In this document: one piece after another, positions 1 to 64,000 of the stretch
Layout of the letters: the number at the start of each line of letters is the position of its first letter
Position numbering within the stretch: position 1 is the stretch's first letter
Assembly (NCBI GenBank): GCA_964581255.1
Contig: CAZOMT010000034.1
Coordinates: 3,865 to 67,864 of the forward strand
Length of the DNA stretch: 64,000 bases
Reading direction: 5' to 3'
Source: an uncultured Thermodesulfatator sp.
Lineage (GTDB): Bacteria; Desulfobacterota; Dissulfuribacteria; Dissulfuribacterales; QOAL01
Translations under genes and position numbers: made by a program
The notes under the pieces: model-generated
What the model was told of the DNA's origin: nothing
Seen by the model: only the letters and a program-made list of their open reading frames with translations
The model's database searches: none

Positions 1-1
1 T

Positions 2-271
2 CCTGATTTTCACCAGCGTTTTGTTCAAGGCAAGGTGGTCATGTTGGGATGCCCCAAATTTGATGATCCTTCCGAATATGTTCAGAGATTCAGCCAGATA
101 TTTGCACAAAATCAAATAAACAGCATCTCTACCATAATCATGGAAGTGCCATGCTGTTCAGCCATGCTTGGCATCTTGAAAAAGGCATTAGAAGAAGCGG
201 GTAAGTCATTGAAGATCAAAAAGACCGTAATCGGCTTGAAAGGCGCCATCCTTCAAGAAGATACTGATTAA
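2..271 (+). CDS. 3' fragment of a Cys-rich putative Fe-S/redox protein; the 5' end lies outside the window
   Basis: The frame is open from the window edge (PDFHQRFVQGKVVMLGCPKFDD...MEVPCCSAML...) and stops at 269-271. Cysteine motifs are present, but a fragment does not allow a firm family assignment. Confidence 0.45.
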   Translation, partial: PDFHQRFVQGKVVMLGCPKFDDPSEYVQRFSQIFAQNQINSISTIIMEVPCCSAMLGILKKALEEAGKSLKIKKTVIGLKGAILQEDTD

Positions 272-447
272 AAAACTGTGCGCATCTTCGGTTTTTCCGG
301 AAAAGGAGTATCTGAATGGGATAAGGATGTGAGTTGACATGGATGAATTTTTGCCAAAAGCCCTTTTCTGAATCGGCTGAAACAGCATGCTCACAAGAAT
401 CTGGATATGTTCTTAACTCTTTTGAAGAATTATGGGATAGCCCCGAA

Positions 448-596
448 GAGAAGGGGAAAGGTGGGCCTAAAAGGGCCTTGGAAGCAGAAGTCCGCCCTGA
501 CAAGCTTCTAAGGCTTGGCTTCACTGAAACCTCCAAAGCCGCTAGCTTATAGAGGCTTCGGGTGCTTCGCCTCGCCTGGGAATCTGTAACAGGCTC
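448..596. repeat. Copy A of a dispersed intergenic element of about 150 nt (candidate structured RNA or miniature repeat)
   Basis: Aligns in the same orientation with 43821..43979 at roughly 70% identity by eye. Shared blocks are GAAAAGGGG..GGGCCT.AAAGG, GCTTC.AAGGC, CTGAAAC, CTCCAAAG.CGCT.GCTT, GCTTCGC and GAATCTGTAAC.GGCTC. An internal hairpin lies at 516..541. Confidence 0.7.
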
Positions 597-750
597 TTTC
601 AATGGTTTTTAAACCCTGCCAGCCCCCCTTTTCCCCCGGTCTTAGAAAGGCTAAGCCTGACCTGACTTTTGAACAGACTATTTGGGATCGGCATCAGGGT
701 TCCTATTTGCCGGAAGAATCACATTTTCTTCATGCACCTAGCCTTAAACG

Positions 751-1497
751 ATGATATCATCTGAAAAACACAGGAGAAAAGACGTGTCGAGACTGCTTGC
801 CTTAAAGGCCATCTATGATTTCTATGACAAGTTTGTAAAGGGGTTTTCCATAGCGTGCAAAAAGGGGTGCCATACATGTTGTACCACGAACGTCACTGCG
901 ACAAGCCTTGAAGTAGACTACCTCCTTCAATCCAAGAATCTCAACGGAGTCTGCCTCGAAAAGCTTGAAGAACAAAGAAAAGAGACCCATTTTATCCCAA
1001 GCACTACCATCAACACAACGGCAGCCATGTGTCTAGCCCAAAAGGACATACCTGAAGAGACTTCTCCCATCACCTTTAACCCGTGTCCGCTCCTCGATAA
1101 CCAAGGGCTATGCACGGTTTATGAACACAGGCCCTTTTCCTGCAGGTCTATGTCTTCAGAAACAGTATGTACCCAGGGTGGACAGGCAGATATGCCGCCA
1201 TTTCTCGTCACAGTGAATCTTGCCATATACCAAATACTGGAGCACATAGACAGTGAGGGCTGGTACGGCAACCTCCTGGACATGGTGCCGATTTCCATGG
1301 CGGGAAAGGAGCGCGCCCCGCAAATGGTTGCTGAATGCCAGGGCATCATAAAGACCAATCGTAAGCTGCCATGCTTCATTGTGCCACCAGACGATGCTGT
1401 CCGGTTCAGGTCGTTCATGAGGCGGCTCGCCAAGCAAGACGCAGGACAATACACCATTGGGGAACTACTGCCTGAAGATTACACCATCCTTTCTTGA
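751..1497 (+). CDS. YkgJ-family (CxxCxxCC-type) cysteine-cluster protein
   Basis: 248-aa ORF with CKKGCHTCC near the N-terminus and CPLLDNQGLCTVYEHRPFSCRS, which is typical of the putative zinc/iron-chelating PF03692 family. Confidence 0.6.
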   Translation: MISSEKHRRKDVSRLLALKAIYDFYDKFVKGFSIACKKGCHTCCTTNVTATSLEVDYLLQSKNLNGVCLEKLEEQRKETHFIPSTTINTTAAMCLAQKDIPEETSPITFNPCPLLDNQGLCTVYEHRPFSCRSMSSETVCTQGGQADMPPFLVTVNLAIYQILEHIDSEGWYGNLLDMVPISMAGKERAPQMVAECQGIIKTNRKLPCFIVPPDDAVRFRSFMRRLAKQDAGQYTIGELLPEDYTILS

Positions 1498-1533
1498 ACC
1501 TTCCAAAACCTCCAGACTAAAAGCTCCAATATC

Positions 1534-1562
1534 AAAAGGCCGTCCGTACAGGCGGCCTTTTT
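1534..1562. terminator. Bidirectional rho-independent terminator between convergent genes
   Basis: AAAA-GGCCGTC-CGTACA-GGCGGCC-TTTTT: a 7-bp GC-rich stem (one G.U pair) flanked by an A-run and a T-run. It lies between the 3' ends of 751..1497(+) and 1605..1946(-). Confidence 0.75.
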
Positions 1563-1604
1563 GATGGAGAAGTCTGGAAAAGGAACTATTCTTTGATTAA
1601 TTGA

Positions 1605-1946
1605 TCAACCGTATGCATGGGTGCCAAGTACACATGGAACCTTGTACTTTTCCTCGACGATCTTCTTAAATTCGTCGAAATCGTGATTTTTGCACATTGG
1701 AACAGCCTTTACCATACAATTGCTCAGATGTATGGCATCGACCTTGACGTTTTTCATCACGCTGCCGATGTTGTTGATGGTTGCCCTGCCAGGACATTTG
1801 CAGCGCAGGAACGCAACGATTACAGGATCATCATACTTTGCAAACTCCCCATTCTTTTCTTTTACAGCATTGATGCATTTGTACTCTCCTGGACAGCCAT
1901 ATCCTGCGTCCATGTAAGAGCTACAACCAATTACCAAGATGTTCAT
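1605..1946 (-). CDS. CGGC domain-containing protein
   Basis: 113-aa ORF with GCSSYMDAGYGCPGEYKC and RCKCPGR cysteine motifs, and a size typical of the CGGC-domain family. Confidence 0.6.
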   Translation of the reverse strand: MNILVIGCSSYMDAGYGCPGEYKCINAVKEKNGEFAKYDDPVIVAFLRCKCPGRATINNIGSVMKNVKVDAIHLSNCMVKAVPMCKNHDFDEFKKIVEEKYKVPCVLGTHAYG

Positions 1947-2259
1947 CTGTAGACCTCCTTTTCCTTTTTTTGGGTTAGACCAAAAAATTCCCTTTACCCA
2001 ATGGCTTTGTTACATTCGAGAAATAATCGCCAAACAGTGCTGTGCTTGCAATCACTTCCTCCATGCGTTTAGCCCTTGAATAAAACTTCTGTTTTTTAGA
2101 ACACCCTTTAATTATTATTTTTGAAATTACATGTGTTATGAAAAAATTCAAGGGTTGATATTGAACTACGAGTTGACTCAAAAGGGCTTTTTAATGATAA
2201 TGCCGTGGATTTATATAGAGATTATAGTACAAGAAGGCGACTTCGACCAGGAAGGATAA

Positions 2260-3399
2260 GTGAGAAAATTCACCACCAGCGAAAAACAATTCATGCGTGC
2301 AGCAATAAGGCTTGCCCAAAAAGGCCTCGGCTTCACATCCCCCAACCCTGCAGTTGGGGCAGTAATAGTAAAAGATGGCCGTATAGTAGGAAAAGGCTAT
2401 CACAAGATGGCTGGCTCTGCCCACGCAGAAGTCAATGCCATCAAAGACGCAGGGCCCCTTTGTCGGGGTGCAGAAATCTTTGTCACCCTTGAGCCTTGCA
2501 ACCACACTGGTCGCACCCCGCCATGCACCAGGGCTATCCTTGATGCCGGTTTAAAACGGGTGGTTGTCGGAGCTTCAGACCCCAATCCGACAGTCAAGGG
2601 AGGAGGAAGTGATTTTTTGAAGTCCAAGGGCCTGGACGTAGCGTGTGGGCTTTTGGAACAGGAATGTAGACTCCTCCTTGCCCCCTTTGCAAAATCGGTC
2701 AAGACCGGGCTTCCCTGGGTGAGGGCCAAGACAGCGTGTAGCCTGGACGGTAGGATTGCCACCAGAACTGGGCATTCAAAATGGATCACAAACGAAAAGG
2801 CACGTCAATATGGCCAGAGGCTCAGACAGATTAGCGACGCCATAATAGTGGGCAAAGGAACAGTAGAGGCAGACAACCCAAGTCTCACCTGGAGGCCAAG
2901 GTCCACACTAGAGAGAAAAAAGAGGCTCCTTCGCATAATACTTGACAGCCGACTCGAAAGTCCTGCAGAATCAACAGTATATTCTCCGTTGAAAAATGCG
3001 CCTACGCTTATAGCCACTACATCGCCAGACAATACAAAAAGGCGCACCCTGGAAGCCAAAGGAGTTGAAGTGGTGGAGCTTCCTCCAGATACTCAGGGCC
3101 GTCCAGACATCACCTCCCTTTTGCAATACTTGGGCGGCAAGGGCATCCAAGCAGTGCTAGTGGAAGGAGGGGCAGGAGTGCTTGGAAGTTTTTATGACAA
3201 TAATGCGGTTGATGAAGCATTCTTCTTCTTTGCTCCTCTGGTTATTGGTGGAGAAAATTCTAAGGCGGCCATAGAAGGCGTTGGGGCAGATCTTCTGGAA
3301 CAGGCCAAAAGGCTCAAGGGCCTCACCATTCACCGCCTTGGCGACAACTGGCTCGTAAGAGGAGTTATCGCAGATCTCGACAGCTTCTGGAGACGTTAA
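2260..3399 (+). CDS. ribD: Bifunctional riboflavin biosynthesis protein RibD (pyrimidine deaminase / uracil reductase)
   Basis: Deaminase zinc motifs HAEVNA and PCNHTGRTPPC, followed by a C-terminal reductase domain. It is the first gene of the rib cluster and has a GTG start. Confidence 0.9.
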   Translation: MRKFTTSEKQFMRAAIRLAQKGLGFTSPNPAVGAVIVKDGRIVGKGYHKMAGSAHAEVNAIKDAGPLCRGAEIFVTLEPCNHTGRTPPCTRAILDAGLKRVVVGASDPNPTVKGGGSDFLKSKGLDVACGLLEQECRLLLAPFAKSVKTGLPWVRAKTACSLDGRIATRTGHSKWITNEKARQYGQRLRQISDAIIVGKGTVEADNPSLTWRPRSTLERKKRLLRIILDSRLESPAESTVYSPLKNAPTLIATTSPDNTKRRTLEAKGVEVVELPPDTQGRPDITSLLQYLGGKGIQAVLVEGGAGVLGSFYDNNAVDEAFFFFAPLVIGGENSKAAIEGVGADLLEQAKRLKGLTIHRLGDNWLVRGVIADLDSFWRR

Positions 3400-3403
3400 A
3401 CAT

Positions 3404-4069
3404 ATGTTTACTGGGATAATAGAAGGCCTTGGAACCATAACTGGCATAAGCTCTGCCTCTCAGGGTGTGAGATTCAAGATAAGGCCCGATTTCCACATGG
3501 ATGATCCGGAAACTGGTGAAAGTATCGCCGTTAATGGAGCCTGTCTCACAGCCACTGATTTCACCGCAGATTCCTTCATGGTGGATGTATCGCCTGAAAC
3601 CTTGTCGAGAACTACACTCGGGACATTCAAAGCAGGCACCAGGGTTAACCTGGAACGCGCCCTCAAGCTTTCAGATAGACTTGGAGGCCATATTGTGAGC
3701 GGCCATGTGGACTGTGTAGCAACCATAGCAGAAAGGGCCCCCCAGGGAGAGTTTACGATATTTTCGTTCCGTATCGAGCCCAGATTCGACCGTTATCTCA
3801 TTGAAAAGGGCTCTGTTGCCATTGACGGAATCAGCCTTACAGTCAATACATGCGGTAAAGGCAGCTTTTCCGTTGCCATTATTCCCCATACGGCTAAACT
3901 TACGACCTTGTCCTTTAAAAAGGCAGGAGACAAGGTAAATATTGAGCTGGACATTATAGGAAAGTATATTGAAAAATTGCTTCTTACAACAGATGAAAAG
4001 GAACCATCAGACAAAACGTCTAAGGCCAAGGTGGACAAGGATCTCCTGGCCAGGCATGGCTTTCTGTAA
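3404..4069 (+). CDS. ribE: Riboflavin synthase (alpha chain)
   Basis: MFTGIIEGLG N-terminus and two lumazine-binding repeats (second repeat ...GGHIVSGHVD...). Located in the rib cluster. Confidence 0.9.
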   Translation: MFTGIIEGLGTITGISSASQGVRFKIRPDFHMDDPETGESIAVNGACLTATDFTADSFMVDVSPETLSRTTLGTFKAGTRVNLERALKLSDRLGGHIVSGHVDCVATIAERAPQGEFTIFSFRIEPRFDRYLIEKGSVAIDGISLTVNTCGKGSFSVAIIPHTAKLTTLSFKKAGDKVNIELDIIGKYIEKLLLTTDEKEPSDKTSKAKVDKDLLARHGFL

Positions 4070-4182
4070 TTCTTTTCACGAGCTTGGCAAACAGATTTTA
4101 AGAGCGACACTGTTGGCCACAATGTTTTTTTAGAGGCAATTATTTATTTGAGTTAAAATATAATCTGGAGTCTTAGATCACC

Positions 4183-5394
4183 ATGGCAAAATCTACTATT
4201 GAAGAAGCGATTGAAGATATTAAACAAGGAAAAATGGTTATCCTTGTTGATGATGAAGACAGGGAAAATGAAGGGGATCTCTGCCTTGCTGCAGAAAAGG
4301 TTACTCCTGAAGCCATCAACTTTATGGCAAAATACGGCAGGGGCCTCATATGCCTTGCTCTAACAGGCGACATGGTTGACAGGCTTGGGCTGCCCATGAT
4401 GGCCTCCAAGAACACTTCCCGCTTCGGCACTGCCTTTACCGTTTCCATAGAAGCCAGAAGGGGAGTGACTACTGGCATCTCGGCCCACGATAGGGCCACT
4501 ACCATCCAGACCGTCATGAAGGATGGCTGTGGACCAGACGATATAGCCACACCAGGGCATGTTTTCCCGCTACGGGCCAGGGATGGAGGTGTGCTAGTAA
4601 GGGCTGGACAGACCGAAGGCTCCGTGGACCTTGCCCGTTTGGCTGGCCTCAAGCCTGCTGGAGTCATCTGCGAAATCATGAAAGACGATGGCACCATGGC
4701 CAGAATGCCAGACCTCGAAGTCTTTGCCCAGGAACACGGGCTAAAGATCGTCACCATTGCTGATCTCATAGAATACCGCCTGAGGACCGAATGCTTTGTA
4801 AAGAGAGAGGTTGAAACCAGGTTGCCTTCAAGGTTTGGTGGGGAATGGAAACTCATAGCATATACCTCAGTCCTGGATACCCATGAGCACCTCGCCCTGA
4901 TCCTTGGGGAACCAGTCATAAGACCAGATGAGGAAATACTGGTACGGGTCCATTCAGAATGCCTCACAGGAGACGTATTTGGCTCTCTCAGGTGCGATTG
5001 CGGACCTCAACTCCAGCGTGCCATGATGCAAATCGGCAGGGAAGGAAGAGGTGTCCTCCTTTACATGCGACAGGAAGGCAGGGGTATCGGGCTCCTCAAC
5101 AAACTAAAGGCCTACCAACTCCAGGACCATGGCAGGGACACAGTTGAGGCCAACAAGGAACTCGGCTTCAAGCCAGATCTCAGGGACTATGGAGTAGGCG
5201 CGCAAATATTGAGGGACCTTGGCATCAGAAAGATGCGTCTTATGACGAACAATCCAAAAAAGATCGTTGGACTTGAGGGATATGGCCTTGAGGTAGTAGA
5301 ACGCGTGCCCATAGAAATTCCACCCCAAGAGGAAAACATCAACTACCTCAAATGCAAGGCCGAAAAGATGGGCCATCTTCTCCACATAGATTAA
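4183..5394 (+). CDS. ribBA: Bifunctional 3,4-dihydroxy-2-butanone-4-phosphate synthase / GTP cyclohydrolase II
   Basis: DHBP synthase half ([11 protein letters not shown]) and GTP cyclohydrolase II half ([20 protein letters not shown]). Confidence 0.92.
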
Positions 5395-5510
5395 GGGGAG
5401 AGAATCCTGATCACAGGCAGCATATACGAGGCCCTTAATTCTTTGTTGCACCTTGTAAACAGAATGGAACCAACTTGCATGGATTTAGACGTTATGAGGG
5501 AGGACATCAA

Positions 5511-5981
5511 ATGCCGATAAATTTCGAAGGAAATCTCAATGCAGAAGGGCTCAAGATCGGTATCATAGTGGCCCGTTTCAATGAATTTATCTCCAGCAAG
5601 CTACTTGGAGGAAGCCTTGATGCCTTGGTGCGTCATGGTGCAAGGGACGAAGACATAGAAATAGCTTGGGTGCCTGGAGCCTTTGAGATACCACTTATTG
5701 CAAAACGCATGGCTGCCTCAGGCAAGTATGATTGTGTCATATGCCTTGGCTGCATAATCAGGGGCGCTACACCACATTTTGACTACGTTGCGGCGGAATC
5801 ATCCAAGGGTATTGCTCAAGTTGCCATGAAGGCAGATTGCCCTGTGGCATTTGGTGTGCTCACCACAGAAACCATCGAACAGGCCATAGAACGAGCCGGA
5901 ACCAAGGCGGGCAACAAGGGCTGGGACGCAGCTCTAGCCGCAGTGGAAATGGCCAATCTTCTGAAAGAGATAGATGTCTAA
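5511..5981 (+). CDS. ribH: 6,7-dimethyl-8-ribityllumazine synthase
   Basis: MPINFEGNL...VARFNEFI...[10 protein letters not shown] motifs. The start was moved to the ATG at 5511, which lies inside the longer track ORF beginning at 5475. Confidence 0.9.
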
Positions 5982-6442
5982 TGGCCAGTAGGCGCAAGGG
6001 ACGCACAATTGCACTCCAGGTTCTATATCAGGCAGACTGGACAAAGGGCATGAAGCCTGAAGACGCGACAGAATTCACCAAAAGGACCCTGCAGGATTAT
6101 GAAAAGGACCTTGCGCCAAAGGGTATCAAAAAAAATCCCGAACTCATGAATTTTGTGGAGCTGTTAGTCTCGGGAGTGTTAAGCAAGCGCCAGGAGATAG
6201 ATTCCATAATTAGCAGGTTCTCAAGAAAATGGAAGCTTGAACGCATGGCCGCTGTAGACAGAAACATCTTGCGTCTCGGCATTTTTGAACTTTGTTATCT
6301 CCACGAGATTCCACCAAGAGTGGCAATAAACGAAGCCGTTGAGCTGGCAAAGAGGTTTGGAGACTCTAATTCTGCAGGATTTGTAAATGGCATCCTGGAT
6401 TCTGTTTTTCAGGAAGTGTGCCAGAAGAAGAAAACTGATTAA
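5981..6442 (+). CDS. nusB: Transcription antitermination factor NusB
   Basis: [18 protein letters not shown]-terminus. Its ATG overlaps the ribH stop (TAATG). The ribH-nusB order is a conserved arrangement. Confidence 0.88.
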   Translation: MASRRKGRTIALQVLYQADWTKGMKPEDATEFTKRTLQDYEKDLAPKGIKKNPELMNFVELLVSGVLSKRQEIDSIISRFSRKWKLERMAAVDRNILRLGIFELCYLHEIPPRVAINEAVELAKRFGDSNSAGFVNGILDSVFQEVCQKKKTD

Positions 6443-6500
6443 CAAATCCATAAAGGCTCGATAGGGAATACCATTCAGTCAACACACAGAACATAAAAGA

Positions 6501-9008
6501 ATGAAATATAACTTCACTGAAATTGAACAAAGACAGCAAAAGCTCTGGGAAGAGGCAGACGTTTTCAAGATTGACGACCAAAAGGCATCTCGGCCCTACT
6601 ATTGCCTAGAGATGTTCCCCTATCCTTCCGGCAGGATTCACATGGGGCACGTAAGGAACTATTCCATAGGGGATGTCATTGCACGATTCAGAAAGATGCG
6701 GGGCTTTGATGTGCTACATCCCATGGGCTGGGACGCCTTTGGACTGCCTGCAGAAAATGCCGCCATTAAACATGGGATACATCCAGCCAAATGGACTTAT
6801 GAAAACATCGACTATATGAGGCGGCAACTCAAGCGAATGGGCCTTTCTTACGATTGGAGCAGGGAAATAGCCACCTGTGACCCAAACTACTACAAGTGGG
6901 AACAGCTTATCTTCATTGAAATGATGAAAAAAGGACTGGTCTATTCAAAAAAGTCCAAGGTCAACTGGTGTGAACAGTGCCAAACCGTTCTTGCGAATGA
7001 GCAGGTGGAGGAAGGCCGATGCTGGAGGTGTGACACAGAGGTGGAAGAAAGAGAACTGGATGGATGGTTCTTCAAGATAACCGCCTATGCAGAAGAGCTC
7101 CTTGAAGGGTGCGACAAGCTTACTGGATGGCCTGAAAAGGTCCTTACCATGCAGAAAAACTGGATAGGAAAAAGTATAGGCGCAGAGATAGAATTCCCTG
7201 TAAAGGCGAGTAAAGAGATCATAAAGGTCTTCACCACCCGGCCTGATACCCTCTTTGGCGTAACGTTCATGAGCCTATCGCCTGAACATCCTTTGGCCCT
7301 GGAGCTTTCACGTGGAACCCAGCAAGAACAGTATGTAAAAAACTTTGTTGAGAAGTGGAAAAAACGGCTGAAATCAGAAAGATATGGAGATACGGAAAAG
7401 GAAGGTGTTTTCACTGGCAGCTACGCATTGCATCCCATAACCGGAGAGGATATCCCTATTTATATCGCAAACTTCGTGCTCATGGAATATGGAACAGGCG
7501 CAGTGATGGCTGTTCCAGCACACGACCAGAGGGATTTTGAATTTGCAAAAAGATACAATCTGCCTATCCGCCTTGTAATCTGTCCCAGAGATAAAAAATT
7601 GGCCCCAGACAACATGGAAGAAGCATGGGAAGGACCTGGAATTCTAGTAAATTCCGGCCCCTTTGATGGCATGGACAACCAGGAGGCCAAAAAGGCCATA
7701 GTGGATTTTCTCGAAAAGGAAGGAAAGGGCCAAAAAAAGATAACATACAGACTCAGGGACTGGGGTATCTCGCGCCAGCGCTATTGGGGTGCCCCAATAC
7801 CAATAGTACACTGCCCAAAGTGTGGTGCAGTACCAGTCAGGACGGAAGATCTACCAGTAAAGCTTCCTTCCGATGTGGAATTTGACCCCAAGGGGCGCTC
7901 CCCCCTGCCCACTCTCAAAAGTTTTTATGAAACCACATGTCCTAAGTGTGGCGGAGAAGCCAGAAGAGAAACAGACACCATGGACACCTTTGTGGAATCC
8001 TCCTGGTACTTTGCGCGCTACATCTGTCCTGACGAAGAACAAAGGCCCCTGGACAAGGCCAGAGTGGACAGATGGCTTCCTGTGGACCAATATGTTGGAG
8101 GAATAGAACACGCGATTTTGCACCTGCTTTATTCCAGATTCTTCACGAAGGTGCTTAGAGACCTGGATTATCTTTCTGCGGATGAGCCTTTTGACAGATT
8201 GCTAACGCAGGGGATGGTACTAAAAGACGGCGCAAAGATGTCCAAATCAAAGGGAAACGTGGTGGACCCCAACACCATGATACAACGCTATGGCGCTGAC
8301 ACTGTCCGTCTTTTCATCCTTTTTGCAGCCCCCCCTGAAAGGGATCTCGAATGGAGTGACAGGGGCGTTGAAGGGGCACACAGGTTTCTACAAAGGATTT
8401 GGCGCCTTGTAGTGGATAATCTCGAAATGTTGAAACAGGCGTGTTCGGAAGGCTTCCCTAAGGCGTCTGAGGCGGCATCCCAGCATCAAACCCTGAAAAG
8501 GCTTAGGCAAAAGACCCATCAAACCATCCTCAAGGTCACCCAGGATATAGAAGAACGATATCATTTCAATACGGCTATAAGTGCCATTATGGAACTTGCC
8601 AATGAAACCACCGCCTTATTGCGCGATGCCTCTGGAAACGAGAACAAACTTTCCCAAAAAGATCTCTGGCCTGTGATCCTGGAAGCCGTCGAAACCATGT
8701 TGCTCCTTCTTAGCCCAGTAGTACCCCATATAACGGCAGAACTTTGGAGCCTTCTTGGGCATGAAAAGATCATTAGCCTGGAGGACTGGCCAAGTGCAGA
8801 TGAAACAGCAGCCAAGGTGGACACTGTCACCATAGTGGTTCAGATCAAGGGAAAGGTGCGGGGTAAAGTCCAGGCACCTGCTGGCTCAAGCCAGGAAGAG
8901 GTAGAGGCACTTGCCATGAAGGAGGCAAATGTCAAAAAACACTTGGATGGGAAAAACATAAGGAAGATCATCTACATAAAGGACAGGATATTGAACATTG
9001 TGGTATAA
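6501..9008 (+). CDS. leuS: Leucine--tRNA ligase
   Basis: 835 aa with class I signatures HMGH ([11 protein letters not shown]) and KMSKS ([10 protein letters not shown]). Confidence 0.97.
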
Positions 9009-9534
9009 AATCTGGACCAGTAAACTCTTTGCGCTGCTGTTGGCAGCCTCTTTCTGTTGTATCGTTACGTCTTGTGGATATCACCGCCAGGAAACAAGTG
9101 CACAGCTTCCCCAATGGGTGCGCACCATTTACGTAGCCCCAGTAAAGAATAATAGCAATGAACTGCGCCTTGGCACCTGGATAACAGATGAACTTAGAGA
9201 AGAATTTCTCAGAGACAGTGGGCTTAAACTAGTGCCCAAGGAAGAGGCAGATGTAGTCCTTGAAGGCATGGTAATAAGCGCCTATACCACAGGGCTTTCC
9301 TATGTACGCTATGATGTCGCAGTGGAAAGGCGCATAGGGGTGGAATGTTCAGTCAAGCTCATGGATCCAAAAACCGGCAAAGAGATCTGGCAGAGTGCAA
9401 ATATATACAGAGAGGAAGGCTTTTATGTGGCCAAAGACATCATGACCACAGAGGACAGGAAAGACACGGCCCTCAAAAAGATAAGCCAAGACATCGCAGA
9501 GATAGTGCACCACAGGATAACTGGTGTTTTTTGA
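8998..9534 (+). CDS. lptE: LptE-like LPS-assembly lipoprotein
   Basis: Lipoprotein signal ([15 protein letters not shown]), 178 aa, immediately after and overlapping leuS, which is the conserved leuS-lptE synteny. The TTG start is uncertain. Confidence 0.55.
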
Positions 9535-9735
9535 TTTACCTTCCCGCCCGCCTGTCCACGTCCAATGACATGAGGCTATATCTCAGATCACCGGATGGCT
9601 GCAAACTTCTTATATGCCGCAATAACTATATCTTTTTGGAAAACGATCCACAAAAGGAGTAAACCGGACTTTAATTTTTAGCCCTTTCCTCCAGATCGAC
9701 TCATACATAACTGACTGCAAATCCAAGGTTCTTCA

Positions 9736-9764
9736 GTGCCTGAACGACATTCAGCACCGTTTTT
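9736..9764 (+). terminator. Rho-independent terminator (plus-strand sense) overlapping the 3' end of the convergent permease gene
   Basis: GUGCCUGAA-CGACA-UUCAGCAC: an 8-bp stem with one bulged C, followed by CGTTTTT. Confidence 0.5.
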
Positions 9765-10866
9765 CATTATCATGCGTATCTTTTCCTTCGCCTTTACCTG
9801 CAACCACCTTCTGAAACTTCTTGGCCAAAGGCTTCACAGACAAGGCCAGCAGCACGATTGCCCCGGATATCTTGAGCCATGAAGGCAACACCTCTGGGGC
9901 CTGGCCTATCACTGCCCTGGCTGAGATGCCAAGGGATATATAGAGCATGTCCAGTGCAAGTCCGCAGACGATAGCGCACACTGACAGCGACAGAAGATAG
10001 ACGACAGTACCCCGTTTACCCAGAATGCCAGTAATAACGGATAGGGATGTCATGTTGGTAGCAGGACCTGCAAGGAGAAATACCAAGGCAGTGCCTGGGC
10101 TCACCCCCTTCATGATAAGAGCGGCAGCCACTGGTGTAGATGCTGTGGCACATATATATATAGGTATGCCTGCTGCGAGCATAAGGAACATGGAACCAAC
10201 TCCGCCCCCCAAGTGAGCTGACAGAAGATTTGCCGGAACCAGTGCGGCAATGATCCCTCCAATGAGGATCCCTACAAGAAACCAGCCTGCCAGGTCTGCC
10301 CATACATCAGTGACAGAAAACCTTAGCCCTGCCATCACCTTGCCCCAAAAAGACAGTTTTTGTCGCTCCTCTTCTTGGGGACAAGGCCTTTTCTCACAAC
10401 TCTCCCCCCTACATGAACAGCCTTCGCCTTCATTGGCCACTTCTTCACTATCTTCATAAACCAGCATATCTTCCATGACTCCTGCAAAAAATGCGGAAAA
10501 AAAGGCTGCCACTGGACGCACCACTGTCATTACAGGATCAAGCAGCGCCCAGGTCACAGCAATGGAGTCAACGCCTGATTCAGGAGTAGATATTAAAAAT
10601 GCCGTAACTGCACCTTTGCTGGCGCCTTGTTTCTTGAGGGAAGCTGCCGCCGGCAGTGTGCCACATGATCAAAGGGGAAGAGGGATACCCAGAAGAGCGG
10701 CCTTAGCTATCGATAACAGCCCTCCTTTGCCAAGATGCCTTGCAACAGCAGCAGGGCTTAGAAAGACCTTCAAAAGGCCGGCTACCAATATACCCAGGAG
10801 TATATATACTCCAGAGGCTACTAGAAGCCCCCATGATTGTAGTAAAACCTCCGTGAATAGGCCCAT
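9751..10866 (-). CDS. PF03773/ArsP-type permease with in-frame TGA (10669-10671), a candidate selenocysteine codon
   Basis: Track ORFs 10669..10881 and 9751..10557 are in the same frame. Read-through gives ...GIPLPL-[TGA]-SCGTLPAAASLKKQGASKGAVTAFLISTPESGVDSIAVTWALLDP.... The protein is multi-TM with a Cys-rich loop (CSCRGESCEKRPCP). The start is set at the ATG (MGLFTEVLL), because the upstream TTG seems unlikely. Confidence 0.7.
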
Positions 10867-11312
10867 GTATTGAAACCTCAAGCACTAAAGGCCCTCAATA
10901 TCCTGACGTAAGGAGTCTTTCGGGTCTTAATGCGATTTTTCTCAAAAATGATAGGAAAGCCCTATCAGGAAACAACATTATGAGCAAGAAAAACTTTTGA
11001 CTTTTTTGGCGATTGATTGGCTAGATCAACTCCATTCCACTGAAGCATGGGGAAAGGGCCAATAAATATCTTCCCAAAAAGACCGCAAGTGCCCTCTATT
11101 TTTACTTGACATAAATTTGTATTCTTATAATTATATATCTTATTAGTATAGATTAACAAGATCAACTTTGGCTACAAAAAAAGTCTAAACCATGCACAAG
11201 ATATTTCAAGAACACAAGAAACTACATCGCCTCATGGAAGGATTGAAGGCCTCAGACAGTATCGACCAGGTGGCAAAAAGTATCCGTAAAGCAGATCCTA
11301 TATGAAGATTAT

Positions 11313-11774
11313 ATGAAGATTACCACGAGAAGCAGATACGGCACCAGGATGATGGTAGAACTTGCTGCCAACTTTCACAAAGGTCCAGTTCAGGTGGGAG
11401 AAATAGCAAGGAAGGAGAACCTGTCTGTAAAATACCTGGAACAGCTTATCATTCCCCTTAAACGCACAGGCCTCATCAAGAGCATCAGAGGGGCCAGAGG
11501 TGGCCACTTGCTTGCAAGGGCACCAACTGACATCACGGTATGGGACATAGTTGCCGCACTTGAGGGAGAGGAAGGCGTCACGCCATGTGTTGCATATCCA
11601 GAATGGTGTGACAGGAGCAAGACCTGCCCTACCAGAGATGTCTGGAGCATGATCACAAAGGTCTTGAAGGAACGACTTTCGTCCATAACCCTTGCAGATC
11701 TGGCTCAAAAACAGCAGCAAAGGCTTGAGGACGAAAACTATATGGAGGATGAGATATGTATACGGAACAGCTGA
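11313..11774 (+). CDS. Rrf2-family (IscR-like) transcriptional regulator
   Basis: MKITTRSRYGTRMMVELA winged-helix N-terminus typical of Rrf2. Cys residues (CVAYPEWCDRSKTC) are compatible with a cluster-binding subtype. Confidence 0.85.
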   Translation: MKITTRSRYGTRMMVELAANFHKGPVQVGEIARKENLSVKYLEQLIIPLKRTGLIKSIRGARGGHLLARAPTDITVWDIVAALEGEEGVTPCVAYPEWCDRSKTCPTRDVWSMITKVLKERLSSITLADLAQKQQQRLEDENYMEDEICIRNS

Positions 11775-12238
11775 TGCAACACTTTGCAAATCCACACAAT
11801 GTTGGCGTCATAGAGGACGCTGACGGTATAGGACAAGTGGAAAATTCTGTATATGGCGATATGGTGACCTTCTATATAAAAGTCAAAAATGACACCATCG
11901 AGGATGTCAAGTGTCAAGCCACGGGATGCATAGCTGCAATAGCAGTATCGAGCCAGGTGACAGAAATGGTCAAAGGCAAGAGCCTGTTGGAGGCCAAAGC
12001 CCTAACCCAAAAGGCAGTGGCCGAAGCGCTTGGTGGGCTCCCAAAGGACATGGTCCACTGTTTCAATCTTGGAGCAGAGGCACTGCAAAAGGCAATAAGA
12101 AATTATGAGACCTCCGCTTTCTTGACCACCTCTCCAGTGAAAAAAACCGACGTACTATACAAAAGATGTGGAAGCTGTTGGACAAAGAATTCGGTCACAT
12201 TGAATTACTGCATGTGCTGCGGTGTAAGGCTCAAATAA
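11756..12238 (+). CDS. Atypical IscU/NifU-N-like scaffold protein with C-terminal zinc-ribbon tail
   Basis: HFANPHNVG, ATGCIAAIAVSS and VHCFNLGAEAL match IscU blocks. The first ligand Cys is replaced (NSVYGD instead of CGD). The tail reads CGSCWT...YCMCCG. The gene overlaps the Rrf2 gene by 19 nt. Confidence 0.65.
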   Translation: MYTEQLMQHFANPHNVGVIEDADGIGQVENSVYGDMVTFYIKVKNDTIEDVKCQATGCIAAIAVSSQVTEMVKGKSLLEAKALTQKAVAEALGGLPKDMVHCFNLGAEALQKAIRNYETSAFLTTSPVKKTDVLYKRCGSCWTKNSVTLNYCMCCGVRLK

Positions 12239-12284
12239 TGAGGATGGCCCCTATTCCCCCTGCAAAGCGAATACATAGAAGGCG

Positions 12285-12313
12285 TTCCAAGGCTGCAGAT
12301 TGAAACACTCTGT
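12285..12313. repeat. Possible minimal third copy of the hairpin core of the dispersed element
   Basis: TTCCAAGGC (identical to 43879..43887) followed by hairpin GCAGA-UUGAAACAC-UCUGU, with the same UGAAAC loop motif as copies A and B. Confidence 0.3.
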
Positions 12314-12490
12314 ACCTTATTGATCCTCCAGGCTCGTGGGCTTTACCTTTCCTCATTGTCCGTGAACTTACTTATTCCCCACAAATTTTTATCAAAAATG
12401 GCGCCAAGTAGGGTCTAAACATTTAACCCAGACGTAAAAATAGGTGGAATTTTAGCTTTCTATAACAGAATCGAGGGCCCTTTTTACCAG

Positions 12491-14188
12491 ATGACAACAA
12501 GCAAAAGCACATGCCTCGGCAATAGAAAAGACAGATCCAGGCCAGATATTTCCTGCAGGAGCAAGGCGAAGACAAGACATAGCCTAAGGAACTTCATCAT
12601 TGCTGCATTGCTAATAAATATCTTTGCCATAATGTCCATAGGTGGAATATGCACCATGCTCGTTAAGGAAATGGCTCTGGATATCGCCAAGCTGCGCATG
12701 GAGAGCAAGTCGGTATCGAGGGTGCACAACCTGAACAACAGGACCCAGGAGGCCATCTTTCTAGCGGAAAATGCACTGGTTAAACACGACAAGGAACCTC
12801 TTGGTTATGCCATATACGTAGTCAAGGATCTGCTGGATAAGGTTTCCCTGTACAAAGAAAAAAGGATAGCCGACGACAGTTTTGGCCTTAGTGCCAATGT
12901 CCTTTACCAAAAGATTGAAGATAATCTCCAGGAAATAGACAAGAGACTAAAGGCAGCCTATGAGGAATTTTCTGGCAATAACGTCCTGGACAGGCAAATG
13001 CTAAAGGAGTTGGAAACATATGGATACAATGTCCAAAATCAGGTTCAGGCCATAAATGCCATAAGTTTCAGAACCATTGAAAAGCAGGTCGAGGATTCCA
13101 ACAACAAGATGTACTACATCTTGTTCATGTATCTTACCTCCTGTTTCTTGGGCATTGTGGCTTCATGCACTGGCTATATTTTGCTGATGCGGAATGTGGT
13201 ACGTCCTGTCATCACTCTGGCCTATGCCACAGAAAGAGTCGCCGAAGGAGATCTGTCGGCAAGGGTTTACGCAACCACCAGGACCGAGATAGGCACCCTC
13301 TATGAAGCCTTCAATTCCATGACTGCAAGACTCCAGGAACACGAAAAAAGGAGGGAGGAATTCAGTAGAGAGCTCGAAAGAAAGGTGAAAGAACGCACCG
13401 CTGAACTCAAGGCATCCAAGGACTCTCTCAAAAAGGCCCAGAAGGAATTGATCCGCATGGAAAAAATAGCCACTTTGGGCCAGATAGCCACCAGTGTCAA
13501 CCACGAAATAAAAACTCCACTAAACGTGCTTTACATGAACCTGCAACTGTTGAACAAAAAGATAAAAAAGTGCAGTCCTGGCCTACAAGACTGTTCAAAA
13601 GACATGCTGAATCTTACAAACCTCATAAATAAAGAGGTCGTCAGGATCAATGAAATTGTCGAAGAATTCGTAAATTATGCGCGCTTTCCTTTGCCAGACA
13701 TAAAAGGGAACGACTTGAACAAGATCGTGCAGGATATAGCTGAGATGATCGAACAAAAGGCCACGGCTGCCAATGTTCAGGTTGAGACACAGCTGGATGA
13801 CTCCCTTGGGATCATCCTTCTTGACGATAAAAAGATCACCCAGGCACTCCTGAATCTGTGCATGAACGCCTTGCAGGCCATGCCTTCAGGAGGAAAACTG
13901 CTCATAGAAACTAACCATATAGGATCTGCAGCAATAGTAAAGGTCTCAGACACTGGCACAGGTATTTCAGCCAAGGATATGGACCGGATATTTCAGCCAT
14001 TTTTCACTAAAAAGGCCCATGGGACAGGCTTTGGACTGGCCATCGTACAGAGGATAGTGGAAGACCACGGCTGGACCATCAGTTGCAAAAGCAATGTAGG
14101 CACAGGCTCTTCATTTATTATTCAAATCCCTTTCAAAAAGGCTAAAGACCAGGAGGACCATGACCAAACCCACAGTTTTGATAGTTGA
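12491..14188 (+). CDS. Sensor histidine kinase (2 TM, extracytoplasmic region, HAMP, HisKA, HATPase)
   Basis: H-box SVNHEIKTPLN and a G-box region (DTGTGI...GTGFGLAIV). Two hydrophobic segments flank a loop of about 170 aa. The exact start is uncertain. Confidence 0.85.
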   Translation: MTTSKSTCLGNRKDRSRPDISCRSKAKTRHSLRNFIIAALLINIFAIMSIGGICTMLVKEMALDIAKLRMESKSVSRVHNLNNRTQEAIFLAENALVKHDKEPLGYAIYVVKDLLDKVSLYKEKRIADDSFGLSANVLYQKIEDNLQEIDKRLKAAYEEFSGNNVLDRQMLKELETYGYNVQNQVQAINAISFRTIEKQVEDSNNKMYYILFMYLTSCFLGIVASCTGYILLMRNVVRPVITLAYATERVAEGDLSARVYATTRTEIGTLYEAFNSMTARLQEHEKRREEFSRELERKVKERTAELKASKDSLKKAQKELIRMEKIATLGQIATSVNHEIKTPLNVLYMNLQLLNKKIKKCSPGLQDCSKDMLNLTNLINKEVVRINEIVEEFVNYARFPLPDIKGNDLNKIVQDIAEMIEQKATAANVQVETQLDDSLGIILLDDKKITQALLNLCMNALQAMPSGGKLLIETNHIGSAAIVKVSDTGTGISAKDMDRIFQPFFTKKAHGTGFGLAIVQRIVEDHGWTISCKSNVGTGSSFIIQIPFKKAKDQEDHDQTHSFDS

Positions 14189-15509
14189 TGATGACAAAAT
14201 GACCAGAAATACCCTGTCACTTGCACTGGAAGAAGACTACTCCACTTGCACGGCAAACGATGGGATCGAGGCCTTGAAACTTCTCAAGCAAAAGGCTTTT
14301 GATATTGTACTGTCTGATCTGGACATGCCAGGAATAGACGGGTTGAAGCTCCTGGAAAAGATCGGACAGATGGAAAACAAGGTGCCCTTGATAGTGATTA
14401 CAGGACAAGGGACCATTGAAAGTGCTGTTCAGGCTATGAAATCAGGGGCCTATGACTTTGTTACCAAACCCGTGAACCTTGACCGGCTCGGCCTACTCAT
14501 GGAAAAGGCCCTCGAGAACAAACGCCTCAAGGAAGAAAATCTCTTGCTCAAAAAGAAGATCAAGGAGAGCTTTCCAGAACTCAAATTCATAGGTCGTTCT
14601 GAAGCCATAAGAAAGTGTGAGGATCTTGCCATGCAAGTGGCCTCTACCAAGGCCACGGTCTTGATCGAAGGCGAATCTGGCACAGGCAAGGAACTTATTA
14701 CAAACATAATCCACTACAACAGCCCAGTGGCCCATGGGCCCTTTATCAAGATCAATTGTTCAGCCTTTTCTGAAAGTCTGCTCGAATCTGAACTTTTTGG
14801 CCATGAGAAAGGTGCCTTTACAGGGGCCTTCAAAACCAAGAGAGGCCGTTTTGAATTGGCGGACCAGGGTACATTATTCCTGGATGAAGTAGGAGAAATG
14901 CCCCTGTCCACCCAGGTGAAACTGTTGAGGTTTTTGCAAGAACGCACCTTTGAAAGGGTGGGGGGCACCAAGACCCACAAAGTGGATGTCCGGCTCATCT
15001 CTGCCACAAACAGAGATCTGGCAAAGATGGTCAAGGAAGGCAAATTCCGGGAAGATCTCTACTACAGGCTGCGTGTGGTCAGAATAGTGGTGCCTCCCCT
15101 CAGAGATCGTAAAGAGGACATTGACGATCTCGTCCACAATTTCATCAAGAGATTCTCGGGCCTTCATGGCAAGCCTATTTCCGGGATATCGAGGGATGCC
15201 ATGGAGTTGATGCGCTCATACAGGTGGCCTGGAAATGTCAGAGAGCTTATGAATTGTATAGAAAGCGCCGTAGTCATGGCTAAAACCGATTTCATCGATG
15301 TGGATGATATCCCAGAATACCTGTCGGACAACTCCAGTCAGGCTGAGACAGGCGGCAGCGGCCTGGGTCTCATCCAGGAACTTGAGCGAAAGGCAATAAT
15401 AGAAACACTCGAAAAGACCAAGGGAGACAAGGTCAAGGCTTCGCGGATTCTGGGTATTGGTTTAAGAACCCTCTATAGAAAAATAGAGAAGTGGGAAATA
15501 GACACTTAA
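14160..15509 (+). CDS. Sigma-54-dependent response regulator (NtrC/AtoC class)
   Basis: Receiver domain (VLIVDDD...DLDMPG), AAA+ domain (GESGTGKE, GAFTGA) and a C-terminal Fis-type HTH. It overlaps the kinase gene. Confidence 0.92.
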   Translation: MTKPTVLIVDDDKMTRNTLSLALEEDYSTCTANDGIEALKLLKQKAFDIVLSDLDMPGIDGLKLLEKIGQMENKVPLIVITGQGTIESAVQAMKSGAYDFVTKPVNLDRLGLLMEKALENKRLKEENLLLKKKIKESFPELKFIGRSEAIRKCEDLAMQVASTKATVLIEGESGTGKELITNIIHYNSPVAHGPFIKINCSAFSESLLESELFGHEKGAFTGAFKTKRGRFELADQGTLFLDEVGEMPLSTQVKLLRFLQERTFERVGGTKTHKVDVRLISATNRDLAKMVKEGKFREDLYYRLRVVRIVVPPLRDRKEDIDDLVHNFIKRFSGLHGKPISGISRDAMELMRSYRWPGNVRELMNCIESAVVMAKTDFIDVDDIPEYLSDNSSQAETGGSGLGLIQELERKAIIETLEKTKGDKVKASRILGIGLRTLYRKIEKWEIDT

Positions 15510-15523
15510 TGATGCCCGTTCTC

Positions 15524-15559
15524 TTGCCAAAATGACAATCAGCCACGCCATTATGGCAA
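15524..15559. promoter_or_regulatory. Imperfect inverted repeat, candidate upstream activator sequence for the sigma-54 regulator
   Basis: TTGCCAAAATGAC-N10-GCCATTATGGCAA, with 11 of 13 positions symmetric. It is centred about 75 bp upstream of the -24 element. Confidence 0.4.
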
Positions 15560-15612
15560 TTATTCGCCCCCATTCACACCCTATCTGCTTGTTTTTATTA
15601 ACAAAGGCAGCT

Positions 15613-15628
15613 TGGCACGTAAATAGCA
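15613..15628 (+). promoter_or_regulatory. Sigma-54 (-24/-12) promoter
   Basis: TGGCACGTAAATAGCA against consensus TGGCACG-N4-TTGCW. The GG and GC are at the exact canonical spacing, with one mismatch in the -12 element. It lies 57 nt upstream of the ATG at 15685 and directly downstream of a sigma-54 activator gene. Confidence 0.6.
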
Positions 15629-15684
15629 TTATATAAATACAACAAGCAAAAAGTTGCTAACAAAAAAGAAAAGGGGGCATAATT

Positions 15685-15912
15685 ATGAGACATACAATTA
15701 CAGACGCAAAGGTTAAAACGAGAACACAGGAACGAGTGTCTGATGCAACACGGGCAGAAGATACAATTGTATCAGGAATAATGACTATTGGTGGCACGGT
15801 TGCTTTCCTGATTGGACTTTGGGCTGCTGCCTGTGTCGTTGGAGGCCTCATAGCTGCCGGCGGACCAATACAATTCGTGAAGAGCTGGTTTTTGGCAGTT
15901 TCAGGCGGTTAA
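15685..15912 (+). CDS. Small (75-aa) hypothetical membrane protein
   Basis: ATG preceded by AAGGGGG about 8 nt upstream. The N-terminal third is charged, followed by a long hydrophobic stretch (IMTIGGTVAFLIGLWAAACVVGGLIAAGG). No family was recognised. Confidence 0.45.
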   Translation: MRHTITDAKVKTRTQERVSDATRAEDTIVSGIMTIGGTVAFLIGLWAAACVVGGLIAAGGPIQFVKSWFLAVSGG

Positions 15913-16078
15913 GGGAAAATTAAAAAGGCGATGGCACCAAGTTGGCGTCATCGCCTGGATCAAGGTACACCGGACGAGGCACCAACTGTTATTCTGTTGA
16001 AGACATAGAGGAACTATAATGTGGCCGTTATAAGATATCTTATTTAATCTCAAGCAGGAAAGTGACATAGATCATAAC

Positions 16079-17965
16079 GTGGTATTTTTTATTCGCTCAA
16101 TCTTCGCTTTATCTGTTATTTCACTTGTTATCGGCGGTATACTGCTGGTTCATAATGTTGAAAACCGCATTCCAGAAGTCAGCTACAACGAATTCCTCGA
16201 ATCCTTGGATAAAAACGAGATAGTGGAAGTTCAATTGAAAGGCAACATCATCTCATACAAAGATTTTTCCGGAAGGAGTTTCGCCACTTTTTGCCCAGAC
16301 GTAAAGGGGATCGTTCCAGATTTGGTCAAAAAGGGAATAGCAATACATGGCCAGCCGGACAAGCCTTCCCCATGGTGGAATCTGTTCTATGTTGGGCTCC
16401 CCACTATTGTGATACTACTCGCCTGGTATTCGTTCCTCAAAAAGCAAGATAAAGAGGGCTCAGATGAATTTGCCAAGGACAAGGCGGTAAAATTCAAGAT
16501 GGGGGTAAGGCCTGTCACATTCCGTGACGTTGCTGGCATCCCGGAAGTCAAGGACGAGCTTTTGGAAATAATAGATTTCTTACAAAACCCCAGAAAGTAC
16601 AGCAGGTTAGGTGCAATCATACCCAAGGGCATACTATTCCAAGGCCCCCCTGGAACGGGTAAAACCTTACTGGCAAGGGCCGTGGCAGGCGAGGCCGGTG
16701 TTCCATTCTATAGTATCAGTGGCTCAGATTTCGTGGAAATGTTTGTTGGTGTAGGGGCATCCCGTGTCAGGGAACTCTTTAGAGAAGCAAAGAAAAACTC
16801 TCCATGCATAATATTCATTGATGAAATAGACGCTGTTGGAGGACATAGAGGGACAGGCACAGGCACAGGGGGGCAGGATGAAAGGGGCCAAACATTAAAT
16901 GCGCTCCTGGTAGAGATGGACGGCTTCAGCTCGGAGCAGACAATAATAGTACTGGCTGCTACTAACCGCCCTGATATCCTTGATCCAGCACTTCTCAGGC
17001 CAGGACGGTTTGACAGGCAAATAAACATCCTTCCCCCTGATGTAAAAGGCAGACACGCCATCCTTCAAGTCCATGCCCAAAAGATATCCCTCGCAAAGGA
17101 TGTGGACCTTGAAAAGATAGCACGCTCGTGCCCTGGTTTTACAGGTGCCGAGCTTGCTGCCTTGGTAAATGAAGCTGCCATCCTGGCTGGCAGACAGGGG
17201 AAAAAGGAGGTGGAACTGACAGATTTCGAGCTGGCACAAGACAGGATAATGATGGGAGTGGAGCGAAAAGGGCTCGTCATAGGTGAAAAGGATAGAAAGA
17301 CCTTGGCCTATCATGAAGCAGGCCACGCCTTACTCGCCAAATTTCTCCCAGAAAGTGACCCTGTCCACAAGATCACCATAATCCCGAGAGGAAAGGCACT
17401 GGGCTATACCAAACAGCTTCCCATGAACGATAGGCACGCCTATTCCAAGACCTACCTTCGTAGCAGGATCATCATGCTCCTTGGGGGCAGGGCAGCCGAA
17501 GAGGTATGTCTCAACCAGCAGACCACATGCTCAGAAGACGATTTTGAACACGCCGTAGCCATTGCAATGAAGATGGTTTGCAGGTGGGGCATGGACGAGC
17601 GTATCGGCCCTGTTTCCTATTCCAGTCTCCAGGACGGCTTTCTAGGTGACCAGACAATCAGCCTCAATTACAGCGAGGAGACGGCTCGAAATATCGACCG
17701 CGAGGTGAAAAGAATAATCGACGAATGTTACCAGGAGGCTGTGGATATCCTGAGACGCGAGGAAGACTTCCTGACGTACCTGGCGGAGATCCTCCTCGTC
17801 CACGAAACGCTTGACGCCGAGGAGATGGAAATCATCTACAACTGCACCCTCAAAAGGCGCAAGGAGCGGGACAAAAGAACTAACGAAAACGTGGACCTAT
17901 TCTGTGATGTCGATTATGGAAATGCGGCTGCCGACATTCATGCGACCAAGGACAGTACATCCTGA
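16079..17965 (+). CDS. ftsH: ATP-dependent zinc metalloprotease FtsH (paralogue)
   Basis: Two TM segments flank an extracytoplasmic domain. Walker A GPPGTGKT, Walker B IIFIDEID, zinc site HEAGH. GTG start. Confidence 0.9.
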   Translation: MVFFIRSIFALSVISLVIGGILLVHNVENRIPEVSYNEFLESLDKNEIVEVQLKGNIISYKDFSGRSFATFCPDVKGIVPDLVKKGIAIHGQPDKPSPWWNLFYVGLPTIVILLAWYSFLKKQDKEGSDEFAKDKAVKFKMGVRPVTFRDVAGIPEVKDELLEIIDFLQNPRKYSRLGAIIPKGILFQGPPGTGKTLLARAVAGEAGVPFYSISGSDFVEMFVGVGASRVRELFREAKKNSPCIIFIDEIDAVGGHRGTGTGTGGQDERGQTLNALLVEMDGFSSEQTIIVLAATNRPDILDPALLRPGRFDRQINILPPDVKGRHAILQVHAQKISLAKDVDLEKIARSCPGFTGAELAALVNEAAILAGRQGKKEVELTDFELAQDRIMMGVERKGLVIGEKDRKTLAYHEAGHALLAKFLPESDPVHKITIIPRGKALGYTKQLPMNDRHAYSKTYLRSRIIMLLGGRAAEEVCLNQQTTCSEDDFEHAVAIAMKMVCRWGMDERIGPVSYSSLQDGFLGDQTISLNYSEETARNIDREVKRIIDECYQEAVDILRREEDFLTYLAEILLVHETLDAEEMEIIYNCTLKRRKERDKRTNENVDLFCDVDYGNAAADIHATKDSTS

Positions 17966-18015
17966 ACAACAAATACTGAGGCGACCTTCATGATTTGGTC
18001 CGTAAATCCCCATTT

Positions 18016-19506
18016 ATGGCTCTGGCAATGAACAGTATCTTTTTCCCAAAGATTTTTCAAAAGGGGATCAACTGGGTCTCAAGGAGCAAGATATCAGTCA
18101 CTGGCAGCATAATAGTGGCCATTTTATTGCCAGTTCTTAGCATATCTTTCACGTTTGACTATTTCGGATTTATCCAAAACCCCTATTTCGGATTTCTTCT
18201 TTATGTATTTATGGCCCCACTGTTTGTCTTGGGCCTCATACTCATATTCGTGGGTACGGTATTGAGGCCTGGCAGGGAGGATCTGGGCATATACACCTTT
18301 GAATATTTCAAGGAACAGCTTTCCAGGCCAGGCCGGTACACAAGGGTCCGCAGGCTCATCTATTTCACCATCGGGATAACCCTGTTTTGCTGCTTTCTGG
18401 TGGGGATGGTGTCCTATGGAACCTTTCGCTACACGGCTTCCAACAGTTTCTGTGGCCAGTTCTGCCATCAGGTTATGGCACCGCAATACACCGCATATAA
18501 AAATTCTCCTCATTCCAAGGTGGCATGTGTTGAATGCCATTTTGGAAAAGACGCTACGTGGGCAGAACGGTCGAAGTTTACAGGCATCAAACAGCTCTTT
18601 GCAGTTACCACAAATTCTTACAGCAGACCTATTCTTTCTCCTATCAAGGCCCTGCGTCCTGGTCGGAAGACCTGCGAAGAATGCCATCGTCCAGAAAAAT
18701 TTAAGGGCCTCATGCTCTACATTAAGGACGGATTCCTGCCTGACAAGAACAATACCCGGGTCCAGACAATCATGATTATGAAGGTGGGATCAGGGGATGT
18801 GGCAGGCAGCCCAGCACACGGCATCCATTGGCATGTTTCAGAAAATCAGCAGGTCTTCTACAGGGCAGCAGACAGGGGCAGGGATATAATTACAGAGGTC
18901 AGGGTTGTGGAAAAAGGGAAAAAGGATGTGGTCTTCGAACGAATCCAAGGCCTTGATAGTCAAGGGTTCCCGCAGACGGGCCTAGTGGATGGCAGTCTTT
19001 TGAGAAAGATGGATTGCGTGGATTGCCACAATAGGCCTACCCATATCTTTCTCCAGCCAGACGAGGCTTTGGACAGGAAAATAGCTGAGGATAGCATTCC
19101 CCGTTACCTGCCCTTTATAAAAACTCAGGCATTAAAGGCCATAACCGGGGATTTCCCCTCGGTCAAGGTTGCCCGCGTCCAGATATCAAGACAGCTTCAG
19201 GAGTGGTACCGCAAGAATTATCCAGACCTCATACAAAAGAATCCGGGATTATTGGAAAGGGCCATTCAGGGAACCATTGAGGCCTATGAGGAAAACGTTT
19301 TCCCAGAAATGAAGGTCACCTGGGGCACATATAAAAACTTTCTGGGTCATTCTGATGGCTCCGGATGTTTTCGATGCCATGGAAAGCTCAGAGAGAGGAA
19401 AACCAAAAAGGTCATAAGCAGCGACTGCAATCTCTGCCACGTTGTTTTGGCAAAGGACCAAGTAAGGCCTGATATCCTGAAGATCTTAAAGGGAGTCCTT
19501 CTTTGA
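18016..19506 (+). CDS. Membrane-anchored NapC/NirT-like multihaem cytochrome c (paralogue 1)
   Basis: Three N-terminal hydrophobic helices. Five CXXCH motifs (CVECH, CEECH, CVDCH, CFRCH, CNLCH) plus one CX3CH (CGQFCH) inside a NapC-like block FCGQFCHQVMAPQYTAYKNSPH. The start is set at the first ATG, since the track uses an upstream TTG. Confidence 0.8.
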   Translation: MALAMNSIFFPKIFQKGINWVSRSKISVTGSIIVAILLPVLSISFTFDYFGFIQNPYFGFLLYVFMAPLFVLGLILIFVGTVLRPGREDLGIYTFEYFKEQLSRPGRYTRVRRLIYFTIGITLFCCFLVGMVSYGTFRYTASNSFCGQFCHQVMAPQYTAYKNSPHSKVACVECHFGKDATWAERSKFTGIKQLFAVTTNSYSRPILSPIKALRPGRKTCEECHRPEKFKGLMLYIKDGFLPDKNNTRVQTIMIMKVGSGDVAGSPAHGIHWHVSENQQVFYRAADRGRDIITEVRVVEKGKKDVVFERIQGLDSQGFPQTGLVDGSLLRKMDCVDCHNRPTHIFLQPDEALDRKIAEDSIPRYLPFIKTQALKAITGDFPSVKVARVQISRQLQEWYRKNYPDLIQKNPGLLERAIQGTIEAYEENVFPEMKVTWGTYKNFLGHSDGSGCFRCHGKLRERKTKKVISSDCNLCHVVLAKDQVRPDILKILKGVLL

Positions 19507-19700
19507 TGAATTTTTAACACATCCGATGAATTAAGGCCTCCTTATTATTCCGGGAATGACGTGTCTGCCGTCCGGTAATCATATCCCTCAAAATTAATTG
19601 GATATGCATGGCGTGGTCTGCCCCAACGGAAGCGGGCCACTCTGTTGGCCGTGCCTTGAAAATATCACAGGAAAAAGGAAAGAGAGAGGAGATATAATCT

Positions 19701-21134
19701 ATGGCATTTGAAAAAAACGATCAAAGTGAAAACAGATCTCCACACAGACACAGAAGCGCCTGGGGCCATATCATAAGAGGGCTCTGGCGTACCCCTTTGG
19801 GCATAATGAGTGTGGTGCTCACCACCATAAGTGCCACCCTCATGGTCCTTGGCATAATCGCAGACCTGCTGGGCTTATTCCGCAATCCTTATGTGGGGGT
19901 ATGGATCTATATGATCTTTCCCATATGTATGGTGGCTGGCCTTTTATTAATTCCCATCACTGCATACCTGCGCCGTCGCCAATGGCATAAATCCGGTGTG
20001 GAAAAAAAGCCCCTCAAGCTCAATCTCAGCAATCCCAAGCATCGCTGGTTCCTAGTGGGTTTTATCGTATTGACTGTTGTCAATGTAGCGATATTCGGAT
20101 TTGTAGGCTATGAAGGTTACCATTTCACAGACTCTCCATATTTTTGTGGCATGGTCTGCCACCAGGTCATGGCGCCTGAATACACAGCCTATCAACGGTC
20201 TCCCCATTCAAGGGTGTCATGTGTGGAGTGTCACATAGGCCCTGGTGCTGAATGGTTCGTCAAGGCAAAGATATCGGGTCTGCGGCAGGTATATGCCGTT
20301 GTAACCAACAGTTATGCCAGGCCCATCCCTACACCTGTCGAGGCATTGCGTCCAGCCAGGGATACATGTGAGACATGCCATTGGCCAGAGAAATTCTACG
20401 GGAAAAAGGTCAAAAAATTTTATACAACCGAGGGCAATGAGACAGAGCCTCAACAAACAGAGATATCCCTGCACATTGGAGGGCGCAATCCAGTAACCAA
20501 ACAATTTGAAGGCATACACTGGCATGTCAGCAAAGACGTTCAGGTCGAGTACCTGGCAGTGGATGAAAAGCGCACCAAGATTGCAAAGGTGAGAATAAAA
20601 ATGGCAGACGGCACTTCTGACGAATTCATCAAATCGGATATGGAACCGGAAAATGGCTATAAACCAAAATGGCGGGTTATGGATTGCATTGACTGTCATA
20701 ACCGTCCCACTCATATCTATTCCATGCCAGAAGAAGTAATAAACTTTGGCCTCCTCAGTAAGGACATCGATCCTGCAATTCCAGGCATAAGACAAGATAG
20801 CCTGGCTGTCCTCACAAAGATGTATGATAGCAGAAAGCAGGCAAGAGAAAGGATGATTGCGGATCTCATGGCCCTTCAGAAACAGCGTAACATCCAAGCG
20901 GCCTCTGCTCACAAACCCGGGATAGAACGGGCAGGACAGTATCTTCTCAAGGCATACCTGGAGAATGTGTGGCCTGCCAACAAGGTGTTTTGGGGCACTT
21001 ACAAAAGCCATCTGGGACATCAGTGGAGTGATCAAGGCTTTGGGTGCTGGAGATGCCACGATGAAGAGCACATAAATTCGAGAGGGGAAGCAATTTCACA
21101 AGATTGTAGCCTGTGCCACGACGAACCAGAATGA
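19701..21134 (+). CDS. Membrane-anchored NapC/NirT-like multihaem cytochrome c (paralogue 2)
   Basis: Same architecture as paralogue 1: CGMVCH (CX3CH), CVECH, CETCH, CIDCH, CWRCH, CSLCH, with N-terminal TM helices. The two proteins are colinear. Confidence 0.8.
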   Translation: MAFEKNDQSENRSPHRHRSAWGHIIRGLWRTPLGIMSVVLTTISATLMVLGIIADLLGLFRNPYVGVWIYMIFPICMVAGLLLIPITAYLRRRQWHKSGVEKKPLKLNLSNPKHRWFLVGFIVLTVVNVAIFGFVGYEGYHFTDSPYFCGMVCHQVMAPEYTAYQRSPHSRVSCVECHIGPGAEWFVKAKISGLRQVYAVVTNSYARPIPTPVEALRPARDTCETCHWPEKFYGKKVKKFYTTEGNETEPQQTEISLHIGGRNPVTKQFEGIHWHVSKDVQVEYLAVDEKRTKIAKVRIKMADGTSDEFIKSDMEPENGYKPKWRVMDCIDCHNRPTHIYSMPEEVINFGLLSKDIDPAIPGIRQDSLAVLTKMYDSRKQARERMIADLMALQKQRNIQAASAHKPGIERAGQYLLKAYLENVWPANKVFWGTYKSHLGHQWSDQGFGCWRCHDEEHINSRGEAISQDCSLCHDEPE

Positions 21135-21142
21135 GATGTGAT

Positions 21143-21189
21143 TGCCTTACGGCCCTGGACCCTTGAATATGCCCCAGGGCCGTAAGGCA
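21143..21189. terminator. Long perfect hairpin between convergent genes (probable terminator)
   Basis: TGCCTTACGGCCCTGG - 15-nt loop - CCAGGGCCGTAAGGCA: a 16-bp perfect stem with no clear U-run. It lies between the cytochrome (+) and phoU (-) 3' ends. Confidence 0.5.
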
Positions 21190-21282
21190 CCCAAACCTTT
21201 CAACAATGGCTACAAGATAAAGAAGACCATTCTATTTCATGTAAATAGCAGGATCAATCTTTTGGCGATACCAGAGGTTTGA

Positions 21283-21951
21283 TCAGGCGAATTCGCCCCT
21301 TACGATTTCGCCTTCCACCAGATATATGACCTCTTCGGCGATATTTGTGGCCCTGTCTGCTATCCTTTCAAGATGGCGCGCAAGTATGTAACAGTCTACC
21401 AGGTACCTTGCTGCCTCAGGCTGTCTCTGGATCTCTTCTATGACCTTCTCATAGTGCCTTGTCCGCTCCTTGTCCACGTCGTCATCCAGGATGAAGATGC
21501 GATGGGCCATGTCATTGTCCTGGTTGGTAATGGCGTCAAGGGCAAGCTTGAGCATCATCAGCACTGCAGAGATCATCTCATCGTAGTCTGGCTTGTATTT
21601 CAAGGGTATGTCTGCCGCAGAAAGATCCCCTACCCTTCTTGCTATGCTGACTGCATAATCACCTATGCGCTCAAGCTCGCTGATCACCTTTATAATAGTA
21701 ATGACAATCCTGAGATCCCTTGCAACAGGTTGATAAAGTGCGAGAATCTTCAAGCATTCCTCTTCTATATCTATCTCCAACTCATCTATCTCATAGTCTG
21801 AAGATGCAACAAAATTGATCAGCTTCTGATCTCTGGTCTTGATGGCCTCGCAGGCCTTCATCACCCTGTCTTCCACGAGTGCGCCCAAGTTGAGAAACCT
21901 TTCAAACAACTTGTCCAGTTGCTTATGAAACGTATAATGATAACCCCTCAT
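21283..21951 (-). CDS. phoU: Phosphate signalling complex protein PhoU
   Basis: 222 aa with a two-repeat PhoU architecture (...RIGDYAV... / ...RIADRATNIAE...). It is the last gene of the pst operon. Confidence 0.88.
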   Translation of the reverse strand: MRGYHYTFHKQLDKLFERFLNLGALVEDRVMKACEAIKTRDQKLINFVASSDYEIDELEIDIEEECLKILALYQPVARDLRIVITIIKVISELERIGDYAVSIARRVGDLSAADIPLKYKPDYDEMISAVLMMLKLALDAITNQDNDMAHRIFILDDDVDKERTRHYEKVIEEIQRQPEAARYLVDCYILARHLERIADRATNIAEEVIYLVEGEIVRGEFA

Positions 21952-22029
21952 AATATATTTTCCCCCTTCTGGACTAGGGAAAAGACATGGCAGCCTGGCA
22001 TTGGCTGAAAATAAAGATCTTTTCCTAGT

Positions 22030-22884
22030 CTATCCAAAACGGCCTGTAATATAGTCTTCTGTCTCTTTTCTCATGGGGTTTGTAAACATCTTGTCAGTGC
22101 TATCATACTCTATGAGCTTTCCAAGATACATAAAGGCTGTAAAATCAGAGACCCTTGCTGCCTGCTGCATATTGTGGGTCACTATGATTATCGTGTAGTC
22201 ACTCACAAGCTCGTCGATAAGTTCCTCAACCTTTGCAGTGGAAATGGGATCAAGCGCCGAACAAGGTTCATCCAGAAGCACCACTTCTGGCTTTACTGCA
22301 ATGGCCCTTGCTATACACAGCCTTTGCTGCTGGCCACCTGAAAGTGCCGTACCTATCTGCCGCAACTTATCCTTTACCTCTTTCCACAGGGCCGCCTTTT
22401 GAAGAGCCCATTCCACCCTTTCGTCCATCTCTGCCCTTGAAAGCTTTTCATACAGCCTGACACCAAAGGCAATGTTGTCGTAAACTGACATGGGAAAAGG
22501 CGTGGGCTTCTGAAATACCATGCCCACTTGGGCTCTTAGAAGATTCAAATCCTCCTTTGGCGAAAGGATGTTTCTGCCATCCAGCATTATCTCGCCCTTG
22601 GCATATTGCCTGGGATAGAGTTCATAAATCCTGTTGAAACACCTGATCAGGGTAGACTTTCCACAGCCTGAAGGGCCAATCATCGCAGTTACACGCTTTT
22701 CAGGTATATCCATGGTGATGGAGTGAAGGGCATGAAAGTTGCCGTAGAAAAAATCCAGATTCTTCACCTCTATCTTTATTGGAAGAGATGAAAGATCTCC
22801 CCTGGAACCAGCAGCATTCTCACCATTTTTTATTGGCGCAAACCCCTTTTCCAGAAGGGTTTTTTCATTGTTGTCCGTTTTCAT
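22030..22884 (-). CDS. pstB: Phosphate ABC transporter ATP-binding protein PstB
   Basis: Walker [13 protein letters not shown] signature LSGGQQQR, Walker B VVLLDEP. Confidence 0.93.
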
Positions 22885-22964
22885 AATAATCTTGTCCCTG
22901 TCACTTGAACAATTCCAGAAATACAGAATTTTGTTTGACTCTTATCTGACATGAACCAGGATCG

Positions 22965-23819
22965 TCAGCGATTTCTAAGAAAAGTCCTTACCATTATATT
23001 CAAGGCAAGCACACTGAGGGTAATGAGAAAAGCGCCTGCCCAAGCGAGGTTTTGCCAATCCTCATAAGGGCTCATGGCAAATTGGAATATCACAACTGGC
23101 AAATTGGCCACTGGCTCGTTGAGGCTGCTGCTCCAGAATTGGTTGTTCAGGGCGGTAAAGAGCAAAGGTGCTGTCTCTCCGCTTATCCTTGCCACTGCAA
23201 GAAGTATCCCCGTCAATATTCCTGCCTTTGCAGCCCTGTAAACAATGGCAACCGTGACCTTCCATTTTGGGGCTCCAAGGGCACAAGCCGCCTCCCTGAC
23301 AGTATTTGGTACCAGCTTGAGCATGTCCTCGGTGGTACGAACTATGATGGGAAGGGCTATAAGAGCCAGGGCCAGAGAACCAGCCCAGCCAGAGAAGTTT
23401 CCCATGGGCACTACTACCACTTCGTAGATAAAGACACCAATGATGATAGATGGCGCACTCAACAAAACATCGTTCACGAACCTGATAACAGGGGCTATAC
23501 GGGAACGGATGGCATATTCAGACAGAAAGGTGCCGGCCATAACGCCCACAGGCGCCCCAATAATTACGCCCATTGCAGTTATTATAATGCTGCCCACAAT
23601 GGCGTTGGCTAGCCCTCCTGCATCTCCAGGAGGTGGGGTCGGCTGGGTGAACACTGAAAGATTCAGATACTGGAATCCGTGACTGAACAAGGTGACAAGG
23701 AGCCATGCAAGCCAGAAGAGCCCAAAAAGCGTGGTCAAAAAAGATGCGGAAAGTATGATAAAATTTAACAGGACCCGCCTTCTGTATAGATTGAAATTGA
23801 TGTTATTCAACTGGCTCAT
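22965..23819 (-). CDS. pstA: Phosphate ABC transporter permease PstA
   Basis: Multi-TM permease whose start overlaps the pstC stop (ATGA). Its position in the pstSCAB order supports the call. Confidence 0.88.
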
Positions 23820-24790
23820 GTCCTGGTTCCCTCTCTAAGTGTCAGGCGCAAGAGGAAAAACTTGGCAATCGATAGCACCACGAAGGTGATGAGAAACAGG
23901 ATAAGGCCCAATGCAATAAGCGAGGACGTATACATCTGCCCAACAGCCTCTGTGAACTGGTTTGCAAGGCTTGATGAAATGGTATTCCCTGGCATGAGCA
24001 AAGAGCTTTCAAGCCTGTCTGCATTTCCTATGACGAATGTTACCGCCATGGTCTCTCCAAGGGCCCTTCCAAGCCCCAACATGATTCCTCCTACCACGCC
24101 TATCTTGGTATAGGGAAGCACGATCATCTTGACGACCTCCCAGGTTGTAGCCCCTATCCCATAGGCCGATTCCTTTAGCACAGCAGGTACGACCTCGAAA
24201 AGGTCCCTAAAGACAGATGCCATGAAAGGGATCACCATTATGCCGAGTATTATTCCGGCAGTCAGGACTCCTATGCCAAGGGGAGGGCCAGAAAAGAGAC
24301 TGCCAATGATTGGTATCTGACCAAGGTTGTCTGATATCCAGGGTTCTATATAGTCGCCGAAAAAGGGGGCAAACACAAAAAGACCCCACATGCCGTAAAT
24401 GATGCTGGGTATGGCAGCAAGAAGCTCGATAGCGGTAGATACTGGACGTTTCAGCCATATAGGACAAAGCTCTGTGATAAAGATGGCGATCCCAAAACTT
24501 ACTGGTACTCCTATCAGCATGGCGATGATGGAGGTAACCAGTGTCCCATAGATGGCGACCAGTGCCCCAAAGTCTTCTGTAACAGGGTTCCATGCAGGAC
24601 TTATGAAAAAAGACAGTCCAAATTTTTTAAAGGCGGGCCACGCCCCAACAAGTAGGGAACCCATCATGGCGATGATGATCCCAAGGACAATTATTGCACA
24701 TATCCTTGTGGCGTTCGTAAACAATATATCCAGTATATGCCCTGCACTACCCCGCCTGAGCGCTGCAAGTGATTTAGAATCTTGTTCCAC
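23816..24790 (-). CDS. pstC: Phosphate ABC transporter permease PstC
   Basis: 324-aa multi-TM permease located between pstS and pstA. Confidence 0.88.
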
Positions 24791-24886
24791 GTCCGTGCCT
24801 GCTTCTTGTTAGTATTAGGTAGACATTGATCTCAAAATGGCCGCATCCTGCCATATACGACAGCCCCTGGTGGCAAAAATCCCTCA

Positions 24887-25945
24887 TCATGGCCAGATGG
24901 GATTACCAGCAGTGTCTTTGATCTGCCTTTTCCATGCCTCTTCCACCAGATTCACGACCTTCATGGGCATGGGGACGTAATCAAGCTCTTCAGCCATCTT
25001 CTGGCCATTTTTATAACACCAGTCGAAAAATGTCAGGACCGCCTTTGCTACTTCAGGCCTTTTTTGGACCTTGTGCATCAGGATAAAGCTAGCCCCTGTT
25101 ATAGGCCAGCTGTCCTTGCCTGGCTGATCCGTGAGCACCATGTAAAATCCTTCGGCCTTTTCCCAATCCGCATTGGAAGCCGCAGCCTGAAATGTGTTGC
25201 TGTTGGGCTCAACATATTCTCCTGCCCTGTTCTTTAGCTTCACATACGTAAGGTGGTTTTGAAGGGCATAGGCATATTCCACATAACCAATGCTTCCTTC
25301 TATCCTCCTGACATATGACGCAACGCCTTCGTTTCCTTTCCCGCCTATGCCAGTTGGCCATGCAACAGCTTTGGCATTTCCTACCTTTTGCTTCCAGGTG
25401 TTGCTCACCTTGGAAAGATAATTTGTAAATATCCAGGTGGTTCCTGAGCCATCTGACCTGTGTACCACCACAATATTCCTGGCGGGCAAAGCAAGGCCGG
25501 GGTTTTCCGCCTTGATGCGCTGGTCATCCCATTTTTTCACCATGCCAAGATATATATCTGCCATGAGTTCGTTGCTGAGCCTTATCTGACCAGGCTTTAT
25601 CCCCTTGAGATTTATCACTGGCACCACCCCTCCCATTATCATGGGAAACTGGATGAGGCCCGCTTCTTTCAAGACCGATGGCTTAAGAGGGGCATCCGAT
25701 GCCCCAAAATCAACCGTCTTTGCCTTTATCTGCTTGATGCCACCACCTGAGCCTATGGACTGATAATTCATCTTTATTCCATTGAGCTTGTAATAGGCGG
25801 CCGCCCACTTGGCATACACGGGATATGGGAAAGTAGCACCTGCCCCTGATATGGCCCTCACACTCCCAGAATAGACAGGCCCTGGATTTATGACAAACAA
25901 ACACAAAAAGGCCAAGCCGAGCACCACAAACCGATCGTAATTCAT
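24887..25945 (-). CDS. pstS: Phosphate ABC transporter substrate-binding protein PstS
   Basis: Signal peptide followed by GAGATFPYPVYAKWA, typical of PstS. The start is set at the ATG 8 nt after AAGGAG, because the track GTG overlaps the RBS. Confidence 0.9.
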   Translation of the reverse strand: MNYDRFVVLGLAFLCLFVINPGPVYSGSVRAISGAGATFPYPVYAKWAAAYYKLNGIKMNYQSIGSGGGIKQIKAKTVDFGASDAPLKPSVLKEAGLIQFPMIMGGVVPVINLKGIKPGQIRLSNELMADIYLGMVKKWDDQRIKAENPGLALPARNIVVVHRSDGSGTTWIFTNYLSKVSNTWKQKVGNAKAVAWPTGIGGKGNEGVASYVRRIEGSIGYVEYAYALQNHLTYVKLKNRAGEYVEPNSNTFQAAASNADWEKAEGFYMVLTDQPGKDSWPITGASFILMHKVQKRPEVAKAVLTFFDWCYKNGQKMAEELDYVPMPMKVVNLVEEAWKRQIKDTAGNPIWP

Positions 25946-26040
25946 GGAAATCACTCCTTTTTTAAGATTCCTTCATGGCAATGCCCTGTTCTTTTGGTCA
26001 AACCAAAACTTAAATCACAGCCCATAATAGTATCTATCGA

Positions 26041-26080
26041 ATGTTAGGAAATTGTTAAGATTTTGTTAATTTTGGTTTAC
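26041..26080 (-). promoter_or_regulatory. Pho-box array: four hexamers in 11-bp phase upstream of pstS
   Basis: On the minus strand: GTAAAC caaaa TTAACA aaatc TTAACA atttc CTAACA ttcga. The TT(A/T/C)ACA-type direct repeats have exact 11-bp periodicity. They are followed by TACTATTAT (candidate -10) and lie about 95-135 nt upstream of the pstS start. Confidence 0.55.
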
Positions 26081-26462
26081 CTCCTGATGACAAACGCCTT
26101 GGTTGCCTTGCTGAAAATTGGATCCTTGCCAGACCGAACAAAACCCTAAGGCCCATCTAACCAACGGCTAACATCCCGATGCCCAAAAGGCCCATAACAG
26201 TGGTCCTGTCCTGTCTTGAGCCAATGCCCCCTCCATATTGGCCACCTTGCGCACTCGGTGGCAAAAACTGCGGCTCATATAAAACTGCAGTGACCGCCTT
26301 TAGAAGGCACCCATAAGGTGCAGGCATCCGGGCTGCCTAAAAAAACATGTCTAATACCTCAATTTCGCACCACACCAATAAGTGTCCTTTCCACAGGTTT
26401 CTGGTATCTTAAGAACTTGAAAAAAGAATAAACTTTTCTGATGTCCTTCAGGGAGAGACCAG

Positions 26463-27170
26463 GTGCCCAAGCCATCGATACTGATTATAGAAGATGACGA
26501 AGACATTCAGCGGCTTTTGAGCTACCAATTTATCAAAAACGGATTCAGTGTAACTTGCGCCGATTCTGGCGAAGAAGGCCTGGAAGCCTTGTCCCAGGAA
26601 CGATTCGATTGCCTCATACTCGATATCATGCTTCCAGGCATGGATGGCCTCGATGTGTGCTCTAGAATCCGGCAAGGCTCTGAAAACCACTCCATGCCAA
26701 TCATCATGCTCACGGCCAAGGGAGAAGAACAGGACATAATCACAGGCCTTGATACTGGCGCTGACGATTATGTCACCAAACCCTTCAGTCCAAAGGTGCT
26801 TCTTGCCAGGGTCAATGTCCTGCTTCGCAGGAGCCAGATAGGTGGAGGTGGCATAGAAGAAAGCAACATGGAGAAGTTTGATGCGGCAGAAGGGCTTGAG
26901 ATAGATTTTGAGTGTTTCTCCGTCACTGCAGACAATAAGCCTGTCAGTCTTACAATGAGTGAATTCAAGATACTCTCCCTGTTGGCAAAAAAACCCGGCA
27001 GGGTCTTTTCAAGGCAGCAAATCATTGATGAAGTCATGGGTCAGGGATATACGGTGACATCCAGAACAGTAGACGTTCAAATCCATGGCCTCAGAAAAAA
27101 ACTTGGGGCGGCAGGAAGCCTTATAGAAACGGTTAGAGGGGTGGGATACCGATTCAAAAGGAAGGAGTAA
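26463..27170 (+). CDS. phoB: OmpR-family response regulator, PhoB-like
   Basis: Receiver domain (ILIIEDDEDI...DIMLPGMDG) and winged-helix C-terminus (...VRGVGYRF). Divergent from the pst operon and followed by a PhoR-like kinase. GTG start. Confidence 0.8.
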   Translation: MPKPSILIIEDDEDIQRLLSYQFIKNGFSVTCADSGEEGLEALSQERFDCLILDIMLPGMDGLDVCSRIRQGSENHSMPIIMLTAKGEEQDIITGLDTGADDYVTKPFSPKVLLARVNVLLRRSQIGGGGIEESNMEKFDAAEGLEIDFECFSVTADNKPVSLTMSEFKILSLLAKKPGRVFSRQQIIDEVMGQGYTVTSRTVDVQIHGLRKKLGAAGSLIETVRGVGYRFKRKE

Positions 27171-29017
27171 TGAGGTCGAGGCCTCTATTCTGGTATATTT
27201 TTATTGGCACTGTTTTTGTGACCCTTTCTGTCACCTGGGCCCTGACCATCTTTTTCTACTCTGAGCTGAAAGATTTCTATTTCCGCGAAGAGAGGGAAAA
27301 TCTCCTGAGAAGTGCAAGGATGTTGCACTATGAGACATCCCGTCTGTTTTGTGCTGGAAACTCAAACAACTTTGCCAAAATGATAAACAACACGGGCCGT
27401 GATACCCATGTAAGACTGACCATCATAGACGCCAGCGGGAACGTCCTTGAGGATTCAGAAACCCCTTCGGAATCCATGGAAGGGCACCAAGACCGTCCAG
27501 AGATAAAAGAGGCCCTTTGCGGAAGACCTGGCTGGGCCGTAAGATACAGCACCACCTTGAACAGGGACATGCTTTATGTGGCACTGCCACTGGAATGCAA
27601 TAAGTACTTCTCCCTGTCCAATTCCAGTGATGGCAAGTTCAAGAAAAAGGGAGTGCTGAGACTTTCCGTACCCTTGGCCTCTCTTGAGGAAAAACTCCTT
27701 TCCTTTCAGGCAAAGATACTTCTTGGCATTGCCTTAGCGATCCTTTTTGCCATCTTTGTAGCCTTTTTTGTCTCGCGTTGGATCAGTAAACCTCTTCAAG
27801 AGCTGGAAAGCACAGCCCTGAGATTTGCTTCTGGAGATCTGGATCAGCGGTTTGCCATCGCCAACAGAAATCCTGTCTATCAAGAAATCCTCAGCTTGCA
27901 GAATTCGCTCACCCATATGGCCAAGCAGCTGAGAGAGCGTTTCCGGCAGATGCAGCAACAAAAAAATCAGCTTGAGCTGGTCTTTTCAAGCATGAAGGAG
28001 GCTGTGATTGTGGTGGACAGAGGTGGAAAGATCACTACTATCAATCGTTCTGCATCCAGGCTTTTTAGCATCAATCCCGATCACTGCAAGGGCCGTTCTG
28101 TCTTTTCTGCTATAAGAAACTTGGATATGCAAAGGCATCTGAGACAGGTCTTTGCCACATGGCAGGACATGGAAGAAGAAATTTCATTCAGCCTGGAACA
28201 AGATTATTCCAAAAAAAGGTATTTTTATGTCCATACCGTGGTCCTTAAAAGCCACGAAGGCAGGCCTAGCGGCGTGCTCGTTGTGATGGATGATCTTACC
28301 AGGATGAAACACCTTGAAAGCCTCAGGAGGGATTTTGTATCAAATGTTTCACATGAATTAAAAACCCCCATCACCTCTATCAAGGCCTATGTAGAGACCC
28401 TTCTTGATGGAGCGCTTCACGACAAGGGCCATGCGGAAGAATTTCTGGCTGTGATTGCCAGGCAAGCTGGCTATCTCGAAGCCATAGTTGAAGACCTGCT
28501 CTGTCTATCAAGACTTGATGTCAAGGCAGCAGGGCCGGCAAAGATTTCAATGGTGAAGGAGGATGTGTGCGCTATCCTTAAGGCTGCCATAGCCACATGC
28601 AAAGCAGGTGCAAAAGAACGAAACATCACGATAGATTGCAAATGTGTTGGCCCAATATTCGCCAAGCTAAACAGCAGGCTTATGGAGCAGGCCCTTACCA
28701 ACCTCATTGTAAATGCAGTGAAATACAGTAGGACTGGCAGCAAAATCATAGTCAAGGCGGAAAAGAAGGTGGCATTAGGGCAGACCAGACAGATTTTAAT
28801 CAGCGTTCAGGATTTTGGAATAGGCATAGCGCCTGAGCATCGAGGCCGGATATTTGAGCGATTTTACAGGGTAGATAAGGCCCGCAGCAGGAAACTTGGC
28901 GGTACAGGCCTTGGGCTTGCAATAGTAAAACACATCGTGCAACTACATAGAGGGCACCTGGCCCTTAAAAGCAGTCTTGGAGAGGGAAGCACCTTTTATA
29001 TATATCTCCCAGAATAA
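27170..29017 (+). CDS. phoR: Phosphate-regulon-type sensor histidine kinase, PhoR-like
   Basis: Two TM segments, HAMP, a PAS-like region, H-box SHELKTPITSI and an HATPase domain (GGTGLGLAIVKH). Its ATG overlaps the phoB stop. It is longer than E. coli PhoR because of an extracytoplasmic domain. Confidence 0.72.
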   Translation: MRSRPLFWYIFIGTVFVTLSVTWALTIFFYSELKDFYFREERENLLRSARMLHYETSRLFCAGNSNNFAKMINNTGRDTHVRLTIIDASGNVLEDSETPSESMEGHQDRPEIKEALCGRPGWAVRYSTTLNRDMLYVALPLECNKYFSLSNSSDGKFKKKGVLRLSVPLASLEEKLLSFQAKILLGIALAILFAIFVAFFVSRWISKPLQELESTALRFASGDLDQRFAIANRNPVYQEILSLQNSLTHMAKQLRERFRQMQQQKNQLELVFSSMKEAVIVVDRGGKITTINRSASRLFSINPDHCKGRSVFSAIRNLDMQRHLRQVFATWQDMEEEISFSLEQDYSKKRYFYVHTVVLKSHEGRPSGVLVVMDDLTRMKHLESLRRDFVSNVSHELKTPITSIKAYVETLLDGALHDKGHAEEFLAVIARQAGYLEAIVEDLLCLSRLDVKAAGPAKISMVKEDVCAILKAAIATCKAGAKERNITIDCKCVGPIFAKLNSRLMEQALTNLIVNAVKYSRTGSKIIVKAEKKVALGQTRQILISVQDFGIGIAPEHRGRIFERFYRVDKARSRKLGGTGLGLAIVKHIVQLHRGHLALKSSLGEGSTFYIYLPE

Positions 29018-29172
29018 GTGTTGTAACTTCCGTGTCCCTGGTCGAGCCACCTACTCTTCTTGATTGTGGCTGCCACTTTTATGATTCTGATTGACATTTT
29101 TACCACACTCTGACATAGTGAAAAAGAGAATTATTTCTTCTCTTAAAATTTGACTTTGTAGGATCTTAAAAT

Positions 29173-30051
29173 ATGTTTGAGAAACTGCTTGTTGCAGATG
29201 ACCTCAAAATCCCTCCCCTGTCCTTGGTAAAATGCATCCCCAAGAAAAAATTGGGTGTCAAGGAGATGATCATATGCCACGCCATAAACCCACCTGAAAA
29301 CTTTCAGATCGACGAGGAATACCTCGATGGCATTAAAAACCGCCTTGAGGAAAGGGCAGACGAAGTAAGGGCCAGGGGCTTTAACTGCAAGGTTGAAGTA
29401 GTGAGAGGTACACCTGGCAGGGCTGTTCTGGAACTTGCAGAACAATTCAACGTCAATATGATCATTATTGGCTCACATCACAGAGGGGGAGTACGTGGAG
29501 CACTGATAGGCAGCGTCAGTTACGGCATACTTCACGAGGCGACAAGGCCGACCTTTCTTGTACGCTTCAGCCACGGCAACAGCGGAAAAACCCAGGAACC
29601 CTCACAAGACAGTTGTAACAGTCACATCCTGTTTCCCACAGACTTTTCTGACACTGCCGAAGAGGCATTCATGCTCCTTGAACGCATTGCCACAGTGACA
29701 CATGCGCGAGTCACCCTATTTCACGTGCACGATAAGGCCAGAATCGATCCATACCTCAGACATATGCTCCCGGAATTCGACAGGGAAGACAAGGCACGCA
29801 TGCAGCTTTTAAAAGAACACCTCGAGGCCAATGGCTCTGGAGAATGCCAGATCATGGTATCTTATGGCGTTCCTGCTCAGAGGATCCTCAATATGGCAAA
29901 CAGTGGAGAATTCAGCCTGATAATCATGGGCACACAGGGAAGAGGATACATCCCTGAAATATTCCTGGGCAGTACTGCCAACGCCATAGCGAGGCATGCA
30001 GACCTTCCTGTACTTTTCGTACCCCGTAAACGCCCAGGCATAGGCTGGTAA
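29173..30051 (+). CDS. Universal stress protein, tandem UspA domains
   Basis: Two Usp-like halves, each ending in a G-x2-G-x9-G(S/T) type motif (IIGSHHRGGVRGALIGSVS; IMGTQGRGYIPEIFLGSTA). Confidence 0.8.
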   Translation: MFEKLLVADDLKIPPLSLVKCIPKKKLGVKEMIICHAINPPENFQIDEEYLDGIKNRLEERADEVRARGFNCKVEVVRGTPGRAVLELAEQFNVNMIIIGSHHRGGVRGALIGSVSYGILHEATRPTFLVRFSHGNSGKTQEPSQDSCNSHILFPTDFSDTAEEAFMLLERIATVTHARVTLFHVHDKARIDPYLRHMLPEFDREDKARMQLLKEHLEANGSGECQIMVSYGVPAQRILNMANSGEFSLIIMGTQGRGYIPEIFLGSTANAIARHADLPVLFVPRKRPGIGW

Positions 30052-30058
30052 TCTCTCT

Positions 30059-30865
30059 CTATACCTTTTTCTTCTTGCGCATCCATCCTTTGAAGGCAAT
30101 CAAGGCCATCCCAGTACCTGTCAGCAAAATGGTGGATGGCTCGGGTACAGGAGCTGGGCCACCTGAGCCACCGCCGGAACCCCCACCGGAGCCACCTCCG
30201 GAGCCACCGCCGGAACCGCCTCCAGAACCACTGCCGGAACCCCCACCAGAGCCACCGCCAGAGCCACCATGATAAGACGTCCCGTTACAGCTCCATTTAC
30301 AGCAAAAAAATGTCGTACAGTCCAAACTGTACCTGAAATCATCCATGGTGAACTTGCCCAATACACTGTCACCCGTGGCATGAATAACGAGCTTGTCAAC
30401 GTCCCATTTCACATGCAGATCATCTGGACACTTGCCATTTAAATCTATAGTTTTGGAAAAAGAGAGGACTCCATCCAGATAGCCTTCTATTGTAATCTCC
30501 TCTGCGCCAAAATCATAAGACGAAAAAGAGGCGCCAAGCCAAGTAAAGGACCCGTCTCTTGAAATGGTCATGGCTGTACCAGCTTCATTCAAGACTTCGA
30601 CATCCAATGATTCACTCCCGATCCCCAAACGACTACAACCCAGCGATAAACCAGATGGCTGGAAAGAATATGCATGTTCCCAATTGAACCCCCCATAATT
30701 TTGAGGCAATTGAGAAACTGCATTTCCAGGGCTTGCCAGTTCGTCGAAGGTAAGAACCTCTTGTGAAAATGGCAAACAAGAAGCCTTTGGGGCCACCACC
30801 AGTGTGAGTAGATATATTATAAAGGTGAAACAAACCGTCTTGTTACTGAATTTGTTGTTTTTCAT
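30059..30865 (-). CDS. Secreted PEP-CTERM sorting-domain protein with Gly/Ser linker
   Basis: N-terminal signal peptide and a C-terminus reading VPEPSTILLTGTGMALIAFKGWMRKKKKV (PEP motif, TM helix, basic tail). A (GGSG)n tract of about 37 aa precedes it. Confidence 0.8.
   Translation of the reverse strand: MKNNKFSNKTVCFTFIIYLLTLVVAPKASCLPFSQEVLTFDELASPGNAVSQLPQNYGGFNWEHAYSFQPSGLSLGCSRLGIGSESLDVEVLNEAGTAMTISRDGSFTWLGASFSSYDFGAEEITIEGYLDGVLSFSKTIDLNGKCPDDLHVKWDVDKLVIHATGDSVLGKFTMDDFRYSLDCTTFFCCKWSCNGTSYHGGSGGGSGGGSGSGSGGGSGGGSGGGSGGGSGGGSGGPAPVPEPSTILLTGTGMALIAFKGWMRKKKKV
30158..30268. repeat. Imperfect 12-nt tandem repeat encoding the (GGSG)n linker
   Basis: Reiterated CCACC(G/T)CCGGA(A/G)CC units. 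The plus-strand ORF 30075..30272 (PEPPPEPPP...) is its antisense artefact. Confidence 0.8.
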
Positions 30866-31046
30866 GACTATTTCCTCAACTGATGTTGTCTGCCAGCTAA
30901 ATATTCTTTAGCATTCAATAAATGTCCTTATTAGTAATAAACGCATAAGATATGCCATTTAAATGGCCACGATTAATGGAAAAAAATGGTATAATTCCCG
31001 AAAATGAGACTCAGCAATAGCGTATATGGAAAAATAGTTCCACTAC

Positions 31047-32840
31047 TTGAATGGAAATCTTTTTCCTGTGCGGAAAAACAGTTCCATTGATTTTAAGAAA
31101 AAATTTTCACAAATTTTGGAGTCCGTTTTGATAAATCAGCAAATAGCTCAAATCTTCTATAGGATTGCAGATCTTCTCGAAATCAAGGGTGAAAATCCAT
31201 TTCGTGTACGGGCGTACCGAAATGCTGCACGCACCATAGAAAGCCTGGGCAGAAACCTCCAGGAGATGGTGGAGCAAGATGAAGACCTCACGTCTCTTCC
31301 TGGCATAGGCAAGGATCTTGCTGGCAAGATCAGGGAAATCGTCGAAACAGGAAGCCTTTCCAAGCTCCAAGAGCTTGAGCAGGAAATCCCTCCAGGCTTG
31401 GTTGAACTTTTGAAGGTTGAAGGTCTTGGCCCCAAACGTATCAAGACCCTCCACGACAAACTTGGAATTACCACCCTGGAGCAATTAAGAGATGCGGCAG
31501 CCCAAGGAAAGATCCAGGCTCTGCCAGGCTTTGGAAGCAAACTTGAAGAGCTTATCATGAAGGGTGTAGTGCTTGCCAAAAAGGAAGGAAGAAGATTCAG
31601 GTGGGCATTAGCAGAATCGTATGTGACTGAGGTGGTGAAACATCTTAAGAGTGCTCCAGGTCTAAAAAAAATAGAGGTTGCAGGCAGTTTCAGAAGAAAA
31701 AAGGAGACTGTAGGTGACCTCGATATACTCGTCACGGCCAGAAAACCTACCAAGGTAATAGAACATTTCGTGCGCTTTCACGGCATAAAAAATATCATCT
31801 CCCAGGGGCGAACCAAATCCACCATAATCCTATCGTCTGACCTCCAGGTGGATTTAAGAGCTGTCGATGAAGAAAGTTACGGCTCTGCGCTTCACTATTT
31901 TACCGGCTCTAAGGCCCACAATATCGCCATCAGATCCATTGCCCAAAAGGCCGGCCTGAAAATAAATGAATACGGCGTATTCGAAGGGGGCAACAGGATA
32001 GCTGGCAGGGAAGAGACCGATATATTCAAGGCAGTCGGGCTGCCTTTCATAGAGCCTGAGCTCAGGGAAAACCGGGGTGAGATCGAAGCAGCAGCTTCAG
32101 GCACCCTCCCCCGCCTAATCACATTGGACCATATTAAGGGGGATTTGCATATGCACACCCGTTGGAGCGATGGCAAATATGAAATAGAGGACATGGCCAA
32201 GGCAGCAGCGAAGCTGGGCTATTCTTATATCGCAATAACCGATCATTCTAAGAGAATGGCAATAACAAAGGGCCTGGATGAAAAAAGGCTTTTGGAGCAG
32301 GTGGAAGAAATAGAGCGAGTAAGAGAGAAGGTAAAGGATATCACCATATTAAAAGGTATAGAAGTAGACATACTGGAAGATGGAAGCCTGGACCTTTCAG
32401 GTGAAGCCCTTTCCACCTTGGATCTCGTGATAGCCGCCGTGCATAGCAAATTCAAACTTTCCCGCCAAGAACAAACCCGGCGTATAATAAGGGCACTAGA
32501 AAACCCTCATGTCAACATTCTCGCTCATCCTACAGGCAGACTGATAGGAGAAAGGGAAGGATATCGGGTAGATATGGAACAAATAATGAAAAAGGCCCTG
32601 GAAACTGGATGTTTTCTGGAGCTGAATGCCCAGCCGGCACGCCTGGATCTCAATGACGTCCACCTGAAACTTGCAAAGGACATGGGCCTTAAGATAGCGA
32701 TATCTACAGATTCCCACAACACCGACAGTCTCTTATTCATGAGGTATGGAATCAATCAGGCAAGAAGGGGCTGGATAGAACCACAAGACGTGATAAATAC
32801 CCAACCCCTTGAATTTTTGAATAAACTACTCAAACGTTGA
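31047..32840 (+). CDS. polX: Family X DNA polymerase with C-terminal PHP domain (PolX)
   Basis: IAQIFYRIADLLEIKGENPFRVRAYRNAA (HhH/8-kDa domain), a GDLD-type nucleotidyltransferase motif (GDLDILV) and a PHP domain (GDLHMHTRWSDG). The start is uncertain: the track uses TTG at 31047, and an in-frame TTG near 31128 fits homologue N-termini better. Confidence 0.85.
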   Translation: MNGNLFPVRKNSSIDFKKKFSQILESVLINQQIAQIFYRIADLLEIKGENPFRVRAYRNAARTIESLGRNLQEMVEQDEDLTSLPGIGKDLAGKIREIVETGSLSKLQELEQEIPPGLVELLKVEGLGPKRIKTLHDKLGITTLEQLRDAAAQGKIQALPGFGSKLEELIMKGVVLAKKEGRRFRWALAESYVTEVVKHLKSAPGLKKIEVAGSFRRKKETVGDLDILVTARKPTKVIEHFVRFHGIKNIISQGRTKSTIILSSDLQVDLRAVDEESYGSALHYFTGSKAHNIAIRSIAQKAGLKINEYGVFEGGNRIAGREETDIFKAVGLPFIEPELRENRGEIEAAASGTLPRLITLDHIKGDLHMHTRWSDGKYEIEDMAKAAAKLGYSYIAITDHSKRMAITKGLDEKRLLEQVEEIERVREKVKDITILKGIEVDILEDGSLDLSGEALSTLDLVIAAVHSKFKLSRQEQTRRIIRALENPHVNILAHPTGRLIGEREGYRVDMEQIMKKALETGCFLELNAQPARLDLNDVHLKLAKDMGLKIAISTDSHNTDSLLFMRYGINQARRGWIEPQDVINTQPLEFLNKLLKR

Positions 32841-32882
32841 TGCTATTCCCACGGAATAGAAGACCCTGGGCAACCATTATGG

Positions 32883-33623
32883 CTACACCGCAGTTTTAAG
32901 ACGCCTTACCGCAGCCAGGATTATATCCCTCCTGGTAGGCGCCATCACGTTTTCCCATTTTCTTTCGTGGGGAGCATATTTCTTTATGAGCAAGTGGGTG
33001 TCTTTCTTAAGCCCTGTATAATAAACATTGGGGCCGATATTCACCTCCTTAGACGTGAGTCTTATGGCCTTGCCAGAGGCTACTATCTTATGGACCTGCG
33101 ACGACTTATCAGAAAGGTCACCAAAGATCCTAGCCTTTGTGATGCACGTCTTCACACATGCAGGCTGTTCCCCTGCTTCGAGCCGCTCCACGCAAAAGGT
33201 ACACTTATCGGCCTTTGGATCATCCAATTCCTCATTGAGATAGCGTGCCCCATATGGACACGCCTCGACACACGAACCACATCCTATGCATCTCGTCTTG
33301 TCGATAAGGACTGCTCCAGTAAACGGATGCTTGAAAGTGGCATGAATGGCTATCGTCTTCTTCTTTCCTGTCTTTGGGTCCTTGAACGTCCTTTCCTCAG
33401 GATCAACAGGACATACCGATACGCACTTTGGGTCGTCACAATGATTGCACAACCCTGGATAAAAGGTATACGAAAGGCCGTGGGGAGTCTTTTCAGGCCC
33501 AAGCCTGTGGACCCAGTTCCTCCTGTAGCCGACAGGTATCCCCCATTCGGCTCTACAGGCAATTGCGCAGGCATGGCACCCCACACACCGCTTTAGATCT
33601 ATTACCATGGCCAGCTGACTCAT
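32883..33623 (-). CDS. 4Fe-4S ferredoxin-type beta subunit of a molybdopterin oxidoreductase
   Basis: CVGCHACAIAC, CNHCDDPKCVSVCP, CIGCGSCVEACP and CTFCVERL...C cluster motifs. Its start overlaps the stop of the catalytic subunit gene. Confidence 0.88.
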   Translation of the reverse strand: MSQLAMVIDLKRCVGCHACAIACRAEWGIPVGYRRNWVHRLGPEKTPHGLSYTFYPGLCNHCDDPKCVSVCPVDPEERTFKDPKTGKKKTIAIHATFKHPFTGAVLIDKTRCIGCGSCVEACPYGARYLNEELDDPKADKCTFCVERLEAGEQPACVKTCITKARIFGDLSDKSSQVHKIVASGKAIRLTSKEVNIGPNVYYTGLKKDTHLLIKKYAPHERKWENVMAPTRRDIILAAVRRLKTAV

Positions 33624-35935
33624 TTTTTGCCTCCTGTCTTAGCACTCGCAGCGTTTTTCAATTTAAACCTAGGAATCTGTGGTGGTATTGGACAAAGATC
33701 CGGGATGTTTATCACCTTGTTTCCTTTGATAATTCGGACAAAGTTGGTCCTATGGCTGGATGCGCCCATGAATGGGTCGTTTATGTATTCAGTAATCATA
33801 AACTGATCACTTGCACCCTTCTTGAAGGCTTTGGTAAGCATCTTGGACCTGCTTCCATAACCATGAGCCATATAGACCACATCCGCCCTGATTCCCGGTG
33901 TGACCTTGAGCTTAATTGGAAGTGATTTATAGCCATCTTGGTTTTCCAAAACGACCTCTTCACCGTCCTTAAGCCCTATCTTGCCTGCCACCTCATCGTT
34001 GAGCCACAACTGGTTTTCTGGCCACTCGTTGTGAAGCCACTTGTTGTTCATGGTCCTGCTGAACGTATGTACTGGCACCCTGCCATAAATCAGGCGAGCA
34101 TAGCCCTTTGGAGGCGCTGGGGTGGGTATGAATTTTGGGATCGGATCAAGGTCCTCGTCTTCAAAATCCGTCACGCTGAGATTGATCTTTCCAGACTCGG
34201 TCTTGAACTTGAGGTCTTTTCTCTTTCTGTAGGGTTTTGCCTTAATGGGAACAAGGCCGCCCTTCTTGTTGAGACTTTCAAGGCTTAGCCCTGCAGGCTT
34301 CAATTCCTCTTCTATTATCTCCCTAATATCCTTAGCCTGGAAGCATTCGAGTCCAAGGCGTTTTGCAAGCTGCCTCGCTATCCAATAGGACGACTTCACC
34401 TCGAACATGGGCTTGACCACAGGCTGCCTGACCGTAATGTAAGGCGTTAGAAGGTCATAGGAATAAACTGCGTCATATCTTTCCAGATAGGTTGCACCCG
34501 GAAGGACAATATCAGACCACATTGCCGTTTCAGTGGGCATTATCTCTTCACAGAAGATAAAGTCCAGCTTATTTATGGCCTCCATGGTCTTGTATGGGTC
34601 AGGTATGGTCTGGAGGATATTTACACCATTTATCCCCCAGAGTTTCACTGGATAGGGCTTGCCTGTGAGACTCGCCTCGACGAGCTTGCTCGTGGGAGAA
34701 CCAAACATTGAGGCAAAGGGATAATAATCTTCCTGAATGGATTCATCGGGTGTTTCTGGCTCTCCGCCACACTCGGCACATTCAGAATGCCCTTTCTTGA
34801 CTGGTGTTGGAAAATATAGGCCGCCAGGCACACCAACTGCGCCGAAAAGGGCTGCCAACATGCCCAATGCCTGATGCCTGCTGGTGTCCCCCTTTCCATA
34901 CCAGGTGGCATGGCGTCCAGGATGAATAGCCACATGGGGCCTCGCCTCAGCCAACGTAATTATGGCCTTTTTCATATCTTCTGGCTTGAGGTCACATATG
35001 GGAGCTGCCCATTCTATGGTGCATTTCTTTACGGCAGCCTTTACATCGTCAAACCCAGTACAGTGGCTTTTTACAAAGTCCTTGTCATAGAGGCCCTTTT
35101 CTATGATGAAATTCATCCAGGCGAGCAAAAGGGCAGTATCTGTTCCTGGACGAATCGGAAGATAGATATCGGCCTTTCCGGCAGGAGCAGAAAATCTTGG
35201 ATCGACCACCACCAGCTTGGCACCCTTGCTAAGGCCTTCCATATACTCACTCACATGAGACACGTGGACATTTTCACCTATATGGCTGGCAACAAGCAGG
35301 ATGGCCTTTGCATTTTTCATGTCTACGTATTGCCTGGTGCCCGAGGTTATATACCCCATGGTCTTTATGAAGGCCAGGGCTGCCGGGCCAACGCACTGAA
35401 AGAAGGCTGGCTCGTTGGTATAGTTTTCTGTACCAAGGGCCTTGAAAATTCCCCTCATAAACTCTGCGGAGGCCCCATGATCAAAGTATGCCAAGGCATG
35501 AGGGCCATATTTATCCCTCACTTTGTTCATATTGTGGGCAACTTCATCAAGGGCTTCGTCCCAGGATATCCTGGCCCACTTTCCTTCTCCCCTCTTCCCT
35601 GTGCGTTTGAGCGGGTATTTAAGCCGGTCTGGATCATAAATGAGCTGCACCCCTGAATTGCCCCTAGCGCATACCCTTGTATCATTGGCAGGGCTTTTGG
35701 GATTGCCTTCGATCTTTACAAGCCTCCCCTTTTTTACCTTCCCCACTATGGGACAACGCCAGAAGCACATCTCACAGACACTCGGAATTTCCTTGGCTCC
35801 GAGGCTGCCTGGCAGTCCTTGTGCGTCACCGGTTGATGCTACTGCCGGCCTGAACATACCCTTCCCTTGCAATTCAAGGGCAGCCAGGGCCGCACAGGCT
35901 GAAGCAGAAAGCTTCAGAAATCTACGTCGCTTCAT
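33620..35935 (-). CDS. Tat-exported molybdopterin (DMSO reductase family) oxidoreductase catalytic subunit, Psr/Phs/Ttr-like
   Basis: Twin-arginine signal MKRRRFLKLSASACAALA and N-terminal FeS motif CEMCFWRCPIVG...C. The likely Mo ligand is the Cys in FFQCVGPA. 771 aa. The substrate cannot be assigned from sequence by eye. Confidence 0.85.
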   Translation of the reverse strand: MKRRRFLKLSASACAALAALELQGKGMFRPAVASTGDAQGLPGSLGAKEIPSVCEMCFWRCPIVGKVKKGRLVKIEGNPKSPANDTRVCARGNSGVQLIYDPDRLKYPLKRTGKRGEGKWARISWDEALDEVAHNMNKVRDKYGPHALAYFDHGASAEFMRGIFKALGTENYTNEPAFFQCVGPAALAFIKTMGYITSGTRQYVDMKNAKAILLVASHIGENVHVSHVSEYMEGLSKGAKLVVVDPRFSAPAGKADIYLPIRPGTDTALLLAWMNFIIEKGLYDKDFVKSHCTGFDDVKAAVKKCTIEWAAPICDLKPEDMKKAIITLAEARPHVAIHPGRHATWYGKGDTSRHQALGMLAALFGAVGVPGGLYFPTPVKKGHSECAECGGEPETPDESIQEDYYPFASMFGSPTSKLVEASLTGKPYPVKLWGINGVNILQTIPDPYKTMEAINKLDFIFCEEIMPTETAMWSDIVLPGATYLERYDAVYSYDLLTPYITVRQPVVKPMFEVKSSYWIARQLAKRLGLECFQAKDIREIIEEELKPAGLSLESLNKKGGLVPIKAKPYRKRKDLKFKTESGKINLSVTDFEDEDLDPIPKFIPTPAPPKGYARLIYGRVPVHTFSRTMNNKWLHNEWPENQLWLNDEVAGKIGLKDGEEVVLENQDGYKSLPIKLKVTPGIRADVVYMAHGYGSRSKMLTKAFKKGASDQFMITEYINDPFMGASSHRTNFVRIIKGNKVINIPDLCPIPPQIPRFKLKNAASAKTGGKK

Positions 35936-36474
35936 CCAAAAACCTCCTCGTTTAATTTTGTTAAATAAAACAGGGTCAACCTTGCCAGAAGGCTGTAATA
36001 AGGATGGGGATTTGCAGCCTGGACCCTCTCCTCAAAGATCCGAAACCACTTCAGCAGATGCGTCCCCAAGAATTCTGACAAAAGATCAAAGGCCTTCTTT
36101 TCCAAGAGAACGGCCACAAAAAAGAGTTCAACAGGCAAAAAATCCGCTGGTTCCTCCTTGTTTAGCGGTTCCAAGCCTGCCCTTTGATAAAAATCTTGTG
36201 CCTGGCCGTAACCCTCCTGCATGAGCAGGCCCTGGCCGGCCACGTAGACAGATGCATAAGGCGGCGCTGGGATCCCGCCTGGGCTGTTTATGAAAAGCCT
36301 TGTGTAGGCCTGTTGAAGTTCTTCAGGAGTAAAAGAAAGATGGCCGATTTCGATGCCCGCATTTTCAGCCAGTTCTTCCACTGCCCGAAAAAATGAGGGC
36401 GACAGGTTTTCTTTGCCAGGATACGAAAAGCCACTGGCCAAGAGACGAAATATCAGGACGAAATCAGAAGTCAA
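35932..36474 (-). CDS. TorD/DmsD-family redox-enzyme maturation chaperone
   Basis: YTRLFINSPGGIPAPPYASVY...ADFLPVELFFVAVLL blocks are typical of the TorD family. It lies directly upstream of, and overlaps, the molybdoenzyme gene. The TTG start is uncertain. Confidence 0.72.
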   Translation of the reverse strand: MTSDFVLIFRLLASGFSYPGKENLSPSFFRAVEELAENAGIEIGHLSFTPEELQQAYTRLFINSPGGIPAPPYASVYVAGQGLLMQEGYGQAQDFYQRAGLEPLNKEEPADFLPVELFFVAVLLEKKAFDLLSEFLGTHLLKWFRIFEERVQAANPHPYYSLLARLTLFYLTKLNEEVFG

Positions 36475-36877
36475 ATCACGTGAACCTCAATCTTTAGTAA
36501 CGGTAATCCTTTGGAAAACCTCATAATAAGTTTTATAGTAATTTTTTGCACAACATTTAATAGCAATACTAAATCTCATTAGGCTTTTCAAGAATTTTTT
36601 CTGCAATTAGTCCAGGAAACCAGATCATGGGCGTGTATGTTGCGTTTAATCGCCCCTTACACCTATTGTTCCCCAATGAGACAAACATTTGGTTTGATTT
36701 AGCCCGGCCGATATATTATTATTGATAGTTTGTGGATCAAAACACCCTGAAAGATACCTTAAAAAGACCCTCTTAAATGTTAAGATTCTGTACCTCCCTG
36801 GTCTTGAAATATAATGCGAACAGAGACGTGCCCCATGCCTGGAAGACGTTATTCATGGCTCAAAAGGGACTCTGGCC

Positions 36878-37582
36878 ATGAAGGATGAGGAAATCATGCT
36901 CTGTCCTGAATGTGACCTATTGCTTGAAGCGAAAACGGTGCATGACGGAGAGAAACTGCTCTGCCCCAGGTGCAAGGCGGAACTCGATTCCCCCAAAAGC
37001 AATTCTGTGGAAAAGGTGCTGGCCCTCACATCGGCAGGCTTGCTCATGTACGCCCCGGCCATCTTCTTGCCACTTCTGACATTTGACGCAGCTGGCATTG
37101 AAAGCAGCGGCAGCATAGCCGACAGCTTCATGGCACTTATGGACACGGGCTTCTATTTCACAGGCATCATGGTGTTCCTTACAGCCATACTCATCCCCCT
37201 GGTTAAGCTGATAATGCTTTTTTCAGTAGCTGCCCTCGTATACACTGGCAGATCCACCAGAAAAACAGCCGTGATGTTTCGCTACTATCATCATCTCGAC
37301 GAGTGGGGCATGCTGGAAGTCTACATGATTGGAATATTGGTAACCATAATCAAGATGCTTCACATGGCCCACGTAAATTATGACGTGGGCTTCTATTGCT
37401 TTATTGGACTCCTGGCGGCAACGCTTGGTTCATCGGCCTTGCTGGACAAAAACCACTTTTGGAATGAAATAGATCGCCAGGCCTTGGAAATGGAAAGTAG
37501 CGGAAAAACGCTTCCTTGTTGCAGCGCTGCCGATAACCTTTCCCCAACCCCTGAATCTCGTGGGGCCAAAGGCAAGATATGA
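36878..37582 (+). CDS. PqiA/LetA-family membrane protein, first half-size module
   Basis: N-terminal zinc ribbon (CPECD...CPRC) followed by a 4-TM PqiA domain. 234 aa, about half the length of E. coli PqiA/LetA. Confidence 0.8.
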   Translation: MKDEEIMLCPECDLLLEAKTVHDGEKLLCPRCKAELDSPKSNSVEKVLALTSAGLLMYAPAIFLPLLTFDAAGIESSGSIADSFMALMDTGFYFTGIMVFLTAILIPLVKLIMLFSVAALVYTGRSTRKTAVMFRYYHHLDEWGMLEVYMIGILVTIIKMLHMAHVNYDVGFYCFIGLLAATLGSSALLDKNHFWNEIDRQALEMESSGKTLPCCSAADNLSPTPESRGAKGKI

Positions 37583-38283
37583 CCCATAATACAAACGACA
37601 TTTCTTGCACGACCCACACATCACAACCTCTCACAGGGAAGGAAGCAGGGCTTATGCTCTGCCACCATTGCCACAAGGTGATACCATGTCCTGAAGATGG
37701 CTCCAGCGCCTGCTGCCCCAGATGCTGTGCGCCCGTACACATGAGAAAACCAGACAGCACAAATTATACCTGGGCACTTGTAATCACATCCTTGATCCTT
37801 CTTTTCCCAGCCAACCTGCTGCCAATCATGAAGGTAGACTATCTGGGCTCCCAGGAATATTCCACCATACTCGACGGTATTATATATTTTTTCAAGGAAG
37901 GCTCTTACGGGATTGGCATAGTCATACTCACTGCAAGTGTCCTTGTGCCTGTTTTCAAGATAGCAGGCATCATTATGATCCTCATGTCCATCCATTACAG
38001 GTGGGAGACGTGGCTGAAACACAAGACCATAATGTTCAGATTCATCGAATTCATTGGAAGGTGGTCCATGCTCGACATCTTTGTGATAGCGTTGCTTACG
38101 GTGCTAGTGAATTTTGGCTTCTTTTCCACCATCTCAGCCGCATCAGCAGCCACCTATTTTTGCGGCGTGGTGATATCCACCATGCTCGCTGCAATAACCT
38201 TTGACACAAGACTTATCTGGGATGCTTGTATCCCGTCAGGAGAACAAGAGGTAAAAGAACAAGATGGAAAAACCGGTAACTAA
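37579..38283 (+). CDS. PqiA/LetA-family membrane protein, second half-size module
   Basis: Zinc ribbon (CHHCH...CCPRCC) plus a PqiA domain. Its ATG overlaps the stop of the previous gene (ATGA). Confidence 0.8.
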   Translation: MTHNTNDISCTTHTSQPLTGKEAGLMLCHHCHKVIPCPEDGSSACCPRCCAPVHMRKPDSTNYTWALVITSLILLFPANLLPIMKVDYLGSQEYSTILDGIIYFFKEGSYGIGIVILTASVLVPVFKIAGIIMILMSIHYRWETWLKHKTIMFRFIEFIGRWSMLDIFVIALLTVLVNFGFFSTISAASAATYFCGVVISTMLAAITFDTRLIWDACIPSGEQEVKEQDGKTGN

Positions 38284-40948
38284 AAAGAGAAAGGGCATCT
38301 CCCCTATATGGATATTGCCGGCAGTTGCGTTGGCTATTGGTCTTTGGCTTCTCTACAAGGGGATAACCGAAAGGCCTATAATGATTGTGGTGCATTTTCA
38401 CAGTGCAGAGGGCATAACTGCTGGCAAGACAAAGGTCATGTATAAAGGCCTTCCAATTGGCTACGTAAAGGAAATCACAGTGGACAAAGGGCTTGATTCT
38501 GTCTCAGTGGTGTTGGCAATGAGCCCGAAAACAGAGGAAGGACTTGTGCAGGACGTGAAATTTTGGATAGTCAGGCCTGAAATAACAGCAGGCAGGATAA
38601 GCGGCCTCGAAACCTTGCTCTCAGGCTCATATATCGCTGTTCAACCTGGCGTTTCCAAGGTGCCTTGCCGTGAATTTTATGGCCTCGACGAGGCTCCCCC
38701 TGTCCCTGATACTGCCCCAGGACTTCATTTCAAGCTTAAAACCGATGCACTGAATTCTATTCAAAGGGGCTCCTATATCTATTACAGGGACATTCCTGTT
38801 GGCTCTGTCCAGGATTACACCATGGAAGGTGATGGTGGCATAATCATCAATGCCTATATAGAACCCCAATACAAAAGCTTGGTAAAACCGGGGTCGAGAT
38901 TCTGGAACGCAAGCGGCATTACCCTTTCAGGCGGCCTGAGCGGCATCAAATTCCATATGGAATCCTTAAGCACCCTCATAAGCGGGGGCATCAGCTTTTA
39001 CACCCCAAAGGTTCTTATGGATGAGCCACCGGCAGAAGACGGCCATATATTCAAACTCTACAAGGATTACGAGGCGGCTGAATATGGCATAAAGGTAACT
39101 CTAAAGATGGAAACCGGCGAGGATATGGTAGAGGGCCTTACTAAGGTCATTTACAGAGGCCTGGAAGTGGGAAGGATAAAAAAGATCACCCTGAACCGAA
39201 ACGACAAAAAATATAAAGTCACTGCATACCTGCTCCTGGACCCTATGGCAGAGCCAATCCTAAAGACAGGCACCAAGTTCTGGGTAATAAGGCCCAAGGT
39301 AGGAGTGAGCGGCATCCAAAATCTTGGAGCCCTTGTATCTGGTCCTTATCTCACTTTTGTTCCTGGAGATGGCGAACCGTGTTACGAATTCGTGCTACAA
39401 GGAAGCCATTCAAAGGAAATCCTAAAAAGCGGCACCTTTTACAGGCTCGAGTCCACTGACCTCAATTCCATTGAACCAGGGGCCCCTATCCTTTTTAAAC
39501 ACATTCAAGTTGGTGAGGTGTCCAGCTACAAATTGAACCCTGACAATAGCGTTGATCTCGTATTCATAATCTACGACAGATACGTAAGGCTTATCAACAA
39601 AAGATGTGTCTTCTGGAATTACAGTGGAATGAATCTGAAGGTTACACCTGCTGAAGTTAACCTGAAAACAGATTCCATAAAGGCCATCCTGGCCGGAGGT
39701 ATCGCCTTCGATTATCCTCACCAACTTTATGGCAAGAAGCTCAAGCCAGCCAAGCCTGGGCACAGATTCAAGCTGTTCAAAAACTTCCAGGATGCCGTCA
39801 AACACGCCCCAGGCCTAAAACCAGCAGGTAAATTTGTGAAGCTGGAAACCAGCGGCCCTGTATCTGTATCCGAAGGCAGCCCTGTCTATTACAAGGAAAT
39901 CAAGGTGGGAGAGGTCACTGGTGTCTCCCTTGACGAAAAACATGACAGGATCATCGTGACAGCCTTTATAGAGAAGAAATATCTGAACCTCGTACACAGT
40001 ACCACCCGGTTCTACCTTGCGAGTGGTATACGTGTAAAAGGAAACATAAGAACTGGGATAGACATCCAAGCCTCACCTCTCGCCTCTATAATGATGGGGG
40101 CTATAGCCTTTATGAATCCTGAACAGGAAAAGCAAGGAAGCCCGATCAAGAGGGGACAGATGTTCAAGCTGTACAACAGTCTGGACGACGCCTTTGCAGC
40201 AGACTTTATCCAAGTGTCCCTGCATTTTCCCAGTGGCCAGCAGATAGATGTGAACACCAAGATCAAGCACCAGGGCGTTGAGATAGGCCATGTCAAAGAG
40301 GTGAGGTTTGAAAACGACATGGATTCCATCCTTGTTAAGGCACTTGTAAGGAAATCCGCCTCTTCTCTTTTCAACACTGGATCAAAGGTGTGGGTAGTCT
40401 ATCCAGAATTCAGCATTTCAGGCATCAGAAACCTCGAGACTGCTGTGACAGGGCCATATATAGCAGTGGAAGCGGGCATTGGAACACCCACCACAAATAT
40501 CAAGGCATTGGCTGCACCACCAGCTGTTCCGCTGGTAAAAACCGGGCTCAATGTGATTGCGGAAGCTTCCACGCTAGGCTCTCTGAAGAAGGGATGTCCT
40601 GTGTATTACCGCAGAGTCAAGGTTGGCAGGGTGACAGGATACGAACTTTCACCAGATGCAAGGTCCGTGTGGATCCACTTAAACATTGACCAATGCTACG
40701 CTCCCCTCGTAAGGACCACTACAAGATTCTGGAACGCCAGCGGCATAAGGGTTGATGCAGGACTGTTTTCTGGCATAGACGTAAAGACGGAAACCATTGA
40801 GGCAATATTGGCGGGAGGTATTGCCTTTGCCACTCCAGAAGGGGAAGAAATAGGCATTCCTGTCTCACAGGGCCACCATTTCAAACTCTATGAAAAGGCA
40901 GAAGACGAATGGCTGGAGTGGCAGCCGGCCATAGCGTTGAGGCAATGA
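38264..40948 (+). CDS. Seven-MCE-domain PqiB/LetB (YebT)-like intermembrane transport protein
   Basis: N-terminal TM (ISPIWILPAVALAIGLWLLY) and seven reiterated MCE modules, marked by GLPIGYVKEI, DIPVGSVQDY, GLEVGRIKKI, HIQVGEVSSY, EIKVGEVTGV, GVEIGHVKEV and RVKVGRVTGY. 894 aa. Confidence 0.85.
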   Translation: MEKPVTKKRKGISPIWILPAVALAIGLWLLYKGITERPIMIVVHFHSAEGITAGKTKVMYKGLPIGYVKEITVDKGLDSVSVVLAMSPKTEEGLVQDVKFWIVRPEITAGRISGLETLLSGSYIAVQPGVSKVPCREFYGLDEAPPVPDTAPGLHFKLKTDALNSIQRGSYIYYRDIPVGSVQDYTMEGDGGIIINAYIEPQYKSLVKPGSRFWNASGITLSGGLSGIKFHMESLSTLISGGISFYTPKVLMDEPPAEDGHIFKLYKDYEAAEYGIKVTLKMETGEDMVEGLTKVIYRGLEVGRIKKITLNRNDKKYKVTAYLLLDPMAEPILKTGTKFWVIRPKVGVSGIQNLGALVSGPYLTFVPGDGEPCYEFVLQGSHSKEILKSGTFYRLESTDLNSIEPGAPILFKHIQVGEVSSYKLNPDNSVDLVFIIYDRYVRLINKRCVFWNYSGMNLKVTPAEVNLKTDSIKAILAGGIAFDYPHQLYGKKLKPAKPGHRFKLFKNFQDAVKHAPGLKPAGKFVKLETSGPVSVSEGSPVYYKEIKVGEVTGVSLDEKHDRIIVTAFIEKKYLNLVHSTTRFYLASGIRVKGNIRTGIDIQASPLASIMMGAIAFMNPEQEKQGSPIKRGQMFKLYNSLDDAFAADFIQVSLHFPSGQQIDVNTKIKHQGVEIGHVKEVRFENDMDSILVKALVRKSASSLFNTGSKVWVVYPEFSISGIRNLETAVTGPYIAVEAGIGTPTTNIKALAAPPAVPLVKTGLNVIAEASTLGSLKKGCPVYYRRVKVGRVTGYELSPDARSVWIHLNIDQCYAPLVRTTTRFWNASGIRVDAGLFSGIDVKTETIEAILAGGIAFATPEGEEIGIPVSQGHHFKLYEKAEDEWLEWQPAIALRQ

Positions 40949-40980
40949 CTTTATAGGACAGATCAAGATTCGGTGTAAAG

Positions 40981-42273
40981 ATGCCCTTACCTAGCCGCCT
41001 GTCCAACTATTTGAAATTAAGGTACTTGCAACTATTCCTGGCCACAGCTGCAAGTACCATGATATTATGCTGCTGTTCAGGTTTTCATACAGTCCCTGTC
41101 CAACGGATCCAGTTCCAAAACGGTATCCAGACAAGGACCGATGGCAATGTAACAGTAAGCGCATCTGTACTCACTGAAGACGAGGCCAGACAAGTCTTTG
41201 GCACCCACCTTTCAGACAAAAAGATACAAGCTGTCTGGATAGAGGTAAGAAACCATTCAGACAAGGTGTTCTTTGTGCTGAAATCTGCGCTTGATCCTGA
41301 CTATTTCTCAGCCTATGAAGTCGCCTACATGCACCAAAGCATGTTCCATCCGTTTATCAATGAAGGGATAGTAAAAAGATTCAAGGATCTCGCCTTCAAA
41401 AATCCTGTTCCAGCACACAGCACAGTCAAGGGGTTTCTCTTCATTAACAGGGATGAATGCCAACGCAGGCTGGATCTGGAGCTAGCAACCTACGGCCAGA
41501 GGAGGCAATTTACCTTCTTTTTTAAGCTCCACATGGATGCTCCAACCCTGTTCGATGTTGAAAAACAGCACGCTAGTGAGGCAGTTAGAAACATCCTTAC
41601 AGAACAGGAACTGAGAAAGGGCTTGGAAGACCTGCCACCAACTACCACAGGATCCAAAGGCCGCGGAACCGGAGATCCAGTCAACCTGGTACTGGTGGGC
41701 AATGCAGAAACCCTGTTCCCAGCATTTGTGAAACGCCACTGGCACGTCACCGAAACCACAACAGCCCATTCCGTTTGGAAGATGCTGGATTCGTTTATCT
41801 TTGGAGCCACATACCTCCATTCACCTATCAGTCCCCTCTACCTCTTCAATAGAAGCCAAGATATAGCCCTTCAAAAGGCTAGAAAGACTATCAATCAGAG
41901 GAATCATTTGCGGCTATGGGTTAGCCCCATCAGGTACAGGGGCCAAACAGTCTGGGCTGGCACAATCAGCAGAGATGTGGGCGTAAGATTCACCTTCAAA
42001 TCTCCATTTTTGGTTACCCACAAGATAGACCCTGACATTGACGAAGTAAGGAATTCCTTTGGCACAGACATGCTCTTTTCGCAAAATATTGCAGCCGTTG
42101 CTTTCGTCAAAGGCGCTTGTGTTGGCACTGCCCAAAACCCCCTGCACAACCTGACAGGGGATATCTATTTCAGCGACGGGTTGAGACTTGTACTCTTCTT
42201 TAGCAAGAAACGGCATCCTTTTCACTCCACACGATTCCTGCAATGGGAACCCCCTGTAGGCAGGCATATGTAG
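40981..42273 (+). CDS. Lipoprotein with C-terminal LssY-like domain
   Basis: Lipobox-like MILCCCSG. The C-terminal region PVNLVLVG...LRLWVSPIRYRGQTVWAGTISRDVG resembles the LssY C-terminal family. It sits where PqiC normally lies. Confidence 0.55.
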   Translation: MPLPSRLSNYLKLRYLQLFLATAASTMILCCCSGFHTVPVQRIQFQNGIQTRTDGNVTVSASVLTEDEARQVFGTHLSDKKIQAVWIEVRNHSDKVFFVLKSALDPDYFSAYEVAYMHQSMFHPFINEGIVKRFKDLAFKNPVPAHSTVKGFLFINRDECQRRLDLELATYGQRRQFTFFFKLHMDAPTLFDVEKQHASEAVRNILTEQELRKGLEDLPPTTTGSKGRGTGDPVNLVLVGNAETLFPAFVKRHWHVTETTTAHSVWKMLDSFIFGATYLHSPISPLYLFNRSQDIALQKARKTINQRNHLRLWVSPIRYRGQTVWAGTISRDVGVRFTFKSPFLVTHKIDPDIDEVRNSFGTDMLFSQNIAAVAFVKGACVGTAQNPLHNLTGDIYFSDGLRLVLFFSKKRHPFHSTRFLQWEPPVGRHM

Positions 42274-42377
42274 CAGCCCCCACAATAACCCCCGTTCGTC
42301 CAAATCCCGAGGCCAGATGAAGGCCCTGTCTTTCAACGGTTATTTTTTTAACAACGCCTCGTTTTGAATCAAAATTC

Positions 42378-42956
42378 CTAATCCTTAGAGGCAACCCTGT
42401 GGGCAAGAATCAGTATGGCAAGAATCAGAAACGGCTCAAACCGGATAAGCATGCTGTTACAAAAATCCCACAAGAGTTGTACCCCCACAGAAGGGGTGGA
42501 AACCAGTTCCTTGCCGCCTATATTTATACGAAAAAATTGAAGCTGGTAGAGAAAACATGAATAGACGTAGAGAAGATGGCCCAACACAAGGGCAGCCAGC
42601 GCCTTACTCCAGGATTTCCAGGAGATGCGAAGAAGAAGGCTCGTGACAATAAGCATGGCCAGGGTGAGAGGCACATTGAAGGTATAACGATTATCATTGA
42701 GAATGAGGCCAGAATGGGCAGGATAGATTCCAGCTGGCGTAACTATCTGTCTTGTAAATATTGCCTTTGCGCCGCCCCCTTCGTACTGGCAGGAATCGAG
42801 CCTGGCATCGAGACTTAATGCGGCCAATCCAGCTCCGGCACAAGCCACTGGCCGAGTATAGTAATGTTTCAAGGTTATCCAACCAGCAAGCACTGGAAAA
42901 TATACCAGGCAAAATATGAGAACCGTCCTTGCTATGACCTTTATCTTATGGGGCAC
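42378..42956 (-). CDS. Polytopic membrane protein downstream of exosortase (possibly exosortase-associated)
   Basis: 192 aa with 4-5 hydrophobic segments. It overlaps the exosortase gene by 11 nt. The family was not recognised with certainty. Confidence 0.5.
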   Translation of the reverse strand: MPHKIKVIARTVLIFCLVYFPVLAGWITLKHYYTRPVACAGAGLAALSLDARLDSCQYEGGGAKAIFTRQIVTPAGIYPAHSGLILNDNRYTFNVPLTLAMLIVTSLLLRISWKSWSKALAALVLGHLLYVYSCFLYQLQFFRINIGGKELVSTPSVGVQLLWDFCNSMLIRFEPFLILAILILAHRVASKD

Positions 42957-43530
42957 GGGTTGTACCTTTCAACCACAGGACGAAAATTCCCAAGGCTATG
43001 GCTATCATCAAGCCCTGGGCGACATAATAATGGATGTATTCGAACCACTGGGGAATCTCGACAGCGGCTATACCCAAACCAACTATCCTCAAAACATTTA
43101 TTACCTGTAGACATACCAATCCATAAATGAGCCCTTTCAGCCGGTAGAGCCATGAAGATGGATACGCCAGGACGGCTGCACCATAGATCACCACCGCCTC
43201 GAGGCCATTACACCCAAAGGCTATGCGTAGGGTCCTTCCAGGAAGATGAACAAGGGCGCCTGAACTGCTAACGTTTAGGCCCACAAAGGAAAGAAGCTCT
43301 GCCGATATCCAGGCGGTAAAACTTGAATAGATTCCATTTAGATCAACATATCTCTGAAAATAGTGGAGGCCAAGAAAGACTTCCATGACACCAATGACAA
43401 CGAGATACAGGCATATAAACTTGACGACACCCTTTTTATTGAGCGCAGATGGTTCAGCCATGCTCAGTCCTCTGGTATTAAGATTCTTCCTCCATTGCCA
43501 GACCTCATACACAAATCCTTTCTCATCCAA
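42946..43530 (-). CDS. Short exosortase/archaeosortase-family protein
   Basis: A Cys/Arg/His signature in order: IAFGCNGLEAV (catalytic Cys context), INVLRIVGL (Arg), FEYIHYYVAQG (His). Multi-TM, 194 aa. Confidence 0.65.
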   Translation of the reverse strand: MDEKGFVYEVWQWRKNLNTRGLSMAEPSALNKKGVVKFICLYLVVIGVMEVFLGLHYFQRYVDLNGIYSSFTAWISAELLSFVGLNVSSSGALVHLPGRTLRIAFGCNGLEAVVIYGAAVLAYPSSWLYRLKGLIYGLVCLQVINVLRIVGLGIAAVEIPQWFEYIHYYVAQGLMIAIALGIFVLWLKGTTRAP

Positions 43531-43820
43531 AAAACTGAAAAAAACTTACTCGAATTGACGCAAACACTCAATTCTGTCTTTTGGGATTTAACGGGCCATC
43601 AGGATAAAACAGACCTTCATGATATCCTAGAATAAATAGCATTGGCACGTGGTGGGCCAGGGCTCAAAAAGGTTCTTCCGGCCCGCGAGTACCTGAGCCC
43701 AATCCCAAAGACCCCAGGCAAAACTTAAGGTCAATCACACATCTTCAGTCCTTAAAAGTGCTCCATGAAAGAGGCGGAACGCAGCCTTTATTCAGACGGT
43801 AAAAGAGGCTACAGCGATTT

Positions 43821-43979
43821 GGAAAAGGGGCAAGGGGGCCTGAAAGGACGTTGAAAACAGGAATCCACCCAAACAGCTTCCAAGGCCCGATTTTGCTGAA
43901 ACGCTCCAAAGTCGCTGGCTTGTGCGCGAAAAAAGAAGTTTCAGGCGCTTCGCTTCACCTAAGAATCTGTAACGGGCTC
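43821..43979. repeat. Copy B of the dispersed intergenic element
   Basis: Homologous to 448..596 in the same orientation. Hairpin at 43888..43914 (CGAUUUUG / CAAAGUCG). It ends at the hypB stop codon. Confidence 0.7.
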
Positions 43980-44688
43980 ATTTTTCTAATAATATCTTAT
44001 TGAGATATTCAAGCCACTCATCTACGCCTGTGCCAGTAGTAGCGGACAGGGTCAGGATTTTTATATCGGGGTTAAGCCTTTTTGCCTCAGAGCACGCCTC
44101 TTCTATGGAAAAATCAAAATAGGGGAGCAGATCCGTCTTTGATATTATGAAAAGATCAGATCCAATAAAGGCCCTGGGATACTTGGCAGGCTTGTCCGAG
44201 CCTTCAGGCACCGAAACCATAACCATCCTCTTGTGTTCGCCAAGATAAAAGGTAGCAGGGCAAACCAGGTTCCCGACGTTTTCTATGAAGACAAGATCAA
44301 GTTCATCTGGGCCCAAAAGATGTTCCAACTCATGTATGCCCTTGTGCACAAGAGCAGCATCCAAATGGCAAGCACCACCTGTAGTTATCTGAACGGCGGG
44401 AATCCCTTTGGCCCTTATCCTGTCTGCATCTCTTTGAGTCTCTATGTCGCCTTCAATCACTCCAAACCTTGTGGCTCTGGAAAGCCTTTCCGCAGTTGCT
44501 TCAAGAAGCGTTGTCTTTCCAGCCCCAGGGCTGCTTATCATGTTTATGGCAATGGCACCCATCTGTTCTATGTGATGCCGGTTTTTCTCTCCAAGTCGCT
44601 GGTTGGCATCGAGAAGGCTTTTGTTTATTTCTATGACCTTTTTCTCAGATGATGCCCCTCCTGCCTGACATCCACATTCATCACACAT
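43978..44688 (-). CDS. hypB: Hydrogenase nickel incorporation GTPase HypB
   Basis: MCDECGC N-terminus, P-loop SSPGAGKTT, 236 aa. Confidence 0.92.
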   Translation of the reverse strand: MCDECGCQAGGASSEKKVIEINKSLLDANQRLGEKNRHHIEQMGAIAINMISSPGAGKTTLLEATAERLSRATRFGVIEGDIETQRDADRIRAKGIPAVQITTGGACHLDAALVHKGIHELEHLLGPDELDLVFIENVGNLVCPATFYLGEHKRMVMVSVPEGSDKPAKYPRAFIGSDLFIISKTDLLPYFDFSIEEACSEAKRLNPDIKILTLSATTGTGVDEWLEYLNKILLEK

Positions 44689-44692
44689 AATG

Positions 44693-45079
44693 TCACTCCA
44701 TTTCTACCTGCATGAGCAGGATCTCATCTCCTCCTTCAGGGGCAAGCCCATGCCTTCCACACCCAGGGCATTTTGTGCTTGGAAGGGGGAATAAGGAGGA
44801 GATCTCACCATGTTCTTCTTCTAGTTCACTATAACCAAATTCCCCTTGGCAATACCTGCACTTAAAAGATGGCTCTGGTGCCTGAATTTCCAACAAGGCT
44901 TGTGAAAACAAGACGTCATCCTTCTTGAGCACATCGAATGCAAAAGAAAAGGAATCCAGCACAACTCCAGAAAAAGGGCCAATGAGCACCCTTATACAGG
45001 CAACACTGTCTGCATGATTTTCTTTTGCTATCTGCCGAACTTGTTCCAGCAGCCCCTGAACCAGGCTTACCTCATGCAT
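44693..45079 (-). CDS. hypA: Hydrogenase nickel insertion protein HypA
   Basis: MHEVSLVQGLLEQV N-terminus and zinc motifs CRYC...CPGC. The start is set at the ATG, since the track uses an upstream TTG. Confidence 0.88.
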   Translation of the reverse strand: MHEVSLVQGLLEQVRQIAKENHADSVACIRVLIGPFSGVVLDSFSFAFDVLKKDDVLFSQALLEIQAPEPSFKCRYCQGEFGYSELEEEHGEISSLFPLPSTKCPGCGRHGLAPEGGDEILLMQVEME

Positions 45080-45587
45080 TTTCCACAATATTATAGCCTT
45101 GGGCCTTCAACTCATTAACAGCCAAGTGAGCAACCTCTGCCACTTTGGGAGCAAGACATGGGCTAAGACTTGTGCCAGCCTCAATCTTCTCAGGCACCAC
45201 ACATAAAAATTCTATCCTTTCAGGAAGTGTCCCCCTGAACCGGCACACTTCGAGTATCTCCAAGACTCCTATCTGGTGGGGCGACATACTCAAGGCAGGC
45301 CCCTTACCCCTCATGCCTTCGTGGCTCAAGCACACGACAGTCCCAGGTTCACGATCCAAGGCAATAACGTCCACCACAATGGCGTGGTTTACGTCTTCAA
45401 AAACAGGGGCCATATAGATACCAGCCGTACCTCCATCCACCAGACCCACATCATCTGGAAAACAGAAACTCTTCTCCAGATACCTTATGACATGGACTCC
45501 AAAACCCTCGTCGCGCATGAGCAGGTTGCCGATGCCAATAATAGCAGCCCCCTTTTTCTCTGTTCCATTCATTTGTGACCTCAACAT
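45072..45587 (-). CDS. Hydrogenase maturation endopeptidase (HyaD/HybD family)
   Basis: IIGIGNLLMRDEGFGVHV...GGTAG...HQ motifs. Located within the hyp cluster. The start could instead be the internal ATG at 45572. Confidence 0.85.
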   Translation of the reverse strand: MLRSQMNGTEKKGAAIIGIGNLLMRDEGFGVHVIRYLEKSFCFPDDVGLVDGGTAGIYMAPVFEDVNHAIVVDVIALDREPGTVVCLSHEGMRGKGPALSMSPHQIGVLEILEVCRFRGTLPERIEFLCVVPEKIEAGTSLSPCLAPKVAEVAHLAVNELKAQGYNIVENA

Positions 45588-46606
45588 ATCCTTGGCAGTG
45601 GCTCTCCAGACAGCATCGAGACGATACGTTGGCCTCCAACACCAGTTTTAAGGGTTACAACTGGCCTTTGCGATACGTCTAAGGCCTTGATCCTGCCTAT
45701 CAAGGCTGCATGGGCGCCTATAGGCAATTCCTTCATGGCATCGATGACCTCTTGACTGTATCCGCTATCCACAACAGCCACACATTTCCCCTCGTTGGCC
45801 AGATATAAGGGGTCCAGGCCCAATAGCTCACATACACCTGAGACCTTCTTTCTTATGGGGATGGCACCCTCGTCGACCTCTATTCGCACATTGGAACTTT
45901 GAGCAATTTCATTAAGTACTGTGGCAAGTCCGCCCCTTGTGGGATCTCTGAAAAGACGCACCTTGTCAAAAGGACACTTTTCCAACACCGTGGCCACGAG
46001 ATCATAAAGGGGCGCAGAATCGCTATGGATCTCGGCGCCAAAAGAAAGATTTGACCGGCTCATCAATATGGCTGAGCCATGATCTCCAATAAAGCCGGAA
46101 ACAATCACTGCATCACCAGGATGCGCCCTGTGGGAACCAAGCTCCAAACCTTCTGGGATCAGCCCCACCCCAGCGGTATTTATGAAGATTTTGTCTGCCT
46201 TTCCACGGGGAACAACCTTGGTATCTGCCGCAACTACAGGTACTTGCGCCTCCTTACATGCCCTTGAAATGGAATCTGCTATCTGTTCCAGTTCTTGGAA
46301 TAATAGACCCTCCTCGAGGATGAGCCCAAGAGTCAGGGCCTTGGGCTTGGCCCCTTGCATTGCAAGATCATTCACAGTGCCATGGACGGCCAGGGAGCCG
46401 ATATCTCCACCAGGAAAAAAGACAGGGTCCACCACATAACTGTCTGTGGTAAAGGCGAGCCTGCCTCCTTCAATACCTATGACAGCACTGTCCTCCAACC
46501 TGTCAAGATACCTATTGGAAAGCCTTGCAAGAAAGACATCTTGGATGAGCTCCTTTGTGGCAAGGCCTCCACTTCCGTGATCAAGTGTAATCCTATTGTT
46601 CTTCAT
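45581..46606 (-). CDS. hypE: Hydrogenase maturation protein HypE
   Basis: ITLDHGSGG N-terminal motif and C-terminal PRIC. The start is ambiguous (46606, 46615 or 46645). Confidence 0.9.
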   Translation of the reverse strand: MKNNRITLDHGSGGLATKELIQDVFLARLSNRYLDRLEDSAVIGIEGGRLAFTTDSYVVDPVFFPGGDIGSLAVHGTVNDLAMQGAKPKALTLGLILEEGLLFQELEQIADSISRACKEAQVPVVAADTKVVPRGKADKIFINTAGVGLIPEGLELGSHRAHPGDAVIVSGFIGDHGSAILMSRSNLSFGAEIHSDSAPLYDLVATVLEKCPFDKVRLFRDPTRGGLATVLNEIAQSSNVRIEVDEGAIPIRKKVSGVCELLGLDPLYLANEGKCVAVVDSGYSQEVIDAMKELPIGAHAALIGRIKALDVSQRPVVTLKTGVGGQRIVSMLSGEPLPRIC

Positions 46607-47690
46607 AACTTCCATATTTGTAGTAGGCAGAACAAGTGCCTTCACTGGACACCATACAAGGTCCTACGGGTTTTGTGGGAGTGCATGCCTTTGCAAAAAG
46701 TGCACAGTCGGTGGGCAGGGCCTTGGCCCGTATGATCTTGCCACAAATACAACCTTTGGGCTGTTGACTATCTTTAACCTCTATCTCAAAACGCCTTTGG
46801 ACATCGAAGGCAGAAAACTCCTCCCTCAACTCGAGGCCGCTCTTATCTATTGTGCCGAGTCCCCGCCAGTGCGCGTCAGTTGGCTCAAACACCTTTTCCA
46901 TCAGGGCAAGGGCCCTCTTGTTACCGTCCTGGGGCACTGCCCTGTGGTACACGTTTTCCACAAAGGCCTTGCCTTCGGATGCCTGGCAGGTCAAATGATA
47001 AAGCCCTGTCAATATATCCACTGGCTCAAAACCAGTTATGACACAGGGCATAGAAAACCTGGCGCAAAGCCCTTCATATGCCTTGGCCCCTATTATGGAA
47101 CTCACGTGCCCAGGACACAAAAGCCCGGATATCTCAAGCTCCTCATCTTGAAAAAGGGCATGAAGGGCAGGTGGCATCAACTTGTTGCAACAATAGATGG
47201 AAAAGTTCTCAATACCTCTGGCCTGGGCCTCTAAAACAGTGGCAGCCACGACTGGCGCAGTGGTCTCAAACCCCACAGACAAAAAAACCACTTGGCTAGA
47301 AGGCTTGGAGCCAGCAAGGTTCAATGCCTCAGCTGGAGAATAGACTATCTCCACACTGGCTCCCCTTGCCCTTGCGTCAGAAAGACTCCCGGCAGTGCCT
47401 GGCACACGCATCAGGTCTCCAAAGGTTGCAACGACAACTCCATGAATCTCACTTAGGCCTACCATCCTGTCGATGTCTGTCTGAGATGTTACACAAACAG
47501 GACAGCCTGGACCAGAAACGAGCCTGATGTCCGGAGGCAATAGTGTACGGATGCCATGTCTGAAGATGGACATGGTATGTGTTCCACACACTTCCATGAA
47601 ACTCAAAGGCCCTGAGAGTTTGTCCATAAGACGCTCTAAGAGGGCCTCAACCATTTGCCTGTCCCTGAATACTTGCTCCAAGTCAACCAT
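46593..47690 (-). CDS. hypD: Hydrogenase maturation protein HypD
   Basis: FRDRQMV..., GPGCPVCVT and CxH-type motifs. The start is set at MVDLEQ to limit overlap with hypC. Confidence 0.9.
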   Translation of the reverse strand: MVDLEQVFRDRQMVEALLERLMDKLSGPLSFMEVCGTHTMSIFRHGIRTLLPPDIRLVSGPGCPVCVTSQTDIDRMVGLSEIHGVVVATFGDLMRVPGTAGSLSDARARGASVEIVYSPAEALNLAGSKPSSQVVFLSVGFETTAPVVAATVLEAQARGIENFSIYCCNKLMPPALHALFQDEELEISGLLCPGHVSSIIGAKAYEGLCARFSMPCVITGFEPVDILTGLYHLTCQASEGKAFVENVYHRAVPQDGNKRALALMEKVFEPTDAHWRGLGTIDKSGLELREEFSAFDVQRRFEIEVKDSQQPKGCICGKIIRAKALPTDCALFAKACTPTKPVGPCMVSSEGTCSAYYKYGSYEEQ

Positions 47691-47928
47691 GCTGTGCAAG
47701 ATCCTTGAAAAGTTCGAGGCTCTTATGGGCATCCTCGCTGCTCAGGGTATGAATAGCAAAACCTGCATGAACTATCACATAATCTCCCGGTTCTGGCATT
47801 CTGTCCACGATATCAAGCCTGGCATTGAGGGTGGTTCCCTGAGCCTCAACAAGGGCAGTGGGTGGATTCAGGAAGTCGTCCTGTTCTCCCTGGACTTCAA
47901 GCACTTTCATTGGTATTGCCAGACACAT
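47683..47928 (-). CDS. hypC: Hydrogenase maturation chaperone HypC
   Basis: MCLAIPMKV N-terminus, 81 aa. Confidence 0.9.
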   Translation of the reverse strand: MCLAIPMKVLEVQGEQDDFLNPPTALVEAQGTTLNARLDIVDRMPEPGDYVIVHAGFAIHTLSSEDAHKSLELFKDLAQHG

Positions 47929-48021
47929 CTTATCCCCCTATTCCGCATCTCTTCACGATCCCGAAGATCCCGATCAGCCTTTTTGAGCCAAAACAGGCAC
48001 AAAGTATTTGAGAAGGCAAGT

Positions 48022-50367
48022 TCACAGCCATGAAGACACTCGCGGCTTCGTTCCACTCATTTTGAGCCCATTGAGATGAGCTGCGACAAATGCCTGCCCG
48101 AGGCAAAGTCCCCCGTCATTCGCAGGCACCTTTGTATTTGAATAACACTCGATATTCCTTTGTGTAAAAAATGCTTCAAACCCCTCCAAGAGTACTCGAT
48201 TCTGCATACATCCTCCACTGAGGACCACCTTATCAACCCCAAGCTGCCTGCATAACATCTCAGCAAGCTGCCCCAGGCCTGCCACCAAAAAGGCATGAAA
48301 ACGAAGGGCTGTCTCCGAGGCGGCTTCGGGGCCATGCAATAACGTCTCCCTGATAAACGGCCTCCAATCCAATTCATACAAGTTGTTCATCTTTTTTATG
48401 ATCCCCTTCCCTTCCATAAGGGTTGCCATCTGAAGAGAGCCATTTATGGAGGCCCCTGACAAAGAATCAAGGCACAATGCTTCAAGCTCAAGAGCCGCCT
48501 GGGCTTCATAGGTATTCTCGAGACAAGCCCCTGTAATGGCGGCCACTGCGTCAAAAAGCCTGCCACAGCTCGAAGTGAGGGGGCAGTTGAGGCCGTTTTC
48601 TATCATTTCCAATATGAACCTTGTCTGCTCTGTAGGGATCAGCTCATTGAACCAGCCGGGAAGCTCCTTCATGGTAAGCCCCGTGGAGTGTACCATGGAT
48701 AGAGCCAAGCGCCACGGTTGCCTTGCCGCCTTGTCGCCACCTGGGAGCGGAAAAGGCAACAGGCGTCCAATACGCTTGAACATGGTGGGGCTGCACAGGA
48801 TTATTTCCCCCCCCCAAATGGTATTGTCTGGCCCATAACCAGTACCATCAAGAACAATAGCGAGCACAGGATCTTGGATCTCATGCTCGGCCATGACAGA
48901 TGCTGCATGGGCAAAGTGGTGCTGGATCTTGTAAACAGGCAGTCCTGTGTCTGAAGCATATCTGGTGCTCAAATAATCAGGATGCAGATCCGCTGCCACG
49001 AACCTTGGAGTGACTTCTAAGAGGTTCTGGAGGTGCATGATATTTTTGCGAAAAAACTCCAACACAGGCAGGCTTGTAAGGTTGCCTATGTGCTGACTCA
49101 AAAAGGCCTCCTTATCCCTGGTGAGACAAAAGGTGTTTTTCAATTCTGCGCCCACAGAGAGCCCAAAGCCACCTTGAAATTTCAGCTCAACAGGTGCTGG
49201 GGCAAAGCCCCTCGCCCTTCTAATAAAACGTTTTTTATTTGCCACGACCCTCACGACAGAATCGTCCACCCCGGTATAGATGTCCCTGTCGTGGAGCAAA
49301 AATCCATCCACTATGTGCCTAAGCCGGTTCAATGCCTCTCGATTGCCGGTGCAAAGGGGTTCTCCTCTCGGATTCCCGCTAGTCATTATTAGGGCCCTGG
49401 GGCAACGGCTTCTTGCAAAAAACAGGTGATGCAACGGGGTATAAGGCAGCATAATCCCCAACTCTTTGAGACCTGGGGCAATGATTTTAGGAAGTTTGCT
49501 TCCTTGTTTCACGCGAAGGAGGCATATAGGAGCAGAAGGTGACAGGAGGAGCTCTTCTTCAATGCTCGATACGTGACAAAGGGCCTTTACAGAGTCAAGA
49601 TCCCTGACCATGAGAGCAAATGGCTTGAATGGCCTCTTTTTCCTGGAACGCAGTCTTTCGATGGCGTGTTTATTAAAGGCATCCACGGCAATATGAAACC
49701 CCCCAAGGCCCTTTAACGCCACAACCTTGCCTGCCTTCAAATAATCCACCGCCATATCAATGGCTTCACTGTTGGACGCGCTTTTTACACTGTGCCAGAA
49801 AAGCCTTGGACCACATGCAGGGCAAGCATTTGGCTGGGCATGAAAACGTCTATCAAGAGGGTCATTATATTCAGCCAAGCATTTTTCACACATCCTGAAG
49901 CGCTTCATGGACGTATGTCCCCTATCATAGGGCAAAGATTCTATGATGGTGTAACGTGGGCCACAATTGGTACAATTCGTGAAAGCATAATCGAACCGAC
50001 GATCCTTTTTGTCTCTTATTTCTGCCGCACACTCCTTGCATGTGGCCATATCAGGGGAGATATGCGTTCTTGCATGGCCTTTGGTCGAGCTGCCTTTAAT
50101 CATAAAGGCTGTTTCGCTGATGGGTTCGGAAGGCTCCCTGGTTTCAATGGTTTGAATCCTCGCAAGAGGGGGGGCTTGGTCCCAGATACGCTGAATGAAA
50201 ATATCTATGTCCTCTTTCCTTCCCTTTACCTTTATAACCACACCAGATGGAGTATTGGCAACACTTCCCTTGAGGTCAAAAACCTTTGCAAGCCTGAAGA
50301 CAAAGGGCCTGAAACCAACACCCTGCACTATGCCCTTTACCCTGATTTCCACTCTGTCAAGCTTCAT
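48022..50367 (-). CDS. hypF: Carbamoyltransferase HypF
   Basis: Acylphosphatase domain (VKGIVQGVGFRPF), two zinc-finger pairs (CKEC...CTNCGPR; CEKC...CPACGP), and YrdC and Kae1-like domains. Its ATG at 50367 overlaps the sulP stop. Confidence 0.93.
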   Translation of the reverse strand: MKLDRVEIRVKGIVQGVGFRPFVFRLAKVFDLKGSVANTPSGVVIKVKGRKEDIDIFIQRIWDQAPPLARIQTIETREPSEPISETAFMIKGSSTKGHARTHISPDMATCKECAAEIRDKKDRRFDYAFTNCTNCGPRYTIIESLPYDRGHTSMKRFRMCEKCLAEYNDPLDRRFHAQPNACPACGPRLFWHSVKSASNSEAIDMAVDYLKAGKVVALKGLGGFHIAVDAFNKHAIERLRSRKKRPFKPFALMVRDLDSVKALCHVSSIEEELLLSPSAPICLLRVKQGSKLPKIIAPGLKELGIMLPYTPLHHLFFARSRCPRALIMTSGNPRGEPLCTGNREALNRLRHIVDGFLLHDRDIYTGVDDSVVRVVANKKRFIRRARGFAPAPVELKFQGGFGLSVGAELKNTFCLTRDKEAFLSQHIGNLTSLPVLEFFRKNIMHLQNLLEVTPRFVAADLHPDYLSTRYASDTGLPVYKIQHHFAHAASVMAEHEIQDPVLAIVLDGTGYGPDNTIWGGEIILCSPTMFKRIGRLLPFPLPGGDKAARQPWRLALSMVHSTGLTMKELPGWFNELIPTEQTRFILEMIENGLNCPLTSSCGRLFDAVAAITGACLENTYEAQAALELEALCLDSLSGASINGSLQMATLMEGKGIIKKMNNLYELDWRPFIRETLLHGPEAASETALRFHAFLVAGLGQLAEMLCRQLGVDKVVLSGGCMQNRVLLEGFEAFFTQRNIECYSNTKVPANDGGLCLGQAFVAAHLNGLKMSGTKPRVSSWL

Positions 50368-52615
50368 CCCGTTCACTAAAGGAGTTCACGCCACTTTTTA
50401 CCATGACCTTTTTAAGGGGGCAGCTCTGCTTTTCTTTTTCATTATGAAACTGTCCCCACAAGTTTTTGACTGCTGATGCAAGGGTGGGAAAGATATTCTC
50501 CGGGCCTATTTTCATATACAGGGAAGAATTCTGAAGGACTTCAAGCACCTGTTCCTTGATACCGCTGAAATAGACCTGATAACCTGCAGACCTCAACCTG
50601 TCTATCAACAAGGAAAGGGCCTCCTCTCCAGAGGCATCAATCAAGTTGATGCCATTGCACTTGAAAATGATGCCTTTCAATTCCTTCATCTCCCTTACAA
50701 TCTTCAGGACCTCGTCTTCAAGATAACCTATATTTGCAAAGAAGAATGGTCCATCGAACCTCATGACAACCAAGCGGTCACATAGTTTCAGATTGAATTT
50801 CTCCGCATTCCTGTAATGGCCGTCCTTCCACAGTGAAAGCAGAGCAATTGAAGGACGCATCAGGCGGTAGAAGAATACGCAAAGGCTTAAGGCCACGCCT
50901 ATCATGACACCTTTGTCGAGGTGGGGAGCAAAGCCCAGGGTGGTGACAAATGTAATGACACATATAAGCCCGTCGCTCCTGGACACCTTGAAAGTATGCT
51001 TGACGCCCTGGACATTTATAAGGCCAAAGACTGCCACCATTATTACAGCAGCCAATACACACTGGGGAAGATGATACAAAAGTGGAGTGAGAAAGAGCAT
51101 GACGAGCACCACCACCGCACTGGTGAATATGCTTGACAGTCCTGTCTTGGCTCCAGCCTCAAAGTTCACAGCCGATCTGGAAAAGGAACCCGATACGGCA
51201 AAACTGCCAGAAAATGCCCCTGCGATATTGGCCAGCCCCTGCCCTATCAACTCCTGGTTGGCGTCAAGTCTCTGGCCTGACCTGGCGGCCATCACCTTTG
51301 CCACAGAAATGGCCTCCATAAATCCCACCAGAGAAATCACGAATGCCGCTCCCAAGAGCTTATGTGCCACCTCGTTGTTCCAATAGGGCAAGGAAAAGGC
51401 TGGCAGCCCTTTGGGCACTGCCCCTACAACAGCGCCTCCACCTGCCAAAACGACTGCCTCTGGAGAAATAGGCCTGTTGTGGGCCACGATTCTCCAGACA
51501 TGCCAGTCCGTATCTGCATCGTAAGGCACCTTGTACCTGCGGTAATACCTCAACTTGCCATTTGGAAGACGCACAGCTACAAACTCGTATGCCATTAGCC
51601 TTGCCCTGAGTTCAACCAACTTCTTCTTGGCATCGGCAATGAATTCATCAATGACCCCCGCCATGAGATGGAGAGCCAGGATCTTTTCCGGATATTTCTT
51701 CAGCGCTTCTTTGTCTTGCAAGACATCCTTGGGTGGATGTTCCAAGGATTCCAAGCTTATTTTTCTGCTGGGATGGCAACGACTACATGGCTTCTGGCTA
51801 CTACTGCGCAAGAACTCCACCTTTGGCTTCAACCTGGAACGGGTCCGTGTAAATGTTTCAATGGTGATGAGTTCCTTGTTGAAATTGTGTATGAGCTCAG
51901 GCAGCTGACTGCACTCTATCTGTTCAACAGATACCTTTCTGTCTATGCCATAATTGCTGATCCAGGAGATGAGTGTTGTCACCACTACTGCGATAAGCAC
52001 ATAGGGCAGCTTTGGTTTCCACCATTTCAAAAAAAGCATGCCAGCCAAGGCCCCACCGCCAAGGGCAATGGTTGGCCAATATACATAATCGAGCGCGGCC
52101 TCTATGGTCCTCCACACCGTCTCGAAATGATGGGGGGCTTTTTCCACTGGAACCCCCAAAAATTTCCCAAGCTGGCTCGTGGCAATAACTATTGCTGCCG
52201 CATTGATAAAGCCCAAGAGCACCGGATGGGACAAGAGATTGACCACAACACCCAACCTCAAGAGACCCAAAGAGAACTGAACAAGACCCACAAGGAGGGC
52301 AAGGAGTATGGCATAGGAAATGTAGCCCTGACTTCCTGTCACTGCCATAGGTTCAAGGGCGGCTGCAGTCATCATGGAGACCACTGCCACAGGCCCTGTG
52401 GAAAGCTGCCTGCTGGAACCAAACAGCGCGGCAACTACTGGCGGAAGAAAGGAGGCATAAAGCCCATAATATGGCGGCAGCCCGGCTAGCTGGGCGTATG
52501 CCATGGACTGGGGAATGAGCACCAGAGCAACGGTAAGCCCACTGACCAGATCGCTACGAAATGTTTCAGAATCGTATTCTGAAAACCAGCTCAAAAAAGG
52601 GAAAAATTTGTTCAT
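50357..52615 (-). CDS. SulP-family anion transporter with STAS domain and a hydrophilic insertion of about 165 aa
   Basis: FRSDLVSGLTVALVLIPQSMAYAQLAGLPPYYGLY and GQRLDANQELIGQGLANI SulP blocks, plus a C-terminal STAS domain (VVMRFDGPFFFAN). The insertion spans about aa 226-392. Confidence 0.85.
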   Translation of the reverse strand: MNKFFPFLSWFSEYDSETFRSDLVSGLTVALVLIPQSMAYAQLAGLPPYYGLYASFLPPVVAALFGSSRQLSTGPVAVVSMMTAAALEPMAVTGSQGYISYAILLALLVGLVQFSLGLLRLGVVVNLLSHPVLLGFINAAAIVIATSQLGKFLGVPVEKAPHHFETVWRTIEAALDYVYWPTIALGGGALAGMLFLKWWKPKLPYVLIAVVVTTLISWISNYGIDRKVSVEQIECSQLPELIHNFNKELITIETFTRTRSRLKPKVEFLRSSSQKPCSRCHPSRKISLESLEHPPKDVLQDKEALKKYPEKILALHLMAGVIDEFIADAKKKLVELRARLMAYEFVAVRLPNGKLRYYRRYKVPYDADTDWHVWRIVAHNRPISPEAVVLAGGGAVVGAVPKGLPAFSLPYWNNEVAHKLLGAAFVISLVGFMEAISVAKVMAARSGQRLDANQELIGQGLANIAGAFSGSFAVSGSFSRSAVNFEAGAKTGLSSIFTSAVVVLVMLFLTPLLYHLPQCVLAAVIMVAVFGLINVQGVKHTFKVSRSDGLICVITFVTTLGFAPHLDKGVMIGVALSLCVFFYRLMRPSIALLSLWKDGHYRNAEKFNLKLCDRLVVMRFDGPFFFANIGYLEDEVLKIVREMKELKGIIFKCNGINLIDASGEEALSLLIDRLRSAGYQVYFSGIKEQVLEVLQNSSLYMKIGPENIFPTLASAVKNLWGQFHNEKEKQSCPLKKVMVKSGVNSFSERDEA

Positions 52616-53011
52616 TAGCCTCTCATCAAGATAAAAAAATCACATTTGTTAAAAACAAAATGATTTTAGTTGAAATTATATATTGAGGCAAGCATCGTCT
52701 CGTCGCATGAAAGATACACAAAAATCCCCTAATAGAGCCGGGTGTGAAAGTTTCAAAAAAACGCCTCAATCAAGACAAGCCACTAGCCGGATAAAGGCCG
52801 TTGGGACCTTGCCTGCAGCGTGTGTCATCAACCTATTGGCACCTATCTCTACGCAGGCGGTTTTGCTCCTGACACTATGGAGGGGGGAACACAGGCCTTT
52901 ATGTATTTGAGGCCTTTTCAGACAAACCGCACCTGTTCCTGGATGGGGCAGACGGTGACATGCTGCCTCATCCAGCTTTGCCAGAGAATCTGATGCCCTA
53001 AGACAGATAGG

Positions 53012-53719
53012 TCACTTTTCGAAAGGTATCTTTTCTAGTTCCTCCACAGGGCACTCCAGATCTGCCGGCATCATTTTGGAGCCTGAAAATGCGCCTGATA
53101 TGATGGCATCTGGCGCATTAAAATCGTTCCAAATGGCGATATACAAATGGACCATGATGAAAAAGATGAAAAACCAGTTCAAGAGATAGTGTACGAGGCG
53201 GGCCTGCTGGGGTGTACCAAAAAGCTGGTGTCCCACTTTTGCTATGAGCGGTGTTTCTGGATACAGCAGATAGAGGCCCGTCAAACCCATGACCACGCCA
53301 CAGATGAACAAGACAAAATAGATGGTGCCAGCCAATATGGTGTGGCCCATACGACATTCGTGTTCATCGGTCAGATAGAGATAAAATTTTATGTTGTATA
53401 TCAAGGACTTGAGATTTCTTTTGTTAATAGGCAAAAAATCAGTGGGCCGCTCGTACTGGTTGCCTGCAAAAAAGAGATAAAACCTTACAGCAAGGGCACA
53501 GATAAAGAAGTAACCTGCCGCAAAGTGCCAGTATCTCAGGGTTGCCATGATGTAAAGCGGCTTGAATTCAGCCCATTTGGTGGTGATAGGCGGATAATGT
53601 ATGTAGATGCCCGTAAGTATCAATATGAAAGTGCTAAACGCAAGGGTCCAATGGAATAGCCTCAGGGTGCCACTCCACACAAAGACCCTGTAGTAGAGTC
53701 TCGGTTCTTTTCTTATCAT
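53012..53719 (-). CDS. Ni/Fe-hydrogenase b-type cytochrome subunit
   Basis: 235 aa, 4 TM, conserved His residues (LFHW, YWHF, VHL). It lies immediately downstream of the large subunit gene. Confidence 0.85.
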   Translation of the reverse strand: MIRKEPRLYYRVFVWSGTLRLFHWTLAFSTFILILTGIYIHYPPITTKWAEFKPLYIMATLRYWHFAAGYFFICALAVRFYLFFAGNQYERPTDFLPINKRNLKSLIYNIKFYLYLTDEHECRMGHTILAGTIYFVLFICGVVMGLTGLYLLYPETPLIAKVGHQLFGTPQQARLVHYLLNWFFIFFIMVHLYIAIWNDFNAPDAIISGAFSGSKMMPADLECPVEELEKIPFEK

Positions 53720-53735
53720 GATCCTGCCCTCCTTA

Positions 53736-55445
53736 TCAGAGCACCTTTACCTTTGAAAACTCCCTCTTCTCTGGATCGAGAAGGTGAACAGCGCAAGCTA
53801 TGCATGGATCAAAGGAATGAACAGTCCTGAGAACTTCCAGGGGCCTTTCTGGTTGCGCAACAGGGTTTCCCTTGAGCGAGGATTCGTAGGGCCCCATGAA
53901 ATCCTTCGAACATCTTGGGCTTACATTCCAAGTTGAAGGCACTACACACTGGTAATTTTTTATTCTGCCATCCTGTATCACTATCCAGTGAGAAAGGGCG
54001 CCGCGAGGGGCCTCGTGAAAACCAAAACCCCTGATCTCACCTGAGGGAAATTCTGGAGGATTCTTGTAAGGATATATCTCAAGGTCTCCCATGCCGATAT
54101 TCTTCGTGAGAAGATCCAGATGTTTCAGTGCATAGTCTGCTACCATAGAGGCCCTTATGGCCCTTGCGAGATGGCGCCCAGGAGTGGATTGCAGGGCACC
54201 GACTCCCACCTTCACACCTGCTATCTCAGACACCTTTTTCAAGGAAAGCTCTACCCACTTCTTCGTTGCCTCATGACCGCTTACGTATCCCACAAGAACC
54301 TGGGCAAGAGGTCCTACCTGCATGGGCTGTCCGTTGAATCTAGGCGCCTTGGCCCAGGAATACTTTCCCTTCTCCTGAAAATCCGTATAATCGGGTACAG
54401 TCTCTTCGTTCCATGGGTGTCTGGTCCAGTCACCTTTGTACCAGGAATGCACGATGGATTCCGCCACGTTGTCCCTGAAGTATTTATCATTAAAGGAAGT
54501 AATAGGCGTGAAGTCCTTCAGCTCCTCTCCAAAAATCGTCCCTCCAGGAAGGTCGAACCGCGTGCCTTTGGAATCAAGTGGCAAATCAGGCACGGCTAGG
54601 TAGTTGGTTACCCCCTTCCCATAAGCCAGCCACTGCTTATAAAGGGCACCTATGGCTATAACATCGGGCAAGTACACCTGGTGCACGAATTGTCTCACTT
54701 CCTCGAGCAACTGACGCGCCTGCATCAGCTTGTCCATGTTCAAGGTTGCAAGATTATCGAGATTTATAGCCAGGGCAACTCCGCCTACTATCACTGTTTG
54801 GATGTGTGGATTCTTGCCACCGAAGATAGCCACCACCTGGTCGGCCTTGCGCTGATAATCCAGAGCCTGAAGATAATGGGACACGGCCATAAGGTTCGCC
54901 TCTGGAGGCAGCTTCATTGCTGGGTGGCCCCAGTAGCCATTGGTGAAGGGACCGAGCTGACCACTGGAAACAAGTGCCTTAAGCTTGGACTTTACGGCGG
55001 CAAAGCGGCTTTTGCCATTGTCTGGCCAAGGAGATAAGGACTGGGCAAGCTCCGCTGTCTTTCCTGGGTCTGCGTCCAGGGCGGAAACCACATCCACCCA
55101 GTCAAGGGCTGAAAGCTGATAGAAATGCACTATGTGATCATGCATCGCATGGGCACACAGTATTATGTTTCTGATGTATTGGGCATTTATGGGAATGCCG
55201 ATTCCAAGGGCATTCTCCACTGCCCTTACCGATGCTATCGCGTGAACAGTGGTGCAGACGCCGCAAATTCTCTGGCAGAAGGCCCACGCATCCCGTGGGT
55301 CCCTGCCTTTGAGTATGACTTCTATCCCCCGCCACATCTGGGGAGAGGCCCACGCATTCGTGATGCTGCCACCATCCACTTCCACATCTATTCTCAAATG
55401 GCCCTCTATTCTGGTGATTGGATCAACGGTGATCTTGGTAGCCAT
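53736..55445 (-). CDS. [NiFe] hydrogenase large subunit (group 1, uptake type)
   Basis: N-terminal RIEGH...QRICGVC and C-terminal DPCIACAVH, followed by a cleavable 15-aa extension. Confidence 0.95.
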   Translation of the reverse strand: MATKITVDPITRIEGHLRIDVEVDGGSITNAWASPQMWRGIEVILKGRDPRDAWAFCQRICGVCTTVHAIASVRAVENALGIGIPINAQYIRNIILCAHAMHDHIVHFYQLSALDWVDVVSALDADPGKTAELAQSLSPWPDNGKSRFAAVKSKLKALVSSGQLGPFTNGYWGHPAMKLPPEANLMAVSHYLQALDYQRKADQVVAIFGGKNPHIQTVIVGGVALAINLDNLATLNMDKLMQARQLLEEVRQFVHQVYLPDVIAIGALYKQWLAYGKGVTNYLAVPDLPLDSKGTRFDLPGGTIFGEELKDFTPITSFNDKYFRDNVAESIVHSWYKGDWTRHPWNEETVPDYTDFQEKGKYSWAKAPRFNGQPMQVGPLAQVLVGYVSGHEATKKWVELSLKKVSEIAGVKVGVGALQSTPGRHLARAIRASMVADYALKHLDLLTKNIGMGDLEIYPYKNPPEFPSGEIRGFGFHEAPRGALSHWIVIQDGRIKNYQCVVPSTWNVSPRCSKDFMGPYESSLKGNPVAQPERPLEVLRTVHSFDPCIACAVHLLDPEKREFSKVKVL

Positions 55446-55454
55446 TGTCGCCTC

Positions 55455-56558
55455 CTATTCTTCCTCTTTCTTTTCTGTGGAACATCTCAAGGAAAAGATC
55501 TTTTTCCCTATCCCTACTGCGGCATGAGCTGCTATGACTGCTGCTGCACCGCCCACGGCCACCTTGCCAATCTCCTCGGCCTGCTCCCTAATGCCTCCTC
55601 CGACAGGTATGTATATACCAGGCAGGTGTTTGTAGATTGGAGTCATGGTGTCCCAAAAACCCGGCTCTGTGCAACCAATGCAGCCGTGGCCTGCCCCCAC
55701 TGGCCAGACGCCAATATTACAAAAACGCTCCACAGAACAATTTGAATATGTGACAGGCCCTTTGCAGCCCACTTTATAGAGACAGTAGCCCTTTTTGTGG
55801 CCAGGATCTCCAAATCTTTCCACAAATCGGCCTTCGTCGAAATGAGGTCTTCTTTCACAGTGGTCGTGGATCTTTCTGCCATAAGCGAATTTGGGCCTTC
55901 CAAGCTCATCCAACTCGGGTGGACGCCCATAAGTGAGTATCTGAACGACAGTTGCCAAGAAGTTCTCGGGATTTGGCGGGCAACCAGGTATATTGATGAT
56001 GGGCCTGCCCTTTATCAGATCCTGTACCCCCACGGCACCTGTGGGGTTGGGTTTTGCTGCCTGGACACCGCCAAAGGCGCCGCAAGTGCCTATGGCAATG
56101 ATTGCCTTGGCCTTTGGTGCAACCTCACCGAGTATCTCCATGGCTGTTTTGCCACCAATCTTACAGTAAATGCCTCCATCTTTGGTTGGAATGCCCCCTT
56201 CTACTACACATATGAACTTACCGGCATTTTTGTTCACGGCATTATGGAGATTTTCTTCAGCCTGCTTTCCAGCCGCGGCCATAAGGGTTTCATGGTAATC
56301 AAGGGATATCAAATCCAGGATCAAAGTCGCTATATCAGGACGTGCTGCACGTAAGAGCGACTCTGAGCATCCGGTGCATTCCTGGAAATGAAGCCATATC
56401 ACAGGGGGCCTCTTTGGTGACATGGCTGCCTCCACCATCCTGGGCACTACATCTGGAGAAAGCCCCAAGGCTGCTGCTGCAATGGCGCAACCCTTCAAAA
56501 AGGTCCTGCGGCTGACTCCTCCTCTTGCCAATTCAATTTCTTGCTCTCTATTGGACAT
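55455..56558 (-). CDS. [NiFe] hydrogenase small subunit with Tat signal and C-terminal membrane anchor
   Basis: Tat signal SRRTFLKGCAIAAAALG, FeS Cys motifs (ECTGCSES...) and a C-terminal hydrophobic helix. The start is set at the ATG 6 nt after AGGAGG. Confidence 0.93.
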   Translation of the reverse strand: MSNREQEIELARGGVSRRTFLKGCAIAAAALGLSPDVVPRMVEAAMSPKRPPVIWLHFQECTGCSESLLRAARPDIATLILDLISLDYHETLMAAAGKQAEENLHNAVNKNAGKFICVVEGGIPTKDGGIYCKIGGKTAMEILGEVAPKAKAIIAIGTCGAFGGVQAAKPNPTGAVGVQDLIKGRPIINIPGCPPNPENFLATVVQILTYGRPPELDELGRPKFAYGRKIHDHCERRPHFDEGRFVERFGDPGHKKGYCLYKVGCKGPVTYSNCSVERFCNIGVWPVGAGHGCIGCTEPGFWDTMTPIYKHLPGIYIPVGGGIREQAEEIGKVAVGGAAAVIAAHAAVGIGKKIFSLRCSTEKKEEE

Positions 56559-56571
56559 CATCTGCCTCCTG

Positions 56572-57591
56572 TTAGAAAATTTCATCCAGAGAAAAGGGTA
56601 TAGTAAAGACTGCATCCACATAATGCCTGTCTGACAGCAGCCCTTCTTCAGCTGGCGTCAGGTTGAATTCATAGGCATATCCCAAGGTGAACCAGGGTGT
56701 TATAGGAAATCTGGCACCAATGGCCATGGTTGCGAAGTTCCTGTGCACACTGCTGTTTTCTCCACCAAGGTTTATAATATCACAACCACTGAAGGTGGTG
56801 ATGCCGGCCACTAGATCGTCTTCCTGAGGGCTTCCGAGGAATCCGGCTACTGCATGTTCAAGCCCCTTGTCTTGAATGGCCTGCCTGACGTAACCAGTGC
56901 GGTTTCCTGCCTTGATGGTGTAGAAATGGTTGATCTCAACCAGGGGATGGAAATAAGGAAGGACCTCGTAACTAAGGTGCCAGGAATCGAAAAGGGTATA
57001 ATCCTCTTCAGGCGCATCCAGCGGGATGGTCAATCCTACGGCTCCAGCCAACTCTGCCTGGCCTACCCCCTTGAGAAATAATATGGATGGTGCGATGTTG
57101 CCGTCTCCATTTCCCTGGTATACCTGGTCACTTCCGTTTGCAAATTCGTAGATAAGGCGGCCAGAAACAACCGTCTTTGTATTGGGAGAGTAATAAAATG
57201 AATATTGGATTCCTGCAGCCAGATCTACCCAGCCGTCTGTATCCTTGAGGGTATTATCCGGCCGCATATTTATATAGCCACTTTTGACAGCGAGGAAGGA
57301 TATGCGCTCATTGACGGCAACACCAGCCTGGAGGGCAAAACCGCGGACGTGGCCACCCAAAGGCAGATCCTTCATGCCCAGAGGAGCATCCACCACGGTA
57401 TCAACATGCGATGGCAGGTGTTGATACATGAAAACGGGCCTTACAAAGGTCTTATTCAATGCCCCACCCACGGTATAAACCGGGTTGCTCATGGGCATAA
57501 TGAATTGATCAAACCCATCTGCCCATGAAAGGCCACTAAACAGAAGAAACAGTGACAGCGTCAGCAATGTCATGATAGCATTACATTTCAT
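56572..57591 (-). CDS. Outer-membrane beta-barrel protein (uncharacterised), first gene of the hydrogenase operon
   Basis: Signal peptide (LLFSGLSWA/DG), alternating amphipathic strands rich in G/Y/aromatic residues, and a C-terminal ...DEIF (terminal Phe). The start is set at the ATG 9 nt after AGGAGGA. Confidence 0.6.
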   Translation of the reverse strand: MKCNAIMTLLTLSLFLLFSGLSWADGFDQFIMPMSNPVYTVGGALNKTFVRPVFMYQHLPSHVDTVVDAPLGMKDLPLGGHVRGFALQAGVAVNERISFLAVKSGYINMRPDNTLKDTDGWVDLAAGIQYSFYYSPNTKTVVSGRLIYEFANGSDQVYQGNGDGNIAPSILFLKGVGQAELAGAVGLTIPLDAPEEDYTLFDSWHLSYEVLPYFHPLVEINHFYTIKAGNRTGYVRQAIQDKGLEHAVAGFLGSPQEDDLVAGITTFSGCDIINLGGENSSVHRNFATMAIGARFPITPWFTLGYAYEFNLTPAEEGLLSDRHYVDAVFTIPFSLDEIF

Positions 57592-57836
57592 AAAAGTCAA
57601 TCCTCCTTCTCCCGGTTTCTAAAGCTTTTCACTAATCCCTGCCACTATTTCAACAAATCTTGCCCAAATACGAAAACTACAAATAACTAATTGCAATCAA
57701 AGGAAAATCTTATTTGTTTTTTTGTAATGCAATCAACGCCCAAAGGCGGTATAATTAATCATATAAATAATTACAATCGATAGCGATGCAAAATGTGTTC
57801 CAATATTATGACATTTAAAGACAAGAAAACGAGGGC

Positions 57837-58883
57837 TTGTCAGTGTCGGTAGACCTCATAGGCAAAAGCGCTGTCATACTGGAGATCAAGGACCTCATAT
57901 CCAAGGTTGCCCCTCTGGATCTCCAGGTCCTCGTAACCGGAGAAACAGGCACAGGCAAAGACCTCGTGGCCAGAATAATCCACGAAAGAAGCCCTAGAAA
58001 AAACGGCCCTTTTATCCCAATCAATTGTGGAGCCATTCCCAACACCCTTGTCGAATCTTGCCTTTTCGGCCACGAAAAAGGGGCCTTTACTGGCGCAACA
58101 GGTAGATCCAGGGGCTTTTTCGAAGAGGCCCACCAAGGCACCCTATTTCTGGATGAAATATCTGAGGGCTCGCCGGTGCTGCAGACGGCTCTCCTCAGAG
58201 TGCTCCAGGAAGAATGCTTCTTCAGGATAGGCTCAACCAGGGAACTGCAGGTCAATGTCAGGATAATCGCCGCCACAAACAAGGACCTTAAACTCGCAGT
58301 GAATGTGGGCACCTTCCGCGAAGACCTTTTCTTCAGATTGAGCGTATTTGAGATAAAACTGCCTCCGCTAAGGGACAGGGGTGACGACATCTTCCTCCTT
58401 GCATATCATTACCTGAACCGGGCAAATCAAAAATATGGAAAAAATGTCAATCGGCTTTCCAACGAGGTCGTCAGGGTATTCAAATCCTATCACTGGCCAG
58501 GCAACGTCAGGGAACTTTTTCATGTGATTGAAAGGGGTGTAGTTGTGGAAAACTCAGATGAACTCTCCATGGCGTCCATGCCGCGATACATGAAAGACAA
58601 GGGAGAATTTCAGCAAGAAAACACCAGCCAGGCCATCACAGGCGCCACTGAACAAACCAGGCCCAACAGCCTGGAAGAAGGCCTCTTTTCTCTTCCAATA
58701 AGCGAGGCAAGGAAGCGCTTTGAAAAAAGATACCTCAAAAGGCTTCTTTCAAAAACCGCTGGCAACATGTCCCTTGCTGCAGAAATTGCCGGCATAAGAA
58801 GACAGAATCTCTACAGAAAGATGCAACAGCTCAAACTCGATCCATCTTCATTCAGGACAAGAAGCAATCAGGGCAGAAAATGA
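57837..58883 (+). CDS. Sigma-54 activator lacking any N-terminal sensory domain (AAA+ and HTH only)
   Basis: Starts directly with LIGKS...VLVTGETGTGK and carries GAFTGA and a Fis-type HTH (MSLAAEIAGIRRQNLYRKM). An in-frame TAA at 57816 precludes a longer N-terminus. The start is TTG or GTG. Confidence 0.85.
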   Translation: MSVSVDLIGKSAVILEIKDLISKVAPLDLQVLVTGETGTGKDLVARIIHERSPRKNGPFIPINCGAIPNTLVESCLFGHEKGAFTGATGRSRGFFEEAHQGTLFLDEISEGSPVLQTALLRVLQEECFFRIGSTRELQVNVRIIAATNKDLKLAVNVGTFREDLFFRLSVFEIKLPPLRDRGDDIFLLAYHYLNRANQKYGKNVNRLSNEVVRVFKSYHWPGNVRELFHVIERGVVVENSDELSMASMPRYMKDKGEFQQENTSQAITGATEQTRPNSLEEGLFSLPISEARKRFEKRYLKRLLSKTAGNMSLAAEIAGIRRQNLYRKMQQLKLDPSSFRTRSNQGRK

Positions 58884-61800
58884 CTGAAAAGCACCCGGGC
58901 AAAAGATCCAAGATCCCCTCAGCGGCAGTCATAGGCGCGGGAGTCTCTGGCATAACTGCTGCCCTCGACCTGGCAGAACTTGGATTGCACGTGTACCTGA
59001 TAGAAGAAGGAGATGTCATCGGAGGGCTCATGTCCCGATTGAGCAAGACCTTTCCCACAGGAGATTGTCCAACCTGAATACTCTCGCCCATGATGGCCCA
59101 GTTGGGCATGAATAAAAACATTGAAATCCTCACGAGATCTTCTGTTCTGGACGTCCAACAGGACAATCGGGATTTCCTTTTGCGGGTCAGGTCAAATCCC
59201 CGCTTCGTCATCCCTGAAAAATGCATTGGATGCGGTCTTTGCGAGGATGTATGTCCTGAAAACATTACAAGCTTGTCACACAAATATGACAAATTAAAAA
59301 AGGCGATCTATCTTCCATCTCCTACAGCAATTCCAAGGGGCTATGTGATCGATGCCAAAAGCTGCGCCTTTTTCACGAACAGGGCATGTGGAAAATGCGC
59401 CAAGATCTGTCCAAGGCACGCCATCGACCTGAACCAGGCGCCCCAGGAGTTCGAGGTAAGAGTTGCAGCCGTAATCCTGTCTCCAGGCGCCACCTTATTT
59501 GATCCAAGGGCCTTGCCTTCCTTTGGTTATAACAATCTCAAAAATGTGGTCACAACCCTTGAAATGGAGTCCCTTTTGAGCCCTGCGACTCCAGATCTCG
59601 AAGGCCTCAAGAGGCTTGCTTCCAATAGTAGAACGCCAGCCAAGATAGCATGGATACAGTGTGTGGGCTCCAGACAGACCAACGTGGTAGATAGGCCCTT
59701 TTGTTCCAGTATTTGCTGCATGGCCTCGATCAAACAGGCATTGTCCCTACGGCAGATGCTTGTCCCAGAACCAGAGGTCTCTATCTTTTACATCGACGTT
59801 AGAGCGCATCAAAAGGGTGCGGAGCGCTATTTAAGGTTGGCCGTGAAAGCTGGAGTCAGGTTGATACCCAGCAGGATACACTTTCTTGAAGAGGTCCAGG
59901 GCGAAAAGATAAGAATAACCGCATGGACAGACTCGGGGAAACGACTTCGAGAAATTTACGATATGGTGGTGTTGTCATGCGGCCTCGGCTCTCCAGAAGA
60001 GCTTGGCAGGCTATCAACCCTGTTTGGGGTGGAAACGAGCCGTTACGGTTTCAGCAAGGGCCAAGGCCTGATCACAACCATGACCAGTAAACCTGGCATT
60101 TACGCCAGCGGCACCTATACGGATCCAAAATCCATCCAGGGGGCAGTGATAGAAGGTTCAGCCGCAGCTGCCTTTCTATGCAGCGACCTAAAGATCAGCT
60201 CCTTCAAGGACCCTGGTGCCATGGAACTAGACTTGCCAAATGGTCCTGCTCCTTCATTGGAACCTCCAAGAATAGGCGTATTCATCTGTGAATGTGGTAA
60301 AAACATAGGCCAAGTGGTAGATGTAAATAGCCTGGTTCAGAGGGCAAAAAAGATAAATGGCGTGGTGGTGGCCAAACACCTCAAATTTGCATGTGCCCCT
60401 GACTCTCTAGACCTGCTATCTGCAACCATTATACAAAAGGGCCTCAACAGGATTGTTATCGGCGCTTGCAGTCCAAAATCCCATGAGCCCCTGTTCAAAA
60501 AGGCCCTCCGGGACGCAGGCCTTAATGACAACCTCCTGGAAATCGCAAATATCAGGGAGCAGGCGGCCTGGGTGCACGCTGCTGATCCAGACGGGGCAAC
60601 CAAACGGGCCTTGGACCAAATCGTGATGTCGATAGCAAAAGCTGGGCTGTTGAAGGCATTGGAATTGCCTCAATATCCTGTCACCAAGCATGCCTTGGTC
60701 ATTGGAGGTGGAATTTCAGGGCTCACTGCTGCAAAACTTCTCTCTGATAGGGGAATCAAGGTGAGTTTGCTTGAAAAGAAAGAAATACTGGGAGGCAATG
60801 GAAGATCACTGCTGCGGTCATGGAAGGGAGTTGAAATCCGTAAGTACGTAGACGGTCTCATAGGGGAAGTAACATCCAAAAGAAATGTTGAAGTCTTTCT
60901 CAGGGCCCAGCTTTTGGATGTTCAGGGTGAGACAGGAAATCTCACAAGCTTTGTGCGATATGGCAGCCAGGGACAGGTAAAGGCCATAAATCACGGCGCT
61001 GTAATTGTCGCATCTGGAGCACAGGAGGCAAAACCGCTGCAATTTCACTATGGTGATCATCCCAGAATCCTCACCCATCAGGAGCTTGACCAAAAAATTA
61101 TAAAAAGTGGCTTCCAAATCTTCCAGCAGGCCGACTCCGTAGTGTTTATCCAGTGCGTGGGTTCATGCAGCCAGGAGCGGCCCTATTGCAGCAGGGTCTG
61201 CTGCACCCATTCAGTAAACAGGGCCATTTTGCTCAAGAAAAAAAGGCCTGAACTTTCTATTTATATTTTGTACCGGCACATGAGGACCTATGGCCAACGG
61301 GAAGATCTCTATACCGAGGCCCGAAGCTTAGGCATTAAGACAATCAGGTTCACAGAAGATACCCCTCCAGAGGTAGAGCTCTTGACTGCCATGGATGAGG
61401 ACAAAAGGCCGGAGACCATCATCAGTGTGACGATATTTGACTCCCTTACAGGCAGGGTTATAAAGATTAAGCCAGATTATCTCGTCCTTGCCTCTGCAAT
61501 AGAGCCAGATATCAATGGCAATCAACGACTCTCTAAGATACTAAAGGTGCCCTTGGATCAGGATGGTTTTTTTCAGGAGGCACACAACAAACTTCGCCCA
61601 GTGGAACTGAGGCGCGATGGTTTTTTTGTGGCAGGCCTTGCCCATTATCCCAAAGAGGTTGAAGAATCCATTAGCCAGGCAGCTGCCGCAGCAAGCAAGG
61701 CCGCTGTCTTTCTATCCAAAGAAAGGGTGACCCCAGACAGAATCACTGCAGAAGTTCTTATATCCAGATGCGATGGATGTGCCTTGTGCCTGGATGTTTG

Positions 61801-61984
61801 TGATGAAAGGGCCATCAAACTTGTAGAATATATCCACCTTGAACAGGTAAAAAAGATAGTGGAAATCGATACCTCCCTTTGCAGCGGTTGCGGAGCATGT
61901 ACTGCTTCATGCCCACAATTTGCTATAGGGATACCTGGATTCATGCCAGAGCAGATACTTGCCCAGATAAAGGTGATAGCATAA
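58880..61984 (+). CDS. hdrA: Large (1034-aa) double-module HdrA-like flavo-FeS oxidoreductase with in-frame TGA (59075-59077), a probable selenocysteine
   Basis: Track ORFs 58880..59077 and 59090..61984 share a frame. Read-through gives KTFPTGDCPT-[TGA]-ILSPMM, the known Sec/Cys position of HdrA. The protein has two GxGxxG motifs, two CVGS...CSxxCC motifs and four CxxCxxC ferredoxin motifs. Confidence 0.85.
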
Positions 61985-61987
61985 GAG

Positions 61988-62626
61988 ATGAGCAACAAGC
62001 TGCCAAAGATTCTAGCCTTTTTGTGCCGCTGGTGCGGATATAGCTGCGCGGATCTTGCCGGGGTATCCCGCGTCGAATATCCAGCCTCCATAAGGGTCAT
62101 TGAGGTAATGTGCTCTTGCATGGTGCATCCTGACTGGATAATAAATGGCCTCATGGCAGGCCTTGATGGTGTCATGATCATGGGTTGCCATCCAGGTGAA
62201 TGCCACTACGGGACAGGAAACACCCTTGCAGAAAGACGTGCAGAGATAATCTATTCCACCCTTGAAGAGCTTGGTCTGGAAAGAAAACGGTTTGCAATAA
62301 ACTGGGTGTCTGCTGCTGAAGCTCACAGATTTGCAAATATTGTCCAAAAAATGACCGACGATTTAAAAACACTTGGCCCAAACACATATAGGACAGAGTT
62401 TTTCACACAATCTCGTCTTGAAGAAAAGATGGCCCCCAGGATCCCATTCATCCATGTTTCAGACAGAGTCAGCTACTATTGGGATGGAACCGTTTATACA
62501 GACGAAGCCTCGGCCCAAAAGGCCTTATCCAGATATCTCGACATGGAAATGGAGGCCAAGCTCGTTCCAACAGAAGAGGGGCTTCTCATTTATACCAGGC
62601 GAACTATTCCAGTGGAGAAGACATGA
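61988..62626 (+). CDS. MvhD/FlpD-like hydrogenase delta-subunit-type protein with C-terminal extension
   Basis: ILAFLCRWCGYSCADLAG...MCSC...IMGCHPGECHY motifs typical of MvhD. 212 aa, with roughly the last 70 aa beyond the usual domain. Confidence 0.82.
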   Translation: MSNKLPKILAFLCRWCGYSCADLAGVSRVEYPASIRVIEVMCSCMVHPDWIINGLMAGLDGVMIMGCHPGECHYGTGNTLAERRAEIIYSTLEELGLERKRFAINWVSAAEAHRFANIVQKMTDDLKTLGPNTYRTEFFTQSRLEEKMAPRIPFIHVSDRVSYYWDGTVYTDEASAQKALSRYLDMEMEAKLVPTEEGLLIYTRRTIPVEKT

Positions 62627-63849
62627 CAGGGCCCTTATACAATACGGTCATGGATCTCGACAACGGTTCAGACAGGTTCGCCCGGCTCTTGATAGAAGAG
62701 CAGGCAGGGCTAAACCCCTATCTATGCATGGGCTGTTCATCCTGCAGTGCCGCATGTCCGGCTTCTGGCCTCTTCGACATGGATCCCCAGAAATTTATTC
62801 GCCTTTTGATCCTTGGCCAGGAACAAGAAATACTCAATTCCAGATGGCTCTGGATCTGTGCCATGTGCCGCGCTTGTGTGTCTTCATGTCCATTTTCCAT
62901 AGACATCCCTTTGATAATCAACCATGCAAGAATGCTTCAGCGCCCTGACGCCCTTCCAAGGCAACTACAGGCCCTCGTCAGCATGACGAGTATTACCGGC
63001 AATAGCCCAGGCAAATCCCCATCATGGTTTTTGTCTGTGGTCGAAGGTGTGGAAAGCGCACTCAGGACACAACCAGGCCTTGCGGGATTAACAATCCCCG
63101 TGGACCAAAAGGCAGAGATACTCCTTGTCATGAACATGAATTTATTGTTGAAAAAGCCTTCTGTTCTTGGCAGTTATGCCCGCATATTCCATAATGCCGG
63201 CCAGAGCTGGACCATCTCAAGCTTTCCCTTCGATTCTTCATGCCCAGCCTTTCTTGCAGGAGACCGGGCAGGACAAAGGCTTTGGCAACAGCGCATTGAA
63301 GCCGTATGCAATGACCTGGAAATAAAGAGCTGTATCATAGATGACTGCTCCAACCCCTTTACATCCTTTGGCCCAAAAAACACCGCTTCTTTCATCCCTA
63401 TGCCTTCTTTTGACATAAAGAATTCTTGTGAACTCATCTTTGACTACCTTGAACAAGGGCGCATCAACCTTCATTCATCTATTATGGACGCTACTGTTAC
63501 ACTCCATGATCTTTGCAATGTCCAAAACCTTCAGGAATTATACGATTTCCCCAGGACTCTCCTTGAATTTTTTGCTTCTGATTTCATAGAATTGGGATGT
63601 TCAAAAAGGGATTCCATCTGTTGTGGGGGAACCCTTCTGGCCGCTGGCCTCGAAGACAAGGCTGTGGAGTTTGGCAAATGGAAGGCGGATCAGATCAAGC
63701 AATCGGGCGCTGATACCGTGATCGTCCTCTGCGAAAGCTGTTACATGCAGATTGAAAAACTGATACACTCATATCATTTGCCATGCAAGGTAGCCTTCCT
63801 GCCAGAAGTTGTGGCAGACGCTTTGAAAACTCAAAAACAAACCAACTAA
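62623..63849 (+). CDS. HdrC/HdrB-like fusion (Fe-S and CCG-domain) protein
   Basis: CMGCSSCSAACP and CAMCRACVSSCP (2x[4Fe-4S]) followed by a CCG-type domain (DSICCGGTLL, CESC). The start is set at the ATG overlapping the mvhD-like stop (ATGA). Confidence 0.78.
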   Translation: MTGPLYNTVMDLDNGSDRFARLLIEEQAGLNPYLCMGCSSCSAACPASGLFDMDPQKFIRLLILGQEQEILNSRWLWICAMCRACVSSCPFSIDIPLIINHARMLQRPDALPRQLQALVSMTSITGNSPGKSPSWFLSVVEGVESALRTQPGLAGLTIPVDQKAEILLVMNMNLLLKKPSVLGSYARIFHNAGQSWTISSFPFDSSCPAFLAGDRAGQRLWQQRIEAVCNDLEIKSCIIDDCSNPFTSFGPKNTASFIPMPSFDIKNSCELIFDYLEQGRINLHSSIMDATVTLHDLCNVQNLQELYDFPRTLLEFFASDFIELGCSKRDSICCGGTLLAAGLEDKAVEFGKWKADQIKQSGADTVIVLCESCYMQIEKLIHSYHLPCKVAFLPEVVADALKTQKQTN

Positions 63850-64000
63850 GTTCCCCCAAAAACAACCCATTCGCCTCGGGCTGATGGCAGTTACGTAATA
63901 CGGCTCCCTTGTAAATATACCAACAGGGATTGTAATAGACGACAAAACAGCTATATTGAGGTAAGATCGTCTGGCTATAAATCAATCGTTCTCTACCCTA

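Follow-up and report, generated by a model that had tools for sequence, protein, structure and literature searches.

Two intergenic stretches in an uncultured member of the Thermodesulfobacteriota are probably relics of a non-autonomous, hairpin-forming interspersed repeat

The definition of a MITE used here includes small dispersed copies without a transposase ORF, terminal inverted repeats, a target-site duplication, a stem-loop and a parent IS (PMC3184786). MITEs that are palindromic over their whole length are known from several bacteria, namely ERIC/IRU of enterobacteria, Correia/NEMIS of Neisseria and Chunjie of Geobacter (Delihas 2011, PMC3184786). REPINs are hairpin-forming doublets of REP sequences, thought to be handled as a folded single strand by RAYT / TnpA-REP (PMC3116915, PMC3337134, PMC8266576), and the REP head is a conserved GTAG/CGTC tetranucleotide (PMC3733652). 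The ends of IS200/IS605 elements and their protein-less derivatives (PATEs) are likewise subject to single-strand DNA processing of the HUH type (PMC6006769). Here we describe two related stretches, copies A and B, in a 64-kb piece of DNA (the whole stretch analysed, referred to as the window), together with the repeat family to which they belong. On sequence grounds, the best reading is a putative new MITE- or REPIN-like non-autonomous element.

We compared the two stretches with each other and with the rest of the window. Window positions 448–599 and 43822–43982 align in the same orientation with 72.4% identity over 163 columns (blastn against the window, E 2e-19), in agreement with a sequence-only reading that had put the identity at about 70% in the same orientation, and MAFFT aligns 400–650 with 43770–44030, again in the same orientation. 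The two stretches are real paralogues, and no third copy was found in the 64-kb window by blastn, by the nhmmer family profile or by the covariance model. Annotation of ORFs and neighbouring genes also bears out the earlier placement of both copies in intergenic DNA. A ferredoxin-like gene, which ends at 271, and a CxxCxxCC-domain gene flank copy A, and copy B has an exosortase-like gene on one side and hypB-hypA on the other. The CxxCxxCC-domain gene (751–1497) probably starts at GTG 784, which is preceded by AGGAGA and corresponds to the start of the 237-aa homologues in L102–L106, and the ATG at 751 given by the ORF finder is probably not the start. A scan for tRNA and tmRNA genes found none. 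Rfam searches of the window and seven related loci gave no match at gathering thresholds and only chance-level matches at permissive ones.

Copy A is overlapped by ORFs on both strands, at 334–552 on the plus strand and at 216–602 on the minus strand; the latter, of 128 aa, had been missed when the former was described as the only ORF across the copy. This overlap could point to decayed duplicates of a protein-coding gene, but neither ORF has a Pfam match, the MAFFT alignment of A and B contains indels of 1, 1, 1 and 10 nt, and similar ORFs are sporadic over the family copies and lie on differing strands. The earlier argument against a coding explanation is correct, and we regard descent from a coding gene as effectively refuted, together with chance similarity, which is excluded by the blastn E value of 2e-19 and by dozens of homologues. 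The ORFs over copy A are probably spurious gene calls caused by the repeat. The plus-strand ORF (~69–72 aa) is called as a 69-aa gene in a metagenome annotation (L001 2592–2801).

The features of both copies are collected in Table 1. An extent of about 150 nt (448–596) had been proposed for copy A, which captures its inner part and falls short of the full copy. The covariance model matches copy A from end to end (438–651, 157 bits), a score that is expected and says little alone, copy A being in the training alignment, and the nhmmer profile, which also had copy A among its input, matches 445–637. Within the corrected bounds the long hairpin is recovered on the minus strand (z = -2.3). Folding within the bounds of the sequence-only reading did not differ significantly from shuffles on either strand (z -1.2 to +0.7), a result that is misleading because those bounds cut away the right arm. 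The central stem of copy A is visible in the covariance-model alignment, while ~11 nt of the family loop are deleted.

Table 1 Features of copies A and B and of the adjoining DNA, in window coordinates.
Feature	Position	Strand	Description and basis
Copy A, full-length but decayed member of the palindromic repeat	~438-652	.	Model match, fold and self-alignment
Left outer arm of copy A	452..484	.	GGGGAAAGGTGGGCCTAAAAGGGCCTTGGAAGC; pairs with 604-636 in MFE folds; counterpart of the subfamily-1 left arm
Right outer arm of copy A	604..636	.	GGTTTTTAAACCCTGCCAGCCCCCCTTTTCCCC; beyond the extent first proposed; reverse complement of the left arm with mismatches (self-alignment)
Central stem-loop of copy A	524..561	.	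CTGAAACCTCCA (524-535) : TAGAGGCTTCGG (550-561), 10/12 positions paired
Local hairpin of the sequence-only reading, copy A	516..541	+	UGGCUU / AAGCCG, loop containing CUGAAAC
Possible further internally deleted element fragment	356..403	+	AAAAGCCCTT ... GCTGAAAC ... AAGAATCTG, collinear with the consensus
Copy B, member lacking the right outer arm (3'-truncated)	43814..43980	.	Left arm, centre and inner right arm present
Central stem-loop of copy B	43896..43944	.	CTGAAAC (43896-43902) : GTTTCAG (43938-43944); stem extension degraded
Terminator-like hairpin and U-run in copy B	43928..43962	-	On the hypB-sense strand; pattern scan

Copy A is flanked by TAGCC...GGCTA. The ~150 nt on each side of it (272–437 and 653–783) are absent from the 16-nt spacers of L103–L106, can be aligned only loosely to L102 and are unexplained. 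Part of the upstream flank (356–403) may derive from another piece of the element with an internal deletion, weakly suggested by three short exact matches with E values of 0.15–2.4 each. A second assembly of the window's own species (L002) breaks inside copy A, at window position 613, which is the usual behaviour of a repeat in short-read assembly. In copy B, family homology stops at GGGCTCA, of which the final TCA (43978–43980) is the reverse complement of the hypB stop codon. The HypB C-terminus reads ...LNKILLEK (stop) here and ...LESILKR (stop) or ...LSGILK (stop) in relatives.

The sequence-only reading had drawn attention to a local hairpin in each copy. The alignment confirms that these hairpins exist where they were placed, with CGAUUUUG/CAAAGUCG of copy B in the same alignment columns as UGGCUU/AAGCCG of copy A, and that CUGAAAC is conserved. 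The compensatory changes adduced in their support are not borne out across the family: the sole double change is copy B itself and the covariation is no better than that of shuffles (188/500). Nor is this hairpin, which is 84% paired across 24 family members, the conserved structure that it was taken to be; the conserved stem of the family is CUGAAAC(N)CUCCA / UGGAG(G)UUUCAG. The local hairpin and the long central hairpin are mutually exclusive because the CUGAAAC loop of the former is one strand of the central stem in the latter.

Dozens of dispersed intergenic copies were found in relatives by pattern scan and nhmmer. An exact-pattern scan of one genome per species with the block CTGAAAC(N)CTCCAAAGNCGCT returned 44 loci, ~30 of which are clearly homologous from end to end, and the same pattern occurs at 54 loci in JGI metagenomes, mainly in samples Ga0256914 and Ga0256835. 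The real members cluster in the MAGs CAYZJS01 (labelled uncultured Thermodesulfatator sp.), JAMOVK01 and JAMOUE01 (both Deltaproteobacteria PIR-30) and CAYMRT01 (Desulfobacterales), and several contigs of the two samples agree with MAG contigs both in length and in where the element lies. With a 24-copy profile, at least 27 non-overlapping copies were detected in 19 fetched loci of CAYZJS01 and 12 in 10 fetched loci of JAMOVK01. Viral contigs and plasmid and phage collections gave no match. As far as these searches show, the family appears confined to a few uncultured Thermodesulfobacteriota MAGs.

All copies are intergenic and occur in both orientations, mixed relative to the neighbouring genes, and about one-third of them lie 100 nt or less from a contig end. 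Their neighbours are unrelated housekeeping genes, for example those for NDK, ribonucleotide reductase, Clp protease, SRP54 and flagellar rod proteins. All-against-all BLASTP revealed no recurrent protein near the copies. When 98 neighbouring proteins were scanned against Pfam and PHROGs, and a further 10 queries were run directly on Pfam, only housekeeping functions came up. No parent IS or transposase was found among the ORFs near at least 60 copies, no TnpA or TnpB gene was found near copies and no RAYT gene was seen in the fetched loci.

Comparison of the aligned copies indicates how the element is built. It is ~205–230 nt long, lacks a conserved ORF and is an imperfect palindrome from end to end; the one-hairpin fold is obtained for 24/24 copies and reaches -111 kcal/mol (z = -7.98) in an intact member. 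The copies fall into at least four subfamilies, whose outer arms are wholly different in sequence and yet complementary within each subfamily. Self-alignment of the subfamily consensuses shows the arms to be reverse complements, with 64–75 Watson-Crick positions in each, and terminal inverted repeats are present in this sense. The central ~90 nt, by contrast with the arms, are nearly invariant: GCTTCG-CTGAAAC-N-CTCCA-AAGCCGCTCGCTnnCGCTCGCTAAA-TGGAG-G-TTTCAG-CCGCTTCGCTTCGCC. This module consists of the stem CTGAAAC-N-CTCCA / TGGAG-G-TTTCAG, a loop with GCTCGCTnnCGCTCGC, and a GCTTCG-like motif on both sides in direct orientation. The next helix outward, CAGCTTCTAAGGC / GCCTAAGAATCTG, is common to the subfamilies and carries the same two mismatches in every one.

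Pairing is strongly maintained across the family. The central helix is 98% paired over 24 copies, and the inner 30 pairs of the 24-copy alignment are 97.8% paired with 29 double-change cells, a value reached by none of 500 shuffles. Covariation of the arms is compatible with an RNA hairpin, a DNA hairpin or co-evolving terminal repeats alike, and cannot separate them. The minus strand, complementary to the orientation of the sequence-only reading, folds ~11 kcal/mol better in 24/24 copies. The A.C mismatches of the subfamily-1 and subfamily-2 consensuses become G.U on the minus strand; at the consensus level plus-strand mismatches number nine A.C against five G.U, which is not significant, and G.U counts in the MFE folds are similar on the two strands (205 vs 232). 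The folding advantage of the minus strand leaves room for a function of one strand.

Some copies are joined into larger units. The subfamily-1 elements of the CAYZJS01/Ga0256914 organism usually form the left end of a composite repeat of ~645 nt. In this unit the element is followed by a conserved non-coding spacer of ~250 nt and then by an inverted element, whose arms are of the subfamily-3 type and whose centre is a variant (GAAATCCA...TGGATTTC). At least 10 such composites, ~83% identical, are present (L017 665–1400, L015 2470–3225, L067, L100, L026, L064, L073, L044, L019 and L032). A small ORF in the composite spacer, MKEITVFLVFQGLF..., was considered as a gene and rejected, as different copies carry a stop codon, a missing start or a deletion; Rfam finds nothing in the composite region. 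Analogous inverted pairs, 350–380 nt apart, occur in the JAMOVK01 organism (L025 1547–2281, L041 5230–5995 and L098 6301–7034), where L025 and L041 have similar spacers that differ from the CAYZJS01 spacer. In a chimeric copy (L035 1–120 and L036 6373–6568), a left arm and centre of subfamily 1 run straight into the right half of the second element of the composite. The simplest explanation is that the central hairpins of a composite's two elements recombined and a deletion resulted. The composite elements of L021 2526–4516 (the same as L066 7027–9017) are 1.5 kb apart instead of ~0.3 kb, and the extra DNA holds a 165-aa ORF (3465–3959) with no Pfam match.

We examined the sites of both window copies in relatives. 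In L102–L106, whose CxxCxxCC protein is 72–73% identical to that of the window, gene order is kept, and the spacer between the Fer4 and CxxCxxCC genes, ~512 nt long in the window, measures 16 nt (L103–L106) or 143 nt (L102). In L107 and L108 (HypB 73% identical), 15 nt separate hypB from the exosortase gene, against ~450–510 nt in the window, and L109 (HypB 78% identical) has a 310-nt spacer without the element. The covariance model found no match at E <= 10 in these empty-site loci. As judged from the spacers, both window sites are shown to be unoccupied in the nearest relatives. At 72–78% protein identity, these relatives have intergenic DNA that has diverged too far for insertion boundaries to be read from an empty-site alignment. 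L025 and L038 were considered as an empty-site pair and rejected, synteny breaking at the element.

The substitutions in resident copies bear on what happens after insertion. Among 22 subfamily-1 copies, the substitution frequency per site per copy was 0.052 where bases are paired and 0.056 where they are not. Where one base of a Watson-Crick pair had changed in these copies, the outcome was G.U on the plus strand in 39 cases, G.U on the minus strand in 37 and a mismatch in 45. Resident copies decay neutrally after insertion, regardless of pairing or strand. Substitutions that are equal in stem and loop and symmetric between strands are unlike those of an RNA selected on one strand at each locus. 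With the subfamily-4 copy L006, which is also in the set, excluded, compensated changes affect four base pairs only, in about three sub-lineages. So few changes fit selection that acts on pairing while the element propagates, and not in copies already resident.

These results weigh against a family of trans-acting sRNA genes, in which each copy would have its own promoter and the hairpins would be functional RNA structures. Paralogous sRNA families such as Qrr, PrrF and RsmX/Y/Z have 2–5 copies with conserved promoters, terminators and synteny. The repeat resembles them in comprising several similar intergenic non-coding copies with conserved stem-loops; the element is conserved between two unlinked loci, keeps a strong hairpin potential across the family with compensatory changes and consistently folds better on its minus strand. 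It differs from them in having tens of copies per genome, in truncated, chimeric and nested copies, in lineage-specific presence and in a lack of conserved promoter- or terminator-like signals within the unit. Promoter-like sites are at chance level (one around copy A with 1.3 expected, one around copy B with 0.8 expected), and a pattern scan found no terminator-like site around copy A. In addition, relaxing the Rfam thresholds brings up nothing beyond chance level, relatives lack the element at both sites, and the copies face either way with respect to the genes beside them. Resident copies change without regard to pairing or strand, and little of the excess stability is left in the window copies (z -0.7 to -2.3). 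We consider an sRNA family highly improbable.

Of the two identities offered by the sequence-only reading, an sRNA family or a miniature repeat, the second is retained, with dispersed copies, inverted arms and empty sites in its favour, and the first is dropped for its lack of an Rfam match, of conserved signals and of strand-specific decay. The two window stretches are probably old and decaying insertions of a non-autonomous hairpin-forming interspersed repeat of ~215–230 bp rather than a pair of sRNA genes. We propose that the element spreads, or once spread, by means of an enzyme encoded elsewhere in the genome, which would recognise the folded hairpin and its conserved tip on single-stranded DNA. 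Recognition of this kind is suggested because the tip and not the ends is conserved, because the arms keep complementarity and not sequence, and because a target-site duplication is not seen. After insertion the copies would be neutral and decaying, and any present effect in the window incidental, for instance an RNA hairpin in read-through transcripts or, for copy B, possibly a terminator of the hypAB operon.

A more conventional route would make the repeat a classical MITE, that is, an internally deleted derivative of a DDE-transposase IS, moved through its terminal inverted repeats with a short target-site duplication. Long inverted arms, small size, the lack of an ORF and a multi-copy intergenic distribution agree with this, as do the TA...TA that bounds copy A and the recurrence of two-element composite units flanking 250–380 nt. 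However, no target-site duplication of at least 3 bp was found, by eye or by script, at any consistent offset within 12 nt of the ends of six composite and six subfamily-2 copies; with fuzzy ends and copies 10–20% diverged, a 2-bp duplication such as TA is compatible with the data. Conservation is lowest at the termini and highest at the centre, the opposite of what is predicted for ends bound by a transposase, the variable arm segments preserve complementarity and not sequence, and a parent IS or transposase was not seen near any copy. A DDE transposase that binds terminal repeats fits the conservation pattern less well than hairpin recognition does, and we think a classical MITE unlikely.

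The hairpin-recognition reading can be taken further, to an undescribed mobile element recognised at its hairpin tip. In such an element, the ~90-nt apical module, with its stem, a loop of iterated GCTCGC motifs and direct GCTTCG repeats at the foot, would be the recognition and cleavage site of a single-strand DNA enzyme encoded elsewhere, HUH-like or of another kind; the arms would need only to pair, and pairs of elements would mobilise 250–380 nt of non-coding cargo as ~645-nt composites. We offer this more specific version tentatively, as a possibility with a small chance of being right. Two described types of site were compared with the family and rejected. Integron attC sites lie in cassette arrays and are imperfect palindromes with RYYYAAC ... 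GTTRRRY core sites at their base; GCCCTAAC and GTAACGGGC do not fit these cores, and the copies are single and dispersed, not arrayed. Tn3-type ends (GGGG...TAAG, with a 5-bp duplication) do not fit the family.

Co-option by the host could come on top of a mobile origin, with the hairpins acting in cis on RNA as stabilisers or terminators of mRNA 3' ends and copy B ending the hypAB transcript. Some ERIC and REP copies have been shown to be co-opted in this way. Co-transcribed MITEs are reported to affect mRNA stability (PMC3184786). Copy B begins at the hypB stop, the hypB-sense strand has a hairpin followed by CUUCUUUUUU, a U-run that derives from A-rich changes specific to copy B (43924–43938), and many family copies sit just downstream of genes. 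Against this, the terminator-like site of copy B is at chance level in the pattern scan (1 found vs 1.1 expected), orientation to the upstream gene is mixed and the stems show no excess conservation in resident copies. The copy B hairpin may be an exapted hypAB terminator, which is only suggestive, and co-option of the hairpins seems unlikely.

For the window, the preferred reading of a decaying mobile repeat means that the candidate sRNA family can be removed from the annotation. This reading also accounts for the unusual length of two intergenic gaps, for the place where a contig breaks off in another assembly of this species, and for spurious ORFs over the repeat. Both window copies are relics. 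More widely, a family of interspersed palindromic repeats is now on record for uncultured Thermodesulfobacteriota. Repeats of this sort interrupt the assembly of metagenomes and can supply nearby operons, possibly hypAB here, with terminators or RNA hairpins.

Comparison with the described systems places the family among the interspersed palindromic repeats of bacteria, taken as a general class, although its pattern of conservation is unusual. A limited full-text search found no published description of the family and nothing relevant on MITEs in Thermodesulfobacteria or Desulfobulbaceae. Of the features in the MITE definition, the family has multi-copy dispersal without a transposase ORF, terminal inverted repeats and a long stem-loop, and lacks a detected target-site duplication. 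Like ERIC/IRU, Correia/NEMIS and Chunjie, it is small (100–400 bp), non-coding, multi-copy and intergenic, with inverted arms that form a long stem-loop, and its copies occur in either orientation, often just downstream of genes, some of them truncated or nested. Unlike them, it is conserved at the centre and not at the termini, has no known parent IS, shares no sequence similarity with them, shows no target-site duplication and resides in an uncultured host of the Thermodesulfobacteriota.

The family also resembles REPINs, as non-autonomous hairpin repeats without target duplication whose propagation is thought to depend on a folded strand and an enzyme encoded once elsewhere, and which form sequence populations with master-copy dynamics and decaying relics. 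REPINs measure ~70–110 nt and are built from two REPs of 20–40 nt, whereas the unit here is one palindromic hairpin of ~230 nt, outside the REP and REPIN size, with an invariant apical centre of ~90 nt. The tetranucleotide of the REP head is not a family feature either: CTAC/GTAG is present only in the right arm of subfamily 1, and is absent from subfamilies 2–4 and from both window copies. With IS200/IS605 elements and PATEs the family shares recognition of an imperfect hairpin, binding that does not need terminal inverted repeats, the lack of target duplication and a strand-specific chemistry, as far as the proposed mechanism would hold. The hairpins of IS200/IS605 are short (20–40 nt), subterminal and different at the left and right ends, whereas here the entire element is one palindrome. 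Given its conserved centre and with no target duplication seen, the family may be a reasonable place to seek hairpin-recognising mobilisation outside the REP/RAYT and IS200/IS605 paradigms.

Follow-up and report, generated by a model that had tools for sequence, protein, structure and literature searches.

The window, that is, the whole 64-kb stretch of DNA analysed here, carries on its minus strand two open reading frames, 10669..10881 and 9751..10557, which lie in the same frame and are separated by one TGA (10671..10669). An HdrA-like gene on the plus strand is likewise interrupted by an in-frame TGA. The features on which the analysis rests are the following:

9751..10866, minus strand: coding sequence of an SO_0444-family transporter, 371 codons in a single frame including the predicted Sec66, with the stop codon TGA at 9753..9751
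10876..10879, minus strand: GAGG, putative ribosome-binding site read from the sequence, 9 nt before the ATG at 10866
10669..10671, minus strand: UGA predicted to be read as Sec, residue 66 and first position of U-S-C-G, from alignment to an invariant Cys
10632..10668, minus strand: putative bacterial SECIS of class A, from folds and the same architecture in 75 orthologues
10656..10644, minus strand: apical stem CUGCC/GGCAG of this element, 12 nt from UGA to stem
10651..10649, minus strand: GGC triloop, beginning 17 nt after the UGA
10378..10419, minus strand: Cys-rich central loop CSCRGESCEKRPCP, with C150, C157 and C162 invariant in alignment A1
10150..10152, minus strand: Cys239 in repeat half 2 (G-I-P-I-Y-I-C-A-T), homologous to Sec66 by repeat alignment
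58880..61984, plus strand: HdrA-like flavoprotein gene with an in-frame TGA at 59075..59077 (C-P-T-U)

Between the ATG at 10866 and the terminal TGA, the codon at 10671..10669 is the only in-frame stop, and 305 open codons follow it. The read-through translation, ...AALLGIPLPL[TGA]SCGTLPAAASLKKQGASKG..., continues unbroken across this codon, so that both the shared frame and the continuity described in the initial annotation were reproduced. Translation likely starts at the ATG at 10866 and less likely at the TTG at 10881 given by the ORF tool; the resulting N-terminus, MGLFTEVLLQSW, fits the homologue consensus MxxIxxxLxESW. An inverted repeat in the leader (10967..10949) is absent from the nearest relatives. 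The public gene calls at this locus give two products, of 65 aa and 259 aa. A Sec at residue 66 would join the two called pieces and restore a complete transporter, and gene calling that treats TGA as a stop only would likewise truncate the other TGA-bearing orthologues.

The read-through protein, with Cys written for Sec, scored 399.8 bits against the NCBIfam equivalog NF033936 (SO_0444 family Cu/Zn efflux; cut-off 300), its residues 12-345 of 371 covering model positions 2-349 of 351. It also matched Pfam PF03773 ('ArsP_1') at 1.2e-40, and the SO_0444 family is a subset of PF03773. The family motifs C/U-S-C-G in half 1 and Y-I-C-A-T-A-S-T-P in half 2, as well as the Cys-rich central loop, were all found, and every invariant column of alignment A1, whose 45 sequences include the window protein, is present in it. 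The neighbours of the gene are leuS, lptE, an Rrf2 regulator, a NifU-like gene and a two-component system. The earlier assignment to an ArsP/PF03773-type permease stands at the superfamily level but not for ArsP proper, which was rejected because the Pfam match is a superfamily-level one, the equivalog match is to a Cu/Zn efflux family and no ars genes lie nearby; without ars context, the organoarsenical framing that went with that assignment is unsupported. SaoE (NF040736) was also rejected, with 166.4 bits against a cut-off of 325 and no Sao genes in the window.

The motif L-C-S-C-G does not vary among the full-length homologues (119 of 119), and the TGA of the window stands opposite its first Cys, as the initial annotation had stated. 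A genome search with a degenerate DNA pattern requiring TGA (context G[IV]PxPL-TGA-SCGxLP) found this codon at the motif in no fewer than 119 other species-representative genomes, against about 0.3 expected by chance according to our own calculation. These carriers are nearly all Desulfobacterota, and a Desulfomonile locus (L076) is among them. The alternation of Sec and Cys that had been suggested as a check on this column was thus found, with Cys-form homologues on one side and the TGA-bearing orthologues (Sec-forms) on the other. Every complete TGA locus keeps roughly 290-350 codons open after the TGA, and family-typical residues resume right after the TGA in the Sec-forms without an available start codon. 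The window protein is closest to other Sec-forms (L012, 69 % identity; L057, 66 %). The invariance of the Cys together with the recurrence of the TGA places its position clearly beyond chance. We regard the in-frame TGA as almost certainly a true selenocysteine codon.

The RNA downstream of the UGA was analysed in the window and across the family. The bSECISearch criteria reportedly ask for an apical loop some 16-37 nt downstream of the UGA with a G among its first two positions; the window element, with its 5-bp stem, a GGC loop at 17 nt and an additional lower stem, falls within these ranges. The lower stem consists of three 2-bp blocks (UC/GA, UG/CA and GG/CC), which are kept in the window element. 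The apical stem has only 5 contiguous bp, and among 75 class-A elements this hairpin ranks last in stability (-9.4 versus a median of -14.9 kcal/mol). The 81-nt window fold was no better than that of shuffles (z = +1.4) or of synonymous recodings (z = -0.24), and the window hairpin by itself is not more than chance. An Rfam scan of the whole 64-kb window at the gathering threshold gave no SECIS match, and a search of 10560..10700 and 59050..59180 with permissive E-values yielded chance matches only (E > 2).

Across the family, the commonest type of hairpin was the GGC triloop 17 nt after the UGA (class A), present in 70/118 Sec-forms. A CGUGUC/CGUGAC hexaloop hairpin 23 nt after the UGA (class B) occurred in 33/118, its core sequence being contained in 38 Sec-forms, and Desulfomonile-type loci have another hairpin, with a UGUA tetraloop; in all, at least four types were found in the TGA-bearing genes, whereas 120 Cys-forms showed no preferred hairpin. 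The minimum free energy of the 60 nt after the codon did not separate Sec-forms from Cys-forms (mean -21.1 vs -22.7 kcal/mol), the Ala/Gly-rich coding sequence folding well in both, and Z-scores against synonymous recoding were weak; position-specific hairpin and synonymous-entropy tests were used in place of overall folding energy. Synonymous-codon entropy over codons +3..+10 was 0.6-1.6 bits in Sec-forms compared with 1.6-2.1 bits in Cys-forms, and this constraint was confined to these codons and to the Sec-forms, the flanks being equal in both sets. At pairs 14-30, 15-29 and 16-28, compensatory changes occupied 6 cells versus 1.0 expected (0/500 shuffles), and in class B a compensatory change was seen at pair 21-38. 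Such a hairpin constraint, specific to the Sec-forms, is the signature of SelB-dependent recoding. The CUGCC-GGC-GGCAG hairpin proposed earlier is present, with its loop at 17 nt and within a conserved class, but it is the weakest of that class and non-significant when taken alone.

The second TGA-bearing gene of the window concerns the decoding capacity of the host. The TGA of the HdrA-like gene aligns to a Cys of the solved HdrA structure 5ODC, and its C-P-T-U corresponds to CxxU, the listed HdrA Sec motif; the earlier remark that this gene carries a TGA at a known Sec position was thereby confirmed. Its candidate SECIS has a 4-bp stem and is as small as that of the transporter. As judged from its sequence, this gene is supporting evidence that the host decodes UGA as Sec. 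None of selA, selB, selD or tRNA-Sec was found within the 64-kb window, so the Sec machinery of the genome is one that we infer. Desulfobacterota are a Sec-rich group. Elsewhere in the window, TGA is an ordinary stop codon and the commonest one, ending 15 of 27 long ORFs.

The window protein contains an internal repeat, its two halves being homologous (31 % identity, E = 9e-14), and in the repeat alignment U66, written as C, lies opposite the invariant C239. In an AlphaFold model of the Cys homologue P0002, which is 60 % identical to the window protein and modelled at moderate confidence (pLDDT 73.5), the U66-S-C68-G and C239 motifs are placed at breaks in membrane helices. No sequence relative was found in the PDB, and Foldseek against the PDB gave weak matches only (TM 0.40-0.46, E > 1e-3), to the elevator-type transporters TRAP SiaQM, Pho90, YdaH and NaCT, which are no more than suggestive. 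The Cys-rich loop pointed out earlier is indeed present at 10419..10378 but is not special to this protein, being a degenerate version, without His, of the family-wide Cys/His-rich loop (consensus DLSCPVDxCCDGxxCPPEEHxxHH).

The genomic context links the Sec-forms to metals. In 78/107 Sec-form loci the gene immediately upstream codes for an ArsR-family regulator with a CVCD motif, so that a Sec-form is usually paired with an ArsR-type metal sensor. A tblastn search of the window found no ArsR gene. Among Cys-forms, Shewanella oneidensis MR-1 requires SO_0444 when stressed with ZnSO4 or CuCl2, and fitness profiling with complementation identified it as a copper/zinc efflux protein (PMC3219624); a Nitratiruptor homologue is described in the literature as induced by Cd and Cu.

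We assign a probability of about 0.87 to the reading that the product is a 371-residue selenoprotein, an SO_0444-family Cu/Zn-type permease in which UGA 66 is recoded to Sec and probably forms part of a metal site. SelB and Sec-tRNA would be recruited to the UGA by the small hairpin inside the coding sequence, that is, by the 5-bp GC stem, whose GGC triloop begins 17 nt after the UGA, together with the interrupted lower stem. U66, C68 and C239 together probably constitute a selenolate/thiolate binding site for the thiophilic metal ion that is transported, and the selenolate may bind more tightly or exchange ligands faster than Cys. The central Cys-rich loop would be the presumed cytoplasmic metal-binding segment of the family. 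By analogy with the characterised, distant Cys-form members, the protein may export a soft metal ion of the Cu/Zn/Cd kind.

An improbable alternative is that the gene is a decaying or recently inactivated copy with an eroded SECIS and lost regulation, in which the UGA mostly terminates and leaves a useless 65-residue peptide. The weakness of the hairpin within class A and the missing ArsR neighbour would fit such decay, as would the loss of V71, of N84 and of the loop residues H167, H170 and H171, which are invariant in the Cys-forms aligned. However, T/A71, the shorter stem and the absence of ArsR are shared with the relatives L012, L057, L028, L044 and L014, which marks them as traits of the clade rather than of recent decay. 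The frame remains open for all 305 codons past the TGA, the lower-stem blocks are conserved, and the HdrA SECIS candidate of the same genome is equally small. The gene is also identical in two slightly different assemblies. The invariant columns of alignment A1 are all retained as well, although by construction, since the window protein is one of its 45 sequences.

Less probable again is a selenium-free reading of the UGA, either by read-through or reassignment with a near-cognate Trp or Cys, or with two separate polypeptides that assemble. The window shows no Sec machinery genes, and Cys at position 66 would function, to judge from the Cys-forms; yet TGA, as the commonest ordinary stop in the window, speaks against global reassignment, and the mRNA hairpin constraint is specific to the Sec-forms. 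The carriers, moreover, are Desulfobacterota, and the window itself holds a known selenoprotein type, HdrA. As for two polypeptides, the first in-frame start lies 38 codons past the TGA, and so late a start would delete the invariant SCG...STPESG, yet this segment is conserved in all Sec-forms. It is very unlikely indeed that a true TGC or TGT was misread or misassembled as TGA: a single base change turns a Cys codon into TGA and the source is a metagenome assembly, but the independent assembly L240 (99.966 % identical to the window over 20.5 kb, 6 mismatches) has the identical gene with its TGA, the truncated product is on record for 4 contigs from several sources, and all closest relatives, together with at least 119 genomes in total, carry TGA at this codon. 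The core claim of the initial annotation, a Sec-containing permease with TGA at the first Cys of C-x-C, is supported.

The high novelty implied by the initial annotation did not hold. SO_0444-family selenoproteins in which USC replaces CSC have already been described by Haft & Gwadz (2022, bioRxiv 10.1101/2022.07.06.499078), with WP_014809615.1 of Desulfomonile tiedjei as an example; the same authors report that the family is in the NCBI PGAP selenoprotein reference data, and a 2026 review (PMC13188914) lists SO_0444 selenoproteins as 'UxC'. The gene is therefore an unannotated new member of a described family and not a discovery, and the result for the window itself is expected rather than surprising. 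A literature search for 'selenoprotein' paired with COG0701 or with the predicted-permease label gave no match. Like the known SO_0444 selenoproteins, the window protein passes NF033936, has U-S-C at the same column and comes from a Desulfobacterota host. Its identity to the Sec-forms retrieved does not exceed 69 %, and its gene is unannotated in the public record. Its subclade further differs from them in a T/A at +4, a shorter SECIS stem, a His-less loop and the lack of an ArsR neighbour, and from Desulfomonile-type loci in having a GGC triloop instead of the UGUA tetraloop.

The window protein shares the family model, C/U-S-C-G, Y-I-C and the Cys/His-rich loop architecture with SO_0444 of strain MR-1, which has Cys where the window protein has Sec. 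The MR-1 operon is under a ZntR-like MerR regulator and most Sec-forms have an ArsR-type regulator, whereas the window gene has neither. ArsP (methylarsenite/organoarsenical efflux; TCDB Organo-Arsenical Exporter) belongs to the same Pfam superfamily, PF03773, and in 2015 Chen and co-workers reportedly found that a conserved membrane-embedded cysteine pair of ArsP is needed for transport. SaoE (NF040736), from the SAO locus of Clostridioides difficile, is of the same superfamily, and CSC is the tripeptide motif most conserved between the SaoE and SO_0444 families; the SaoE family lacks selenoprotein members, and its genes are always accompanied by those of the Sao ABC importer (10.1101/2022.07.06.499078), which are absent from the window. 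The MerT-like mercuric transport selenoproteins similarly have Sec in place of a metal-binding Cys in a membrane segment, but they are of unrelated fold and family and are importers rather than exporters.

Selenoprotein transporters are few, and we know of none that has been tested experimentally. Only two prokaryotic transporter families with selenoproteins had earlier been validated, the MerT-like family being the only other one found and validated for PGAP besides SO_0444 (Haft & Gwadz, 10.1101/2022.07.06.499078), and the review cited above (PMC13188914) lists several further predicted selenoprotein transporters. Our survey adds that well over a hundred species have the Sec-form, among them the cultured strains Desulfopila aestuarii DSM 18488 (L037), Desulforhopalus singaporensis DSM 12130 (L036), Desulforhopalus sp. 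IMCC35007 (L049) and Desulfosediminicola flagellatus IMCC35005 (L066), and that it comes with natural Sec/Cys pairs and several SECIS solutions inside one conserved coding segment. A broader and tentative reading, which we consider possible but rather unlikely, is that the Sec-forms make up a widespread branch across Desulfobacterota, mostly controlled by ArsR(CVCD), in which selenium itself coordinates the transported metal. At the helix breaks, Cys239 of half 2 would then lie opposite Sec66 and Cys68 of half 1, and the selenolate might shift specificity or kinetics towards the softest ions, Cu(I), Cd, Hg or As(III). By a rough estimate from neighbour joining and parsimony, such a branch would have undergone about nine or more gains or losses, and new SECIS elements, in at least four hairpin forms, would have arisen within the same conserved peptide-coding stretch. 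If true, this would be the first case open to study in cultured strains in which a secondary transporter has a selenolate at its substrate site. With its many species, Sec/Cys pairs and varied SECIS elements, the family thus offers a practical system for the role of selenium at a metal-transport site.

The permease gene was read from the sequence as a single minus-strand frame of 371 codons, with GAGG 9 nt 5' of its ATG, and its sole interruption was one TGA at codon 66 (Sec66). Because of this single in-frame TGA, the ORF tool reported two same-frame pieces, 10669..10881 and 9751..10557. The initial annotation had described one frame split in this way, with the read-through product ...AKAALLGIPLPL-[UGA]-SCGTLPAAASLKKQGASKGAVTAFLISTPESGVDS..., a downstream CUGCC-GGC-GGCAG hairpin and a Cys-rich loop, CSCRGESCEKRPCP, and all of these were found on the window sequence. 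The features concerned are as follows.

10866..9751, minus strand: permease gene, from ATG at 10866 to the TGA stop at 9753..9751
10671..10669, minus strand: in-frame TGA
10656..10644, minus strand: hairpin, its loop starting 17 nt 3' of the UGA
10366..10419, minus strand: Cys-rich loop, residues 150–167
10949..10967, minus strand: perfect inverted repeat TGATAGG-GCTTT-CCTATCA, followed by TTTTT
58880..61984, plus strand: HdrA-like double flavoprotein gene, with an in-frame TGA at 59075..59077 in FPTGDCPT-[U]-ILSP

The permease is a lone minus-strand gene, flanked by lptE/leuS on one side and by a divergent Rrf2-regulator/NifU-like pair on the other, and its first in-frame start 3' of the TGA lies 38 codons downstream. 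The inverted repeat, located in the leader roughly 100 nt 5' of the ATG, between the start codon and promoter-like sites near 11130–11160, looks like a terminator or operator; it was absent upstream of the permease genes of the nearest relatives.

For profile comparisons, Cys was put in place of the TGA. The permease matched Pfam PF03773 “ArsP_1” at 1.2e-40 and, over nearly its full length, the NCBIfam equivalog NF033936, “SO_0444 family Cu/Zn efflux transporter”, scoring 399.8 bits where the curated cut-off is 300. An identity as SaoE was rejected, as that model gave 166 bits against a cut-off of 325, far under the threshold. The organoarsenical ArsP framing of the initial annotation was not supported, and the protein does not qualify as ArsP in the strict sense; the permease belongs to the Cu/Zn-type SO_0444 family. 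In every respect that could be tested, the window gene agreed with this family and with bacterial selenoproteins. A protein search returned thousands of full-length homologues with 55–63% identity, and no solved structure was related to the permease by sequence.

The TGA replaces the first Cys of an L-C-S-C-G motif that was present in 119/119 full-length homologues among the matches listed. To this Cys column corresponded TGA in at least 119 loci elsewhere, in line with the Cys/Sec alternation anticipated by the initial annotation. These loci, from at least 119 species, were obtained by scanning a collection of species-representative genomes with the degenerate DNA pattern G-[IV]-P-x-P-L-TGA-S-C-G-x-L-P, for which about 0.3 loci were expected by chance (596 Gb, both strands; computed here). 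Among the matches listed, almost all of these Sec-forms (genes with TGA at the motif) came from Desulfobacterota, including Desulfocapsaceae, Desulfobulbaceae, Desulfobacterales, Desulfarculaceae, Desulfomonile, and Thermodesulfobacteriaceae, and the isolates Desulforhopalus singaporensis DSM 12130, Desulfopila aestuarii DSM 18488, Desulforhopalus sp. IMCC35007, and Desulfosediminicola flagellatus IMCC35005. Two carriers were labelled otherwise, L020 (JAOUFU010000601.1, Phycisphaerae) and L035 (Proteobacteria), which could reflect binning contamination or lateral transfer. The listed Sec-forms were 43–69% identical to the window protein, and its nearest relatives, L012 (69%) and L057 (66%), were themselves Sec-forms. 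The Leu codon preceding the TGA (10672..10674 in the window) was CTC in 59, TTG in 35, and CTG in 5 of 120 Sec-forms, and CTG in 32, CTC in 29, and TTG in 24 of 120 Cys-forms (genes with a Cys codon there); this bias may reflect an influence of codon context on how the UGA is recoded.

An in-frame TGA could also arise by assembly error, pseudogenisation, or code reassignment. A second, ENA assembly (locus L240; ERZ27262694, contig k141_73521) represents a near-identical population with 6 mismatches and 1 gap against the window over 20.5 kb, and its permease gene was identical, including the TGA; an independent assembly that differs elsewhere thus excludes a local assembly error. The public calls in L240, 9665–9862 and 10001–10780, correspond to 65- and 259-residue products; the 259-residue split product is on record from NCBI, JGI, Logan, and ENA sources, and the source genome's own call was matched in the protein search with 100% identity and 70% coverage. 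As regards decay, the initial annotation had named scattered stops in orthologues as a sign of it; every complete listed locus was open for about 290–350 codons past the TGA, and family-typical residues followed directly 3' of the TGA, where no start codon is available. Scattered pseudogenisation cannot yield a recurrent TGA together with open frames and conserved residues in such divergent genes. Reassignment of the code was ruled out because TGA otherwise serves as an ordinary stop in the window, more often than any other codon (15/27 long ORFs).

We compared the RNA downstream of the UGA with 120 Cys-form genes from metagenomes. Folding energy over the 60 nt after the codon did not separate the two sets. 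Of 118 listed Sec-forms, 70 had a hairpin whose GGC triloop begins 17 nt 3' of the UGA (class A; e.g., L086:5853–5903) and 33 had one whose CGUGUC or CGUGAC hexaloop begins 23 nt 3' of it (class B; e.g., L019:4973–5023), with the class-B core sequence present in 38. Minority hairpins comprised a UGUA tetraloop at +20 in Desulfomonile-type loci and a CCCAC/GUGGG stem; further examples are L076:642–692 and L052:4537–4587. Among the 120 Cys-forms, no hairpin was preferred. Synonymous-codon entropy, computed among sequences sharing the same amino acid, was 0.6–1.6 bits in Sec-forms versus 1.6–2.1 bits in Cys-forms at codons +3 to +10, and was equal in both sets at codons −10 to −2 and +11 to +30, which controls for relatedness. 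The apical 8-bp helix of class A was paired in more than 90% of cells, with compensatory changes from C-G to U-A (16–28), G-C to A-U (15–29), and U-A to C-G (14–30); six compensatory cells were found versus 1.0 expected, a number reached in 0/500 shuffles. At pair 21–38 of class B, C-G, U-G, and U-A all occurred. These sequence comparisons indicate that RNA structure is selected only where UGA needs recoding, at the distance of a bacterial SECIS (the RNA element for Sec insertion). Within the 51 nt from the TGA in L001–L119, at least four hairpin solutions occupy one conserved peptide-coding stretch, and the residues at positions +7 to +12 differ with the solution used.

The window element is of class A and the weakest of 75 (−9.4 kcal/mol versus a median of −14.9), with five contiguous apical pairs and three 2-bp lower blocks kept. 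Taken alone, it was no different from shuffled or recoded sequence, and Rfam models did not detect it. The shortened stem and a T/A at +4 are common to the subclade of L012, L057, L028, L044, and L014, so we read them as clade traits rather than decay, although they are still the main caveat.

No tRNA, selA, selB, or selD was found in the 64-kb window. In alignment with the solved Methanothermococcus thermolithotrophicus HdrA (5ODC_A, E = 7e-81), the TGA of the HdrA-like gene, which the initial annotation had placed at a known Sec position, fell on the second DCSIC Cys, and CxxU is the listed Sec motif of HdrA. An MvhD-like gene (61988..62626) and HdrB/C-like genes follow downstream, all without TGA. 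For the HdrA-like gene, the candidate SECIS amounted to no more than four base pairs, GCCC/GGGC, closing an AGUU loop located 22 nt 3' of the UGA. The recurrent TGA, the open frames, the Sec-form-specific RNA constraint, and the HdrA-like CxxU supported the selenocysteine reading of the initial annotation, and we place the probability that the window gene encodes a functional Sec-containing transporter at about 0.87.

The two halves of the permease were mutually homologous (31% identity, E = 9e-14). Their alignment sets GIPLPL-U-SCGTLPAAA (half 1) against GIPIYI-C-ATASTPVAA (half 2), which makes the invariant Cys239 the counterpart of Sec66. In an AlphaFold model of P0002, a Cys homologue 60% identical to the window protein (pLDDT 73.5), both motifs lie at breaks between short helices (residues 61|68 and 236|240). 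The best PDB folds were the elevator-type transporters TRAP SiaQM, Pho90, YdaH, and NaCT, a hint only, because the matches were weak (TM 0.40–0.46). Motif invariance, the repeat, and this model suggest Sec66, Cys68, and Cys239 as likely transport-site ligands. A central Cys-rich loop is typical of the family (consensus DLSCPVDxCCDGxxCPPEEHxxHH); the window has a degenerate copy, keeping the invariant C150, C157, and C162 among four Cys, with no His. The CC pair and H-x-x-H-H, both invariant in aligned Cys-form homologues, are missing from it, and the loop of L012 has diverged similarly. L072 was open for 730 codons after the TGA, and the Cys-form loci L153, L174, and L193 for 626–671 codons after the Cys codon, about twice the usual length, which suggests either that a further domain has been fused to the C-terminus or that the normal stop is read through.

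Neighbour joining of 100 Sec-forms and 71 Cys-forms, two sets from different collections, gave a rough and only approximate tree, on which the Sec-forms fell mainly into two clades, one of 58 members (class A, window included) and one of 22 (class B), with at least nine Sec/Cys changes by parsimony. An ArsR-family regulator (Pfam HTH_5) lay directly upstream on the same strand in 78/107 listed Sec-form loci with enough upstream sequence (e.g., L050:1234–1627 (+), L036:7062–7419, L037:2727–3096, L066:5048–5474), and 73 of these 78 contained an M-C-V-C-D motif; the gene was absent from the window and from its subclade and nearest relatives. In L012 and L057, some 300 nt before the permease start, an upstream gene closes with a PhoU-like C-terminus (...LERIADRATNIAEEVIYL.EGEIVRGEF); the window's phoU-pstBACS (21283..25954) lies about 11 kb from the permease. 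The ArsR linkage supports a putative metal- or metalloid-responsive efflux role for Sec-form permeases. Among Cys-forms, S. oneidensis SO_0444, which sits with a ZntR-like regulator, is required under ZnSO4 and CuCl2 stress, with complementation, and Cd and Cu strongly induce a homologue in Nitratiruptor. From this linkage and these Cys-form data, we infer by analogy that the window permease would export thiophilic metal ions.

The SO_0444 family “does contain selenoprotein examples”, its C-S-C occasionally becoming Sec-Ser-Cys (USC), as in WP_014809615.1 (Desulfomonile tiedjei) and the homologues closest to it, and MerT-like proteins are the only other prokaryotic transporter family whose selenoprotein members those authors had earlier identified and validated as PGAP reference data (Haft and Gwadz, bioRxiv 10.1101/2022.07.06.499078). 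In a 2026 review (PMC13188914), the GenBank-annotated selenoprotein families include “SO_0444 family Cu/Zn efflux transporter, NF033936, UxC”. The window gene, likewise with U-S-C in place of C-S-C, is a further, currently mis-split case of this described form. The breadth of the Sec-form across at least 119 species, the diversity of its SECIS hairpins, its linkage to ArsR, and the equivalence of Sec66 with Cys239 go beyond those brief published mentions, as modest extensions of them.

Follow-up and report, generated by a model that had tools for sequence, protein, structure and literature searches.

What does the two-component system at this locus control? In the window, by which we mean the whole 64-kb stretch of DNA that was analysed, genes for a membrane-bound sensor kinase and an NtrC-class activator are followed by candidate regulatory DNA and a short open reading frame (ORF), and then by genes for an FtsH-family protease and two cytochromes. 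The initial annotation read this as a regulatory cassette whose immediate product is a small membrane protein of unknown family, possibly a modulator of, or adaptor for, the FtsH and cytochromes downstream. The features are as follows.

12491..14188, + strand: sensor histidine kinase, 565 aa, with two transmembrane (TM) segments, HAMP, HisKA and HATPase_c (Pfam and hydropathy)
14160..15509, + strand: NtrC-class response regulator/sigma-54 activator, with REC, AAA+ with GAFTGA, and HTH_8 (Pfam)
15525..15537, no strand: putative upstream activator site 1, the 13-bp palindrome TGCCAAAATGACA, conserved in 13 loci
15546..15558, no strand: putative upstream activator site 2, CGCCATTATGGCA, one mismatch to TGYCA-N3-TGRCA
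15613..15628, + strand: sigma-54 -24/-12 promoter element, TGGCACGTAAATAGCA, with GG at 15614-15 and GC at 15626-27
15672..15677, + strand: ribosome-binding site AGGGGG, 7 nt before the ATG, conserved in L001, L006, L007 and L008
15685..15912, + strand: small membrane-protein gene, 75 aa, single TM (homologues, dN/dS, AF2 model)
15926..15956, + strand: stable RNA hairpin after the small-gene stop, -21.3 kcal/mol, z = -5.4, no U tract
16079..17965, + strand: FtsH-family membrane AAA+ zinc protease, two TM, with Walker A/B, SRH and HEAGH (Pfam and TIGR01241)
17995..19506, + strand: ImcH-like inner-membrane cytochrome 1, three TM, one CX3CH and five CX2CH motifs
19701..21134, + strand: ImcH-like inner-membrane cytochrome 2, 37% identical to cytochrome 1

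The kinase and regulator genes overlap by 29 nt, and the Pfam domains bear out the classes to which both products had been assigned. A hydropathy scan places the hydrophobic segments of the kinase at residues 35-53 and 210-228, with a periplasmic stretch of about 150 aa between them; no family was assigned to this sensor domain. The true start of the kinase may lie up to about 25 codons away, since the alignments of relatives begin only at residue 27. Orthologues are found in L001, L006, L008, L009 and L012, and the best NCBIfam similarities are to AtoS and ZraS, both below cut-off. The regulator combines a receiver (Response_reg, 2.3e-29), a AAA+ sigma-54 interaction domain (Sigma54_activat, 1.5e-72, with AAA_lid_14) whose GAFTGA loop can be read directly in the translation, and a C-terminal Fis-type helix-turn-helix (HTH_8, 1.8e-12), the architecture of an NtrC-class enhancer-binding protein. 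Its best NCBIfam similarities are to AtoC, the PEP-CTERM-box regulator, NtrC and ZraR. Because the scores are well below every equivalog cut-off (492.7 against 714 for AtoC, 388 against 760 for ZraR), we do not treat it as the orthologue of AtoC, ZraR, NtrC or any other named regulator. No sigma-54 gene was found within the 64-kb window.

Downstream of the regulator an imperfect inverted repeat had been annotated at 15524..15559. The repeat is there, but it is not a single one: it consists of two tandem 13-bp palindromes, 21 bp apart from centre to centre. This spacing is invariant in 13 loci (L001, L006, L008, L009, L011, L012, L017, L019, L022 and L083-86), which belong to the clade with the window's regulator type. 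When 685 kb of related loci were scanned, 13 of the 14 TGYCA-N3-TGRCA pairs with this spacing had a small-gene homologue 148-197 nt downstream, and the dual site also precedes orphan small-gene arrays that have no activator gene in the sequence examined. Orthologous loci whose regulators are as little as 66-70% identical still have both the dual site and the -24/-12 element, and the two are conserved in the comparison of the window with L001, where the intergenic flanks have diverged. We defined an enhancer as at least two dyad sites that are in phase on the helix, lie about 70-150 bp before a promoter and co-vary with the regulator. By this definition the dual palindromes qualify, as predicted sites, as the enhancer of an NtrC-type activator.

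The promoter element had been described as near-consensus, and it has one mismatch to TGGCAC-N5-TTGCW, keeps GG-N10-GC and is oriented towards the small gene. By weighted score over both strands of the 64 kb it is the best site in the window and the only one to reach 18.5. Loose matches to the sigma-54 consensus are not significantly enriched in the window (57 at up to two mismatches, 45.6 expected), therefore the weight of this promoter comes from its position and conservation. The -24/-12 element is conserved in orthologous loci and, more broadly, of 81 small-gene arrays 77 (95%) have a sigma-54 promoter 35-113 nt before their first gene, compared with a background of 2% in random windows and 8.6% for genes that are not first in an array. 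A comparable promoter precedes ftsH in just 2/40 loci, which is the background level. The repeat lies 54 bp from the promoter, and the promoter 56 nt from the ATG, in agreement with the earlier estimates of about 55 bp and 57 nt; transcription would be expected to start 11-12 nt after the GC, near 15638-15640. The reading of the small membrane protein as the immediate regulated product is thus strengthened by the conservation of dual site and promoter, by the near-universal promoter before the arrays and by its rarity before ftsH.

Is the small ORF a gene? It lies at 15685-15912 behind AGGGGG, 7 nt upstream, as had been proposed, and a lack of synonymous-biased substitution had been named as one ground for rejecting the whole reading. 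The ORF is conserved, with a dN/dS of 0.15-0.29; L007 and L008 differ in it by 14 synonymous and 2 non-synonymous changes, and in both the antisense frame is interrupted by stops. These comparisons indicate that it is a real gene. The hairpin that follows the stop codon has equivalents of differing sequence in L001, L007 and L008, and lacks a U tract in the window's clade; canonical terminators take this position in other loci of the family, and 43 of 80 arrays have a terminator-like structure behind them, compared with 13% of random windows. In the window the hairpin may act as a partial terminator or stabiliser.

The 75-aa product has one hydrophobic segment by hydropathy, and its AF2 model consists of a helix (residues 5-58), a Gly-Gly-Pro turn and a second helix (61-73). 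It has no Pfam or NCBIfam match at E <= 0.01, and Foldseek returned no PDB match. A profile search recovered 122 cluster representatives, nearly all of 65-80 aa and with the match reaching the C-terminus; the 149 distinct members have a median length of 72 aa. Members share a basic, Thr-rich N-terminal tail (net positive in 83%), one TM helix with small-xxx-small packing motifs, a Gly-Pro turn and a C-terminal helix of 13-14 residues, the number that follows the turn in 117 of 124 members. We define the family by a length of 65-80 aa, a basic polar N-tail, a TM helix with G-x-W-A-x-A-C, a G-P turn and 13-14 residues to an x-G-x C-terminus; the window protein fits, and matches the family HMM at 2e-27. 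Nothing points to a particular chemistry, since the positions conserved at >=90% include no charged, His or Cys residue. The view that the family is unknown holds for the 61 members tested against Pfam and NCBIfam, which belong to no family there and gave scattered weak matches only. A Podoplanin match (5/61 members, 3.4e-6) was judged spurious, this being a eukaryotic mucin family set against bacterial TM proteins, and a CcoM match is at noise level (E = 0.045); holin-like Pfam matches are weak (three members, best E = 0.0095), and there is no similarity to the PspG, PspB or PspC models. The family usually occurs as tandem A/B pairs; arrays contain two to three diverged copies, and a genome can have as many as nine. 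All named sources of family matches are Desulfobulbales, and Geobacter is absent from them. The suggested check of conservation and synteny turned up a sizeable family in a recurring neighbourhood, and the 75-aa protein, far from standing by itself, is a member of this conserved, previously undescribed Desulfobulbales family.

That neighbourhood is the source of ideas about function. The protease is an FtsH by profile and motifs (TIGR01241 732.7 against a cut-off of 600; Pfam FtsH_ext, AAA, AAA_lid_3 and Peptidase_M41; GPPGTGKT, DEID and HEAGH read in the translation). The cytochromes are ImcH-like in architecture. ImcH homologues have three TM segments, a CX3CH beside the membrane domain, 5-9 CX2CH motifs outside Geobacter, and NapC/NirT similarity (PMC6295460). 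Our two share with ImcH (GSU3259) a length of about 480-500 aa, three N-terminal TM segments, an atypical CX3CH right after the TM domain and NapC/NirT/NrfH similarity, but have five CX2CH motifs where GSU3259 has six, a number inside the range of the other homologues. NrfH is the sole solved relative of cytochrome 2. Across the family, the activator gene is directly upstream in 42/56 arrays, ftsH is the first recognised downstream gene in 41/56, and a cytochrome or NrfD is nearby in 29/39 loci, figures that are inflated because the sub-family of the canonical ftsH cluster was the starting point of the metagenome scan. In the Desulfobulbales this canonical cluster runs kinase, activator, small protein(s), FtsH, sensor-like protein and ImcH-like cytochrome; ImcH-like cytochromes or NrfD modules usually follow. 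Its kinases (364-370 aa) are apparently soluble, with no hydrophobic stretch by eye, and a separate 2-TM sensor-like protein is encoded in clusters other than the window's. There is no ftsH within 6 kb of arrays L010, L011, L012, L015 and L019, the orphan arrays L011, L012 and L019 have neither ftsH nor cytochrome genes nearby, and one metagenome-assembled genome carries nine small-gene copies and no linked ftsH. The link to FtsH is weakened by these arrays and this genome.

We propose the following explanation. The kinase would phosphorylate the activator, two dimers of which would bind the palindromes at 15525-15558 on the same helix face, about 60-80 bp upstream of the -24 element, form an active AAA+ oligomer and remodel the sigma-54 holoenzyme at TGGCAC-N5-TAGCA. 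Transcription from near 15639 would then yield the 75-aa protein as primary product. This is predicted to be bitopic in the inner membrane, with a cytoplasmic tail of about 28 residues that is disordered, basic and rich in Thr, then a Gly/Ala-rich TM helix, the Gly-Gly-Pro turn and a 14-residue amphipathic helix, the conserved C-terminus being periplasmic. The hairpin, a true terminator in most relatives, may keep the small-gene level above that of the ftsH and cytochrome genes, which would be reached only by read-through or from a non-sigma-54 promoter of their own. Most bacterial small membrane proteins act by binding a larger membrane protein. Here the likeliest is the adjacent FtsH, bound through the cytoplasmic tail with the small protein as substrate, adaptor or inhibitor, and this could tune how the ImcH-like quinol-oxidising cytochromes are assembled or turned over.

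Not all parts of this proposal are equally firm. We are confident that the regulatory circuit and the small gene are real. The domains, the conserved motifs, selection on the coding sequence and the promoter and neighbourhood figures across the family are shown directly, whereas we infer that the activator binds its sites, that expression in vivo depends on sigma-54, how the protein is oriented in the membrane and that FtsH is its partner. A modulator or adaptor of FtsH and cytochromes, as first suggested, is plausible, its basis being solely the conserved neighbourhood, and that FtsH in particular is the specific partner we regard as doubtful. As a whole, from circuit to partnership, the explanation is the one that we favour, with some reserve. 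In a bolder version, which we think unlikely, sigma-54 would induce the A/B pair as dedicated adaptors or inhibitors of an FtsH paralogue with a specialised role, and together they would be a proteolytic switch that determines if an ImcH-like or NrfD-type quinol oxidase stays in the membrane.

Could the small protein serve the respiratory modules directly? An accessory subunit or assembly factor of quinol-oxidising (ImcH-like, NrfCD-type) modules, in a role like that of CydX or the small subunits of cytochrome oxidase and with FtsH as merely co-located quality control, would suit several arrangements: two small genes directly before two cytochrome genes, with ftsH divergent (L009); a small pair followed by a 2TM protein and NrfD (L024); a small gene after an NrfC/NrfD pair (L018, L020) or abutting a Mo-oxidoreductase operon (L015). 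The cytochrome or NrfD close by in 29/39 loci and, for what a noise-level match is worth, CcoM fit as well. However, over half of the arrays have a terminator between the small genes and the operon that follows, the partner would need to alternate between the unrelated folds of NapC/NirT cytochromes and NrfD, the orphan arrays L011, L012 and L019 have no respiratory genes nearby, and no haem- or quinone-binding residues are conserved. We consider this reading improbable, though the best of the alternatives.

No partners of the small genes are as constant as the activator and its DNA sites, no other genes are clear sigma-54 targets, and the L012 module consists of kinase, regulator and three small genes only. 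These points would suit a signalling feedback connector, like MgrB, SafA or ZraP, that after induction would bind the sensor's TM region, in the kinase here and in the 2-TM sensor-like protein elsewhere, would damp or amplify signalling and would be cleared by FtsH as a reset. Yet two to three diverged tandem copies, and up to nine per genome, would be unusual for a feedback inhibitor, the canonical-cluster kinase appears by eye to be soluble, and a strong ribosome-binding site with a terminator suggests an abundant product, so we rate this lower still. A stand-alone envelope-stress effector in a PspG-like role, inserting into the membrane and stabilising it or oligomerising there with no specific partner, would account for sigma-54 dependence, multi-copy and orphan arrays, small-xxx-small motifs, an interfacial amphipathic helix and the weak holin-like matches; the lack of similarity to PspG, PspB and PspC and the very regular linkage to ftsH, sensor-like protein and cytochrome, which points to a specific context, leave it little credence. 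A chance arrangement, with fortuitous motifs, as the unenriched loose consensus might allow, and an unexpressed 75-codon ORF, is effectively refuted by the comparative data: motifs, spacing and ORF conserved across many genomes, purifying selection and 122 homologous clusters.

Our preferred explanation, a sigma-54-controlled small protein acting on FtsH, has partial precedents. In Yersinia, FtsH degrades PspC unless PspB is present, so that sigma-54-controlled small membrane proteins coupled to FtsH are known. The phage-shock systems (PspF with pspABCDE or pspG) share the sigma-54-dependent induction of small inner-membrane proteins, but not sequence; the topology here is the reverse of that of PspB, and our activator has a receiver domain and cognate kinase where PspF has neither. 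ZraSR-zraP and AtoSC, of NtrC/AtoC/ZraR type, share the membrane kinase with a REC-AAA+(GAFTGA)-HTH_8 activator, the tandem dyad sites about 80-110 bp before a GG-N10-GC promoter and a target gene adjoining the regulator genes, but they control the periplasmic chaperone ZraP or a catabolic operon rather than a bitopic membrane protein. MgtR, SpoVM and YccA (with FtsH), CydX, MgrB and AcrZ are alike in size class, single TM and induction by the system served, and theirs is the way of acting that we propose; there is no homology, and the partnership proposed here is drawn from neighbourhood alone. To our knowledge none of them depends on sigma-54 or forms tandem arrays of paralogues. The BccR/cbcBA system of Geobacter sulfurreducens has a -24/-12 promoter before the small hypothetical genes GSU0597 and GSU3489 (bioRxiv 10.1101/2021.04.15.440034). 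Common to both is a sigma-54 activator beside small genes that are followed by an inner-membrane quinol-oxidising cytochrome, but the Geobacter cytochrome is of bc type (CbcBA), not ImcH-like, and ftsH is missing there; the likeness rests on gene layout.

The regulatory logic of this locus is ordinary, but its target is out of the ordinary, an unannotated small-protein family that is almost always behind a sigma-54 promoter and that serves as a marker of a gene cluster conserved in Desulfobulbales. Annotation misses many small membrane proteins, which often regulate larger machines; ImcH-type quinol oxidases have a central part in the extracellular electron transfer of Geobacter; and the Desulfobulbales include the cable bacteria and sulfur disproportionators. 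The function of the small protein is directly testable, because the family is present in Desulfomarina profundi (DGMP_05460) and Desulfolithobacter dissulfuricans (GF1_19780), both of them in culture and completely sequenced, and the defined promoter with its dual operator is a ready regulon marker and reporter for the system's signal. If true, the proteolytic switch through FtsH would be a previously unknown, order-wide rewiring of the respiratory chain in Desulfobulbales.

The sensor kinase, response regulator, inverted repeat, promoter and 75-aa ORF that the initial annotation read as one sigma-54 regulatory cassette are all present where it placed them, as judged by ORF listing and sequence reading. 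The features of this region and of the genes that follow are listed here.

Features of the small-gene region of the window.
12491-14188, + strand: sensor kinase, 565 aa, with HAMP, HisKA and HATPase_c domains (Pfam) and two hydrophobic segments
14160-15509, + strand: NtrC-class regulator, 449 aa, with Response_reg, Sigma54_activat (E = 1.5e-72), AAA_lid_14 and HTH_8 domains (Pfam) and a GAFTGA motif
15525-15537: upstream activator site 1, 13-bp palindrome TGYCA-N3-TGRCA, 0 mismatches
15546-15558: upstream activator site 2, 13-bp palindrome TGYCA-N3-TGRCA, 1 mismatch
15613-15628: sigma-54 element (-24/-12 promoter)
15685-15912, + strand: small gene, 75 codons
15926-15956: stable hairpin (-21.3 kcal/mol, z = -5.4), beginning 14 nt past the small-gene stop codon
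16079-17965: FtsH, complete (TIGR01241 score 732.7, cut-off 600)
17995-19506: cytochrome 1, 3 TM, one CX3CH and five CX2CH motifs
19701-21134: cytochrome 2, 3 TM, one CX3CH and five CX2CH motifs

A word-index homologue search with the single small protein returned only itself and one orthologue of 68% identity, which suggested an orphan. This was overturned when 1.8 billion cluster representatives were searched with a profile: 122 proteins matched at E < 1e-3, almost all of them 65-80 aa long, and the alignment reaches their final or penultimate residue. Scanning of species-representative genomes and metagenome contigs yielded 80 true loci, with L021, a subtilase, discarded. Conservation of the small ORF with a synonymous bias, which the initial annotation had proposed as a check, is borne out by these 122 homologous clusters, by full synteny in the nearest relative (locus L001, small protein 68% identical) and by a dN/dS of 0.15-0.29 across the window and four orthologues. 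For example, L007 and L008 differ by 14 synonymous and 2 non-synonymous changes. An antisense 64-aa ORF (15657-15851) was rejected as a gene, as its frame carries stops in these two loci.

All named database sources label the protein "hypothetical protein", save one metagenome entry labelled FliO. The named hosts all fall in the order Desulfobulbales: Desulfomarina profundi, Desulfolithobacter dissulfuricans, Desulfofustis, Desulfoprunum and Desulfobulbaceae MAGs. The window protein has no match in Pfam or NCBIfam, which agrees with its initial description as a protein of unknown family, and 61 members give scattered weak matches only. Neither Foldseek against the PDB nor Rfam gave a meaningful match, and matches to Podoplanin, holin and CcoM were judged, without viewing the alignments, to be spurious or at noise level. 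A single MAG, JAHJIY01, carries at least nine small-protein gene copies over four loci (L010, L011, L012 and L015); of these, one lies beside a molybdopterin oxidoreductase operon, and a kinase and regulator accompany just one.

A sigma-54 element is a near-constant feature of this family. A family HMM collected 162 members in 92 arrays, that is, runs of one to three small genes, at 89 loci; 62 arrays are pairs, 4 are triplets and 26 are singles, with some truncated where a contig stops. At a score of at least 17.5, a sigma-54 element lies 35-113 nt before the start codon of the first gene in 77/81 arrays (95%), against 2% of 115-nt windows drawn at random from these loci, 8.6% of second or third genes, and 2/40 of the intervals between the small genes and ftsH. 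These figures point to the small genes as the sigma-54 target, with ftsH no separate target. A candidate second promoter for ftsH at 15932 (TGGCACCAAGTTGGCG) was rejected; it is unconserved in L001, and its family-wide counterpart is the same 2/40 of ftsH-upstream regions at threshold.

Within the window a loose sigma-54 consensus is uninformative alone, with 57 matches at up to two mismatches where 45.6 are expected. When extra weight is placed on the GG and GC doublets, 15613-15628 is the sole site on either strand of the 64 kb that scores at least 18.5. The imperfect inverted repeat of the initial annotation is present as sequence, and is better described as two 13-bp palindromes with centres 21 bp, or two helical turns, apart. 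L001 retains both palindromes and the -24/-12 element, while the DNA between them has diverged. This conservation, together with that across the arrays, supports the regulatory reading first proposed. An insertion of about 230 bp separates the regulator stop codon from the upstream activator sites in L001 (7960-8190) and also in L006; the 77-aa ORF that gene callers place inside it is probably spurious, since the insertion is missing from the window.

The dual palindrome lies upstream of 13 arrays, with a spacing of 21 bp in each, and 13/14 such pairs in 685 kb of related loci occur at this position. The arrays concerned belong to a clade in which the adjacent regulator, where present, is 66-84% identical to that of the window. 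At L011, L017, L019 and L083 the dual palindrome is found with no activator gene in the available sequence (at least 2 kb upstream of each); the contigs of two further dual-palindrome loci, L084 and L086, are too short for this check. L011 and L012 come from one MAG that has a kinase and regulator at L012 only, which fits a single regulator serving several small-gene arrays.

NtrC-class regulators are phosphorylated, bind DNA as dimers and oligomerise, and then use ATP to open the sigma-54 closed complex. Applying this known behaviour to the conserved motifs, phosphorylated regulator dimers would bind the two in-phase dyads, oligomerise and open the closed complex with ATP. The kinase and regulator ORFs overlap by 29 nt. 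The closest NCBIfam models are AtoS/ZraS for the kinase and AtoC/ZraR for the regulator, every score being below the equivalog cut-off; on these scores the window regulators belong to the NtrC/AtoC/ZraR class and are orthologous to no named member. The hydrophobic segments of the kinase span residues 35-53 and 210-228 (hydropathy), and the roughly 150 residues between them matched no family. Homology of this periplasmic domain to the separate 2-TM sensor-like protein of the canonical clusters described below was rejected, as a BLASTP E of 3 indicates an architectural analogy at most. No rpoN was found in the 64-kb window.

Directly 5' of the kinase, genes for an Rrf2-family regulator and a NifU-N-like scaffold (11313-12238, overlapping by 19 nt) are kept in L001 and L006, and are not found in more distant loci. 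Another sigma-54 activator gene lies at about 57400-58900 (+ strand), with an AAA+ core 48% identical to that of the 14160-15509 regulator. A minus-strand match resembling a -24/-12 element (57787-57802) sits shortly upstream of the part that aligns to this core; it probably falls within the N-terminal coding part of the second activator and is probably a chance match.

The DNA after the small genes suggests where their transcripts end. L001, L007 and L008 have hairpins in the same place as that of the window, with different sequences, and all four lack a U tract; a canonical intrinsic terminator after the small gene of the window was rejected, the terminator scan being empty. Across the family, 43/80 arrays have a GC-rich hairpin with a trailing U run no more than 130 nt past their last small gene, compared with 13% of random windows, and several more arrays have a 4-U tail. 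These structures point to the small genes as their own transcription unit, which is probably short and abundant, and the ftsH and cytochrome genes would be reached via read-through or another promoter. Some 45 nt ahead of the ftsH start codon, 16007-16033 holds a strong Shine-Dalgarno (AGAGGA) and a 4-codon mini-ORF, MWPL-stop, with counterparts at the equal position in L001 and L006 (MWF*), L007 (MCL*) and L008 (MWS*). The mini-ORF overlaps a TATAAT/TGTAAT box and is not present in the commonest (canonical) clusters; it may serve as an upstream ORF with a regulatory role, or the box as a sigma-70 -10 element for ftsH.

In canonical clusters a soluble PAS kinase is followed by a REC-PAS-AAA+-HTH activator, small A (70 aa), small B (72 aa), ftsH, a 2-TM protein of about 300 aa, one ImcH-like cytochrome and convergent pst/phoU. 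The variant of the window (2-TM HAMP kinase, one small gene, two cytochromes) is common to L001, L006, L007 and L008; L009 resembles it, apart from its two small genes and an ftsH that is divergent. NrfC/NrfD modules replace the cytochrome in L018, L020, L024, L088, L089 and L093, and L012 holds a two-component system and three small genes, nothing more. The activator is directly upstream on the same strand in 42/56 cases, ftsH is the first recognised downstream gene in 41/56, and a cytochrome or NrfD is nearby in 29/39, fractions that are biased upward because the metagenome scan was seeded with a 9-member sub-family of the canonical cluster.

The two cytochromes of the window are tandem paralogues, 37% identical, each with the CX3CH directly after the membrane domain; most relatives beyond the clade of the window have one copy only. 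The 3-TM, CX3CH plus CX2CH architecture reported for ImcH homologues (PMC6295460) fits both, a match by architecture, and their sole solved sequence relative is NrfH. Directly after the last cytochrome gene, phoU and pstB/A/C/S run convergently (21283 to about 25900, minus strand), as in L023, L026-L029 and others. Of the loci with 5 kb or more of downstream sequence, 16/39 have either pstB or phoU in this place, spanning different genera, and the placement may reflect ancestral synteny or a functional phosphate link.

The 2-TM protein between ftsH and the cytochrome (L023 11420-12313, L026 11322-12245, L024 9266-10288) has a C-terminus like the DHp helix of a kinase, minus its phospho-accepting His (it reads NETINRLNGIMNYAQLL, where the soluble kinase next to it has HEVNNPINGIINFAQIL), and may be a split sensor pairing with that kinase. 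Upstream of canonical clusters there is also a MASE10-SpoIIE (PP2C) membrane phosphatase (minus strand; L023 3991-5469, L026 991-2394, L027 1-1167, L029 9-1412), adjoined in L026, L027 and L029 by a second PAS-rich protein, which in L027 is a sigma-54 activator.

Among 149 distinct members the median length is 72 aa, and a Thr/Lys/Arg-rich N-terminal tail of 28 residues is net positive in 83%. The single TM helix is Gly/Ala-rich with G-x-W-A-x-A-C, 13-14 residues follow a G-P turn in 117/124 members, and the C-terminus is of the type T/S-G-M. Only Gly, Trp, Pro and Ala reach a conservation of 90% or more at any position. Given the family alignment, AlphaFold2 predicts a helix at 5-58, a turn and a helix at 61-73 (mean pLDDT 72.6), the tail being of low confidence. 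By the positive-inside rule the tail would be cytoplasmic, and the short amphipathic helix would lie on the periplasmic side.

The lack of conserved ionisable residues, and the tandem diverged pairs, lead us to propose that the small protein would bind a larger membrane protein and act through it. FtsH, the commonest direct neighbour, is a possible specific partner, which we put forward tentatively. To engage a membrane substrate, FtsH requires some 20 residues of free cytoplasmic tail, and the small protein is predicted to carry a tail of this kind. A role tied exclusively to FtsH is made less likely by arrays with neither ftsH nor cytochrome genes nearby, and by the MAG whose nine copies have no ftsH linked to them. 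That the small protein is an accessory subunit of the cytochrome or NrfD seems rather unlikely; such genes are frequent neighbours, and the orphan arrays have none. Still less probable is a feedback connector to the sensor, for which the frequent upstream activator and the gene content of L012 would speak. We give least weight to a stand-alone membrane effector.

The Psp system is a precedent for sigma-54-controlled small membrane proteins coupled to FtsH, and has no sequence relationship to this family. The closest published analogue, likened by gene arrangement alone, is Geobacter BccR-cbcBA, where two hypothetical genes (GSU0597, GSU3489) stand behind a sigma-54 promoter and ahead of a quinol-oxidising cytochrome complex (bioRxiv 10.1101/2021.04.15.440034). 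Our literature search found no paper joining Desulfobulbaceae, sigma-54, FtsH and NirT. The circuit type is already known; as far as the libraries and this search show, the family it targets and the conserved cluster around it are undescribed.

In summary, the regulatory reading has been sharpened: the operator is dual, the sigma-54 link is near-obligate across the family, and the small genes would form their own transcription unit. The suggestion that the small protein may be a modulator of, or adaptor for, FtsH and the cytochromes is a reasonable hypothesis.

Follow-up and report, generated by a model that had tools for sequence, protein, structure and literature searches.

What does it mean that a gene for an FtsH-type membrane protease lies directly ahead of two genes for membrane-bound multiheme cytochromes? 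We examined this question in a 64-kb stretch of DNA, here called the window. On the plus strand, a sensor kinase gene and the gene of a sigma-54 response regulator are followed by those for a one-helix protein of 75 aa, FtsH, and two cytochromes that are paralogs of each other. The features of the locus are collected in Table 1.

Table 1. Genes and sequence elements of the ftsH-cytochrome locus, in window coordinates
Feature	Coordinates	Strand	Evidence and remarks
Sensor histidine kinase	12491..14188	+	Pfam HAMP, HisKA, HATPase_c; hydropathy
NtrC-type sigma-54-dependent response regulator	14160..15509	+	Pfam Sigma54_activat (243 bits), Response_reg, HTH_8
-24/-12 sigma-54 promoter-like motif, TGGCACGTAAATAGCA	15613..15628	+	Read directly; 57 nt 5' of the small ORF
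Gene for 75-aa single-TM protein	15685..15912	+	ORF; strong Shine-Dalgarno sequence
Stem-loop directly 3' of the small ORF	15926..15956	+	Repeat search; dG -21.3 kcal/mol, z -4.9; without U-tract
FtsH-family AAA+ zinc metalloprotease, 628 aa	16079..17965	+	TIGR01241, 732.7 bits (cutoff 600)
ImcH-family cytochrome 1, 496 aa, "Desulfuromonas type"	18016..19506	+	3 TM; CX3CH and 5 CX2CH; PF03264
ImcH-family cytochrome 2, 477 aa, "Geobacter type"	19701..21134	+	3 TM; CX3CH and 5 CX2CH; PF03264
Closing hairpin	21143..21189		16-bp perfect; arms 21143-21158 and 21174-21189, 15-nt loop

The protease gene encodes a full-length FtsH, as a preliminary description of this DNA had stated. Its product passes the equivalog cutoff and matches the Pfam families FtsH_ext, AAA, AAA_lid_3, and Peptidase_M41, and all catalytic motifs were found: Walker A (GPPGTGKT, aa 189–196), Walker B (IIFIDEID, 244–251), the SRH (295–312), and HEAGH (412–416). 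The protein has two TM helices and a periplasmic domain. The Shine-Dalgarno sequence of ftsH is poor; its GTG start is the sole possible in-frame start, and homologs align from residue 1.

The two genes that follow had been described as encoding paralogous multiheme cytochromes with three TM helices, and we found them to be 37% identical over 460 aa (E = 6e-100), with six heme motifs each. Cytochrome 1 begins 50 nt after ftsH (alternative starts at 17995 and 18028), and a gap of 194 nt separates it from cytochrome 2, which has an N-terminal cytoplasmic tail of ~33 aa. Hydropathy placed the TM segments at residues ~26–44, 61–79, and 114–132 of cytochrome 1 and at 35–53, 66–84, and 117–135 of cytochrome 2. 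The CX3CH motif (CGQFCH at residue 146 of cytochrome 1, CGMVCH at residue 149 of cytochrome 2) lies 14 residues past TM3. Both proteins matched the NapC/NirT N-terminal region (PF03264) at 30.8 and 35.5 bits, respectively, against a cutoff of 24.1. An AF2 model displayed three long N-terminal helices and was too poor for structural support.

The ImcH family is defined by three N-terminal TM helices, an atypical CX3CH motif by the membrane, and five to nine further CX2CH motifs (six in Geobacter), and homologs from other bacteria are 31.5–49% identical to Geobacter sulfurreducens ImcH (Levar 2014; Zhong & Shi 2018). With five CX2CH motifs, each window cytochrome sits at the lower bound of the published motif range. 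Compared with the first 278 residues of G. sulfurreducens ImcH, a reference taken from an OCR'd supplementary alignment and giving identities for the N-terminal part only, cytochrome 2 was 43% identical (BLASTP, ImcH residues 19–276, E = 9e-73) and cytochrome 1 was 35% identical (E = 6e-52, N-terminal ~280 aa), both inside the published homolog range. Between cytochrome 1 and the ImcH homolog of D. acetexigens, identity was 43%. Residues corresponding to ImcH ligands and pocket are conserved in cytochrome 2 (H154, H169, H178, K190, Q196, Y205, H273, and H275). H154, Q196, K190, and Y205 align to H137, Q179, K173, and Y188 of ImcH, with equal His/Gln spacing at heme 1 and with the Lys and Tyr near this heme kept; in ImcH, heme 1 has His/Gln ligation and a Lys173/Tyr188 pocket (Pimenta 2023). 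Cytochrome 2 has more than 8,000 homologs, and K190 and Q196 were invariant in 49 of them. The seventh, C-terminal heme of ImcH is absent from both cytochromes, and cytochrome 2 ends 4 residues past its last CSLCH. The likeness to ImcH noted in the preliminary description was upheld for the three TM helices, the CX3CH motif, the identities, and the Gln/Lys/Tyr heme-1 pocket, but not for the number of hemes, which is six rather than seven. On sequence grounds, both cytochromes belong to the ImcH family.

The adjacency of ftsH and cytochrome genes, which had been proposed as something to look for in related genomes, is kept across Desulfobulbales, an order of sulfur bacteria, through several rearrangements. 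Beyond the window, 19 Desulfobulbales loci have an ImcH-type gene within a few kb of ftsH, and at least six different gene orders occur among them. A cyt1-type gene directly follows ftsH in 10 other loci; five loci have ftsH, then a pseudo-kinase gene (encoding a two-TM HAMP protein without the phospho-accepting His), then a cyt2-type gene; and the orientation is divergent in three. Overlapping ORFs in Desulfocapsa-type loci suggest an operon there. As controls, none of ~60 ImcH loci of other groups had ftsH within 10 kb, and neither an ImcH gene nor a small gene was present in any of 80 generic ftsH loci, which total 825 kb. The grouping of these genes is beyond chance, with 19 other loci against 0 of ~140 control loci. 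In the DNA examined, ftsH was not seen near seven Desulfobulbales ImcH loci (L004–L006, L015, L017, L019, and L022); for L008, the sequence 5' of its cyt1-type gene lies outside the DNA examined.

Grouping beyond chance could still arise with no functional link, if the order was inherited from a Desulfobulbales ancestor, FtsH is a general housekeeping protease, and its neighborhood is coincidental. The linked loci all come from one order, so inherited synteny adds to the signal, and some plain synteny is retained, since phoU stays ~5 kb downstream in several loci; elsewhere, ImcH homologs occur without FtsH. Against coincidence, however, the linkage outlasts inversions, insertions, and reshuffling, and is kept though FtsH identity drops to 51–55% and the flanking genes differ completely. 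The relationships among the FtsH proteins speak to both sides. All linked FtsHs form one monophyletic, long-branched Desulfobulbales clade, with the window FtsH inside it, and the subclade nested there without the linkage (L168–L170) would fit a coincidental neighborhood. By contrast, one MAG, GCA_049323935.1, carries a linked FtsH (P0207) and an unlinked one (P0243), 61% identical and on different contigs, and its retention of a second, unlinked FtsH argues for a specialized copy. It is in this MAG that the term paralog, applied earlier to the window FtsH, is directly borne out; in the window's own genome, a single ftsH was found in the 64 kb. We consider an arrangement by inheritance alone decidedly unlikely.

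Upstream of ftsH, the locus carries the elements of a candidate regulatory circuit. The sensor kinase has a periplasmic domain of ~155 aa between two TM helices, as judged by hydropathy, and its gene overlaps that of the regulator by 29 nt. The regulator consists of a receiver, an AAA+ domain with GAFTGA (read in translation), and a Fis-type HTH. Both proteins scored best against the AtoS/ZraS and AtoC/ZraR models, under those models' cutoffs. Orthologs of the kinase (49–51% identity) and of the regulator (67–69%) adjoin the module in L003, L007, L014, and L084. Of 13 related loci, 10 have an equivalent of the window's -24/-12 element ahead of their first small gene, with GG/GC kept and at most one mismatch; chance expectation is ~0.001 per locus at that position. 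An activator with receiver, GAFTGA-bearing AAA+, and HTH domains, together with GG at -24 and GC at -12, is consistent with a sigma-54 regulon, and the earlier suggestion of sigma-54 control gained support from the conserved motif 5' of the small gene and from the adjoining NtrC-type regulator.

The small ORF had served as a mere landmark in the preliminary description; it is present, and it emerged as the most constant partner of the module, directly behind the sigma-54 promoter motif. Its product starts with a polar tail rich in K, R, and T, continues with a glycine-rich helix, and ends in a conserved C-terminal stretch (...GGP..L...WF.AV.G). The window protein had no match in Pfam or NCBIfam and no relative in the PDB, and by its sequence it is a member of an uncharacterized family. 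A set of 1.84 billion proteins yielded 94 representative clusters of this family, and module loci carry one to four of its members each. The long cytoplasmic N-terminal tails of these small proteins are predicted to be unstructured.

The stem-loop behind the small ORF may terminate transcription in part or may stabilize the mRNA. A second, weaker TGGCAC...GC motif lies within it (15932–15947), and comparable hairpins occur in some related loci only. Position 15927, previously taken as the start of the block, proved to be the foot of this stem-loop, with ftsH itself beginning at 16079. The perfect hairpin said to close the block is present (dG -33.9 kcal/mol, z -7.0) and occurs once in the window. 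The genes for cytochrome 2 and phoU converge on it, with the stop codon of cytochrome 2 lying 9 nt away. Both strands lack a U-tract there, and the intrinsic-terminator scan did not call it. Across the module, the terminator and promoter scan gave no call that decisively separates or joins the genes.

This regulatory layout would also suit an envelope or redox-stress regulon, in which the two-component system would sense stress in the membrane or periplasm and induce FtsH, as a general protease for membrane proteins, together with the small proteins. The ImcH-type cytochromes would be induced alongside to serve the quinol pool as an overflow valve, and regulation would be shared, with FtsH not acting on the cytochromes. 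Sigma-54 envelope-stress systems are similarly laid out, the best-scoring kinase and regulator models named above point the same way, and the promoter-proximal gene encodes a small protein, not a cytochrome. In addition, MerR-family regulators, AhpC/thioredoxin genes, and NosL adjoin the module in Desulfurivibrionaceae-type loci. Yet ftsH followed by a cyt1-type gene is the tightest and commonest adjacency, and because it persists in L166 and L172, where no small gene, kinase, or two-component system lies nearby, shared regulation alone is a hard fit. We regard such a regulon as unlikely.

L166 and L172 also bear on a role for FtsH in the signaling layer. The small proteins would then be MgrB/SafA-like feedback modulators acting on the kinase or, in Desulfocapsa-type loci, on the pseudo-kinase without the His; their half-life would be set by FtsH, and the cytochromes would be the regulated output. 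By motif, the multicopy small genes are direct sigma-54 targets, the unstructured tails of their products suit FtsH engagement, and in five loci the His-less HAMP protein is encoded behind ftsH and ahead of cyt2. That role accords poorly with the ftsH-cyt1 pairs that have no small gene or kinase nearby, and with L003, L014, and L084, in which the small genes share the orientation of the cytochromes and not that of ftsH; it seems to us highly improbable.

The module genes probably work together. The reading that we tentatively favor, at a little short of an even chance, is that they form a Desulfobulbales-specific respiratory gene module, with a sigma-54-induced quinol-oxidizing branch, FtsH for its quality control or turnover, and a TorE/NapE-like small helper. 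Judging from the domains and the conserved motif, the periplasm-sensing kinase and NtrC-type regulator would activate the sigma-54 promoter. From this promoter, the small single-helix gene would be expressed first, and ftsH and both ImcH-family genes behind it more weakly; the order of the genes, their short gaps or overlaps, and the stem-loop 3' of the small gene suggest this. If their activity resembles that of Geobacter ImcH, the six-heme cytochromes would take electrons from menaquinol at an NrfH/ImcH-like heme-1 site and pass them to periplasmic carriers. FtsH is known to degrade orphan membrane subunits, and for this reason a dedicated FtsH paralog could provide quality control or conditional turnover of the anchored cytochromes, of unassembled small subunits, or of both, pulling on free cytoplasmic N-terminal tails; that it acts on the cytochromes, we purely infer. 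By analogy, the small proteins may be TorE/NapE-like helpers of the cytochrome anchor, or they may be FtsH adaptors. A more specific proposal, which we hold to be doubtful, is that the FtsH paralog, guided or restrained by the 70–80-aa single-helix family, installs, trims, or removes ImcH-type quinol dehydrogenases on a periplasmic signal read by the sigma-54 two-component system. If true, a respiratory branch point in Desulfobulbales would be under dedicated proteolytic control, and the switching of electron routes would be post-translational too, whereas in Geobacter it is only transcriptional.

Among known systems, the closest counterpart of the cytochromes is ImcH itself (GSU3259), an inner-membrane multiheme menaquinol dehydrogenase of G. 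sulfurreducens, from a family characterized by menaquinol oxidation that supplies extracellular acceptors of high redox potential. Three N-terminal TM helices, a membrane-side CX3CH, a NapC/NirT-like region, and an IHWH motif are found in both. ImcH, however, has 507 aa and seven hemes, with ligand histidines up to H491, and heme 7, which is exposed to solvent and is its proposed exit site, is the one missing here. Its gene is single, monocistronic, and constitutively expressed, without FtsH or small partners, whereas the window has two tandem paralogs in the company of genes for FtsH, for small TM proteins, and for a two-component system of the sigma-54 kind. Geobacter-style metal respiration is not known for the host order, though Desulfurivibrio respires iron oxide. 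The only solved sequence relative is NrfH (PDB 2J7A), a NapC/NirT quinol dehydrogenase matching over TM3 and the first three heme motifs (E = 1e-4); it has one TM helix, four hemes, and the partner NrfA, in contrast to three TM helices and six hemes in the window cytochromes. Assignment to the NrfH equivalog was rejected (TIGR03153, 44 and 50 bits against a cutoff of 134), as were NapC (TIGR02161, 16.6 against 310.6) and TorC, whose models scored far under cutoff.

In layout, the locus resembles the Geobacter cbcBA/BccR system, with an NtrC-type regulator, a sigma-54 promoter, and small hypothetical genes ahead of a cytochrome. In the cbcBA operon, genes for the hypothetical proteins GSU0597 and GSU3489 come between the sigma-54 promoter and those for the quinol oxidase, an inner-membrane cytochrome. 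This oxidase, CbcBA, is a complex of the bc type without FtsH, whereas the window cytochromes are of ImcH type with FtsH. The small gene recalls TorE and NapE, small TM proteins that bind NapC/NirT cytochrome anchors; TorE binds the TorC anchor and stabilizes a complex. In the Tor and Nap operons, as here, the first gene is that of a small single-TM protein, and the gene of a membrane cytochrome of the NapC/NirT family follows. At 70–80 aa against 56 aa, the small proteins of the module are longer, and they differ in their long polar tail at the N-terminus and in their own conserved C-terminus. At E ≤ 1, none of 60 members of the family matched the Pfam NapE/TorE model, and the window protein did not match it either.

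Several systems pair FtsH with small modulators in the membrane or with substrates that are orphan subunits, including SecY and F0 subunit a in E. coli, MgtR/MgtC in Salmonella, SpoVM in B. subtilis, and D1 of cyanobacterial photosystem II; MgtR and SpoVM are cited as small membrane proteins. The locus shares with these systems a complete FtsH (intact ATPase, pore loop, and HEXXH) and polytopic or single-helix membrane proteins with free cytoplasmic tails. In those systems, to our knowledge, the protease gene is not adjacent to the substrate gene. In agreement with the preliminary description, which knew of no described functional link, our literature search found no paper linking FtsH with ImcH or NapC/NirT cytochromes. 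Relative to the literature searched, a dedicated FtsH paralog linked to a respiratory cytochrome gene is new.

Open reading frame (ORF) mapping and domain scans resolved a same-strand series of genes in the window, leading from a sensor kinase and an NtrC-type sigma-54 response regulator, through a small gene, to ftsH and two tandem cytochrome genes, with phoU and pstBACS lying 3' of the block on the opposite strand. The preliminary description had proposed FtsH and two NapC/NirT-like cytochromes as a possible module at 15927-21189. All of its genes were recovered, along with intergenic gaps of 50 nt (ftsH to cytochrome 1) and 194 nt (cytochrome 1 to cytochrome 2) and a perfect closing hairpin, though its starting position is the foot of the hairpin 3' of the small ORF, not the start of ftsH. 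FtsH exceeded the cutoff of the TIGR01241 equivalog (732.7 bits against 600) and has two transmembrane (TM) helices, Walker A and B motifs, pore-loop MFVG, the second region of homology (SRH), and HEAGH; as to novelty, it is a known enzyme type. Its GTG is the sole in-frame start, and alignment with homologues begins at residue 1. The closing hairpin has no U-tract, and we rejected the idea of a repeated element because the arm occurs only once in the window. An Rfam scan of the whole window returned zero RNA families.

Coordinates of features in the window and in compared loci (L numbers are locus handles)
Sequence	Feature	Position	Strand	Remarks
Window	Rrf2-family regulator gene and NifU_N-like gene	11313-12238		Pfam labels; just 5' of kinase gene
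Window	Sensor kinase	12491-14188	+	Two TM helices, HAMP, HisKA, HATPase
Window	NtrC-type sigma-54 response regulator	14160-15509	+	GAFTGA motif
Window	-24/-12 motif	15613-15628		TGGCACGTAAATAGCA; 57 nt 5' of small ORF
Window	Small gene (75-aa ORF)	15685-15912	+	ORF map
Window	Hairpin 3' of small ORF	15926-15956		dG -21.3 kcal/mol, z -4.9
Window	Weaker sigma-54-like motif	15932-15947		TGGCACCAAGTTGGCG, 2 mismatches; inside the hairpin between small ORF and ftsH
Window	FtsH, 628 aa	16079-17965	+	TIGR01241 equivalog match
Window	13-codon upstream ORF	17990-18031		MIWSVNPHLWLWQ, then stop; GAGG Shine-Dalgarno 8 nt before
Window	Cytochrome 1 gene	18016-19506	+	ORF map, domain scans
Window	Cytochrome 2 gene	19701-21134	+	ORF map, domain scans
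Window	Closing hairpin	21143-21158 paired with 21174-21189		16 bp perfect, dG -33.9 kcal/mol, z -7.0
Window	Second sigma-54-controlled redox locus	53736-61984	-	Genes for the small and large subunits of a [NiFe] hydrogenase on this strand
Window	Sigma-54 activator without receiver	57837-58883		Beside hydrogenase pair; 43% identical to module's regulator
Window	Large HdrA-like Fe-S flavoprotein	59090-61984		Beside hydrogenase pair
L013	~310-aa gene	3101-4057		Between ftsH and cyt2-type gene
L016	~310-aa gene	9027-9992		As L013
L082	~310-aa gene	2085-3014		As L013
L011	~310-aa gene	6786-7697		As L013
L020	~310-aa gene	2598-3527	-	As L013
L035	MerR-family regulator gene	7236-7742		Directly after cyt1-type gene
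L085	MerR-family regulator gene	12854-13267		Two genes past cyt2
L166	MerR-family regulator gene	10518-10973		Directly after cyt1-type gene
L167	MerR-family regulator gene	10777-11226		Directly after cyt1-type gene
L012	NrfC-like 4Fe-4S and NrfD-like membrane protein genes	3152-5165		Directly 3' of cyt2-type gene
L013	NrfC-like 4Fe-4S and NrfD-like membrane protein genes	5613-7716		Directly 3' of cyt2-type gene
L168	Unlinked ftsH	7001-8881		ftsH-iPGM context
L169	Unlinked ftsH	7001-8881		ftsH-iPGM context
L170	Unlinked ftsH	7001-8854		Likewise without cytochrome linkage
L008	Solitary small-family gene	17266-17484		Canonical U-tract terminator follows (z -4.8)

The NifU-like protein has an additional Cys-rich C-terminal tail (CGSCW...CMCCG). 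At 18028 the sequence ATGA combines the stop of the upstream ORF with an ATG in frame with cytochrome 1, and alignment with cytochrome 1 homologues begins at about residue 6; the overlap could provide translational coupling, or 18028 could be the true start of cytochrome 1.

Three TM helices are predicted in each cytochrome; a single CX3CH lies 14 residues past TM3, five CX2CH motifs are also present, and the two proteins are 37% identical. Homologues of ImcH, the inner-membrane multihaem menaquinol dehydrogenase of Geobacter sulfurreducens (GSU3259), are defined in print by three N-terminal TM helices, an atypical CX3CH beside the membrane domain, and five to nine CX2CH motifs, at 31.5-49% identity to the Geobacter group. 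As references we used the first ~278 residues of G. sulfurreducens ImcH and a partial Desulfuromonas acetexigens homologue, both from the OCR'd supplementary alignment of Pimenta et al. BLASTP against the N-terminal ~278 residues of G. sulfurreducens ImcH gave 43% identity for cytochrome 2 (E 9e-73) and 35% for cytochrome 1, and cytochrome 1 was 43% identical to the partial D. acetexigens protein. The haem ligands and pocket residues listed for ImcH (H137, H152, H161, K173, Q179, Y188, H256, and H258) align, in the same order, with H154, H169, H178, K190, Q196, Y205, H273, and H275 of cytochrome 2. Six histidines, K190, and Q196 of cytochrome 2 are invariant across 49 homologues, and Y205 is common to both cytochromes. 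From these motifs, identities, and residues we assign both proteins to the ImcH family, cytochrome 2 as "Geobacter type" and cytochrome 1 as "Desulfuromonas type", which bears out an earlier impression of ImcH-like architecture; the family is known and these members are new. Both have six haem motifs where ImcH has a seventh haem, and cytochrome 2 stops four residues past its last haem motif, whereas ImcH (507 aa) has ligand histidines as far as H491.

The family numbers >8000 matches and extends to Acidobacteriota, Anaeromyxobacter, Desulfuromonadales, Verrucomicrobiota, and others, in agreement with the published spread of ImcH. The sole solved relative by sequence was NrfH (E 1e-4). Modelling cytochrome 2 with AlphaFold2 from an alignment of 49 sequences gave a poor structure (pLDDT 67.7, pTM 0.49), and a Foldseek search of the PDB with it gave zero matches below E=1. 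The NrfCD-like genes following the cyt2-type gene at two loci hint that in some lineages the cytochrome partners with an NrfCD-type quinone module.

To examine linkage, we searched with the window proteins and compared 80 genome loci encoding cytochrome relatives. An ftsH gene lay within a few kb in twelve Desulfobulbales-type loci, was absent from the sequence examined in seven Desulfobulbales-type ImcH loci, and was found in none of ~60 loci of other groups; L008, with no sequence upstream of its cyt1-type gene, and L002, which was too short, were left uncounted. From the FtsH side, the best 120 homologues were all 61-86% identical and of Desulfobulbales type, sixteen of them on contigs equal in length to those of cytochrome matches, and a context check of nine loci found six linked (L082, L084, L166, L167, L171, and L172) and three unlinked (L168-L170). 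The unlinked three form one subclade with ftsH-iPGM or other context, ruling out that every FtsH of the clade is cytochrome-linked. A metagenome scan with degenerate patterns matched universal FtsH motifs, with generic FtsHs of 46-53% identity at 79 of 80 loci, and was reused as a negative control: the 80 metagenomic generic ftsH loci (825 kb) contained no ImcH-type gene and no small gene.

The commonest unit, ftsH followed directly by a cyt1-type gene, occurs in the window and 10 other loci, and the complete genome of Thiovibrio sp. JS02, reached cytochrome-first, has the small gene, ftsH, cyt1, and cyt2 in an order identical to that of the window. Across loci we observed small-ftsH-cyt1(-cyt2); ftsH divergent from small-small-cyt1-cyt2; two small genes-cyt2-two small genes-ftsH-cyt1; two small genes-ftsH-pseudokinase-cyt2 with ORFs that overlap; that block, inverted with respect to cyt2; and ftsH-cyt1 a few kb from two small genes-pseudokinase-cyt2. 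Linkage was kept while FtsH identity dropped to 51-55% and flanking genes differed completely, which argues that proximity of ftsH and an ImcH-type gene is under selection, though all cases come from a single order. Plain synteny, a rival reading, may nonetheless account for the linkage. Absence of the adjacency from related genomes had been put forward as grounds for abandoning the module; the adjacency recurs in Desulfobulbales, in several gene orders.

The ~310-aa gene of Desulfocapsa/Desulfopila-type loci often overlaps both ftsH and the cyt2-type gene. Its product has N-terminal hydrophobic segments and weak HAMP- and HisKA-like matches without an ATPase domain, and its H-box-like region (LNGIINY.QLL) has no His at the phospho-accepting position; it looks like a pseudo-kinase sensor partner. 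At four other loci, two of them named (Desulfurivibrio and Thiovibrio), the cytochrome gene or genes after ftsH have a MerR-family gene on their downstream side; L166 and L167 also carry NosL and AhpC/thioredoxin genes close by.

In neighbour-joining trees the linked FtsHs formed one long-branched clade, apart from 78 generic FtsHs of diverse origin, with the unlinked subclade nested inside it. The metagenome-assembled genome GCA_049323935.1 encodes a linked (L084) and an unlinked (L168) FtsH, 61% identical and on separate contigs, and paralogy is therefore real in at least this one genome, if the bin is clean. The term "FtsH paralogue" thus holds for that genome; the 64-kb window itself contains a single ftsH and no second copy.

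An exhaustive search of 1.84 billion representatives with the small protein found 94 clusters at 50% identity, compared with only 2 proteins from a word-indexed search. They make up an uncharacterised, compact family. Almost all members are 66-80 aa long, with a polar, basic N-terminal tail of ~30 residues, a glycine-rich helix (LIGLW..AC.VGG), and a conserved C-terminus (GGP..L...WF.AV.G); Pfam and NCBIfam gave no match, and the PDB no relative. One to four copies occur per locus, 5' of either ftsH or a cytochrome gene. The solitary gene of L008 has its own terminator and is separated by 6 kb from a cyt2-type gene, ftsH being absent from the sequence examined; the small gene can therefore stand alone.

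A motif equivalent to the window's -24/-12 element (GG/GC kept, ≤1 mismatch) precedes the first small gene at 10 of 13 loci, where chance predicts ~0.001 per locus at that position, so sigma-54 control of the small gene is well supported. The preliminary description had raised an electron-transfer route under sigma-54 control as one of two possibilities; for ftsH and the cytochrome genes we infer such control, by read-through from the small gene. The Shine-Dalgarno sequence is strong for the small gene and poor for ftsH, with its GTG start. The hairpin 3' of the small gene, kept in only some loci, could attenuate read-through. A promoter and terminator scan called no intrinsic terminator between the genes and neither hairpin, its counts equalling shuffle expectation. 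The weaker motif inside the first hairpin may act as an internal promoter or may arise by coincidence from the stem sequence. A possible rival reading is a stress regulon in which the cytochromes are co-induced.

The module, comprising a sigma-54 two-component system, a small-protein family, an FtsH paralogue, and tandem six-haem ImcH homologues, is a well-founded genomic association; its mechanism we infer. It would form a conditionally induced menaquinol-oxidising branch, with the FtsH paralogue serving quality control or turnover of the membrane-anchored cytochromes and/or orphan small subunits, and the small proteins acting as anchor helpers or adaptors. FtsH prefers unassembled membrane subunits with free cytoplasmic tails, such as E. 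coli SecY and F0 subunit a, and the N-terminal tails found in cytochrome 2 (~33 aa) and in the small proteins are in keeping with this preference; a rival reading has FtsH acting on small signalling modulators. The N-terminal cytoplasmic tails of cyt2-type proteins are 30-40 aa in Desulfobulbales (L002-L020) and mostly ≤20 aa elsewhere (L021-L081). Desulfobulbales copies with no ftsH in the sequence examined are equally long-tailed, so the contrast is confounded with phylogeny, and we did not count tail length in favour of the cytochromes being FtsH substrates.

Electrons enter extracellular and periplasmic electron-transfer chains through ImcH-type cytochromes, and which of ImcH, CbcL, and CbcBA is used in Geobacter determines both the growth yield and the redox window open to the cell. 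Among Desulfobulbales are oxidisers of sulfide, disproportionators of sulfur, respirers of iron oxide (Desulfurivibrio), and relatives of cable bacteria; little is known of how electrons leave their inner membrane. An ImcH-type gene conserved alongside an ftsH of its own and a novel small-protein family is a testable candidate for control or upkeep of such an exit, a rare example of a membrane protease gene adjoining that of its likely client, and the four gene families offer a genomic marker for locating the module in metagenomes. Were the link synteny only, the value would fall to an ImcH family extended by six-haem tandem paralogues from a new order.

The four-part module was not described in the literature searched, and the supplements of a Nature 2025 Desulfurivibrio paper mention neither FtsH nor ImcH. 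For the small proteins, the best functional analogy is TorE/NapE, small single-helix proteins encoded by the first genes of the tor and nap operons, whose binding partner is the NapC/NirT cytochrome's membrane anchor; no sequence similarity to TorE/NapE was found. For the module's regulation, the cbcBA operon of Geobacter offers a close precedent: activated by BccR, it combines a sigma-54 promoter with a response regulator, an inner-membrane cytochrome, and two hypothetical proteins.
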